Positions 1 through 64,000 of a DNA stretch of 64,000 nucleotides are shown here, one piece after another (positions within the stretch are counted from its first letter, which is position 1; each line of letters starts with the position of its first letter). The translations under genes and the position numbers were made by a program. Origin of the DNA: Eledone cirrhosa (Eukaryota); assembly GCA_964016885.1 (NCBI GenBank), contig OZ024742.1, positions 2,418,001 through 2,482,000 of the forward strand, read 5' to 3'. A model generated the notes under the pieces. The model was given only the letters and a program-made list of their open reading frames with translations. It was not told where the DNA came from and did not search any database.

Positions 1-1500
1 CAGACACCTCAACTGTCGTCTTAGTGAGGACATATGCCAGACACCTCAACTGTCGTCTTAGTGAGGACATATGCCAGACACTTCAACTGTCGTCTTAGTG
101 AGGACATATGCCAGGCATCTCAACTGTCGTCTTAGTGAGGACAAATGGCAGACACCTCAACTGTCGTCTTAGTGAGGACATATGCCAGACACCTCAACTG
201 TCGTCTTAGTGAGGACATATGCCAGACACCTCAACTGTCGTCTTAGTGAGGACATATGCCAGACATCTCAACTGTCGTCTTAGTGAGGACATATGCCAGA
301 CACCTCAACTGTCGTCTTAGTGAGGACATATGCCAGACACCTCAACTGTCGTCTTACTGAGGACATATGCCAGACACCTCACCTGTCGTCTTAGTGAGGA
401 CATATGCCAGACACCTCAACTGTCGTCTGAGTGGGGACATATGCCAGACACCTCAACAGTCCTCTTACTGAGGACATATGCCAGACACCTCAACTGTCGT
501 CTTACTGAGGACATATGCCAGACACCTCACCTGTCGTCTTAGTGAGGACATATGCCAGACACCTCACCTGTCGTCTTAGTGAGGACATATGTCAGACACC
601 TTAACTGTCGTCTGAGTGGGGACATATGCCAGACACCTCAACTGTCGTCTTAGTGAGGACATATGCCAGGCATCTCAACTGTCGTCTTAGTGAGGACAAA
701 TGGCAGACACCTCAACTGTCGTCTTAGTGAGGACATATGCCAGACATCTCAACTCTCATCTTAGTGAGGACATATGCCAGGCATCTCAACTGTCGTCTTA
801 GTGAGGACATATGCCAGACACCTCAACTGTCGTCTTAGTGAGGACATATGCCAGACACCTCAACTGTCGTCTTAGTGAGGACATATGCCAGACACCTCAA
901 CTGTCGTCTTAGTGAGGACATATGCCAGACACCTCACCTGTCGTCTTAGTGAGGACATATGTCAGACACCTTAACTGTCGTCTGAGTGGGGACATATGCC
1001 AGACACCTCAACTGTCGTCTTAGTGAGGACATATGCCAGGCATCTCAACTGTCGTCTTAGTGAGGACAAATGGCAGACACCTCAACTGTCATCTTAGTGA
1101 GGACATATGCCAGACACCTCAACTGTCGTCTTAGTGAGGACATATGCCAGACATCTCAACTGTCGTCTTAGTGAGGACATATGCCAGACATCTCAACTGT
1201 CGTCTTAGTGAGGACATATGCCAGACATCTCAACTGTCGTCTTAGTGAGGACATATGCCAGACATCTCAACTGTCGTCTTAGTGAGGACATATGCCAGAC
1301 ACCTCAACTGTCGTCTTAGTGAGGACATATGCCAGACATCTCAACTGTCGTCTTAGTGAGGACATATGCCAGACACCTCAACTGTCGTCTTAGTGAGGAC
1401 ATATGCCAGGCACCTCAACTGTCGTCTTAGTGAGGACATATGCCAGACACCTCAACTGTCGTCTTAGTGAGGACATATGCCAGACCTCTCAACTGTCGTC
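1..1500. repeat. 37-bp tandem minisatellite (CAGACACCTCAACTGTCGTCTTAGTGAGGACATATGC)n, about 40 copies, runs off the left edge
   Basis: Unit recurs at positions 1, 38, 75 and onward with few substitutions and no spacers. Confidence 0.95.
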
Positions 1501-1884
1501 TCTAGATTTCTCTACCTCATTAGATTCTGACCAGGATGATGATGATGTGAGATATACAGGTGTAGGTGTGGTGTTGTTAGTGGTGATGATGGGTGATATA
1601 CAGGAGTATTTGTGATGTTGATGCTGAAGTTGATGATGATGATGGAAGATATACATGTGTAGTTGTGATGATGTTCTTCCTTTGCATCTTTTAGTGTGTC
1701 ATCCTGCATCCCAGCACAGTGTGGTTTATTTATGTGTGTATATGTGTGTAAGTGTGTGTGTGCGTGTATATGTGTGTAAGTGTGTGTGTGCGTGTATATG
1801 TGTAGGTGTGTGGGAAATATAAGATTTTGGAGATATTTTGGATGTCTAGGTGTTTAACCGTGATTCTATCTCGACACCAGGGTT

Positions 1885-2115
1885 TCATTAAGGGCTAATT
1901 AGGCCGGTGCTTATCCCGGTTTCCATGGACAGGACGCCAGTTAACCTCCAGTGACTACTGGTACTCATTTTCAGCTGAGTATACTGGAGCCATGTGAAAT
2001 GAAGTGAAATGAAGTGTTTTGCTTAAGAACACAACTCAGAACCCAGCCCAGGAATCGAACCCGCAATATTATGATCTTAAGTTGAACACACCTAACATTA
2101 GGCTATATGCCTCAA
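1885..2115 (-). mobile_element. tRNA-derived SINE (CORE-like), degenerate
   Basis: Reverse box-B-like GGAATCGAACC plus the GAAATGAAGTGTTTTGCTTAAGAACACAAC segment; related copies at ~4860-5020, 8195-8422, 10230-10340, 10575-10710. Confidence 0.65.
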
Positions 2116-2282
2116 CTTAGACATGATTGTATATGTGCAATATCGTTGAATTGAAAGGTTGACGTCTGCTGTATCAACAAAATATGTCCTTCGTTTCATT
2201 ATTTATCTTGTAGTTGTCATTTCTATCCATCCCTGTTGTCATGTGAAGTCTAGTGTCTTGTGTTCTCGTTGTGTTCGGTTTT

Positions 2283-2436
2283 GGCGGCGAATTGTCAGAG
2301 TCTTTAGAAGGTCGGATAGAATGCTTTGTGGTATTCGTTTTGGCTCCCTGCTCTCTGTGTTGAAATCCCGCTGAGGTCAACTTTGTCTTTCATCCATTCC
2401 AGGTCGATAATAAAGTACCAGTCTAATACTGGGGTC
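2283..2436 (+). mobile_element. tRNA-derived SINE with Nin/Deu-like central domain
   Basis: GTTGAAATCC box-B-like motif followed by CTTTCATCCATTCCAGGTCGATAATAAAGTACCAGT; same family as 33426-33805. Confidence 0.65.
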
Positions 2437-3186
2437 CAGTCTTCTTCTACATCTCTTTCTCAATTCTATTTTTTCACACTCTATTCTTCTCTGGAAGAAA
2501 TCTCTTATATTCAGACCTGGAGAGGAGACGGGCTCGACCAGGTTTTAAATGCCTTAAAAATGCCGAACATCAATACGACGATCCCCTCGGGAAGTAAAGA
2601 TCGAAAAGAAAAGTGTTCGATTTGAGGGAAATATTGTCGCTATGTCAAGAAGGTCATATTAATGGCCATGTAGAAGCTCTCATGGATGTTTACGAAGGAG
2701 TTCAGGTGTAGTGTGTGACTAGAGGGAAATTTCGACCCTATTTCTAGCAGGTTCTGCAAAGCACATGGACGCTCCTTGATTCATTCATAAAATACTTCAG
2801 CAACAGTAGTGTGTGATTTCAGAGAAATGTCATCATTGTTGCTTCTAGCAGATAGTGTGACAATGTAGAGGATTCTCTCGTTGGTTCGTAAAACATTTCA
2901 TTGCACTCACACACTCTCTCTCTCATACACACTCACGCACCCTCTCTCTCTCTCTCAAACACACCCCTCTCTGTAATGATCTGAATCAATGTTATGAGTT
3001 GTAAAGTGGATTATATGGGTTGGTGATGTCATGAAACCACTTTTCCAGGATTCAAAGTGTCAATAGTTAGGGGGGGGGGGGGCTCTGTGTTTGCTTCATA
3101 ATATTAGGGACATAAGATTGTGAGGATTTTCACCAGTTTTCAGATCCTAAAGATTTGACAGTGTTAATATGAATAACCTCCCACAC

Positions 3187-3282
<96 letters not shown>

Positions 3283-3769
3283 TTATATACATCTACACAC
3301 ATATATATAAAGAGAGAGAGAGAGAGAGGGATGGAATCAGAAGTAGAAGATGTTAGTATATACATACATATGTTTCCTATAAAACTGGTCATAAACAATG
3401 TCTTTGACACATGTTTATATCGACATATGTGTATGTAGCTATAATGTATAACACGCACACACTATAAATATATATATATATATATATAATACGTCCACAA
3501 ACACACATACACACGCGCACACACATATATAGCTATAAATATATACCTCATTTCTCTTTATAATATAAGTCTAGCTGTGAAAAGTGGTTGCTTTCATATG
3601 TTTCTCCAGTAATTAGTCATTCTCTACAATACATGCTCCCTTATCATTTGGCTTACGAAAAGAACTTATAGCAATCGCTGTTTATGTGATAAACAAACCA
3701 GAATTTAATCGAATTGGTGAGACTAATTTGCATGACGTGCATTCGTTTGGCAACGAAATTAATTAAAAA

Positions 3770-3806
3770 ATGGTTTCTGGTTTAGACACAAGGCCAACAA
3801 TTTTAG
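3770..3806 (+). CDS. Candidate exon 1 of the LC3-family gene (MVSGLDTRPTIL + G), tentative
   Basis: ATG in AAAAATGG context, 37 nt (phase 1, as exon 2 requires), strong donor AG|GTAAGA. Lacks the FKxRxxF motif and resembles a dispersed repeat also seen near 40835. Confidence 0.25.
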
Positions 3807-3894
3807 GTAAGATGATTGACTAATAAATATTTATGAGTTGTAGAGTTGTAGACTATATAATAGTGTAACAACTGATGTATGTATATAACACTAA

Positions 3895-4350
3895 ATAACA
3901 ACAGTACATGTAGCCATGACAACAGTACATGTAGCTATGGCAATAGTACATGTAGCTATGACAACAGTACATGTAGCTATGGCAATAGTACATGAAGCTA
4001 TGGCAACAGTACATGTAACTGTGACAGCAGTACATGTAGCTATGGCAATAATATATGTAACTGTGACAGCAGTACATGTAGCTATGGCAACAGTACATCT
4101 AGCTATGACAATAGTACATGTAGCTATGACAACACTACGTGTAGCTATGACAACACAACATAACAACACTACATGTTGCTACGACAGCACTACATAACAA
4201 CACTACATGTAGCTATGAAAACGCTACATAACAACACTACATGTATATATATATATGACAACGATACCTAACAGTACATGTAGTTATGACAACAGTACAT
4301 GTAACTATGACAACATTATCTAACAACTTTAATTGTAACTATGACAACTA
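3895..4350. repeat. 21-bp degenerate tandem repeat (ATGACAACAGTACATGTAGCT)n
   Basis: 7-aa periodicity in overlapping spurious ORFs; unit visible directly. Confidence 0.9.
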
Positions 4351-4396
4351 GATAAAGAGTTTAAAAGTCATATGTAAAAAGTTTAAATGCTTACAC

Positions 4397-4498
<102 letters not shown>

Positions 4499-5316
4499 GT
4501 GTGTGAGTGTAAATACATGTATGTATGTGTCCACGTATCTGTGTGTACATTTAACCTTTAGTTTATATCTTCCGTAACATAGCGGTTCAACAAATAGAGG
4601 TCGATAAAATAAGTACCAGACTTGAAAAATAAATTACTGGAGTCGATATGATTGTCTTGTCTACATCAGTAAAAGCTGATGCCCCAGCATGGTCACAGAC
4701 TAATCACTGAGATAAGTAAAAGATTATATGATGTAATGTAAGTAGTTATTGGTAGTATGATGACACGTGGTTTAGTGGTTAGAGTATGAAGCTGAGCCTT
4801 CCACAGACACATATACCCTTAATATAGTTCTAGAAGAGATTTAACCTGACATAGAGTCTGAAAAAGTTGATGATTTGAATCTTAAGTAGAGTTCATTGTT
4901 TGCAGCTGAGTGGACTGGAGGGACAATAAATTGTCTTGCCCAAGGACACAGTGCAGCGCCCTGTCCGGGAATCCGAACTCACAACCTTATGATCATTAAC
5001 TGGAATCCCTAAGCACTATGCTACTCCCCTTTAGGTAAAGTAATTAAAATTAATTAGATACAGTGGGCAGTTTTCACTGCTGTCTTGTTTACACAACTTC
5101 AGTGTGAACAGAAAAAGTCGTCTCAGCTGGAATATACTTTCAAATTTTATTACATTGTTTTCTGTCCACTCTGGAGTTTAAACACAAAACCTCTCAGACT
5201 ATCCAGTCATCTAATTAATTTTACTTGTTTAAACATGTAGTAACGCTGGTTAAAATCTATGTATAGATTTCTTTCACAGCACACAATATTCTCTCTATAT
5301 ATGTATATACAAAAAC

Positions 5317-5388
<72 letters not shown>

Positions 5389-5544
5389 GTATATAGATTT
5401 TGAGTATATGTTGGTTGTATACCAACACCTCAATATGCAGGCTGGAGCACTCGACGAAGTGCGCAGGCTGGTTTGGTTAATCCGGAGTAATGTAAAATAA
5501 AGTTAAATAAAAAGTCAAATGTTTAAAATTCAGCTTCGTTTATT

Positions 5545-5597
5545 ACTGCTATATATTTCAGTGACAGCCATCTTTGGCTGTGACCTCTTCAGGCAGT
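5545..5597 (-). ncRNA. Type I hammerhead ribozyme motif, family A
   Basis: Reverse strand reads ACTGC-CTGAAGA-GGTCACAGCCA AAGA TGGCTGTCACT-GAAA-TATA-TA-GCAGT. Confidence 0.7.
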
Positions 5598-6035
5598 CCG
5601 AATTAGTGTGGTATAGACAAGTACATATGTTGTTGAGGTATATAATATTGTCAATAGCAAACACAAACACTACAGGGAGCCTCACCCCAGAAAGAATTCT
5701 ATAGACTTCTGACTGAGGAATGCTCTCAGAACTGACCAATGGGAAGTTTGACACTTTTTTTGTTATTTTGTTCCTTTAATACCTTGTCCCTTCCACCACT
5801 TTATCAATTTTTTAAGCTAACTCCAACAATAACAACACTTAGAATGAGGAATGTTCTAACAACTGACCAAATAGAGGAGAAGAGGCCCTTTGACACTGAA
5901 ATTCGTTTGTTTGAATTCATATGATTCCAGTTCCTCAGTGAAATAACAACCCAACCAGGAACTGGGCATATCAGAGTATTGACAAAATTATACACCTCAA
6001 CAACATATGTACTTGTCTATACCACACTAATTCGG

Positions 6036-6090
6036 ACTGCCTGAAGAGGTCACAGCCAAAGATGGCTGTCACTGAAATATATATAGCAGT
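6036..6090 (+). ncRNA. Type I hammerhead ribozyme motif, family A
   Basis: ACTGC-CTGAAGA-stem II-GAAA-TATATA-TA-GCAGT; stems I and II pair, stem III is palindromic. Confidence 0.8.
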
Positions 6091-6143
6091 AATAAACGAA
6101 GCTAAATTTTAAACATTTGACTTTTTATTTAACTTTATTTTAC

Positions 6144-6174
<31 letters not shown>

Positions 6175-6246
6175 ATTGGTGTTGGATGCTTAAAGCGTCC
6201 GTATGCGGTAGGCCGTTTGAGTACTCGATGCTCTCATAGAGCAGAG

Positions 6247-6345
<99 letters not shown>

Positions 6346-7106
6346 ATACCTCATTTTTGTATTTGTTTTGCAAGATATTTTATCTGAAAATGTGTGTTGA
6401 AACAGATATTGTTATATTAGGAGGATTATGGTGTTAACAACAACAAACACATCTGTTGTGTTTCACTTCAACGTATTATAATTTCCCGATCAGTTAGTTC
6501 GATAACCGAGGTTGTTTATTTATTGATTGTAAAAACTCTTTCATCACACATTCTGTAAAACAGAAGAAAGCAGAGACACAAAATAACGACAAAAGTAGTG
6601 ACTGGAGATGGGGGAGGGGGGTCTAACATTGTCAGGTACTTCATGCCAGAGAAAGCAGGATAACCACAGCCTTATGAAGTTCTGGGCTTGAGACAGACTT
6701 CAGACCGTGTTTGTTTTAGAATCAAAAATTATAGAAGAAACAAGAAAGCAAGAACCGATCTAGATTGTTGAAGGATTCGAAACCTTAACAACATCGTGAA
6801 TATTTATTTTTAGAAACGTCATTTGTTTTTATCAGTTAATGACTTAATAGTCTGATTGAATCATTGATTAATCTACACTTAATTATCGAAAGAAAGTTTT
6901 AATGAAGGTCAACATTTCTGATATAATCAGCTCACACTCGATAAGAGACGGAGTCTAAGGTACCAAATTAGGATTGTAATAATTATTTTACCTTTATTGT
7001 TATTATTTTTACTATAGCGATTGTAAAATAACTGTTTCAAGGACACCTCTTCCTTCAATATTTTACCTCTCACCTTTTATGGGGTTTCTTTCTTTTCTAT
7101 ATTTGG

Positions 7107-7208
<102 letters not shown>

Positions 7209-7816
7209 AGTATTTCCATAGAAAAGGTAAAGGGAGGAAGAGTGCTCTATGTAAAGTACAGAGCTATTTAATTACGTAATAAACAACACAATATAATTAT
7301 TCCATGGAATAATTATATTAAATGAAAGAGAGTGGGATAAGAGAGGCGGTGTCTCGGTAGATATAGAGAGGGGTAGAGTTTGGTTTAGTAAAAACAGAGA
7401 GGGCGATTAAAAGAGAGTTTTGTTTGATAGACATAGAGAGGGGAGAGTTTGGTGGCACTCTCGGGTCCCAAATAATTGGAGGAGTAGCAATAATGGGGGT
7501 GGGGACTTAGGAAATCAGTAATTGTTTAGGGTACTTTTGTAAATATGGGATTTCTTGTAATGTACTTCTTTTGTCATTTATAAGGTTTTTTATGTAAAAT
7601 AAATTTATTAGATTCTCCAACTGCTGTATCAATATGAATCACTTACAATAAAATTATAGATCATATATATATATATATACATCAAATGAAATACTCAACT
7701 CTAGAGACAATCGCCACCTATATCCACTTTTGTACTCCACATTATCGTATGTTGACATCATATAATACCAGGCTAGGGACATCACGTCTATAACGTTTAA
7801 TATTTTCGATTTCCAG

Positions 7817-7872
7817 AACAAAGAGTCCATGAATCGAAAAGTATAAAATCAAGATACATTGACAAGATCCCA
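7817..7872 (+). CDS. MAP1LC3C: ATG8/LC3-family protein, coding exon 2: (E)QRVHESKSIKSRYIDKIP
   Basis: TTTCCAG acceptor, GTGAGT donor, 56 nt as in LC3 genes; peptide matches LC3 helix 2 / 'PDKIP' region. Confidence 0.9.
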
Positions 7873-8194
7873 GTGAGTAGAAACATTTGAAATACTCTTT
7901 ATCTCATTACTCCTTTATTTTGGAATCCCGTTTTTATTGCTCTATCATAGTGAAACTCCTTTTTTTTCACTAACAAATAATCTATTTTATGTTGTTATTG
8001 TTGATGTTTGACGAAAGATAAACTCTAAATAATCAAATCTATACTTCAAAACATTCCAGCCATGACTCTCCTGTTTATGTATATTTAGGACCACATTTTC
8101 GAAGGTTTCCTTCCTCTAACACATCACTTCCCAGTATTTTCCCTACCAAAGATCTAAATAAGTCTAAAGTCTGTCTCGAACCCGGAAGCTCATC

Positions 8195-8422
8195 AAGCTG
8201 GTGTTTATCCTGGTTTCCGTGGCGTTAAGCAACTGACTGTACAAGACTTACCCCTGGACAGGTCGCCAGTCCATCACAGGGTTAAACCCCCAGCTATTGC
8301 TGATATTCATTTTCAGCGGAGTATGCTGCAACAACGTGAAATGTTTTCAAGAACACAACACACAACCTAGTCTAGGAATCGAACCCACGACTTTAAGAAT
8401 TTAAATCTGACACCCTAACCAC
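8195..8422 (-). mobile_element. tRNA-derived SINE (CORE-like) in LC3 intron
   Basis: Same blocks as 1885-2115, including CTGGACAGGTCGCCAGTCCATCACAGG and GGAATCGAACCC. Confidence 0.65.
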
Positions 8423-9206
8423 AAGGATCTCTTATATTTAAATAAATTTTCTCACAGTCCCCAGCTACAATCACTCCCTCCCCTTGCTCCAGATTGTTAT
8501 ACAGGGATAATAATAAAAAAGAAAGCGAGAGAAATATTTAAAGTTACTGTGTGTGATGCTTTGTTTGAATTGTATTAAGTTACCGTTTGTTTCGGGTGAA
8601 GACTTAAGGGAAAAAAATGAAAAGGATTTCATTTCTGTTGTGAAGAAATGGGCGAAGAATTTTCTAGAAGAGATTTATGAAAAAAATCTCAAGTTTTTAA
8701 TTCGAAACAACAGTGTTGACGTTTATTTACCTAAAACATTGTTATATATCCCCTAACGTAGGTTGGGTTTTTAGAGTACATATAATGTTTATAACAAAAT
8801 ACTTGAAATTGTGACTTTAGCTGAAGGACCACCACTACAACGTTTGTGTGTTCCAGGGTGGTAACCGCTGATCTAATACAAGAATGTATGACTTGGCTGT
8901 TATTTATAGCAAGTCAAACGATCATAGATGTTTTCTCGTTGGCTTAGCTTCTACAAGTTGAAATATAGTATAGGAGATAGTAGTTGAGTAGTTAGTATAA
9001 AGGGTGTGTCTAATTGATATTGCAGTTATAGGTGCAGCTGAGTGTTAGTGCAGTCAACATTGCTGCAGTAGGTCCCTGCAGATCTAATTAGACTAACGAC
9101 GGTACTGTTGTTGATCTTGTTTCTTTTCAGCAAATGAAGGGCAAAAGGTACTTTACTTTTGACAAGACTTCTGGGAGGTTATATACACACACACACACAC
9201 ACATAC

Positions 9207-9342
<136 letters not shown>

Positions 9343-9431
9343 CTGTGGTGTTGGGCGGGGTAGGTGTGTGTGTGTGGGGGGGGGGGGGGAATCAGGGGAG
9401 TAGTCTCTTATGGGAAGAAGCAGAGTGTGTA

Positions 9432-9572
9432 TAGAGTAAGGTAAACACCCGACCGCGACGCCAAGCGGTTTCGATTTGTATTATGCAAAACCTTTCAATG
9501 GAGTACACTTCAAAAGGCTTCCTGAATACAACCCGGAACCGCTTGACGTCGCGGGCGGGTTTTTAACTCCTA
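9432..9572. mobile_element. Small GC-rich MITE-like hairpin in LC3 intron
   Basis: Imperfect ~45-bp inverted repeats AAACACCCGACCGCGACGCCAAGCGGTTTCG / CGGAACCGCTTGACGTCGCGGGCGGGTTTTT. Confidence 0.6.
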
Positions 9573-9687
9573 TCTCTTTCTCTCTCTATTCTCTTTCCCC
9601 CTCTCTCTCTCTATATATATATATATAAGAATTAAACATGCATGTCTACTTATCTAAATCTCTCTCTATGTACATACATATTCACAC

Positions 9688-9810
<123 letters not shown>

Positions 9811-9919
9811 TATTGTCCCGTAGTGGTTGTAATGTCGCTGTTTTTATTGTTTTTGTAAAACAACAATAATATTGTTATACTATATAGAAATAAAACGAGC
9901 TCATTGTTATCCGTCACAG

Positions 9920-10026
9920 GTAATCATTGAACGAGGTCCAAGAGAAAAAAATTTGCCTTTCTTGGACAAGACGAAATTCCTTATACCAATGGACCTCACA
10001 ATGTCACAACTGATGGGCGTGATTAG
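9920..10026 (+). CDS. MAP1LC3C: ATG8/LC3-family protein, coding exon 3: VIIERGPREKNLPFLDKTKFLIPMDLTMSQLMGVI(R)
   Basis: CACAG acceptor, AG|GTAAG donor, 107 nt as in LC3 genes; LDKTKFL motif is typical of the LC3 subfamily. Confidence 0.93.
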
Positions 10027-10767
10027 GTAAGAGTATATTTAGGTCTTCTTTGGTCATCACTGACCATATGTTTGTATGAATGTTACTCTCCAAGGTGCAA
10101 GCTTGGAGAAGGAGTATTTTGAAGACCAGTCATTTATTCGTGTTAGTCTTCACTGTCACCGATGTTGTCCAGGGGAAATCCATGGAATGATACAGTTTGC
10201 CAATACTGATGTCACTGGATGGAATGATGTAACGGGGAATGAAGTGTCTTGATCAAGGACACAAAGCGCCGCCTGGGCTGAGAAACGAATTCACAACTTT
10301 AAAATCACGAGTTGATAAAATGTGTCTTTACATCGGCTGCCATATTAAGCAAAGCACGTGATAAACACCATCTTTTCAAACTCCAGCATCTAGCCCCTAA
10401 CAGACTTTGTTCATTGCTCAGTTCAACACCACTATCTAGTTACCCTTGGCTGTTTTTAGCCGAGACAACTCTGTTGGAAGTATATGAAGCAAGTCTTTGA
10501 TCTGAAAATAATTCGATTATGCTATATCGGTGCCATGGTCAATGAGGTCGATATTACGAGGCGTGGTTATCACTGGTTGGCAGGCACATGATTTTATGGT
10601 TAGGGTGTTCGGTTTCCAATCCTGCAGACGAGGATTTGATTTCAAACTCTGCGTTCTCTCCTTGAGCAAAATTTCTTATTTTACATTGCTCCTGTCCACT
10701 CAGCTGGAAAAAAATGACCTTTATATAAGTAAGTAAAATGACTGCGAGGATACATGTATGTTTGTGA

Positions 10768-10842
<75 letters not shown>

Positions 10843-10939
10843 TGTATATATATATATGAGTGTATATATATATGTGAGTGTATATATATATATGTGAGTG
10901 TATATATATATGTGAGTGTATATATATATGTGAGTGTAT

Positions 10940-10971
<32 letters not shown>

Positions 10972-11084
10972 GTGTGTGTATGTGTGTGTGTGTACATATG
11001 TGTGTGTGTTTACAGTAATGCAATCATATTGACATGACAAGACAATATACTATGCTATAAAACACATTCCTTATTTATTTTCAG

Positions 11085-11322
11085 GCAAAGATTAAAGCTG
11101 AAAGACACACAGACTTTATATTTGGTGGTGAACGGCAAAACATTAGTAACAATGACCTGTACAGTGGCTGAACTTTATCAGATCGAAAAAGACAAAGATG
11201 GTTTCTTGTATTTCCATTTCGCATCACAAGATGTATTTGGAGGTGTTCAGAGTCGAATCAGTCACTGCTCTTTACAAAATCTTCCGTATAAAGCGATGGA
11301 CATTAAACATATAGATTCGTGA
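11085..11322 (+). CDS. MAP1LC3C: ATG8/LC3-family protein, last coding exon: QRLKLKDTQTLYLVVNGKTLVTMTCTVAELYQIEKDKDGFLYFHFASQDVFG + 26-aa tail
   Basis: TTTTCAG acceptor in phase with exon 3; KDxDGFLY...ASQxxFG C-terminal signature; TGA at 11320-11322. Confidence 0.93.
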
Positions 11323-11999
11323 CCAATATGTGGGGTTGGTTTTTAAAAAAAGAAATGCCAGCAAATAAACCAAAACAAACATTTAAAGTGATCTTACTGA
11401 AGAGATTTCAACGTAAGCTCACTTGGTGTCTGAACACGTGATACGAGATAAAATATGAATATTTTCAATGTTAAAATTATATTTTCTCAGCCATTACGAA
11501 GAAAAAAGGGTTAGCGATTGATGTCACACAACGAATGAAAAAGACATTGTCGAGAAGATTAAAAGACTAAAAATAAAAAAAAAACAAAAAAAAATAAAAG
11601 ATCCCTCCACAAAAAAAAAAAAAACATACCAAAAACGAGATACAACAAAATACCGACAATATAGTGTTTTAAGTAACAGTAATATACTGGATTCGACATT
11701 AATCGTCTATACCCTTTCCTCAATTATTTGTGGTTTTGTCCTAATATTTCAAGTGGTTGTTGTGTGTTCTGTGATAAAATGGTAGTATTTATATAAGAAT
11801 GATTCCCCTGTATATTGTAAAAGACACAAGTAGGATTCCTACTGATATTCGTTCTAGGTTATTATTTACTATGTAAAATATTGTGTCACTACGTACTTAC
11901 ATGTGTATATGTGTATATGGTGTGTGTGGTATATGTGCTGTATATACGTTCGAAAAAATGTACATAATAAAGTGAACTTATGTATATACACACATACAG

Positions 12000-12030
<31 letters not shown>

Positions 12031-12044
12031 CATATATATATATA

Positions 12045-12091
<47 letters not shown>

Positions 12092-12472
12092 ATATATATG
12101 TACATGTATGTATATGTATGTATATATGTATGTATGTATGTATGTACGTATGTATGTATATGTATGTATATGTATGTATACACACATAATTAAACGATGA
12201 ATTTATAGATGTGTATATACAATATAGAGGTACTCAATATCTTGTATATTCGATTCGTTTGCAATTATACAAACAGTCAGTAGAACTGCAGTTCTGTTTA
12301 CATGCCAACACAAGAGCAAGATTGAGGGACTCATTCTACTGGCATGGCTTAAAAGAGGCTGTTTGTATAATTGCAAACGAATCGGATATCATTATTAATA
12401 TTCGAAAAACTCATTACTTTTATTGTATTCAGCTATGTAGAGCGATAATTTTTGTTATATATACATATATAT

Positions 12473-12537
<65 letters not shown>

Positions 12538-12640
12538 GCGATGAAATACCTATGATGGTTGGCAAATCACTGATGAGGGAGTAATTTTATAATATGTAAT
12601 CCAAGTGCAACCATGCAGTATTCTTCTCCCCTTGTTTTTC

Positions 12641-12693
<53 letters not shown>

Positions 12694-13054
12694 CATGTAG
12701 TGTTCGTGTGCTAGGGGAAAAAAATAACATATGTAAAAACCAACAGCATTCAATGGTGTATTACAGAGTTAAATACACTTTAAACGGAAACGCATTACGT
12801 TTCATGTTTACAGTCTGTGTTACTGCAACACACCCACACACGTTGCACATCTTAGTTACATTCAGATGCATTCAGCGTTTTCTTCCCACGTCACAGAAAC
12901 CAAAAGTCCAAATTTGATGAAAGAACTTTGAAGAAATGGAGGAACACAACTGATGGACGATGTTGTTTGTTTTACTGTAATGCAAAATAAAATGTACATA
13001 AAACAGCTCTTAATGTTAAAACCATGTAATATTATCTGCTTTCAGTTAGACTCC

Positions 13055-13263
<209 letters not shown>

Positions 13264-13301
13264 TATATATATATATATATACACACACATATATATATAT
13301 A

Positions 13302-13375
<74 letters not shown>

Positions 13376-13390
13376 TATATATATATATAT

Positions 13391-13471
<81 letters not shown>

Positions 13472-13547
13472 CACACACATATATATATATACACACATAT
13501 ATATATATATACATACATACATACATACATATATATATATACACACA

Positions 13548-13600
<53 letters not shown>

Positions 13601-13641
13601 CTATATATATATATATGCATATGTATATTTATACACACACC

Positions 13642-13715
<74 letters not shown>

Positions 13716-14480
13716 TATAGGCACCTAGTACCCGTTAAAACTGACGGAGTATATTTGTTATACTTTAGTAATTAACTGTTTATTGTTCATATTTTAGCAG
13801 ATTTTTTTGTGGCTGAAAAATACTCTTGTCTCTTTTTTTACTTGCACTTACTTGTATATTTAATGTTATATTTTACTTCTTTAAACATATAATCACAATC
13901 ACTCTCCATTATAATCATTCGCATTCTTCCACATTTCTACTTTTTCTCTCATTCTCTTCCCCTCTCTCCTCCCTCTCCCCCATCTCCTACCTCTTTCCTC
14001 CCCTCTACCCCTTTCTCCCCCCCCCTCTCTCAAACCCCTCTCTCTCTATCCACCTCTGTCAAACAACAGATATCTATTTATCCATCTATTCCACCAATCT
14101 TTATAATACTTTCTTTACGGCTACAATAAAGTATATATCACTCTACACTCGTATTAAATGTTCTTTGTTTTGTTACCATTTCTAAAGACTTCAGTTGCAG
14201 AGGGATATATGGAGCTTGACACATCTTTAGAAATATAGTTTTACAATGTCATTTAAAATAAATGAAACAACAAAAGTGAATATAAAATCATAATTTAAGT
14301 ATATTCAGTAAATAAAAACTTGAGGAACTCTCACAATTTTCAATCTAACCAGTTATAAATGTTCTGATGGTGACAGAAATGTCCTTTATATAATTAGATG
14401 TTAATAAACAACACGGTTTGTGGTCCTTGTCATCATATATGTCTCATATTTGTGTACTGTGTATGTCTGCAGATATAGCC

Positions 14481-15860
14481 ACACTGTGCTTGATCTCGAG
14501 TGCAACCGAGTGAAACATGTTTTGTTGAACCTTGAACTATTTTTTATGAAAATTGGTATTTTGAATTCACACCTAATGTAATAGTGAGGTCACACGAGTC
14601 AAGGTTTTTTGGACATTCTGTGACGCTGACAGAAAATTATGACTGTATGAAAATAGTGCTTGAAATGATGCAATATGAGGTGTAGAAGCAGACAATATGT
14701 GAGGACTTGAAAGTCATTGGGCTGCTTATTATGTCTTTAGGACAGTTGAGCAAAAAAATGACCATTAGACATACAAAACATGGCCAAACAGAAGAGAGTA
14801 CAACATTGGTGTGAAGAATGTTTAAACAGTTTACTGGTTTACCCCAGGAAGGTTTTGCTTACCCCGTTCCATATGAAGCTTGAACCGATGAAACAATTTG
14901 TGAAAGCCTTGGACCCAGATGGTGAATGTTTCAAATATTTGTGCAGACAATTTTTAATATTGGGAGGAAATGAAGGCTGGTGTGTTTGACGAGCCACAGA
15001 TTAGGCAGCTATTGCAGCACGAAGCATTTTTGGTGACCGTGCCTGGCGTTGAAAAAGAAGCTTGGAATACTTTTGCTTCCATTGTGTCTGATTTCCTGGG
15101 AAATAGGGAGTCATCCAATTATCAAGAACTTGTGCAGACCCTGTTAACCAATTGTCGAGCACTGATCTGCAACATGAGTGTAAAAGTACATTTCCTGCAT
15201 AGTCATCTGGAGGACTTCCCTGGAAATCTTGATGCAATGAGTGATGAGCCAGCAGAAAGATTCCATCAAGAAATCAAAACCATGGTGTTAAGACAGGTGA
15301 ATAACACATATGATGGCTGACAACTGGTATCTGTAAAGAGACTGTCACGATGCAAGTTATTCATACAAAGCAACACAGAGAAAGTTCTGTCATTGAGTAA
15401 CTGAAACTCCAGTTCGACAGAAGTATTTATCCTGAGATCTGTAATTAAACATTTTGTATAATATATTTGTTACATAATAAAAAGTATTATTTGATTTGTG
15501 ATAGTTTCAGTATTGTATTTAATGGCGAAATTTATAAAAAAGAATTTCTGTTTAATGTAGTAGAAAACTTGCTTGATGTAGTAGAACACTTCTGAGGACA
15601 ATTCTGAACTCAGCACCAACAAATTAGGTAGGAACAATTGTATAAAGCAAGACACCTAAACATTTTTTGAAAATGTTTCCTAGTGTTATGATTGAGTATA
15701 AAAAAAAATGGTCTTTCCATTCCGTTTGTTTTATTTACAATATCGTATTCTCCAAGCCCAAAACTCTGAAAGTCTTCACAGCAATATTTTCTGTCAGAGA
15801 AGATACATCTTGTATTATTGGTTCCTGAAATCAAATAAGTTTAGCTTTATCACTGTTCTC
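14481..15860 (+). mobile_element. Degenerate DNA transposon with Chapaev3-like (CMC) transposase fragments
   Basis: Frameshifted pieces ICEDLKVIGLL, LLTPFHMKLEPMKQFVKAL, KAGVFDEPQIRQL, MSVKVHFLHSHLEDFPGNLDAMSDEPAERFHQEI; starts CACACTG; right boundary approximate. Confidence 0.7.
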
Positions 15861-16314
15861 AATTAGAAGTAATACATACTCACTTAGAAATCGTTATCCT
15901 CACTTTAATCTGACATGTGCATTTGAAATCCTAATTTTCACTTCATGTTACAGGGATATAACTCTGAAAAACTTTTATACGAGTTATCTCCCTTTAAAGA
16001 AATAATTTTATTGAGATTTTACAAAATTGTTTCTTTTTCTTTCTTTCCAAATGTATATATATAACTTGCTTTTTCTTTGTTTTTCTTTTAATATTTCACT
16101 CTATCTATCTCCGGCATGTCTTTGTATTGTCCCCTTTTCTTGTGTGCCCTTGTGGTAAATATAGAAATCTATCTATCTATCTACGCACCTTTCATTTCAT
16201 TTCTTTCTCCATGCCTGTTTGTATGTGTGTATGTGTGCGCATGTGTATACGTGAGCGTGTGGGATAGGAATGTGTATACGTGAGCGTGTGGCATATGTAT
16301 ATATATATATGTAC

Positions 16315-16426
<112 letters not shown>

Positions 16427-16429
16427 ATA

Positions 16430-18090
16430 ATAATAAAATTGAAGACTAAAATCCAAAGAGGGCTCGATGAGGAAAATATATATCAAATATATAAGAACCG
16501 TAGAGCAAATATTTATTAAAATAACAGATTAAAGTTTAAGCAAAGAATCGCTGCTTTCACCCTTAACGGGATCTTCTGAAACTAACAAATTCAATCTGTA
16601 AACGCAGAACTGGATATTTCAAAAAACGTTGCAACCGGAGGAAGACAGGAAGACGATACTTTGGTTCGTGGAAACGTTCGCTGGCAAAGAACGGGAAAAA
16701 AACGAATAATACGTCATTAATAGGAGCGGTGAAAAACAATTACGCGCAAAGACAGAACCACGTTTATGGTATAAAAGAGGTCGTAGACTAATGTTCTCTT
16801 AGGTGGTGCATAGAGACGTTCTCTGGCAATGAACGAAAAAACGAAGATAATAAGTCATATGTGGAGCGTGGAGAACAATAGCACGCAAAGACAAAACCAC
16901 GTAAATGGTATAGCAGAAGTTGTAGACTAAAATTATAAAAAACCATGTGACCTCTGCGCCGCTGAGGCCCTGGAAATACTCTACGCCACAGACCACATCT
17001 TAAACAAAAAATCTGAGGCAATTTCGGCCTGTAAACATAAATTGCACAAAACTTTCCTGTATTACAGCCCCACGTTATACCCTAACGGATAACACGATCT
17101 ATACGTGGATATTTTACGTCTTGATGTGGGAGCTAAGTATATGTTTTGTTTATTCCTTTACTTATTTGCATAGGTAAGTATATATTACCCGTATGTTTTG
17201 TGAAGGTATGTATACATTCTCGTACGTATATTTGACTGTTATGGCGTATAATTTTGACATATTCTGGTATTTAGGGTTTGGCTATGTGTATACGGGAGTT
17301 TTGCGTCTGCGTGAGTATGCAGGTTCGTACGTATGCCGGATGTGTGTATATGTGTACTTCTTGTTTTAGTTGACTTACGTCTCCGAACATTCGTGTATTT
17401 ATTTGTAGGTATGTGTGTGCGCTTGTTATATACGTATTTATTTAATTATACGTTTATATAATTATTTATTTATTTCTACACAAGCATACACACACACACA
17501 TATTTATATGTGCGTGGTTTTGTATACCTATGGTAAGGTTTTGCGCATGCTTGTGTATGTACGTATCTGTTTGCGTGTATGTATTTATTTGTTTCTATTA
17601 CTTCTGTATTGTATTTATTTACTTTGTTCTTAACTCTGTAGCGGAGATTCATTTGGTCTCCTAGTTAGAATTTTAGTCTACAACTTCTGCTATACCATTT
17701 ACGTGGTTTTGTCTTTGCGTGCTATTGTTCTCCACGCTCCACATATGACTTATCTTCGTTTTTTCGTTCATTGCCAGAGAACGTCTCTATGCACCACCTA
17801 AGAGAACATTAGTCTACGACCTCTTTTATACCATAAACGTGGTTCTGTATTTGCGCGTAATTGTTTTTCACCGCTCCTATTAATGACGTATTATTCGTTT
17901 TTTCCCGTTCTTTGCCAGCGAACGTTTCCACGAACCAAAGTATCGTCTTCCTGTCTTCCTCCGGTTGCAACGTTTTTTGAAATATCCAGTTCAGCGTTTA
18001 CAGATTGACTTTGTTAGTTTCAGAAGACCACGTTAAGGGTGAAAGCAGCGATTCTTTGCTTAAACTTTAATCTGTTATTTTAATAAATAT
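16430..18090. mobile_element. Fold-back insertion in (TA)n with ~425-bp inverted arms (probable PLE derivative)
   Basis: Arms ~16508-16934 and ~17669-18090; related pieces at 21200-21875, 25515-25754 and 37015-37110. Confidence 0.75.
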
Positions 18091-18111
18091 ATATATATAT
18101 ATATATATATA

Positions 18112-18654
18112 TTTAGAAACACACTTCAAAGATTGCTCGACCAGAGGGAGTTATTAATATATTTAGAAACACACAGATACATGCGGACACACACATGTGT
18201 GTGTCCGCATTTATCTGTGTGTTTCTAAATATATTAATAACTCCCTCTGGTCGAGCAATCTTTGAAGTGTGGGGACAACTGGAAAGCTTCCATTACTCAT
18301 ACTTCTCGCCTTCTTCACTACCTCTTCTACGGCCTCGATATGAATACCCCCTCCGCCTCCGTGGTATTTTCTTCGTGGTTATAAGAGGCTTAGCTCTGTT
18401 TCTCGACCGTTATATCGCGTGACTGTCTCCCCCTCCGCCTTTTGGGATTCTTTCTCACGTCGTGTAGACGCGTTCTTGAGACTAGTAAAATGAGGTATCC
18501 TCTTGATAAGTCGGCAGACCTCGCAAGGACTCTATATCTTTGATATATTGTTTTTGTTTATGCCACGAAACTACGTAGTCGAGGAATTTAGGAACAGTTT
18601 AGGTATGATACATTTTATTACTAATTATATCTAAATGTTTCTTCTCTCTTCATA

Positions 18655-18655
<1 letters not shown>
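18112..18655 (+). mobile_element. PLE-type pLTR fragment with 5' fold-back, in (TA)n
   Basis: Palindrome centred near 18195 (arms ~18120-18271); hammerhead near the 3' end. Confidence 0.65.
18498..18585 (+). ncRNA. Type I hammerhead ribozyme motif, U3-A8 core variant (family H)
   Basis: TCCTC-TTGATAA-GT(C)GGCA...TGCCAC-GAAA-CTACGTAG-TC-GAGGA; palindromic stem III, GUC site. Confidence 0.75.
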
Positions 18656-18714
<59 letters not shown>

Positions 18715-19300
18715 TGGTAACATGTATCCCAGTACAACCTGTCTCATGGTCGGGTCGTTGGCGACTAAACTGGCAACCCCACCAAGGTTTCTTGGTGAGG
18801 AGGGTGACTTTGGACATCCTGCAGGACTAAAAACAAAACCTGTCAAAGGGCAAAGGAGCTCTTAAGAGTCAATGGCCATCCAAAATCACTGGGAGAGATG
18901 ACCCCTTAGCCTTTGTCAAGGCAGAATTCTAGGAGAAGGAAAACTCTGATATAACACCTGCAACCCTGATGGTATCCAATGATGTTGACTTGTTCTTCTT
19001 TTTGGTAAATATCATCTTGGTTAAGAGAGTGGGACTGGCTTTGTGCAGTGCCTTTGCTCACTATAAAAGCTTCACGGCACAGGCATTGCTTTATATCTGG
19101 AGATCTCTCTGCACTTGTCGTCACATGGTACCATGGGCCCAGCACTATGTGTCAATAATTGTCACAAGTGTAGTGTTTGTACCAGAGTTTTCAAGTCGCT
19201 GGCTGGACTAAAAAGTCACACTCGTTCAGCGCATCGGTAGGGGTTCTCCTACATGGATATAAAGTAGTGGCCGTACTCGAAAACGAGTTGGCAGCCACCA
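18715..19300. repeat. ~580-bp dispersed repeat between TA runs, copy 1
   Basis: Near-identical to 38838-39403 (identical spurious 80-aa ORF); family not identified. Confidence 0.8.
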
Positions 19301-19737
19301 TATATATATATACATATGCCACACGCATATATATATATATATATATACGTGTGTGTGTGTGTGTATATGTATGTCTGCGTGTAGGTGCGTACATAGGTTC
19401 AATGGGGAGGGGAAAGTCGACTCCGCAAGGATGAAAGACAAAGCTAACCTCGATGGGATTAGAATTCAGAACATAAAGGGGGATAACTCTATTGTTATCT
19501 TTAACATCGACCTCTTTTTCTTCTTCTGTCATGATGCAACACTGAATCCTCGTTCTTTATAATTATATATATATATATATCATCCTTTATACCTATATAC
19601 CTATATATATATATATATATATTACCTATATATATATATATATATATATACTATATATATTTATATATATATATATCATCCTTTATACCTATATACCTAT
19701 ATATTTATAAATATATATCATCCTTTATACCTATATA

Positions 19738-19830
<93 letters not shown>

Positions 19831-20059
19831 TCCTTTATACCTATATACCTATATATATATATATATATCACTGACGAAGGACTATTTTTATCATATGTAA
19901 CCATGTGCAAACCACGCAGTATTCTTCTTTCTTCTCATGTTGTTTATATATATTTACCTCGGCCGCGTTTGTCTGTTGCTCTCTTACTGCTTCCCCGCTC
20001 TCTCTTTTTCTCTCACCTTTTTTCGCCCCCTCTGTCAGTTACACACTCTCTCGACTATT

Positions 20060-20178
<119 letters not shown>

Positions 20179-20499
20179 CATAAGAAAGAAGAATACTGCG
20201 TGGTTGCACATGGGTTACATATGATAAAAATAGTCTTTCGTCAGTGATTTTCCAACCATCATTGGTATTTCATCGCATTAAAAATCAGATACCTCAGGTT
20301 GGTGCGAGCAATAACTAAAAAAAGTTGTTGGAACCAGTAATTCGCGTAAAGCGAGGGGGACAAGTAAACAACATAGAAGGATAAAAGCAAACCAAAGATA
20401 GGAAAATAAACAAGCAACATGGTTGTCCTGGTCAGCATAAGCTGGGTGGATTTCATGAGCGAGAGTTACAGACCGTCCGATATGAGTGAGATGTAAGAA

Positions 20500-20556
<57 letters not shown>

Positions 20557-20564
<8 letters not shown>

Positions 20565-21099
20565 TAAAAAAATAATGAATAAAACAATGAAACAGTTCCT
20601 TATATTAAACAAAAAAAGTTCATTATTTAACGATAGTTTCTGGGATATATATGTGTTAGAATTGGCATGTATATTTAACAGATCTATGTACAAAATTATA
20701 CAAAATTATACAAACTATCAAAATTAAATATACATACCAACTCATATATATGCCGTCTTTTCTGAAGACGGCATATATATGAGTTGGTATGTATATTTAA
20801 TTTTGATAGTTTGTATAATTTTGTATAATTTTGTACATAGATCTGTTAAATATACATGCCAATTCTAACACATATATATCCCAGAAACGATCGTTAAATA
20901 ATGAACTTTTTTTGTTTAATATAAGGAACTGTTTCATTGTTTTATTCATTATTTTTTTAATATTTTATCTTGACTCTGTATTCCGTTTATCTTTCACCGA
21001 AAGTGATTTTTCATTGCATCTCTTCTTTCCATAATATCCGGATTACATTGAGTTCTTCATACGGATTGGACACTGCCGTAAACTCTTGGTAGATTTATC

Positions 21100-21102
<3 letters not shown>
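20557..21102. mobile_element. Near-perfect ~400-bp palindromic insertion with 3' extension, in (TA)n
   Basis: Arms ~20557-20759 and ~20764-20966; mirror ORFs 20466-20693(-) and 20831-21034(+). Confidence 0.75.
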
Positions 21103-21197
<95 letters not shown>

Positions 21198-22019
21198 GTG
21201 TATTTGGTGCATACATTCGTATGCGTGCGGGTACAGGCGTTGCGTGGGTTCTGTATGTGCGTGCGTTTTTTTAAATTTTTTATTTTGTGTACGTGCGTGT
21301 ATTTGTATACCAAAGGCGAGTGTTTTCGCGTATGCTTGTGTATGTACGTATATGGATGCATGTATGTATTTATTTAATTTCAATTACCTCTGTATTTTAT
21401 TCACTTTATTCTTAACTCTGAAGCCGAGAATCATTCGGTTTCCTAGTTAGAATTTTAGTCTTCGACTTCAGTTATACCATTTACGTGGTTTTGTCTTTGC
21501 GTGCAATTGTTCTCTACGCTCCACATATGACGTATTATCTTCGTTTTCCCGTTCATTGCCAGAGAACGTCTCTATGAACCACCTAATAGAATATTAGTCT
21601 ACGACTTCTTTTATACCATAAATGTGGTTTTGACTTTGCGTGTAATTGTTTTTCACCGCTCCAAATAATGACGTATTATATTCGTTTTTTCCCGTTCTTT
21701 GCCAGGGAACGTTTCCACGAACCAAAGTATCGTCTTCCTGTCTTGCCCCGGTTGCAACATTTTTGAAATATTCCCTTCTGTGTTCACAGATTGACTTTTT
21801 TAATTTTAGAAGATCCCGTTAAGGGTGAAAGCAGCGATTCTTTGCTTAAACTTTAATCTGTTATTTTAATAAATATATATATATATGTAGAAGTTATATT
21901 TAATTTGTTGGGATACAACAAGCAAATATTTTTATAACTGATATAAAGCACTCAACAAAATTTTTGGAGTAAAAATACAATATATTAACAAATGGAAACT
22001 ATATTTATAAAACCATATT

Positions 22020-22084
22020 TATTTCATTATACATATTTCAAGGACACCAAAGCAAATTATGGTGCGCTTTCATCAGATAAAATA
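22020..22084 (-). ncRNA. Type I hammerhead ribozyme motif, family B
   Basis: Reverse strand reads TATTTTAT-CTGATGA-AAGCGCACCA...TGGTGTCCTT-GAAA-TATGTA-TA-ATGAAATA. Confidence 0.8.
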
Positions 22085-22538
22085 TATTATAGATCAGTTT
22101 TATAAACAAATATTGACATACCCTTAAAAGAATGCGACCTAGTCTGTTGGAAGCTCCCGGATAGTGGGGTTACTAATTTTATTATTGGTCTATTATGCAA
22201 ATTAGTGTCGGAGCGGTTTAAATCCCATATATTTAAATTAAGCCGTTGGAATAGGGAAAAAAGGAAAAGGAGAAAGAAAGAGCAAACCCAAAGAAGGAAA
22301 ACAAAAGAAAAGAAAAGGAAAAGGAATAGGAAAAACAAAAGAAAGAGAAAGAGAGAAAACCCTAAGTGAGAGAGTGTTGTATTAACGTAGTTTTATGAGA
22401 TGATGAAGCGAAAAGATAAATAAATAGTGGATGAGTTAGCGTGGATAGATAAATAAATAGATAGATAGTAGTAACGGGAGAAATTTATCTAATGTTTAAA
22501 TTTTATTAAATTATTGAGATCTATATATTATTAAAATA

Positions 22539-22633
<95 letters not shown>

Positions 22634-23142
22634 CATATACTATCAAAAAATATTATTCAAATATATGTTATTATTACATAAACTTACATAAATGTATCTT
22701 TAATCATCAACCAACAATTAAATATTAATTATTAATTTTTCAATTAACAACAAAACTTATAAGAAATAACAAAATATATGTTTAAAAATATAGGAATATT
22801 CAGAGATTTTACTGAAGAAAAACTCTTCTTAGTAATAGCAATACAGCGTGAGGGAAAATTAATTGATTTATTTGTAATTTAGATAGTTCTAATGATTAAA
22901 TGTTATAAAAGTTAAGATGATAAAAAATTAAGATTATAAGAGAACCTTATATTATTTTATAGTAAGTTATAAAATTTATATATTTTATAAATGCACCTGT
23001 TATACAGTTGTGATTGTTAAAATATAAGTTTCTTTACTATAACGTCTTAATGTTTAAAGTTTTTCTTAAGAATATATCTTTTCTTAAGAATATATTCTTT
23101 TAAGGGTATGTCAATATTTGTTTATAAAACTGATCTATATTG

Positions 23143-23207
23143 TATTTTATCTGATGAAAGCGCACCATAATTTACTTTGGTGTCCTTAAAATATGTATAA
23201 TGAAATA
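23143..23207 (+). ncRNA. Family B hammerhead, core mutated (GAAA>AAAA), likely inactive
   Basis: Inverted copy of 22020-22084 with a G12A change. Confidence 0.65.
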
Positions 23208-23241
23208 AATATGGCTTTATAAATATAGTTTCCATTTGTTA

Positions 23242-23275
<34 letters not shown>

Positions 23276-23430
23276 AGCAAGATGTATGGTAGGTCGTATG
23301 TGAATCGCGATGATCACGTCTGACCTACCAAATTTGTGACGGTAGCTAGTTAAGCTCTATGCGTGTAAGCAGAGCAGAAATATTAGTGAAAAAGAACAAA
23401 GGAACTATTATGACATTATAACAAGTTTAT

Positions 23431-23477
23431 TGCCGACAGCCGTTTCGTCCGACCATATGGTGGGACTTTTCAAGGCA
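23431..23477 (-). ncRNA. Type I hammerhead ribozyme motif, U3-A8 core variant (family I)
   Basis: Reverse strand reads TGCC-TTGAAAA-GTCCCACC ATAT GGTCGGAC-GAAA-CGGCTG-TC-GGCA. Confidence 0.8.
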
Positions 23478-24167
23478 TATAACATTATTTACATCAACGT
23501 ATCACTCAAGACTAGCAGTTTGAAATTGTGGTATACATCAGCAGCTTCGCTTGTATAGTTGGGGTCTATATTCTAAGGGGGCTCTTTTATATTAGTTGTC
23601 GGGGTCAGGGATTGAAGGTTAAAAATTAGATAATATATAATTTACGCATTAAAAGTAAAGATTAAATTAGAAGACTTGGGATCCCGTAGAAGCACCTTAA
23701 AAAATCCCTCAATAAGTGCATAAAGCTTATAGGCTCCAATAAACATAATAAACTAGGAGAAATTAAGAGGCCAATAAAATAAAATAAAAAAATAAAAAAA
23801 TAAAAATATAGAGTTTCCCTAAAAATATAAAGTTTACTAAGAAATTCCTTCGATAGAAAAAATTTTTTTTCGAAAGAAAACAACTTTCTTCCCCCGAGAT
23901 CACGTTAACAAATTTCAGAAAACTTACGAGGTTTTGATATTCCCTACTAAGTTGAAAGAAACTAATTAATTAAAGGTTAATTCAAAGAGCCTTCAATAAA
24001 TCTCTCAGAAAAGGCCCCTTTAATATTTTTAATAGGAGCTTCCTCCGAGAGACCCTTCGAAGAATTAAAATTTAGAGAGCCCTTAAGGATATATATAAAC
24101 GAATTGAGGAAAATTATAAATTAAAAGTTAAAAATTACGGTATTTGGGATATCCGAGGAATTTTCAG

Positions 24168-25467
24168 ACATGCAATCTCTGTTTATGTGAAAAATTAACC
24201 ATTATATCTAATTTAGATTCTATAATAAATAGACGCACTGACTTGTTTTCTCTCTGCTTGCATAAATTCCACAGAACATTCCATAAAGTATACAGCTAAT
24301 ATCTAATACTTTATCAATTTAAAATCCTTTTCTCAAAGGCACATATATATATATACATATATATTTCTTTAAAAATATACCCATCTTTCTACCTTATTTC
24401 AATTTTATTTATTATACATTATATAATATTACTCATTCTATATCACTCCTATTTATCACTTCCCTTTCTTTCTTTTTTCATTTTTTTTTCTTTTTTCTTT
24501 TTCTTTTAATTTCTAACCCCTAATCTGTACCTTTTCTTCCTAGATACAATTATAATTGTGCCTAACGTAGAAACAATTATTACTCAGCACAATATATTCT
24601 TACTTTATATCACCTTGAAAAAATCCTTCGTAAACATAAACATTTTTTTGACGTTAGATTATTCATCCTCAATTCATTATTTTTTCTTCCTTTCCTGCTC
24701 ACCTAACTTATACATCCACTTATACATCCACTCTTCTACTTCTTTCACAATATATCCTTAATTACATTACTATTGCTATATTTTTATATTTTTTAATAAC
24801 ACATATCAACAATTTCTTTCCATCGCACATATTATTAAACCCTTAAATATTATTCTTAATACATATTAACAATTTCTTTTCATCGCACATACTATTAAAC
24901 CCTTAAATATACAAACCTTAATTTAACATTATTCTAAAATTTTTCTCTTCGTTAATTTTCAAATTCTTTTAATTTATATATTATCTTCCAACGGTTTTTC
25001 AACCTCTCTATGTAAAACAATATATTTTTCTCAGTTATAAAAGCTATCTCTCTCTCTCTCTATCACCCATCTCTCCTCCTATCTCATCCTTCCTCATTAT
25101 ACTCCTCCCCCTTCACTTTTTACTCTCATCTCCTCCTCTTTATCATCCTTTCCACCCCCCTCTCAATTTTTCCCCAATATCACACATCAATCTAAAACTA
25201 CTTTTCATATGTTGATTTAAAACTGCACTATTCACAAGTGTGTTTTAACCTTCATATCATGTCTCCCTATTTTATCTGACGAAAACGCAAATGTTATTAC
25301 ATGATGATATTTGTTTTTGAAATGCGCATAATAAAATACATGGAAATCTTTTAACCATCATTTGAACTTATATATTATTATTTATACTCCAGTCCTACAA
25401 ACTGTAGAGTGCTACTTATACAATATCTGCATTGCTTTATTGTACTACAATAAAACTCACCTCCTAC

Positions 25468-25468
<1 letters not shown>
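24168..25468 (+). mobile_element. PLE 3' end (ORF C-terminus plus pLTR, hammerhead family C)
   Basis: Encodes TCNLCLCEKLTIISNLDSIINRRTDLFSLCLHKF...YS* (TAA 24297-24299); homologous to 51984-53073. Confidence 0.85.
25268..25338 (+). ncRNA. Type I hammerhead ribozyme motif, family C
   Basis: TATTTTAT-CTGACGA-AAACGCAAAT...ATTTGTTTTT-GAAA-TGCGCA-TA-ATAAAATA. Confidence 0.8.
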
Positions 25469-25516
<48 letters not shown>

Positions 25517-25748
25517 CAGATTAAAGTTTAATAACAGATTAAAGTTTAAGCAAAGAATCGCTGCTTTCACCCTTAACGGGATCTTCTGAAACTATATATG
25601 TATACTAAGAAAATGCGAAGTAGTTTCATATATATATATATATATATGAAACTACTTCGCATTTTCTTACTATACATATATAGTTTCAGAAGATCCCGTT
25701 AAGGGTGAAAGCAGCGATTCTTTGCTTAAACTTTAATCTGTTATTTTA

Positions 25749-25869
<121 letters not shown>

Positions 25870-25998
25870 GAAGTTATATTTAAATTGTTGGGATACTACA
25901 AGCAAATATTTTTATAACTGATATAAAGCACTCAACAAATTATTGGAGTAAAAATACGATATATTAACAAATGGAAACTATATTTATAAAACCATATT

Positions 25999-26063
25999 TA
26001 TTTCATTATACATATTTCAAGGATACCAAGTCAAATTATGGTGCGCTTTCATCAGATAAAATA
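25999..26063 (-). ncRNA. Type I hammerhead ribozyme motif, family B
   Basis: Same structure as 22020-22084; sense to the GIY-YIG ORF of this element. Confidence 0.8.
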
Positions 26064-27312
26064 TAATATAGATCAGTTTTATAAATAAATATTGACATAC
26101 CCTTAAAGAATGCAACCATTACTGTTGGAAGCTTCAGTTGAGGTCATAAAAGTTTTCAGATTTCTATCGCTGCAAAAGACGCTGGACATCAATCAAATCT
26201 GTAGGGATACATTCAGTCACAGTTAAAAGTGAGTGGCTACACACACACTCCACACTCACATACATCGGCTCGAGGTCAAAGAAAAATATACACACATCAA
26301 CACAGTATTAAACCCGTAGAATTAGCGTGGGTGGGTACACACACACTTTCACACACACCGAAGCGATTTCCGAGAAAAAAACAAATATAAGAATGTACCA
26401 ACACAGCACTCACCGAAAGTTGGTTCACAAAGCAACAGAAGCCATGTTGGTCAAATCTCAATTTGACGATGTAAATTGGTAATATTGGGTTAACCAACGC
26501 CCCACACATACACACACACGTGCGCGCGCGCGCGCAAGTATGTTCAGTGTTCTGCTATACGTGTATAGATCGAATTGTAACATCCATATCTTCAAGTGTG
26601 TGTTATGTTATGGTATATACACATCCGAATCGTCCAAAAAAGGGTATGTCTGGGTATATACACATCCATGTGAAGAGCAAGCAATCAGCTCATGTCGAAC
26701 TCCTTGTGTACCGCTGTCTCATTGAGAATCAGTGTCACAAAATCCGTGTGTGCAAGCAACTGCAATGTAGTCCGGCAAAGGGCTCCGTGTAGGGTTGGGT
26801 ATTGGGTAAATGCGTCCGCAAGTGCGATTTCCCGTCATATGGGCCAATGAGCTTTTAAGATAGTTGTTTGAGTGGTGGAGGTGTGTTATCCAACACAAGA
26901 GGTGAAGTAAGAAAACACAGGACAAGTAAAATCCAAAGGATGTGTGTAGGCCCATTAATGGTGTGTCAGTATTATTGTTCAATCCGTAGCAGTGAGTCCT
27001 CCATGGTTAGATGATCACGCATCAAAACCTGGTGTAGTGTTCAGTCGGTAGGGACGTGACAGTCGTAATTGTGGGAGCTCAATGCCTAAAGGAAACGGAT
27101 ACTATGTGTAGAGCTATGTATAGAGAGCATAATCAGTCCTAGCTAAGTGTGTAATCAATCTAACTATTTACTAGCTAGGTATTCTAAAAGAGAGCACTCA
27201 GCTGTGAGAAATCCGTGGAAACAGGCTGAGTATCATTTGCAAGTACGCAAACAATCTTATCCGTCTAACTACCTAAGTGTGTGACTGTCTGTTTATTGAG
27301 AGAACTCTATGG

Positions 27313-28185
27313 CTAAAGTAGAGAAGGAGGAGTTAGTGGTAGGTTACCTTCCAAAACTCCTGCGGAGGTTTTCGAGGTTCTATGTTGACAGTTGCTGAAA
27401 ACATCTGCTCTCCTATTAATTAATAGGGGGCCGCCTCTAATAATATTAAAAGTTTCAGCTATACATAAATTGCAGACGCCAGTGCTGCCGTTATAAGTTT
27501 GGACTGAGCGAACTAAGGACAAGGATAAGGAGTGCTCTATATCCTGATGTTTAAGCTTCCATACTAATTCCGAAAGTGCCGTGCTATTTTTTGTATCTAA
27601 TCTATTAAAGGTATGGCGGTTTTTATACCATCTATCCTTAAATTACGTGGCAGTTGCCCCAACATACCTAAAGGGTCTATCAGGAGTGGAGACCTTACAG
27701 TCGTAGACTATGTTTTTGGTAAGGCATTTCCCAGCCATGGGGAAGGTGGCGGTGCTTCTGCAGTTACATTTTTTTCTATCGATCTGGGTAGTTCCAGATG
27801 GACCACGGTACCTTTGGGGTCGGGTCTCATTTTCAGTCTGCTCTATGGGTAAATTCTCTGGGGTTGGGGAGACCCGACTCGCCTCACGTGTATGAGTCAG
27901 TTCCTCAATAGAGCTGCCATTGTTCCTGCCATGCCTAATTCCCTCATTGGCTGTCCTAAGTCTACTATAATTCATCTTAGCTATATTCTGAGCTATGTTA
28001 ATAGTTGTGGAGTAGGACAGCTTGATGGTATTTCTATTGAATATTTTATAATATCTGTGTGATCTAGGGAAGTATTTGTCTAAGTCCCCAAAGAAAAGCT
28101 TAGCTATACTAGTGGTCAGGACAGTGGAGTAATGGGGATTATACCACAGGACTTTTCTGGTCCGATGCCTCTTGTTCCTACTAAC
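27313..28185 (-). pseudogene. PLE polyprotein C-terminal relic with GIY-YIG endonuclease
   Basis: RKVLWYNPHYS...YYKIFNRNTIKLSYST; KCNCR...GKCLTKNIVYDCKV...YVGATAT*FKDRWY...STALSELVWKLK...CNLCIAE...NRRADVFSNCQHR; one in-frame TAA at 27643-27645. Confidence 0.88.
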
Positions 28186-28210
28186 TAGTTAGTAGGAACA
28201 AGAGGCATAT

Positions 28211-28291
28211 CGCTTTTACCGATGGTTTCGCCTCACAAAAGATTGGAAATCCAAGGGGTTTCCAATAGAAAGATCGGCTCTTCAGAAAGCG
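28211..28291 (-). ncRNA. Type I hammerhead ribozyme motif, family D, copy 1
   Basis: Reverse strand reads CGCTTT-CTGAAGA-GCC...TTGGAAA..TTTCCAA...GGC-GAAA-CCATCGG-TA-AAAGCG. Confidence 0.82.
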
Positions 28292-28703
28292 TTTTCCTTT
28301 ATATAGGACATATAGTCCCATAGCAGGCAAATATATTGCCTTCAGCCAGCTAGTGAAAGATCGAATGGGGTCGTAAACATGACCTACACGTGAACTGGTC
28401 GTTAGTAGAAGCGGGAATATTATAGACGTGTTGTTTGTCACACTACTAAAAAAAAAAAATAGCAGCTAGGTATACAACGTTTTTTTTCTCTACACATGGG
28501 AGAATATACATAAAATGAGATCAATATCCCCACAGGTACTAAGTACCCACGGAAATATACAGGGTGTCCATAATACAGTTGTTGTTCAATGGTATTAATT
28601 TGAGATACCAGAACTATAAAATTTAAATGAGCGGAACAAGCAAAATTTAAACAATCTTTCAAAATAAATTCAAAATACAATTTAAATATTTACTTATCCA
28701 TAT

Positions 28704-28784
28704 TGCTTTTATCGACAGTTTCGCCTCACAAAAGATTGGAAATCCAAGTGATTTCCAATGGAAAGATCAGCTCTTCAGAAAGCG
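28704..28784 (-). ncRNA. Type I hammerhead ribozyme motif, family D, copy 2 (direct repeat)
   Basis: Reverse strand reads CGCTTT-CTGAAGA-GCT...GGC-GAAA-CTGTCGA-TA-AAAGCA; stem III partly mismatched. Confidence 0.72.
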
Positions 28785-29916
28785 TTTTCCCTTACATAGG
28801 ACATATAGTCCCATAATACACATATATATATGTATATATATATATATTGTTATACTTGGGGAGGGTCATATTGTTGTAATAATATTGCCAGAAATAATAA
28901 CAGGACACACTCACTCTTTGTCTGGTTTTCGCTTCTGTGTGTATGTATTGTTCTTAGTGTTATATCATATGGCGATTAACAGAATGGGATCAAACACTAG
29001 CAACCGATGAATTGATGGTCATGTTTTGTGAAGAGATTTACTACAGCCAAAAAGAACAATCTCTACATATTTCTGGCATTTATAGTATTGAAAAACAAAC
29101 TTAAACTTCAAAGTGACCACAGAATTCCGAACAAATTTTTGGTGAGTTTTATTTTATGTTAAGGAAAATGATGGAATAAAGAAAAGCAGATCAACCGAGC
29201 TGGCATTTGAACATTTGAACTGATGATGGCAAAGAATATAATTTAATTAAAAAACAAAAAACACACACAACGCAGAAGTAAACCACATTTTAACCAAAAC
29301 TTTTCCCGTTAACCAAAGTGAAGTAAAAGAATATAATCTAAATTTAATAATAAAATCAAACAAAATAAAATAAAAAAGCAGATGTAAATTGCATTTAAAC
29401 CGAAAGTTTTGCAGTTAACCCACTGAAAATATGGACAACTCTATATTTCTTGTTTTAATATTTTCTATTATATTATTTCTGTTGCGAGATGTCTGAGATT
29501 TGAAATCCATTATGGAAGATTTAAAGCACATCTCGCAGAAACTTTTAAAGAATCAGAGGAATTAATGTCTTTTGCTGACGTCTGAAATGAACAAATTTCT
29601 TTGTTCCTTAAATCTAAAAAATTCAATTTTAAGATCTTTTGACTACAAATAATTTTATCTCTTGTTCTTCTTCCTTTCGTTTCCTTTTTCTTTTCTGTAT
29701 GTTGTCTTTGTGTGTGTGTCTGTTGGTGTGTTTGTGTTTATATGTGTCCATGTTTGTGTATGTGTGTCTTTTATGTCTTTGTGTGTATATGTGCGTTCGT
29801 ATTGTCTGTGTGTGTGTGTGCACGCACCTGTTAGTTTGTGCCTGTATTTGTGTTTGCCTATGATTGTGTGTGTTTGTTTGTGAGCGTGTATTTATACGTA
29901 TATGTGTTTTGTTTCT

Positions 29917-29947
<31 letters not shown>

Positions 29948-29978
29948 GTGTGTGTGTGTGTGTGAGTGTGTGTGTGTA

Positions 29979-30010
<32 letters not shown>

Positions 30011-30022
30011 TGTGTGCGTGTG

Positions 30023-30057
<35 letters not shown>

Positions 30058-30070
30058 ATGCGTGCGTGCA

Positions 30071-30141
<71 letters not shown>

Positions 30142-30409
30142 ACGACTGTTTGCAATGCATTAGCTGATGGCGTTCTTCAACGTCAGGAAGAAGACTAACT
30201 GGCGGTTTTGTCTGGGAATATTCTTTAAACCAATTCTTTGTCTCCAGAAGTAATTTATTTACACACGCTCACACGAGAGCCACTTGCTAAATTGGTCCTA
30301 AAATATCATTTATGCAGACCTTTCATAAATATTCCCTAAATTACGTTACACTCTCAATATATGGTTACATCAGAATGTTTTCTCTTCATAACATAATTAT
30401 TTTTTAAGT

Positions 30410-31310
30410 GACCAGAAATACGCCACATCCTGACCAGATATACGCCACATCCTGACCAGAAATACGCCACATCCTGACCAGATATACGCCACATCCTGAC
30501 CAGATATACGCCACATCCTGACCAGAAATACGCCACATTCTGACCAGAAATACGCCACATCCTGACCAGAAATACGCCACATCCTGACCAGATATACGCC
30601 ACATCCTGACCAGATATACGCCACATCCTGACCAGATATACGCCACATCCTGACCAGAAATACGCCACATCCTGACCAGATATACGCCACATCCTGACCA
30701 GATATACGCCACATCCTGACCAGATATACGCCACATCCTGACCAGATATACGCCACATTCTGACCAGAAATACGCCACATCCTGACCAGATATACGCCAC
30801 ATCCTGACCAGATATACGCCACATCCTGACCAGATATACGCCACATCCTGACCAGATATACGCCACATTCTGACCAGAAATACGCCACATCCTGACCAGA
30901 TATACGCCACATCCTGACCAGATATACGCCACATTCTGACCAGATATACGCCACATCATGACCAGATATACGCCACATCATGACCAGATATACGCCACAT
31001 TCTGACCAGATATACGCCACATTCTGACCAGATATACGCCCACATCCTGACCAGAAATATGCCACATCCTGACCAGAAATACGCCACATCCTGACCAGAA
31101 ATACGCCACATCCTGACCAGAAATACGCCACATCCTGACCAGAAATACGCCACATCCTGACCAGAAATACGCCACATCCTGACCAGAAATACGCCACATT
31201 CTGACCAGAAATACGCCACATCCTGACCAGAAATACGCCACATCCTGACCAGATATACGCCACATTCTGACCAGAAATACGCCACATGCTGACCAGAAAT
31301 ATGCCACATT
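30410..31310. repeat. 22-bp tandem minisatellite (ACCAGAWATACGCCACATCCTG)n, about 40 copies
   Basis: Unit visible directly; explains the repetitive ORFs at 30354-31422. Confidence 0.95.
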
Positions 31311-32936
31311 CCGTGTGAGTGTGTTTCCGCAGGATATCCGCAGATAAAAAGCCTAGGAAAACAATGCTCAATCTATTGCAAGAGAGTATAATTACAATGT
31401 CATACACTGAACATGTTAACATGTATGCACGATCTTAGGTTTCGGGGTTCAGTTATAGTGCTTGGCATATATGTTAAGTGTATAAAATTTTAATTATACT
31501 ATATATATATATATAACTGGCTTCAGTATAGTTTCCTTGTACCCAATTTCGCCGACAGAGTAGTCTCTAATAGAAGTCTATAGTAGAAGATATTTACCCA
31601 TGGTACCAGAGAGTGGGATTAAACCAGTAACAATGTTATGAAGCGAACTTGTTAACTACACAACCACAACTACTCACGAATATCGAGAGAAATTATAATT
31701 ATCCTCCAAGATATGGAAACCTTAATGTTTAATTATCATCATTGTATCTCTAAACAATAATAAAATTATTCAATTTAAATTTATTAAACTTATTCAAGCA
31801 AGTTACAGGAAACAAGAAACAATAAAAAAAAAAATAAAGAAAGATGGCGGGCAGAAAATAAAGAAAAAAACATCTTACTGGTGAGATCGTGAAATATTTC
31901 CTGTTTAATATTATTTTTGTCTTACTGTTCAGTGAAGGGTGGGCTGGAGGGGTGGAAGGACAATTAAAATAATAATTTTGAGGGCTTCTAACAGAGGTGG
32001 GAAAGAAGAAAGTAACCTCAATCACGAGACCCGATCCAAATGTTTGCAAACAGATCGCACTAAATGGCACCCACCAGCCAGATTGTGATGTTAATCCCTT
32101 GTGACAGATTAAGTGTTTCTCCCAAATAAGCCACAGCAGTATTTAATTAAGACTGGAGTCTGTTAAAGGTACCCATAAAGGTACCCATGGTGTTAAACCG
32201 GGTGACAGATTATGTATACCACCTACGTAGGTCACTGCGGGATTTGAACATAGAACGCAAATAGTCAGATCAAATACGGCAATGCATCTAGTCCGGTGCT
32301 CCACCGATTCTGCCAGTTCAGAGCCCTAGACTTTGTGATATGATCCCAACTTTATTTATTATCACATGGCCGAATGGATATTATATTCTCATCGCTATTA
32401 TTGGTTCTCGGATTGGATCGATAAAATAAAGTACCAGTAATGCACTGGGGTAGATTTTATCAACTTTTCCCTACCATGTGCCTAAATCATAAACTATTAG
32501 TTCTCGGATTTAGTTCCTTCTACGTGGCATCTTGGACAAGCATCTTTTACAACAGGTTAGAGGCACACGTGTCTGTGAAATACTCAGCAAATTACCTACA
32601 CCAATTTCACGAAGAAGCTGTTTCATTGATCGAACAACTGGAACACTCCTCGCGGAAATTGACTAATGTCCATTCCACATTATCACATTTAATATTATAT
32701 ATTTTGAATATTTATGAAAAATGCTAACAGGTATTGGAGGTTTTGTTTTGTATTTAAATTTAACTTGTCCCCTCCCCATCCCCACCAATGAGAAAATTAA
32801 TTTCTTTACTCAAATATAATTCATTATAATTTTTATTTTTTCCTATATTTTTTATACCTTTGGCGATTAAAATTTCTGTCCCGAACTACAGGACAACTAT
32901 ACGAAAGAAGAAACGTAAAAAAAGATATAGAAAGAA

Positions 32937-32992
<56 letters not shown>

Positions 32993-33425
32993 CAAAGAAG
33001 GCGTGGTAAGATACCAGGTGGACCATAAGGCACCAGAGTGCTCGATACTCAGGCTAGTAAAATGGGTAATATGAAAAAAGTCAGGACCCCGACACTTTTA
33101 TATATATATATATATACATATTGTGTTCCGGAGAGATTGTTTTGGTAAAAACCGGAGGAGGCAGGAGAAAGCTCTCAACATTTGTAGTTTGTAGTTACGA
33201 TGGAGACCCTTATAGGAACTCATATGTTTGCTGGGCGCACGAGCAGAAGGACATGTTTTTCCTGCCGGTGGCATATCGCAAAATCGATTTTCATCTTAGG
33301 ATACCGTTCTCATAACAGCAACAAATGCATGAATTACTTCTTGATTGGATAGGAGAACCGTTGAAATAATTATAATGAATAAACGACTTATGTAACATCA
33401 GCATATTTCGTAATATTATTATATG

Positions 33426-33805
33426 AGGGCGGTGGATTGGCAGTATCGGTAGAGGGTCGGACGCCATGCTTTCCAGCATAGTTATGTCCCTTTACGATCT
33501 GAGTTCAAATCCCGCCGAGGTTGACTTTGCCTTTCATCCTTACGGGGTCGATAAAATAAAGTACCAGTAATGCACTGGGTAATTGCTGGCCTTGTGCCTA
33601 AAGTAGAAACAATTATTATATAAGGGCGGTGAATTGGCAGTATCGGTAGAGGGTCGGACACCATGCTTTCCAGCATAGTTACGTCCTTTTACGGTCTGAG
33701 TTCAAATCCCGTCGAGGTTAAGTTTGCCTTTAATCCTTACGGGGTTAATAAAATAAAGTACCAGTAATGTACTGGTAATTGCTGGCCTTGTCAAAAAGTA
33801 GAAAC
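33426..33805 (+). mobile_element. Two tandem tRNA-derived SINEs with Nin/Deu-like domain
   Basis: Each has GAGTTCAAATCC box B followed by a TTGCCTTT..ATCCTTACGGGGT..ATAAAATAAAGTACCAGT block. Confidence 0.75.
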
Positions 33806-34094
33806 AATTATTATTATATATATATATAAGCGTGAACCTAATAAACCTTTATTTGTCTGCCTCTCTGTTTTGTTCCCGTATAAATTTGCACTGTATATAT
33901 ATATATATATATATAATTGTTATATAGTAAGGTGCATTATTGGTCGTGTAAAATGGTCCAATAACTTTATGTTAGCAATATTAAGTTCTCCACGCTTTTG
34001 TATATCTCCAATTCCATTCGAGGGAACAGCTAGATGATGTAAAACGGAGTATAAGTATCAAAATGAAAATCCGAATAAAATTCCAATCATTTAA

Positions 34095-34168
34095 TCACGA
34101 CACATGTTTCAATAAGAGATAGATCGATTGTGAAGCCATGATCGATTATCACTGAACTCATCAGGTGA
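34095..34168 (-). ncRNA. Type I hammerhead ribozyme motif, family E (left arm)
   Basis: Reverse strand reads TCAC-CTGATGA-long stem II-GAAA-CATGTG-TC-GTGA; left arm of fold-back ~34060-34452. Confidence 0.72.
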
Positions 34169-34334
34169 AAATTAATTGTCTTCAAATTCTTGATATGAGG
34201 GAGAAAAAATAACGATGTTCTCTCACAGAATTCATTCCCTCTGACTGGTGTGTCTCCATATGAAGGAATGAATTCTGTGAGAGAACATCGTTATTTTTTC
34301 TCCCTCATATCAAGAATTTGAAGACAATTAATTT

Positions 34335-34408
34335 TCACCTGATGAGATCAGTGATAATCGATCATGGCTTCACAATCGATCTATCTCTTATTGAAACATG
34401 TGTCGTGA
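34335..34408 (+). ncRNA. Type I hammerhead ribozyme motif, family E (right arm)
   Basis: TCAC-CTGATGA-GAT...ATT-GAAA-CATGTG-TC-GTGA. Confidence 0.75.
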
Positions 34409-34449
34409 TTAAATGATTGGAATTTTACCCTGCCTTCGGATTTTCATTT

Positions 34450-34545
<96 letters not shown>

Positions 34546-35358
34546 GTGAGTGTGTATGTGTGAGTAAATGAAATGATTTGCATAGTGTTAATATTAATAT
34601 ACCCCTTTCGACATCATTTCACCTTAGACTGCCCCTGATTCTATGATATAAAACCTCTCATTTAAAATTATTTAATGATTAAATTAAGAACTTCCATCTT
34701 AGCTTTATTCCAGAAACTATGGTAATTTAGGGTCTCAACACCAGTTTAATAATGAGAAAGTTTCTTATTTCTAAGTCCCTCGAAATTTTTGTTTTCAAAA
34801 TTATTCAAAACATAGAAATAATATTTCATAAGACATATGGCAACGAAAGTGTTAAACTGTTTATATTTATATAAAAATCGCCCTTGGCAATTTTATGTGA
34901 GAACCTATCTTCCAAACACCAATTCTTGATTATTTTCCAATATTTTGAAACTTTGGAAATACGGTGACAAAAGGGATTTGAAATGTTAGAAATAGAAATA
35001 TATAAATGTGACAGAAGTGTACTCCAACAGGTGAGACTATTAACTTGTCGTTGGAAAGTTGCACTACCACGACACACATAGGAGACATTGTCTGTAGTGT
35101 AGAATAGGAAGGAACACTAGTGGGAGTACAACATGGTAAATTAGAACATGGCAGATCACTTGAAAATATTGAGATAAATATGTAGCAGGGCCGATATTAA
35201 GGACGTCACCCCTATAGTAGAAATAAAGTCAACTGTAATAGCAGGAATTGTAACAGTCATATGACAGATAGCACTAGACATGAATAGAGACTTAGAAATA
35301 GATACATGAGATAGACAGACATAGCGACCAGATTACAGGTGTAGGTGTGTGTATACGT

Positions 35359-35481
<123 letters not shown>

Positions 35482-35537
35482 AATGAAAATTGTACTAGTT
35501 TTAAACTAGTAAGTCCATTAATCAGCAAATATCTATA

Positions 35538-37005
35538 TCTATATATATAAAACTGTGGTTGTCTGTCTGTCTATCGATTTTTGGCACACATCTCCTCTTA
35601 GAATCTCTCACGGAATTGCACCGAAATTGCTATACTTGTACATTGAGCCCTAGCGAAGACATCGGAAAAAAAATATTTCAAATTGACCCGCCCTATCTGA
35701 CGAAATCGAATATAATGTATCGATTTTTGAGCGTAAGTGATCAGTTATTTCCCTTTGTTCTGTTTACATTGAGCGTCTGCGTGCAAAAATTAAAAAAATT
35801 ACGCTGGCTTTCTCAGCGTTTAAAATGACATTAACACAATAATTTTTACTTGAAAACAAGTCTATTTAAAGACTACGTAAAACAAGCAAATATTTCGTAA
35901 AAAAAAGCAAAAATTATATAAGTTTATTTAAAATATATGTATCTGTAAATTTCGTTAGGCGTGCAGTCAGTTTTATATATATAGATGATAAACAATAATA
36001 TCCTCTATGAGGTCACTAAACCTGCTAGAAACAGCAGCTAACTCTCCCTCATATCACACCACTCCCTACTGTCTTAAATTTAGAAAACACATATCCTCTA
36101 TGAGGTTACTAAACCTGCTAGAAACAGCAGCTAACTCTCCCTCATATCACACCACTCCCTACTGTCTTAAATTTAGAAAACACATATCCTCTATGAGGTT
36201 ACTAAACCTGCTAGAAACAGCAGCTAACTCTCCCCCATATCATACCCCTCCCTACTGTCTTAAATTTAGAAAACATATCTTCTATGAGGTCACTAAACCT
36301 GCTAGAAACAGCAGCTAACTCTCCCTCATATCACACCCCTCCCTACTGTCTTAAATTTAGAAAACATATCCTCTATGAGGTCACTAAACCTGCTAGAAAC
36401 AGCAGCTAACTCTCCCTCATATCACACCCCTCTCTACTGTTTTAAATTTAGAAAACATATCTTCTATGAGGTCACTAAACCTGCTAGAAACAGCAGCTAA
36501 CTCTCCCTCATATCACACCACTCCCTACTGTCTTAAATTTAGAAAACACATATCCTCTATGAGGTCACTAAACCTGCTAGAAACAGCAGCTAACTCTCCC
36601 TCATATCACACCACTCCCTACTGTCTTAAATTTAGAAAACACATATCCTCTATGAGGTCACTAAACCTGCTAGAAACAACAGCTAACTCTCCCTCATATC
36701 ACAACCCTCCCTACTGTCTTAAATTTAGAAAACACACAGACAACCATGCAGAACAACTCCATCGCAGCTCTGTTGTTCGGCTGGCATCGTCTACTCGCGT
36801 GTTGCGCAAGTACTGTGAAACAATAAATTTCAACACTTTTTTGCACAGAGATAATATCCATAGGCGAAACTACAATTGTCACTGCTGGCGCAGCTCATGC
36901 TTCCAGGTCTGCAATTCATTCACCCAGTGCCTGGCAGACAAAAAAGTGCTGCAACCTAACTTTGGTAACTTAATGACCCCGAGCAACGCCGGGCTTTAAT
37001 GCTAG
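35538..37005 (+). mobile_element. Non-autonomous Helitron with internal 93-bp tandem array
   Basis: 5' TCTATATATATAAAACTG; 3' hairpin CCCGAGCAACGCCGGG then CTAG|T; same termini as 55963-56860. Confidence 0.8.
36000..36735. repeat. ~91-93-bp tandem repeat, 8 copies
   Basis: ATCCTCTATGAGGTCACTAAACCTGCTAGAAACAGCAGC... unit; gives 31-aa periodic ORFs; related to a dispersed motif near 2715-2752(-). Confidence 0.92.
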
Positions 37006-37220
37006 TAATAATAATAAATGTGAAGACTAAAATCCAAAGTGGGCTCGATAAGGATAAATATATATCAAATATATAAGAACCGTAGAGCAAATATTTATTA
37101 AAATAACAGATTACGTGTCCCAATAACTTGGTTATACAGAACAGAGCTGTTTCGTATAACCATGTCCATTACGAGCTGAGGATCCACTAAGGTATGGTGA
37201 ACTAATGGTTGTGTAACCAC

Positions 37221-37303
<83 letters not shown>

Positions 37304-37942
37304 ACCAACACAACCACAGATTACACCATTGGCCATCGTTCCCGCCATCAACTCCATCACAAGGAAAATATCCGGCAACTCACCACACCCTCTACGGAAT
37401 TACCTTAGGAACTTACCCACGGACATACACTCACAAACATTTTTTTCGAACCACGCCACCTACATCTACAATACGTAAAAACACCACACACACGTGCGTA
37501 CCCCTACATATATACACACCCAACCTCTGAAATCCTCTCCCCCCCCACCCCTCTGACTCCTCCGCATCCACACGCGCACACACACACCGACCTACACCCC
37601 ACCCACACACGCACCTTTTCCTGAACATGGAACCTCGTTCTTCACCCAACTCTCACATTCACATACACACACACACACACACGTACACCTACACACATAC
37701 ACCACCTTCAGCCCTCCCCGCTCGGACACCCTGCCTCCCTCTCCCCACTCCTCCCGCCACGTTCCACACCCTTCCAACACTTGTTTATCTTCATGTTTAT
37801 TTTCATTTTTATTTCTTTAATATTTATTATTATTTTTATTTGTACCCCTTCCACCGTTTTTCCTCCTTTTCCTCACCCCTTTTGTCTAAATGTCTCTCCT
37901 CCACTCCCCCACACACCCTCGGAACTCTCTTCCCACACACTT

Positions 37943-38000
37943 TTCGCCTGAAGAAGGGTTTATGCCCGAAACGCCCCCCCCCACTCTCAAGAGCGTGAAA
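37943..38000 (+). ncRNA. Partial or degenerate hammerhead motif in a TA-flanked insert (~37300-38055)
   Basis: CTGAAGA-AGGGTTTATGCCC-GAAA present; stem III replaced by a C-run. Confidence 0.4.
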
Positions 38001-38052
38001 CTAATAAACCTTTGTTCATACTGCATCTCTGTTTTGTTCCCGTTCCATTTTT

Positions 38053-38109
<57 letters not shown>

Positions 38110-38408
38110 TAAAATTAGACCAGAAGATAAGGCATCCGTCATCAGTGATCATCCAGCCGTCGTTGGTATTTCTTTGCATTAAAGATCATATACTTCTGGC
38201 AGGTGCGAGCAACAACTAAAACAAGTTATTAAGACACTTAGAATAGGGTGAAGCGAGCGAGACATGTAAACAGAGATGGTAATGCAACGGAAAGAAAGGA
38301 AGAGGAGAAACAAGTCCGTGATATCTATGAACTTAAGTTCGATCAAATCATGGACGAGAGACACAGACGCGTCCGAGACATGTGAGATGTAAGCGAGAAA
38401 TATATCTA

Positions 38409-38460
<52 letters not shown>

Positions 38461-38490
38461 AGTGGTTACACAACAGTTAGTTCACCATAC

Positions 38491-38528
38491 CGAGAACAAT
38501 TGTTTCACCTTAGTGGATCCTCAGCTCG
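38491..38528 (-). ncRNA. Very small type I hammerhead motif, family F
   Basis: Reverse strand reads CGAG-CTGAGGA-TCC ACTAA GGT-GAAA-CAATTG-TT-CTCG; degenerate mirror copy at 38581-38618 within palindrome 38461-38650. Confidence 0.7.
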
Positions 38529-38715
38529 TAATGGACATGGTTATACGGAACAGAGCTGTTCCGTATAACCATGTCCATTACGAGCTGAGGGTCTGCTAAG
38601 GTGAAAGAATTGTTCTAGGTATGGTGAACTAACTGTTGTGTAACCACTTCTACCTAACTCGTCCCATGGACTGACTGCTCTACCACTACGGATATTACCT
38701 TCCAGTGTTCTACCA

Positions 38716-38803
<88 letters not shown>

Positions 38804-38837
38804 ATATATATATACATGTCAGGTCACCAGTTGGTGC

Positions 38838-39403
38838 TACTGGTAACATGTATCCCAGTACAACCTGTCTCATGGTCGGGTCGTTGGCGACTAAACTCGC
38901 AAAGAGGGTGACTTTGGACATCCTGTAGGACTAAAAACAAAACCTGTCAAAGGGCAAAGGAGCTCTTAAGAGTCAATGGCCATCCAAAATCACCGGGAGA
39001 GATCACCCCTTAGCCTTTGTCAAGGCAGAATTCTAGGAGAAGGAAAACTCTGATATAACACCTGCAACCCTAATGGTATCCAATGATGTTGACTTGTTCT
39101 TCTTTTTGGTAAATATCATCTTGGTTAAGAGAGTGGGACTGGCTTTGTGCAGTGCCTTTGCTCACTATAAAAGCTTCACGGCACAAGCATTGCTTTATAT
39201 CTGGAGATCTCTCTGCACTTGTCGTCACATGGTACCATGGGCCCAGCACTATGTGTCAATAATTGTCACAAGTGTAGTGTTTGTACCAGAGTTTTCAAGT
39301 CGCTGGCTGGACTAAAAAGTCACACTCGTTCAGCGCATCAGTAGGGGTTCTCCTACATAGATATAAAGTAGTGACCGTACTCCAAAACGAGTTGGCAGCC
39401 ACC
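38838..39403. repeat. ~570-bp dispersed repeat between TA runs, copy 2
   Basis: Near-identical to 18715-19300. Confidence 0.8.
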
Positions 39404-41280
39404 ATATATATATATATATATCATGGAATACCACGAGCGTGCTTGTTATGTAAGTCAGATACTTGATTTCGGGTTCACAGAAACACTTTAAACGTATATC
39501 GTTTAATTTGTCCAGGTGTATCTTTTTTAACCTGTTAGTTTTTTCGTTGCTCTGGTATTGTGTTAGGTTTTGCCTACCACAATGTTCAATTTGTCAACCT
39601 ATTTAAACGTATGTTGTTACTCTAAGGACCCACCCTTATTGAGTGCTTTGCTAACTCATTCATATTGTAGGTCGACTTTGCTTGCCCACAGCCAAAGCTT
39701 CGACTTTACTAAACCTCCACATGTATATATATATATATATGTATATATGTGTGTGTGTGTGTGTGTGTAAGAGTATACAAAGGCTCGTAGGAAAACCCCC
39801 AGAATTTACACAAATAAACCACATATGCAGATAAAGGGAAAATACACATACGCATACATATACACATACACATACATATACGCAAATCATACTCTTACTA
39901 CACAAAAAGAATTTAAAAAAAAACAAGCTGGAACGTCTGAAATGAAATCAGAGGAGATACAGAGTGACAAAATAATCATTGGGAAGGTCACAGAGTGCGT
40001 GGCGAAAGAATGTTGACAACTAAATAACCATATAGTTGGTAAATTAACGGATGATTGGATTAATTACCTGAAAAATAATAATAAAACAGTTGTGAAACTC
40101 AACTGGAGCGTGTCCTTTATTGAGAACATGGCCACTCCAGAGTATAACGATATTTGTTTTAACACCGCCTCACATCAAGTATCTTGCAAAAGAAATACTA
40201 CAATATTGATATGGAAATTATAGATAAAATACCCAAAGCAAAGAGAATATTAATTTGTTCTATTGTCTTTAAGCCTGAAAGAAATATATGATTAGAAAAA
40301 CCTCACGTCCGCTTATCTTTCATATATGTTTTATTGTTATTGCTTTCCTTTTCGATGTTAAGCTATGTGCATTGTTTATATACTGTAATCATTTATTACA
40401 ATATATCATGTAAAATAACAAATTGAATGTAGGTACAATGATTATCGAAAATCATAAGCACTACACTACATCAGCGAAGTTAGAGTAAACGTTTGAATGC
40501 TAAATGTTATCGATATCAAGCTAATACCGAAAGAATGTTCTTACCCTGACATCTAAAAATTCTGTATGCTTACTTATCAACAGGAGTAAACCCTTGGGGC
40601 TGATTGGTTATTGTGACTATATCGATTTGCGCCTGTTACCTTTCCACAGACCGAAATTCTCTACCGGGAAATTTCATGACAAAGAACAGCTAGTAATAAG
40701 CAGGTTCTCCAATTTTCTCTTCATTTGATAGAGAGGCTTTAACCGCGAAATATCATGTTTTACGATGTCCTTACTTTACTATACCTTTTCAATTACACAG
40801 AATACACTTAATCACAATCATTTCTAAATAATGATTTCTGATTTAGGAGAAAGTTCAATAATTTTTGGGAGAGGAAAGTCAATTAATTCGACTACACGGT
40901 GATGAAAAGCAAAGTTAACCTCGGTGGTATTTGAACACCATATAGTTCATGTTTAACTGACTGGTATATATTAGCGATAGAACACAGCTTGGTTGAGAAG
41001 AGCGTATAAAGAAACATATGCAATAAGATCAGTTAAAAGATCCTGTTCACAAATGAACATGAGATTTGCAGCTAGAAGTTCCTCTCCGAGGCATAATCCC
41101 AAGAAGGTTGGTTTTTGGAAGACCAGCAATTGCCCATGTATACCAGTCTTCCCTCTCCACGTCACCAATATTGTCCAATGGAAAGGCAATGGCCGATACA
41201 GCTTGGCCCCAGTGACATCGCAACTCATTTCTACAGTTGAATAAAGTGGGGCAACGTATATATTTCACACACACACACAC

Positions 41281-41436
<156 letters not shown>

Positions 41437-41682
41437 ACATATATAAATGAAGTAATTCCGTTGGAAAGGTACAGGAAAAAAGAGTGTTCTATGTAGGCTA
41501 CAGAGCTTATTAACTATATATATATATATATATAGATTTTGAGTTTATGTTGGTTGTATACCAACACCTCAGTATGCAGGCTGGAGCACTCGACGAAGTG
41601 CGCAGGTTGGTTTGGTTACTCCGGAGTAGTGTAAAATAAAGTTAAATAAAAGTCAAATGATTAAAATTTAGCTTCGTTTATT

Positions 41683-41737
41683 ACTGCTATATATATTTCA
41701 GTGACAGCCATCTTTGGCTGTGACCTCTTCAGGCAGT
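41683..41737 (-). ncRNA. Type I hammerhead ribozyme motif, family A
   Basis: Reverse complement of the motif at 41817-41871. Confidence 0.8.
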
Positions 41738-41816
41738 TTGAATTAGTATGGTATAGACAAGTACATATGTTGTTTAGGTGCATGATATTGTACTTGTCTA
41801 TACCATACTAATTCAA

Positions 41817-41871
41817 ACTGCCTGAAGAGGTCACAGCCAAAGATGGCTGTCACTGAAATATATATAGCAGT
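41817..41871 (+). ncRNA. Type I hammerhead ribozyme motif, family A
   Basis: ACTGC-CTGAAGA-GGTCACAGCCAAAGATGGCTGTCACT-GAAA-TATATA-TA-GCAGT. Confidence 0.8.
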
Positions 41872-42289
41872 AATAAACGAAGCTAAATTTTAATCATTTG
41901 ACTTTTATTTAACTTTATATATATATATATTTCGCACAAACATATATCTATATTATAAAGATGACGGCCGTATGTAACAAACTTTTCGCCAAACGGCTGG
42001 GCCCGACAGCACCAAATTTGCACCATAGATGTAACTTTTTCCAAGTAAGAATGTGAGGGTATTTTTGTCTACTAAATTTGGTTAAAAGATTAAAGATATT
42101 TTATTGTTTATTTAAATATTCACTCCTTTCAAATTTTCAAATGTCAACACTTCCGGTTAGCGATCTCTCTCTTTCTTAGTCTGTCTTTTTAGATAGATAC
42201 ATATTTGTAACGTCGCGCACTTATCATATCGGTCTGTATGTCTGGCTGTCTGCATTACGAAAACAATTCTGTACATTGACTTCGTTATC

Positions 42290-42409
<120 letters not shown>

Positions 42410-42443
42410 TTTATATATTTATATATATATATATATATATAAA

Positions 42444-42603
<160 letters not shown>

Positions 42604-42613
42604 CATTCTCGCA

Positions 42614-42721
42614 TGCTCTGATGAATAGGCTGGTTATAACAAAATATTGGTGATCGATTGACGCAAAAACAGGCGGGTAGCGAACTCTAGACCTACCAGT
42701 TCAGAGAAACAATTGTCAGCA
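42614..42721 (+). ncRNA. Type I hammerhead motif with enlarged stem II, family G
   Basis: TGCT-CTGATGA-[81 nt incl. GCTGGT/ACCAGT]-GAAA-CAATTG-TC-AGCA, in a TA-flanked insert ~42604-42945. Confidence 0.65.
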
Positions 42722-42944
42722 ATGTGAATAAAGCCCTTATTGTATAGCAAACCATGTCACTCTTCTTTCTTGATTTATTATTACTCCAAGTGTAAACTAC
42801 ATAGAATCACCGCGTACTCGCAGCATCACTATGGAAACGTCTTGTTGAGTCAAACTCAGCCAAGCGTTGATACTATCCACTACTCGGAGTACCCTAACTG
42901 GACTACACCTAAGTGGACTACCTATAACAATAATTTGTTATCCC

Positions 42945-43010
<66 letters not shown>

Positions 43011-43477
43011 AGTATCATAAATAAGACATTTATTTTGTACATTTTATTACAGCATTCCTTTATATGTATATATATATATATATGTATCTATATATATACA
43101 TATATATATATATATATTATATATATATATATGCATATATATATATACCTTTGGTTCAATATATAGTGAAAGAGTATAAACATAACCTGGAATAAATAGA
43201 ATAATTAGCCACATCAATACACAAAAGAAAAACTTTACTACTACTACTACTACTACTACAGAACATGAAAGGTAATGAATATACATATTGAATTATTTGT
43301 TAAAATATAGTTTGTATCACTTATTTTAGCAGAAGCCTTACAATTGCTTCTATTTTTAACTTTGAAATATTTTCCGTAAATAAATGATGCTTCACCATCT
43401 CAAATTACATACGTTTCGCTATCAGTGCATCTCAGTAGAGATCTGTGAGTTTGTAAACATATGTGTTATTGTCTTGA

Positions 43478-43581
<104 letters not shown>

Positions 43582-43676
43582 AATATCTACATATATATAT
43601 ATAAATATTTGTGTCTGTGTGTCTATGTGGTGTATTGTGTGAATATATATGTGCATCGCTCTCCCTATCTCTCCCT

Positions 43677-43773
<97 letters not shown>

Positions 43774-43797
43774 GTACACATACATACATACATACAT

Positions 43798-45810
43798 AAA
43801 AATAATGAAATATTACGTGTTATTGACGAAATAGGGGATGAATATTTACGACGGATAAAAACCCCAACATTTTGGCAAATCACCGCCTGTTTATATGCCT
43901 TGGCAACGACAGTGAAGCATTATCTTGGTGATAGCAGAGATATTAACAAGAACAAAACACCACCAAAAATACCATCATATATAACTAAAATAGAAAAAAA
44001 GATTGCTGACCTACGAAAAAAAAAAAAAGGACATGTGACAATGCTCCTTACATGCAAACAAACACAAAAAACCTCTCCAATATAAGCTGATCACCCTCAA
44101 ACAAGAACTGAGAGCTGTTAGCGAAAAACGCCGATACCCGAAGAAGGTAGATGAGAGAAAAGCGCTTAATAAAAGATTCAGACGAAACCAAACATCAGTC
44201 TATAGAGATATGAAGGGCAAAATAATAGGTGTCACTGAGACCCCATCCCAGAAAGACATAGATTCCTTTTGGAGCAAAATATGGGGTGAAAAGAAGAATC
44301 TCAACCTGATGTATAAGATGTATACAGCCTGCCTCAACCTATTCCTCCAAGATCACTGTGAAAATAATAACATCATCACAGATGAACAAGCAACTGGAAA
44401 GAAAGAGGTTTGGGGATGTGCTGAACAACTCCTAATCAACAAAACTGCGATGTCGGAGGTGCGACAACTCAGGAGGAATATGACTACAGTCTGGCTGGAC
44501 TACAGGAAAGCTTTTGATTCTGTTCCCCACTCTTGGGTGATAGAGGCCCTCCAACTTGCTAAAGTCCCAGACATTATTGTCAGAGCCATAGAGAGTCTGT
44601 CTTCTTCTTGGGCTACTATCCTAAGGTTAAAGACAGAGAGGGAGGACTCTATTTTCACTGATAAAATAAAATATTGCAGGGGTATATTTCAGGGGGACAG
44701 TCTCTCTGTGATATTATTCATCTTGTCATTAAACTCCTTGTCCTTTCTGCTCAAGAAATGCGAGGGATACATCATTGGCTCACAGGAGGACAGAAATACG
44801 AACCTAACCCATAATTTATTTGTGGAAAATCTGAAACTTTATGCCAAGAACATGAATGGGATGAAGAAAAATCTTGACCTGGTTACAACGTTCTCAAAGG
44901 ATATCGGAATGGAGTTTGGCCAAGATAAATGCTCATACATGACTGTAAAGCGGGGAAAAACAACAACCAATCTAGCAACATTGTCATCAATAGCCTAACT
45001 GTTTCACCGATATCTGATGAGGACTGCTACAGATACCTGGGGATAGATGAGAACATATCCTATAATGGTATCTGTAATAAAGAACGCGTAACCAAGGAAT
45101 ACTAAACCCGATTAAGAAAGATCTGGTCATCAGAACTCTCTGCGCAAAACAAAACAGTGGCTCACAATGTGTTTGCTGTGCCTGTCCTAACACCAACGTT
45201 TGGAATACTCAATTGGACGATAGACGAAATCCGAGCAGTTGATGTTGGAACTCGAAAAATACTGAACAACACCGGAAACTTCCACATCAACAGTGTCATA
45301 GACCGCCTTTACTTGAAACGTAAGCAGGGAGGCAGAGGCCTAACATCAGTCCAGACAACATTTGAATGTCGCATTATATCTCTCCACAACATCTACGAAC
45401 CTCGAGGCGTAGGAACCCGTTTCTCGAGCAAGTCTACCTGCATGAAACAGATAAGATCATGAGAGTTGGGAAGGAACTCCTTGAGAGATATTCCCTGTGT
45501 GATAATCCAAAACTCACACCCAGGGATGTCGCTCAGCAGTATCGCAGTGAATCCATGGATGAAAAACTGCATGCCTATCAGCAAAAAATCATGCATGGAT
45601 ATGTGGCCAGGAAGCTCCAGAGTGAGAGTAATATAGATAAGGAAAGTAGTCTATCTTGGACCAACAACCGCTTTATTGGCTCCCACTTTGAAGGATACGC
45701 TTTTGCAATCCAGGAACAGTAGATTAGCACGAAATACCTGATTCACAAAAGAGATAGGGATGCAGGCAAAACACCTAGTTGTGATAACAAGTGCAGACTC
45801 TTTGGACAGC
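43798..45810 (+). pseudogene. Degenerate non-LTR retrotransposon RT (R4/Dong-like, RLE group)
   Basis: GCAEQLLINK, WLDYRKAFDSVPHSW, RGIFQGDSLS, HNLFVENLKLYAK (DD lost), DIGMEFGQDKC, YRYLGI, RLYLKRKQGGRGL; frameshifts and stops. Confidence 0.85.
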
Positions 45811-46385
45811 TGCTGATGACATGGGTGATATCCTCGATGTTAGTTCTGCATAGTCTGCACTTGTTATCACATCTAGGTATTTTGCCTGCATCCCTATCTC
45901 TTTTGTGAATCAAGTATTTCGTGTTAATCTCCTGTTCTTAAATGTATGTATGTATGTATGTCGATATGTATGTATATTATTAATGGATTGATGGTTAGAT
46001 GGGTCCACAACACAGAATGTGAGTGTGTTGCGTTGACAAATATTATTAAGGAAAGTTCAGAAACCCGGATAGTTTTATATATTTTGTTACGACAATATTT
46101 ATGACATTTCCAGAATCATCCCTTCGTCACAGCCTGGACATATTACTTCGTTGTTCTCATTTTTTAACGTTCACAAATATTCTGTTTCTAATGAAAGTTT
46201 TTTCCGTGAAATGCCAGGCTCCTTTTCTCTCCACGACAGACAAAGAACATCCAATTTCTACAAACTTTATCTATAAGGTTATCCCGACATCTATCTATTT
46301 ACTACTAAAACTCTGATCTTGGTTGGTTGGTTGCTTGCTTGCTTGCACACACTTTCTCTATATATATATATTCATATTTGTGTAT

Positions 46386-46900
46386 ATACAGGTTGTCCCC
46401 ACAAAAATGTATACACACTTTGATTACCTGTACAGGCAATATATATATTAGAATGGTGTATACATTTTTAGGGACACCGGTATATATATATATATATGGT
46501 GTCCCGGAAAAATGGATACACACTTTGATTACCTGTACAGGCAATATATATATTAGAATGGTGTATACATTTTTAGGGACCCCGGTATATATATATGGTG
46601 TCCCCGAAAAATGTATACACACTTTGATTACCTGTACAGGCAATATATATATATTAGAATGGTGTATACATTTTTAGGGACCCCGGTATATATATATATG
46701 GTGTCCCCGAAAAATGTATACACACTTTGATTACCTGTACAGGCAATATATATATTAGAATGATGTATACATTTTTAGGGACCCCGGTATATATATATAT
46801 ATATATATATATATGGTGTCCCCGAAAAATGTATACACACTTTGATTACCTGTACAGGCAATATATATATTAGAATGGTGTATACATTTTTAGGGACCCA
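46386..46900 (+). repeat. Short outlying block of the 88-bp + (TA)n satellite
   Basis: Same unit as 53918-64000; first unit begins TA-CAGGTTGTCCCC. Confidence 0.9.
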
Positions 46901-48052
46901 GGGGGGAAGAAAAAAAATGGCTTCCCTTGTGCTTTCAACAAATTTATTTTCTTCACAAAATCCCAGAAGAATTTTTTTCCGGATTAGAAAAAAAATTTTT
47001 TCTCTTAAAAAAAATTATTTTATAAATTAAGTAGTTGGTTGTTGGTTAGGAGTTCTTGGTTAACGTAGGAGGTGTTGTTTCGTTTTTAGAACGACCTTTC
47101 ACGCTGAGGTGCGCTTGTCAAACTGATGTGTATGTGGTGTGTTGTTCTATATATAGGGATTTAACATGTCTGTGGTGTGGTGGGGTTTTTTTTCTCCCCC
47201 TTTAATAAGTGTCGGGGTGTAGGTGTGTATATATGTATATTTAGTTATGTATCTTTATGTGTGTATATGTATGTATATGTATGATGTATGTATGTGTATA
47301 TATATATGTATATATATACCCATGTGGAGGTATGAGTACATATTCGTGTGTACGTATGTGTATATGTGTTTTTATATGTGTCTTTATATGTTTTTATGTA
47401 TGTATGTGGATGTATATGTACATGGGTGTGTGATTGATGGTGTGTGCCTATATATTCCTACATATTCCCGTGTGTGTATGTACGTATATACGCACATATG
47501 TGTGTGTTGAACAAAGGACTAATTTTGGGATGGACGTAGAAAAATTCTTGAGAAAAAATAATTGTTTACAAGCCTGCAGGTGCGGTTTGCCTATGACCAT
47601 TCTCAACACAAAGGAATACTAAAAGCTTTTTCCCCTGAATAAAGGAATTTTTCGAGAATGACCGGGGCAGGCCGCACTTGTTACATTTCTCCCCACCCAA
47701 ACCCTACTCACCGTCTCAACTCATTACTGCTATTAACACTTTTTCAACACACCTATACCCTACACTTATTAAAGGGGGAGAAAAAAACCCCCACCACACC
47801 ACAGACATGTTAAATCCCTATATATAGAACAACACACCACATACACATCAGTTTGACAAGCGCACCTCAGCGTGAAAGGTCGTTCTAAAAACGAAACAAT
47901 ACCTCACCAACAACCAACAACTTAATTTATAAAATAATTTTTTTTAAGAAAAACATTTTTTCTAATCCGGAAAAAAATTCTTTTTGGATTTTGTGAAGAA
48001 AATAAATTTGTTGAAAGCACAAGTGAAGCCATTTTTTCTTCCCCCCCTGTCT
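46900..48052. mobile_element. Fold-back insertion with ~300-bp inverted arms, interrupting the satellite
   Basis: Arms ~46900-47225 and ~47755-48050. Confidence 0.75.
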
Positions 48053-48096
48053 TAATATATATATATATATATGGTGTATACATTTTTAGGGACCCC

Positions 48097-48150
<54 letters not shown>

Positions 48151-48244
48151 GGAGGTGAGTTTTATTGTAGTACAATAAAGCAATGATATGTTGATTTAAA
48201 ACTGCACTATCAACAAGTGTTTTTTTAGCCTTCATACCATGTTC

Positions 48245-48315
48245 TGTTTTATCTGATGAAAACACAAATATTATTGCTTGATGATGTTTGTTTTTGAAAT
48301 GCGCATAATAAAATA
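48245..48315 (+). ncRNA. Type I hammerhead ribozyme motif, family C, in a ~200-bp mini-insert
   Basis: TGTTTTAT-CTGATGA-AAACACAAATA...TGTTTGTTTTT-GAAA-TGCGCA-TA-ATAAAATA. Confidence 0.78.
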
Positions 48316-48345
48316 TATGGAACTCCTTTAACCATCTTTTGATCT

Positions 48346-48408
<63 letters not shown>

Positions 48409-48679
48409 GGAGGTGAGTTTTATTGTAGTACAATAAAGCAATGCAGATATCGGAGAAGAAGCAGTCTACAGTTTGTAGGACTGGAGTATACATAATATAT
48501 AAGATCAAAAGATGGTTAAATGAGTTCCATGTATTTTATTATGCGCATGTGTATACATTTTTCCGGGACACCATATATATATATATATACCGGTGTCCCT
48601 AAAAATGTATACACTATTCTAACATATATATATTGCCTGTACAGGTAATCAATGTGTGTATACATTTTTCGGGGACACC

Positions 48680-48724
<45 letters not shown>

Positions 48725-49267
48725 TTTACTTACTTAAATTTTCACTCCAACTAATTAGTTTCTGCAATGGGATAAAGACAGTTACGTAATCCAACTGTCG
48801 AGAATTCATTGCGTCATCAGGGAGTCTATTCTCAGCTGAGTCTCCAGGCAATGCGCGGACACTGGCGGCTCATATAAAAATAATAATAATTCGGTAGATA
48901 GAACAGCTAGCGAGGACTGGATTCCATGTACTGAAATTCTCACTGCTTCTAGTCAAATGGCCGATTCTAAAGAATCAATCACGTGACACAGAGGCTAGTT
49001 AGACGGAATGGGATGGTAAGATGACTGACGCCTACTAACACCCCAAAAAATTTAGAAGTGGTTTTGGCAGGTTTGCTCGACAAATCAGTGATTTGGAGAT
49101 AAATATAGATAATTTGATATATCAACTAGCATAAGCGCACAGATGGACGTCCATGCCAGCAAATACACAGGTTATGTCATAGTACCTAGGTGGTTCAATG
49201 CAGGAGGAAGCAGAACAATAATATAAAAGACGTAAAATAAGAAAATATTTTATTTTCTTATTTTACG

Positions 49268-49322
<55 letters not shown>

Positions 49323-49350
49323 ATTAAAAGATGGTTAGATGAGTTCCATG

Positions 49351-49421
49351 TATTTTATTATGCGCATTTCAAAAACAAATATCATCATGCAATAACATTT
49401 GTGTTTTCATCAGATAAAATA
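49351..49421 (-). ncRNA. Type I hammerhead ribozyme motif, family C (inverted pLTR)
   Basis: Reverse complement of 52971-53041. Confidence 0.82.
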
Positions 49422-50329
49422 GGAAGACATGATATGAAGGTTAAAAACACTTGTGGATAGTGCAATTTTAAATCAACATATGAAAAGTAGTTTTAGATTG
49501 ATGTGTGATATTGGGGGGAAAAAATGTTTGAGGAGGGGGGGGAAAGGACGAAAAAGAGGAGGAGATGAGAGTAAAAAGTGGAGGGGGAGGAGTATAATGA
49601 GGAAGGATGGGATAGTAGGAGAGATGGGTGATAGAGAGAGAGAGAGATAGCTTTTATAACTGAGAAAAATATATTGTTTTACATAGAGAGGTTGAAAAAC
49701 CGTTGGAAGATAATGTATAAATTAAAAGAATTTGAAAATTAACGAAGAGAAAAATAATGTAAAGTTAAGGTTTGTATATTGAAGGGTTTAATAATATGGG
49801 CGATGAAACGAAATTGTTAATATGTATTAAGAATAATATTTAGGGTTTAATAATATGTGCGATGGAAAGAAAATGTTGATATGTATTATTAAAAAAAACA
49901 AAAGTAATGTAAGTAAGGATATATTGTGAGATGAGCATGAATAAGTTAGATGAAAGTGAGAAAAAAATAATGAATAGAGGATGAATAATCTAACGTCAAA
50001 AAAAAAATGTTTATGTTTACGAAGGATTTTTTTAAGGTGATATAAAGTAAGAATATATTGTATTGTGTAATAATTGTTTCAATGTTAGGCACAGTGAGAA
50101 AAGGTACAGATTATGGGTTAGAAATTAAAAGAAAAAGAAAAGAAAAGGAAAAGGAAGAAAGGGAAGTTATAAATAGGAGTGATATAGAATATAATAAATA
50201 ACTTTGAAATAAGGTAGAAAGATGGGTATATTTTTAAAGAAGTATATATATATACATATATATATGTGCCTTTGAGAAAAGGATTCTGAATTGATAAAGT
50301 TTAGGATATTAGCTGTATACTAAAATGTT

Positions 50330-52115
50330 TTAGTCCACTCTGACAAAACCAATAATTTATATGGTATTTCCAAGGATTATTATAACAACCTTATCCTAAA
50401 GGAACTTAGGAAAAAATATCCTAAAACCAACCATAATAATTTAGAATCCATAAACTTTGAAGCCTCTGAGATTATGTCAAAACTTGGCATCGGAAAAAAG
50501 ACCGAACCATTCCTCCCATGAACTCCGAGGATAAAACACAAGGATCACAAAAACAATTTTCGCACTAAACTACCTGTTAGATTATCGCCCCCTCTAAATC
50601 AGATCTGGGGATTGTTAGTAAAGCCATCTTGGATAGAATTATCCCACAGGTTCATTCTAATTGCTCTTCTTTGAACTTAAATTTATGGTTTGGTACTTCT
50701 GAAGTGATTGGCTGGTTCAACAAATTGAATAATAAAAACAAACTAAAATTTGTTCAATTTGATATTGCCAGCTACTATTCTTCTATTTCGCCTTCACTTC
50801 TCAACAATGCTCTATCTTTCGCATTTAAATATTCTGACATCACCACAGATGAACTTCACATCATTCTCACCTCACGTAAAACCATCCTTGAGTTCAACAA
50901 TGAATATTGGACCAGAGCTGATACCTCTAACAACTTCGACATCACAATGGGAGCATCCGATTCATCCCAATTGACAGATTTAATTGGTATCTTTATTTTG
51001 AACTCTTTGAGTCGGAAAATTCCTCAACTTCGCGGTGGAATTTATCGTGACGATGGACTCTTTACTATCTTAAATTGCAACATAGTTAACCTTAATATTA
51101 TTAAGAACAATATACGTAATCTCTTTAACCAACATAACCTAAAAATTGAATTTGATAACAGCATCAAACTAGCTAATTTCTTGGATGTATCTCTTAATCT
51201 TGACACTGGCCTATATTACCCTTACCATAAAAACAATGAGAACCTAAATTATGTTAATTTTAAATCTAACCATCCTACTAATATTAAGAATGCTATAGTT
51301 AGTAATATTGGAAAAAGAATATCTAACCTATCTTCTAATAAAAACATCTTCGATGCTAACGCCAATTACTATAATAACGCGCTTTCTAAAGCCGGCTATC
51401 CTGATAAAATCAAATATAATAAAGAAACAAATTCTAGAAGATCTTACAGTAGAATAATTAATCATGATCATTCCAATAACTTTAATAAAAGACCTAGATA
51501 CAAAAACATAATCTGGTATAATGCTCCTTTCTCCATCTCTATTAATAATAATATTCCTAAATTATTCTTTAGTGCCTTAAATAAATGCTTCCCTCCCTCA
51601 CATATCTATAGTAAAATATTTAACAAACACACTATAAAATTTTCCTATTCGACATCCTCCAACATTTCCAACATTATCTCTAAACACAACAAACAATAAA
51701 ATACTAAATACTAAATCTCTTCCTTCCAACACTGAATATCATAATAATAGTAATAGTACTCCCGACGTCACTGTAAACTCTAGGCTAATTTCTGCAAACC
51801 CAAATACAACGTCAAACACAACTTCGCTAAATGTTCTGAATCCCATTCTAAATCAAGAAACTATTATTCCTATCACAAATAACTTCTCAAATCCAATTCC
51901 TTCTATAGATAACACTAGGTCACTCGTTAATAATCTCTCTAATCGCAATTGCAATTGCCCTGCTAAACAGTTCTCTATCCAAGACTTGCAATCTCTGTCT
52001 AAATGAAAAAATTACCATTATATCTAGTTTAGATTCTATAATAAATAGACGCACTGACTTGTTTTCTATCTGCTTGCATAAATTCAACAGAACTTTCCAT
52101 AAAGTATACAGCTAA
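50330..52115 (+). pseudogene. PLE reverse transcriptase relic (longest open part 50629-51699); GIY-YIG core deleted
   Basis: KDHKNNF, PSKSDLGIVSKAILD, FDIASYYSSI, ITMGASDSSQLTDL, IYRDDGL, FLDVSLNL, YVNFKSNHP, IIWYNAPFS; then NCNC joined almost directly to TCNLCLNEK...CLH; stop 52113-52115. Confidence 0.92.
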
Positions 52116-52161
52116 TATCCTAAACTTTATCAATTCAGAATCCTTTTTCTCAAAGGCACAA

Positions 52162-52207
<46 letters not shown>

Positions 52208-52970
52208 TTCTTTAAAAATATACCCATCTTTCTACCTTATTTCAAAGTTATTTATTATATTCTATATCACTCCTATTTATAACTTCCCTTTCTTCCTTTT
52301 CCTTTTCTTTTCTTTTTCTTTTAATTTCTAACCCCTAATCTGTACCTCTTCTCACTGTGCCTAACATTGAAACAATTATTACACAATACAATATATTCTT
52401 ACTTTATATCACCTTAAAAAAATCCTTCGTAACCATAAACATTTTTTTTTGACGTTAGATTATTCATCCTCTATTCATTATTTTTTTCTCACTTTCATCT
52501 AACTTATTCATGCTCATCTCACAATATATCCTTACTTACATTACTTTTGTTTTTTTTTAATAATACATATAAACATTTTCTTTTCATCGCACATATTATT
52601 AAACCCTTCAATATACAAACCTTAACTTTACATTATTTTTCTCTTCGTTAATTTTCAAATTCTTTTAATTTATACATTATCTTCCAACGGTTTTTCAACC
52701 TCTCTATGTAAAACAATATATTTTTCTCAGTTATAAAAGCTATCTCTCTCTCTCTCTATCACCCATCTCTCCTACTATCCCATCCTTCCTCATTATACTC
52801 CTCCCCCTCCACTTTTTACTCTCATCTCCTCCACTTTTTCATCCTTTCCACCCCCCCTCCTCAAACATTTTTTTCCCCCAATATCACACATCAATCTAAA
52901 ACTACTTTTCATATGTTGATTTAAAACTGCACTATCCACAAGTGTTTTTAACCTTCATATCATGTCTTCC

Positions 52971-53041
52971 TATTTTATCTGATGAAAACACAAATGTTAT
53001 TGCATGATGATATTTGTTTTTGAAATGCGCATAATAAAATA
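52971..53041 (+). ncRNA. Type I hammerhead ribozyme motif, family C (3' pLTR)
   Basis: TATTTTAT-CTGATGA-AAACACAAAT...ATTTGTTTTT-GAAA-TGCGCA-TA-ATAAAATA; 8-bp stem I, palindromic ATGCGCAT stem III. Confidence 0.85.
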
Positions 53042-53067
53042 CATGGAACTCATTTAACCATCTTTTG

Positions 53068-53159
<92 letters not shown>

Positions 53160-53165
<6 letters not shown>

Positions 53166-53419
53166 AAAGAATAGAGGTGTAACACTCAAGTTATTATATA
53201 TTGGTAAACAGAATAGAAAATGCTGACAAATTGTTCACAGTTGAAAAATGGTTTAATTAGGAATAAAAGAGTATTAGTAATTGTATGGGTTAGTATTCAG
53301 TTGTGGTTTTAAGTTTTTAAGTTTTTACCGGTTGCGCATTTCTAAATGCTTTTCAAAAATAATTTTAATAGCCATTTGACACACATCCCTGCTAACCATT
53401 ATCACAACATCGAACACCT

Positions 53420-53512
<93 letters not shown>

Positions 53513-53866
53513 ACACACACACACACACATATTTGTTGTGAAGGAGTCATTTCTCAGTCTTGGCGCAAAATCAATTTTTATTCACATGACCTCTACCGAC
53601 CAATCAAAATTGTTTTGACCACTGGAGCCACTTTTTTAATATAAAAACAGGTAGAATTTCCAAAACTAATCAGATCAGAGCAAACAACACGGACACTCTA
53701 TCTCAAAATTATTTTTGAAAAGCATTTAGAAATGCGCAACCGGTAAAAACTTAAAAACTTAAAACCACAACTGAATACTAACCCATACAATCACTAGTAC
53801 TCTTTTATTCCTAATTAAACCATTTTTCAACTGTGAACAATTTGTCAGCATTTTCTATTTCGTTTA

Positions 53867-53872
<6 letters not shown>
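53160..53872. mobile_element. Fold-back insertion in (TA)n with ~180-bp inverted arms around an (ACT)n/(CA)n spacer
   Basis: Arms ~53197-53366 and ~53705-53872. Confidence 0.7.
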
Positions 53873-53908
<36 letters not shown>

Positions 53909-55962
53909 TATATATATGGTGTCCCCGAAAAATGTATACACACATTGATTACCTGTACAGGCAATATATATATTAGAATAGTGTATACATTTTTATGGAC
54001 GCCGGTATATATATATATATGGTGTCCCGGAAAAATGTATACACCCTTTGATTACCTGTATAGGCAATATATATATTAGAATGGTGTATACATTTTTAGG
54101 GACCCCGGTATATAAATATATATATATATGCTGTCCCCGAAAAATGTATACACACTTTGATTTCCTGTACAAGCAATATATATATTAGAATGGTGTATAC
54201 ATTTTTAGGGACCCCGGTATATATATATATATATATGGTGTCCCGGAAAAATGTGTACACACTTTGATTACCTGTACAGGCAATATATATATTAAAATGG
54301 TATATACATTTTTAGGGACCCCGGTATATATATATATATGGTGTCCCCGAAAAATGTAAACACACTTTGATTACCTGTACAGGCAATATATATATTAGAA
54401 TGGTGTATACATTTTTAGGGACCCCAATATATATATATATGGTATCCCCGAAAAATGTATACACACTTTGATTACTTGTACAGGCAATATATATATTAGA
54501 ATGGTGTATACATTTTTAGGGACCCCGGTATATATATATGGTGTCCCCGAAAAATGTATACACACTTTGATTACCTGTATAGGCAATATATATATTAGAA
54601 TGGTGCATACATTTTTAGAGACCCCGGTATACATATATATATATATATATATGGTGTCCCCGAAAAATGTATAAACACCTTGATTACCTGTACAGGCAAT
54701 ATATATATTAGAATGGTGTATACATTTTTAGGGACACCGGTATATATATATGGTGTCCCCAAAAAATGTATACACACTTTGATTACCTGTACAGGCAATA
54801 TATATATTAGAATGGTGTATACATTTTTAGAGACCCCAGTATATATATATATGGTGTCCCGGAAAAATGTATACACACTTTGATTACCTGTACAGGCAAT
54901 ATATATATTAGAATGGTGTATACATTTTTAGGGACCCCGGTATATATATATAAATATATGGTGTCCCGGAAAAATGTATACGCACTTTGATTACCTGTAC
55001 AGGCAATATATATATTAGAATGGTGTATACATTTTTAGGGACCCCGGTATATATATATATATATATATATATATGGTGACCCGGAAAATGTATACACACT
55101 TTGATTATTTGTACAGGCAATATATATATTAGAATGGTGTATACATTTTTAGGGACCCCGGTATATATATATATGGTGTCCCCGAAAAATGTATAAACAC
55201 CTCGATTACCTGTATAGGCAATATATATATTAGAATGGTGTATACATTTTTAGGGACACCGGTATATATATATGGTGTCCCCAAAAAATGTATACACACT
55301 TTGATTACCTGTACAGGCAATATATATATTAGAATGGTGTATACATTTTTAGGGACCCCGGTATATATATATATATATATATATATATGGTGTCCCGGAA
55401 AAATGTATACACACTTTGATTACCTGTACAGGCAATATATATATTAGAATGGTGTATACATTTTTAGGGACCCCAGTATATATATATATGGTGTCCCGGA
55501 AAAATGTATACACACTTTGATTACCTGTACAGGCAATATATATATTAGAATGGTGTATACATTTTTAGGGACCCCGGTATATATATATATAAATATATGG
55601 TGTCCCGGAAAAATGTATACGCACTTTGATTACCTGTACAGGCAATATATATATTAGAATGGTGTATATATTTTTAGGGACCCCGGTATATATATATATA
55701 TATATATATATGGTGACCCGGAAAAATGTATACACACTTTGATTACCTGTACAGGCAATATATATATTAGAATGGTGTATACATTTTTAGGGACCCCGGT
55801 ATATATATATATATGGTGTCCCCGAAAAATGTATACACACTTTGATTACTTGTACAGGCAATATATATATTAGAATGGTGTATACATTTTTAGGGACCCC
55901 GGTATATATATATATGGTGTCCCCGAAAAATGTATAAACACTTTGATTACCTGTATAGGCAA

Positions 55963-56860
55963 TCTATATATATAAAACTGTGGTTGTCTGTCTGTCTATC
56001 GATTTTTGGCACACATCTCCTCTTAGAATCTCTCACGGAATTGCACCGAAATTGCTATACTTGTACATTGAGCCCTAGCGAAGACATCGGAAAAAAAAAA
56101 TTTCAAATTGACCCACCCAATGTGACGAAATCGAATATAATGTATCGATTTTTGAGCGTAAGTTATCAGTTATTTCCCTTTGTTCTGTTTACATTGAGCG
56201 TCTTACGTAAAAAATTACGCTGGCTTTCTCAGTTGTCGAGCCAGCAAAATATTGACCTGCAAAATTCATCAGTTCGAACACTAAGCTTCCGTTTTGCTTC
56301 ATTTCCATTTAAAAGCATTTTAAAACAATATTTTTACTTGAAAACAAGTCTATTTAAAGACTACGTAAAACAAGCAAATATTTCGTCGTTAGGCGTGCAG
56401 ACAGATAGTCGTGCAGAGAGGTGATATACGCGTGCAGACAGATAGTCGTGCAGAGAGGTGATATAGGCGTGCAGACAGACAGTCGTGCAGAGAGGTGATA
56501 TAGGCGTGCAGACAGACAGTCGTGCAGAGAGGTGATATAGGCGTGCAGACAGACATAACTGATAATTTGGTTACGCTAATGTTTTTCTCTGCGTTGCAGT
56601 GTTTACATTTTCGATCTTTGTTAATAAATAACCAGTGCAGTTTCTATCCCCAGCATCCTCTTTTGTTATAACATTCGGGTTATCACTATGTTTTCTTAAC
56701 TTCATAAGGCATATTGTTGGTTGAGGGAATATTAATCAAAAACACCACATGCAAGTCTGCACAGTAGACACTACAGTTTTTAAGCCAAGAAAGAAACTTA
56801 ACATTGTAACTTTAACACAGCTACTGAGCGACCCCGAGCAACGCCGGGCTTTACTGCTAG
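55963..56860 (+). mobile_element. Non-autonomous Helitron inserted in the satellite
   Basis: A|TC...CCCGAGCAACGCCGGG...CTAG|T with no TSD; internal 37-bp minisatellite. Confidence 0.88.
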
Positions 56861-57060
56861 TATATATATAAGAATGGTGTATACAGTTTTAGGGACCCCG
56901 GTATATATATATGGTGTCCCCGAAAAATGTATACACACTTTGATTACTTGTACAGGCAATATATATATTAGAATGGTGTATACATTTTTAGGGACCCCGG
57001 TATATATATATATGGTGTCCCCGAAAAATGTATAAACACTTTGATTACCTGTATAGGCAA

Positions 57061-57885
57061 TCTATATATATAAAACTGTCGTTGTCTGTCTGTCTATCGA
57101 TTTTTGGCACACATCTCCTCTTAGAATCTCTCACGGAATTGCACCGAAATTGCTATACTTGTACATTGAGCCCTAGCGAAGACATCGGAAAAAAAAAATT
57201 TCAAATTGACCCACCCTATGTGACGAAATCGAATATAATGTATCGATTTTTGAGCGTAAGTTATCAGTTATTTCCCTTTGTTCTGTTTACATTGAGCGTC
57301 TTACGTAAAAAATTACGCTGGCTTTCTCAGTTGTCGAGCCAGCAAAATATTGACCTGCAAAATTCATCAGTTCGAACACTAAACTTCCGTTTTGCTTCAT
57401 TTCCATTTAAAAGCATTTTAAAACAATATTTTTTACTTGAAAACAAGTCTATTTAAAGACTACGTAAAACAAGCAAATATTTCGTCGTTAGGCGTGCAGA
57501 CAGACAGTCGTGCAGAGAGGTGATATAGGCGTGCAGACAGACAGTCGTGCAGAGAGGTGATATAGGCGTGCAGACAGACATAACTGATAATTTGGTTACG
57601 CTAATGTTTTTCTCTGCGTTGCAGTGTTTACATTTTCGATCTTAGTTAATAAATAACCAGTGCAGATTCTATCCCCAGCATCCTCTTTTGTTATAACATT
57701 CGGGTTATCGTTATGTTTTCTTAACTTCATAAGGCATATTGTTGGTTGAAGGAATATTAATCAAAAACACCACATGCAAGTCTGCACAGTAGACACTACA
57801 GTTTTTAAGCCAAGAAAGAAACTTAACATTGTAACTTTAACACAGCTACTGAGCGACCCCGAGCAACGCCGGGCTTTACTGCTAG
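57061..57885 (+). mobile_element. Second Helitron copy in the satellite
   Basis: Same termini and same A|T site in the unit as 55963-56860; two fewer 37-bp repeats. Confidence 0.88.
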
Positions 57886-58775
57886 TATATATATAAGAAT
57901 GGTGTATACAGTTTTAGGGACACCGGTATATATATATGGTGTCCCCGAAAAATGTATACACACTTTGATTACCTGTATAGGCAATATATATATTAGAATG
58001 GTGTATACATTTTTAGGGACCCCGGTATACATATATATATATATATATATGGTATCCCCGAAAAATGTATACACACTTTGATTATTTGTACAGGCAATAT
58101 ATATATTAGAATGGTGTATACATTTTTAGGGACCCCGGTATATATATATATATGGTGTCCCCGAAAAATGTATACGCACTTTGATTACCTGTACAGGCAA
58201 TATATATATATTAGAATGTTGTATACATTTTTAGGGACCCCGGTATATATATATATATATATGGTGTCCCGGAAAAATGTATACGCACTTTGATTACCTG
58301 TACAGGCAATATATATATTAGAATGGTGTATACATTTTTAGGGACCCCGGTATACAGATATATATATATGGTGTCCTGGAAAAAATGTATACACACTTTG
58401 ATTACCTATAAAGGCAATATATATATTAGAATGGTGTATACATTTTTAGGGAGCCCGGTATATATATATAAATATATGGTGTCCCGGAAAAATGTATACA
58501 CACTTTGATTACCTGTACAGGCAATATATATATTAGAATGGTGTGTACATTTTTAGGGACCCTGGTATATATATATATATATATATATATATGGTGTCCC
58601 GGAAAAATGTATACACACTTTGATTACCTGTACAGGCAATATATATATTAGAATGGTGTATACATTTTTACGGACCCGGGTATATATATATGGTGTCCCC
58701 GAAAAATGTATACACACTTGATTACCTGTACAGGCAATATATATATTAGAATAGTGTATACATTTTTAGGGACCC

Positions 58776-58808
<33 letters not shown>

Positions 58809-58892
58809 TGTCCTGGAAAAATGTATACACACTTTGATTACCTGTACAGGCAATATATATATTAGAATGGTGGATACATTTTTAGGGACCCC

Positions 58893-58935
<43 letters not shown>

Positions 58936-60457
58936 TGTCCCAGAAAAATGTATACACACTTTGATTACCTGTACAGGCAATATATATATTAGAATGGTGT
59001 ATACATTTTTAGGGACCCCGGTATATATGTATATATGGTGTCCCGGAAAAATGTATACACACTATGAATACCTGTACAGGCTACATATATATTAGAATGG
59101 TGTATACATTTTTAAGGCCCCGGTATATATATATGGTGCCCCCAAAAAATGTATACACACTTTGATTACCTGTACAGGCAATATATATACTAGAATGGTG
59201 TATACATTTTTAGGGACCCCGGTATAAATTTATAAATATATATATGGTGTCCCGCAAAAATGTATAGACACTTTGATTACCTGTACAGGCAATATATATA
59301 TTAGAATGGTGTATACATTTTTAGGGACTCCGGTATACATATATATATATATATATATGGTATGCCGGAAAAATGTATACACACTTTGATTACTTGTACA
59401 GGCAATATATATATTAGAATGGTGTATACATTTTTAGGGACCCCGGTATATATATATATCGTGTCCCCGAAAAATGTATAAACACTTTGATTACCTGTAT
59501 AGGCAATATATATATTAGAATGGTGTATACATTTTTAGGGACCCCGGTATATATATATATCGTGTCCCCGAAAAATGTATAAACACTTTGATTACCTGTA
59601 TAGGCAATATATATATTAGAATGGTGTATACATTTTTAGGTACCCCGGTATAATATATGGTGTCCCCGAAAAATGTATACACACTTTGATTTCCTGTACA
59701 GGCAATATATATATTAGAATGGTGTATACATTTTTACGGACCCCAGTATATATATATGGTGTCCCCGAAAAATGTATACACACTTTGATTACCTGTACAG
59801 GCAATATATATATTAGAATGGTGTATACATTTTTACCCCGGTATATATATATGGTGTCCCGGAAAAATATATACACACTTTGATTACTTGTACAGGCAAT
59901 ATATATATTAGAATGGTGTATACATTTTTAGGGACACCAGTATATATATATGGTGTCCCCGAATAATGTATACACACTTTGATTACCTGTACAGGCAATA
60001 TCTATATTAGTATGGTGTATACATTTTTAGGGACACCGGTATATATATATGGTGTCCCCGAAAAATGTATACACACTTTGATTACCTGTACAGGCAATAT
60101 ATATATTAGAATGGTGTATACATTTTTAGGGACCCCGGTATATATATATATAAATATATGGTGTCCCGGAAAAATGCATACACACTTTGATTACCTGTAC
60201 AGGCAATATATATATTAGAATGGTGTATACATTTTTAGGGACCCCGGTATATATATATATATATATATATGGTGTCCCGGAAAAATATATACGCACTTTG
60301 ATTACCTGTACAGGCAATATATATATTAGAATGGTGTATACATTTTTAGGGACCCCGGTATATATATATATGGTGTCCCCGAAAAATGTATACACACTTT
60401 GATTACCTGTACAGGCAATATATATATTAGAATGTTGTATACATGTTTAGGGACCCC

Positions 60458-60494
<37 letters not shown>

Positions 60495-60896
60495 TGTCCC
60501 GGACAAATGTATACGCACTTTGATTACCTGTACAGGCAATATATATATTAGAATGGTGTATACATTTTTAGGGACCCCGGTATATATATATATATAGGGT
60601 GTCCCGGAAAAATGTATACCCACTTTGATTACCTGTACAGGCAATATATATATTAGAATGGTGTATACATTTTTAGGGCCCCGGTATACAGATATATATA
60701 TATGGTGTCCCCCCAAAATGTATACACACTTTGATTACCTGTACAGGCAATATATATATTAGAATGGTGTATACATTTTTAGGGAGCCCGGTATATATAT
60801 ATAAATATATGGTGTCCCGGAAAAATGTATACACACTTTGATTACCTGTACAGGCAATATATATATTAGAATGGTGTATACATTTTTAGGGACCCT

Positions 60897-60929
<33 letters not shown>

Positions 60930-63900
60930 TGTCCCGGAAAAATGTATACACACTTTGATTACCTGTACAGGCAATATATATATTAGAATGGTGTATACAT
61001 TTTTACGGACCCCGGTATATATATATGGTGTCCCCGAAAAATGTATACACACTTTGATTACCTGTACAGGCAATATATATATTAGAATGGTGTATACATT
61101 TTTAGGGACCCGGTATATATATATATATATATATATATGGTGTCCTGGAAAAATGTATACACACTTTGATTACCTGTACAGGCAATATATATATTAGAAT
61201 GGTATATACATTTTTAGGGACCCCGGTATATATATATATATATATATATATGGTGTCCCAGAAAAATATATACACACTTTGATTACCTGTACAGGCAATA
61301 TATATATTAGAATGGTGTATACATTTTTAGGGACCCCGGTATATATATATATATGGTGTCCCGGAAAAATGTATACACACTATGAATACCTGTACAGGCT
61401 ACATATATATTAGAATGGTGTATACATTTTTACGGCCCCGGTATATATATATGGTGTCCCCAAAAAATGTATACACACTTTGATTACCTGTACAGGCAAT
61501 ATATATACTAGAATGGTGTATACATTTTTAGGGACCCCGGTATATATATATAAATATATATATGGTGTCCCGCAAAAATGTATAGACACTTTGATTACCT
61601 GTACAGGCAATATATATATTAGAATGGTGTATACGTTTTTAGGGACCCCGGTATATATATATATCGTGTCCCCGAAAAATGTATAAACACTTTGATTACC
61701 TGTATAGGCAATATATATATTAGAATGGTGTATACATTTTTAGGGACCCCGGTATATATATATATAAATATATGGTGTCCCGGAAAAATGTATACACACT
61801 TTGATTACCTGTACAGGCAATATATATATTAGAATGGTGTATACATTTTTAGGGACCCTGGTATATATATATGGTGTCCCCGAAAAATGTATACACACTT
61901 TGATTTCCTGTACAGGCAATATATATATTAGAATGGTGTATACATTTTTACGGACCCCAGTATATATATATGGTGTCCCCGAAAAATGTATACACACTTT
62001 GATTACCTGTACAGGCAATATATATATCAGAATGGTGTATACATTTTTATCCCGGTATATATATATGGTGTCCCGGAAAAATATATACACACTTTGATTA
62101 CTTGTACAGGCAATATATATATTAGAATGGTGTATACATTTTTAGGGACACCGGTATACATATATATATATATATATATATATGGTATGCCGGAAAAATG
62201 TATACACACTTTGATTACTTGTACAGGCAATATATATATTAGAATGGTGTATACATTTTTAGGGACCCCGGTATATATATATATCGTGTCCCCGAAAAAT
62301 GTATAAACACTTTGATTACCTGTATAGGCAATATATATATTAGAATGGTGTATACATTTTTAGGTACCCCGGTATATATATATGGTGTCCCGGAAAAATG
62401 TATACACACTTTGATTACCTGTACAGGCAATATATATATTAGAATGGTGTATACATTTTTAGGGACCCCGGTATATATATATATATATATATATATATGG
62501 TGTCCCGGAAAAATGTATACACACTTTGATTACCTGTACAAGCAATATATATATTAGAATGGTGTATACATTTTTACGGACACCGGTATATATATATGGT
62601 GTCCCCGAAAAATGTATACACACTTTGATTACCTGTACAGGCAATATATATATTAGAATGGTGTATACATTTTTACCTCGGTATATATATATGGTGTCCC
62701 GGAAAAATGTATACACACTTTGATTACTTGTACAGGCAATATATATATTAGAATGGTGTATACATTTTTAGGGACACCGGTATATATATATGGTGTCCCT
62801 GAAAAATGTATACACACTTTGATTACCTGTACAGGCAATATATATATTAGAATGGTGTATACATTTTTAGGGACCCCGGTATATATATATATATATATGG
62901 TGTCCTGGAAAAATGTATACACACTTTGATTACCTGTACAGGCAATATATATATTAGAATGGTGTCCCGGAAAAATGTATACACACTTTGATTACCTGTA
63001 CAGGCAATACATATATTAGAATGGTGTATACATTTTTAGGGACCCCGATATATATATATATGGTGTCCCGGAAAAATGTATACACACTTTGATTACCTGT
63101 ACAGGCAATATATATATTAGAATGGTGTATACATTTTTAGGGACCCCGGTATATATATATATATGGTGTCCCGGAAAAATGCATACACACTTTGATTACC
63201 TGTACAGGCAATATATATACTAGAATGGTGTATACATTTTTAGGGACCCCGGTATACATATATGGTGTCCCCGAAAAATAGAAAACACGCTTTGATCACC
63301 TCTACAGGCAATATATATATTAGAATGGTGTATACATTTTTAGGGACCCCGGTATATATATATATGGTGTCGCCGAAAAATGTATACACACTTTGATTAC
63401 CTGTACAGGCAATATATATATTAGAATGGTGTATACATTTTTAGGGACCCCGGTATACATATATATATATATATATATGGTATGCCGGAAAAATGTATAC
63501 ACACTTTGATTACTTGTACAGGCAATATATATATTAGAATGGTGTATACATTTTTAGGGACCCCGGTATATATATATATCGTGTCCCCGAAAAATGTATA
63601 AACACTTTGATTACCTGTATAGGCAATATATATATTAGAATGGTGTATACATTTTTAGGGACCCCGGTATATATATATGGTGTCCCCGAAAAATGTATAC
63701 ACACTTTGATTACCTGTACAGGCAATATATATATTAGAATGGTGTATACATTTTTATGGACCCCGGTATATATATATGGTGTCCCGGAAAAATGTATACA
63801 CACTTTGATTACCTGTACAGGCAATATATATATTAGAATGGTGTATACATTTTTAGGGACCCCGGTACACATATATATATCGTGTCCCCGAAAAATGTAT

Positions 63901-64000
63901 AAACACTTTGATTACCTGTATAGACAATATATATATTAGAATGGTGTATACATTTTTAGGGACCCCGGTATATATATATCGTGTCCCCGAAAAATGTATA

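Follow-up and report, generated by a model that had tools for sequence, protein, structure and literature searches.

The segment at 28207-28815 of the window (the whole stretch of 64,000 nucleotides analysed here) is best explained as a decayed copy, 1.24 units long, of a dispersed non-coding superfamily of non-LTR retrozymes. Its members would likely be self-cleaved, circularised and copied into (TA)n microsatellites by a Penelope-like element (PLE) acting in trans, and we give this reading a probability of about 0.7. Copies of the superfamily are dispersed, keep a tandem order, have covarying stems and no conserved ORF, stop at two 3' ends, sit in (TA)n, and are truncated and inverted. Cleavage, ligation and priming in trans by a PLE reverse transcriptase and endonuclease (RT/EN) are suggested by analogy with the PLE Poseidon as described in PMC11167929. 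We infer the partner PLE from the integration footprints only, and it would probably be of the Neptune type.

The copy in the window and its PLE neighbour

Two direct repeats, at 28700-28815 and 28207-28322, are identical at 107 of 117 nt with an offset of 493, and they are the sole matches to the unit within the window. The preliminary description had recognised these repeats, which are real, but set one end a base too far, at 28323 instead of 28322. It had also placed a minus-strand hammerhead in each, and the core motif of a type I hammerhead is indeed present in both copies: stem I (GCUUU/AAAGC), CUGAAGA, a long stem II closed by G10.1-C11.1, GAAA, a short stem III and NUH, with C3 at 28778 and 28285. 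Numbering the monomer on the minus strand from m1 = 28815, with the cut after m106, the copy at 28207..28815 runs through m1-493 and then m1-117; it is 5'-truncated and devoid of the family 3' end. The predicted cleavage sites are 28710|28709 (AUA) in the upstream hammerhead repeat (28700..28815, minus strand) and 28217|28216 (GUA) in the downstream one (28207..28322, minus strand). They delimit a predicted non-coding monomer (28217..28709, minus strand) of 493 nt and 35% GC, which is better folded than 100/100 shuffles (z -3.84). The claim that these 493 nt hold no protein-coding region is borne out: the longest sense ATG frame of the unit read as a circle has 51 aa (26 aa in lineage C and 15 aa in lineage D, see below) and none is conserved.

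Searches of the window with Rfam gave no hammerhead match at the gathering threshold, and at E<=10 weak matches of miRNA or snoRNA type alone. MFE folding of the window copies did not yield the hammerhead fold, and their 91-nt cores were not significant (z ~ -1.2). Because Rfam is silent and the MFE of the cores is not significant, we identified the hammerheads from their motif and from covariation.

The two hammerheads have decayed to different degrees. In the upstream one, the core and the strands of a predicted pseudoknot (28791-28786 with 28764-28760) are intact, and stem III is broken by C15.2.A16.2, both in the single hammerhead and in the dimer predicted to cut at 28710. In the downstream one, the core and stems I-III are intact and one pseudoknot pair is now G.U. 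The stem III duplex of the window pair reaches -3.2 kcal/mol, where an intact copy gives -11.3. The cuts at 28710/28709 and 28217/28216 thus fall where the preliminary description had put them, but the release of a 493-mer from this copy is unlikely since the upstream stem III is broken; the upstream core might yet serve the site at 28217. The window copy is a decayed fossil, ~3% diverged, with likely cleavage at most at 28217. With its upstream stem III broken, it does not have the two consecutive complete hammerheads that the rule of Li et al. for 'active' copies asks for, as worded in bioRxiv 10.64898/2026.07.22.740005. Given this decay, a failed in vitro cleavage of the window copy would leave the reading of the family unrefuted.

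A 5'-truncated Neptune-like PLE lies next to the copy on the minus strand (26130..28187); it comprises the linker, an endonuclease remnant and the 3' UTR, and is without its own hammerhead-bearing end. The remnant (27370-28185, minus strand), which has an in-frame stop near 27640, we take to be of the GIY-YIG type from its motifs, and the element is presumably a Neptune, from its linker zinc-finger motif. A further lead to GIY-YIG comes from Atlas, where 22% of the members of a look-alike cluster (score 0.95) carry PF01541, and the linker zinc-finger motif figures in the description of the Neptune clade in PMC8557442. Pfam gave no match in the ORF pieces of the window or in the frames of two loci of the genome (L063 and L064). 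Longer copies of this Neptune-like family have an RT frame upstream. A second such family is represented by an RT and linker fragment at 50327-51690 of the window (plus strand), 50-55% identical to the first and enclosed by long inverted repeats (~49270-53120).

The alternative first proposed for the unit, a tandem pLTR of this neighbouring PLE, does not hold. The Neptune-like family has a different hammerhead, ~1.1-1.4 kb after the endonuclease, and ends in (TA)n, with a second, longer end; the hammerhead of its pLTR is represented in the window at 34339 and 34164. The unit was found beside this family in none of 29 other loci and none of eight 10-kb stretches. Since the family has its own hammerhead and the unit is absent from its other copies, we conclude that the adjacent PLE has a pLTR other than this unit. 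A homology between the two was rejected (score 30, shuffle mean 37), and a weak match of m113-168 to L143 and L147 was judged to be AT-rich chance. Neither nhmmer on 37 PLE loci nor the sampled PLE 3' regions provided an autonomous PLE with a homologous pLTR.

A dispersed superfamily and the ends of its copies

We searched the host genome (3.0 Gb, rich in TA microsatellites) with the unit and obtained 3130 first-look candidates, which are not copy numbers and of which the best 40 were scored. Three genome searches were pooled into 58 non-redundant loci of lineages A and B; the choice of loci by similarity over-represents intact copies, and three locus queries, including one A/B query and the lineage D query, favoured copies ending at m201. 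The sequences make the unit a member of a dispersed non-coding superfamily with monomers of ~480-490 nt and at least six lineages, which likely counts thousands of copies. Monomers (478-493 nt, 35-36% GC) occur on many contigs, head to tail and with no LTR-internal-LTR layout. All 58 A/B loci keep the monomer order and none runs out into a common ORF or coding flank. Of 70 hammerheads in these similarity-chosen loci, where intact ones are over-counted, 55 retain the core and 36 every stem, and in 56 stem III has the near-palindromic sequence ACCGUCGGU. The earlier retrozyme reading therefore stands, as copies are dispersed, tandem and non-coding.

Sampling of 100 fixed 10-kb stretches (1.0 Mb, mostly on large contigs) revealed two further lineages and one fragment. 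Lineage C is 77% identical to the unit and has a monomer of 478 nt. Lineage D has a monomer of 485 nt, a stem III that is a perfect palindrome (ACUGAUCAGU), and copies that are 99-100% identical across chromosomes (L219-L252). Its arrays reach 3971 bp, or 8.2 units, and the 8-unit head-to-tail arrays are without ORF (e.g., L249, G000:C3:111824550-111828529). The genome search for multimeric arrays suggested in the preliminary description thus did find multimers, in this sister lineage. Lineage D arrays contain the two consecutive complete hammerheads of Li et al., and the lineage is likely to be recently or currently mobile. Lineages E and G are more distant; nhmmer shows their homology, and they repeat in tandem with a period of about 480. 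Families H-K are also tandem and have the same ribozyme architecture, with a period of 655 in J. Three contig sets (one sample, of unspecified kind) hold the same repeat families. In L013 and L093 the unit is interrupted near m213-222 by one and the same ~180-bp repeat, which elsewhere occupies AT-rich sites. Arrays that repeat in tandem at 37 bp, 22 bp and ~107 bp occupy positions 1-1650, 30400-31000, 46400-47000 and 53800-64000 of the window.

The 3' ends of the copies concentrate at two sites. Of the 58 A/B loci, 40 stop at m195-201, 36 of them passing directly into TA; seven stop at m312, all into TA; and 11 stop elsewhere. In the window, the major site corresponds to 28610..28620 (minus strand), ~95 nt beyond the cleavage site, and is joined to (TA)n in other copies; the minor one corresponds to 28500..28510 (minus strand), ~205 nt beyond it. 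Both are putative starts of reverse transcription. When the query lacked the TA end, 21 of 29 other loci still stopped at the two sites. The same two sites terminate 29 of 30 lineage C loci, 15 of which have inverted pieces, and all 31 lineage D loci, which end into TA (the query was biased to such an end). Inverted pieces were found in 14 of the 58 A/B loci, whose 5' junctions consist of TA (31), an inverted copy (12) or something else (15). Two fixed 3' ends, a (TA)n microsatellite target, 5' truncation and inverted 5' copies are features of PLE integration, and in combination they read as its signature. The Neptune-like copies have the same (TA)n target and likewise two 3' ends, and Poseidon is described as using two internal RT start sites with extension of both strands (PMC11167929). 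Since cDNA synthesis begins past the cleavage site and runs across it, the template must be a circle or an uncleaved multimer and cannot be a cut linear monomer. We also considered targeted or nested insertion of the unit beside PLE ORFs; PLE coding matches flank 6 of 57 other A/B loci and 23 of 300 sampled 3.3-kb tiles, which is no clear enrichment.

Hammerheads with a predicted pseudoknot

We analysed covariation in an alignment of lineages A-D (30 rows, 29 distinct). In this set 91.8% of cells are paired, two-sided changes amount to 75 cells against 21.6 in shuffles, and a slid model pairs at most 53%, all figures being inflated by the relatedness of the sequences. Compensatory changes extend through the ribozyme and other hairpins. 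In most copies of lineage C (L149-L178), the core-proximal pair of stem II is A10.1.G11.1 and not G-C, above a covarying helix; this is a conserved non-canonical hammerhead variant.

In stem II, an internal loop (5x5) separates a lower helix of 7 bp from an upper one of 11 bp. The 5' strand of this loop can pair with a tract immediately 5' of stem I, which gives a predicted pseudoknot of 5-8 bp. This helix has no two-sided change within A-D and covaries between lineages: its strands are GGAAA/UUUCC in A-C, GGAAAA/UUUUCC in D, UGAAAAGA/UCUUUUCA in E and GAGAAA/UUUCUC in G, and further families have GAGAA/UUCUC, GAGCG/CGCUC, UUGAGUU/AACUCAA and CGAGUUU/AAACUCG. Pairing of 5-8 bp with the family's own flank occurs in 10 of 18 families with a long stem II, against 56 of 306 cross pairs, and none of 20000 permutations reached the observed pairing sum, in a test whose windows were set after the data had been seen and in which several families are related. 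By letter shuffling, 4 of the 10 pairing families are individually below 0.05, with lineage A at 0.31. The hammerhead of the Neptune pLTR is without the pseudoknot helix (4 bp, chance level).

Pseudoknots have been predicted in ~40% of hammerheads, of all three types, and fast cleavage requires the helix in the type II example tested, according to the description in PMC3088659 (Perreault et al. 2011). The superfamily hammerheads fit this pseudoknot-stabilised class, as judged from their sequences: a covarying Watson-Crick helix would join the flank of stem I to stem II, just as the known class has a helix of at least 4 bp between the stem I and stem II regions. The description of that class sets our case apart in its geometry, in which the 5' flank pairs with the 5' strand of an internal loop located 6-10 nt up stem II, and in its occurrence in animal retrozymes. 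Between UUUCC/CUUUU and GGAAA a third-strand (ENE-like) triple helix, in which a U-rich internal loop would clamp an A-rich strand, would fit in A-D and is a speculative option; the opposite strands are A-rich in lineages I-K, where they may only keep the internal loop open.

Similar structures were observed elsewhere. The same flank-to-stem II pseudoknot geometry, with different sequences, is found in tandem families at 48820 of the window (minus strand) and at L143:9220, L067:5260, L250:643, L256:1114 and L279:8489. Hammerhead-like motifs of several families, often in inverted pairs, lie in the window at 5592, 6041, 22076, 23151, 25276, 26055, 34164 and 34339, with further ones at 37948, 38524, 41732, 41822, 48253, 49413 and 52979. 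A descriptor scan of 600 kb of sampled genome gave 51 such motifs.

Proposed mobilisation of the superfamily, and the composite in the window

In the preferred reading, read-through transcripts of tandem copies would be cut at each hammerhead. The pseudoknot, in which the internal loop of stem II pairs with the 5' flank of stem I, would brace the ribozyme fold, as would the palindromic stem III, which would be able to dimerise. Ligation would then close the monomers into circles. After nicking (TA)n, the PLE enzyme would begin reverse transcription at either internal AU-rich site, 95 or 205 nt beyond the cleavage point, and cross the ribozyme junction in 1-8 rounds. In the window, the copy is joined head to tail with a piece of a different Neptune-like family and with a third hammerhead repeat.

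The nature of the template separates this scenario from its closest rival, in which the family and the PLE helper are the same but no circle is made: long uncleaved tandem transcripts would be reverse transcribed from the internal starts, and the hammerhead would mainly trim or be off in the RNP. Fixed 3' ends and random 5' ends fit a circle or a linear multimer alike, and Poseidon insertion in vitro is described as not requiring hammerhead cleavage (PMC11167929). Likeness within loci and private variants lead us to favour circles. Repeats within one locus resemble each other more than the between-locus median (mean 0.938 vs 0.891, 30 forward pairs), are closer within the locus in 50 of 61 pairs in lineage C, and have private variants common to both repeats in L225 and L226 and to three repeats in L250. 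Against the circle of a single monomer, variants are inhomogeneous in the young lineage D arrays L249 (294G in four of seven full repeats, oriented 3349-6741) and L250 (59C in two of three); such mosaics speak for uncleaved multimers, and may record either multimeric templates or later unequal exchange. Long linear templates account less well for the fact that most copies have 1-2 units and yet tandem units are regenerated in every lineage, or for the private variants. Circles predominate in mussel and other animal retrozymes as described in PMC7229834, and among Xenopus retrozyme dimers one of nine is reported as cleaved in vitro (bioRxiv 10.64898/2026.07.22.740005). We regard transcription without circles as unlikely. 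The unit could instead be the pseudo-LTR of an autonomous PLE outside our sample, its copies being solo or tandem pLTRs; the ends, the inversions and the two-site 'tail' resemble PLE termini, and a divergent parent could have escaped because the best 40 candidates were scored per search. Yet the sequence always continues in monomer order in 119 loci of A-D, PLE coding lies in the flanks of 6/57 other A/B loci vs 23/300 tiles, the junctions read in L124, L093 and L026 have TA between the unit and the ORF, and the 8-unit arrays hold no ORF, all of which make this origin very improbable. The last explanation, a satellite or minisatellite amplified at the DNA level with a vestigial hammerhead, would account for some multimers and, by unequal exchange, for the array mosaics, but it is hard to reconcile with dispersal on many chromosomes, fixed 3' ends, new TA targets, 5' inversions and compensatory changes through the ribozyme and other hairpins, and we give it hardly any credence.

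The neighbours of the window copy raise a separate question. The minus strand carries, one after another, (TA)n, m1-493 and m1-117 of the unit, ATG, a fold-back, the Neptune fragment, AGCT, a third repeat and (TA)n. The 5' junction is a (TA)n-like tract at 28820..28847, and the stretch past it looks by eye like the 3' end of another PLE family. The fold-back is a perfect 22+22-bp palindrome of 44 bp (28165..28208) at the 5' truncation point of the PLE, with ATG microhomology to the retrozyme. The third hammerhead repeat (25866..26133, minus strand, C3 at 26055) is 5'-truncated, joined to the PLE at an AGCT microhomology (26130), and ends in (TA)n. Positions m118-201 of the second unit are absent from the window. 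The unit and the PLE with its truncated 5' end do lie on the same strand, as first described, but the palindrome separates the unit from the PLE ORF. Co-integration by template jumping is plausible from the 3- and 4-nt microhomologies, the common orientation and the similar ages; nested insertion followed by deletion fits equally well. We give roughly even odds to a single integration event in which the PLE reverse transcriptase switched template twice. In favour of this, the three pieces share a strand and no TA separates them; wherever two of them meet, the upstream one is missing its 3' end and the downstream one its 5' part; ATG and AGCT microhomologies are present, with the fold-back at the switch point; and divergence is similar: 49/1479 (3.3%) from the family majority for the Neptune piece, 20/598 (3.3%) for the unit and 3.5-5% from the nearest copies for the third repeat. 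A second direct fusion is found in L022 (oriented 1944 onward), where the unit passes, with no TA in between, into a J-type hammerhead repeat that is 5'-truncated and has the same orientation, which may be another template-switch chimera. Three separate inserts in a TA hotspot, followed by microhomology-mediated deletions of the missing ends, have somewhat less than an even chance. A single deletion could have removed the Neptune 3' end and the rest of the retrozyme it had entered, equal ages do not discriminate between the two since the families were active at the same time, such fusions occur in only 2 of 58 loci, and the junction is 11 nt beyond the cleavage site and not at it. The contig sets provided no listed piece spanning the composite junctions, and L089, considered as a further chimera, has a TA spacer.

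The window feature is a non-LTR retrozyme, an element of known kind, in a decayed copy fused to a different PLE. Such retrozymes are established in metazoans (coral, mussel and axolotl; Cervera and de la Pena 2020, PMC7229834), and PLEs, whose own hammerheads have been described (PMC4209133), have been proposed to mobilise them (PMC7229834; bioRxiv 10.64898/2026.07.22.740005). The superfamily shares with the metazoan elements, as PMC7229834 describes them, a type I hammerhead in each low-GC tandem unit, no ORF, dimers to multimers, and coexisting PLEs. It differs from that description in its longer monomers (478-493 nt, and 655 in lineage J, instead of ~170-400 nt), in the extended stem II with internal loop and covarying pseudoknot instead of the loop 1-loop 2 contact, and in fixed internal 3' ends with (TA)n targeting; cleavage and circles are demonstrated there and predicted from sequence here. 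Vertebrate non-LTR retrozymes have been presented as non-autonomous PLE derivatives (Li, Clavereau, Pollet 2026, bioRxiv 10.64898/2026.07.22.740005), with tandem units of 51-972 bp, a range that includes ours, and a proposed dependence on PLEs; as given there, the link is drawn from co-occurrence and pLTR homology, whereas here it is drawn from the integration footprint, with no homologous pLTR found. PLE pseudo-LTRs with minimal hammerheads, in the descriptions of PMC4209133, PMC11167929 and PMC8557442, also have two 3' ends, AT-rich or microsatellite targets, 5' truncation, inverted 5' copies and a palindromic stem III, but they accompany an RT-EN ORF, which our unit lacks, and their two ends are 30-40 bp apart instead of ~110 nt. 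What sets this variant apart is a covarying pseudoknot between flank and internal loop, a pair of internal start sites combined with TA targeting, and a sister lineage that is very young. A literature search over article records and the papers cited here gave no description of the superfamily or of such a pseudoknot geometry in animal retrozymes; the supplement of PMC7229834 may include ribozymes of cephalopods or similar ones.

The copy in the window is one decayed fossil among likely thousands, and its relatives bear on the route by which animal retrozymes return to DNA, for which PLEs have so far been proposed from co-occurrence and pLTR similarity. Copies of the superfamily bear the footprint of a PLE (two fixed internal starts, a common TA target and tail-out inversions), which excludes the cut linear monomer as template. 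The covarying pseudoknot offers a testable answer to how invertebrate retrozyme hammerheads might be stabilised without the usual loop 1-loop 2 nucleotides, whose absence has been noted for mussel. A broader possibility, which we put forward tentatively, is a still-mobile radiation of long retrozymes in which the pseudoknot, perhaps capped by a triple helix, would replace the loop-loop contact and make fast cutters, and in which two-start circles would be rolled into (TA)n by a Neptune RT that jumps between retrozyme and PLE RNAs, making multi-family chimeras. Lineage D, with its 99-100% identical copies, provides intact substrates for cleavage, circle and reverse-transcription assays; if the radiation is indeed mobile, it would offer the first direct substrate on which to reconstitute the mobilisation of retrozymes by PLEs.
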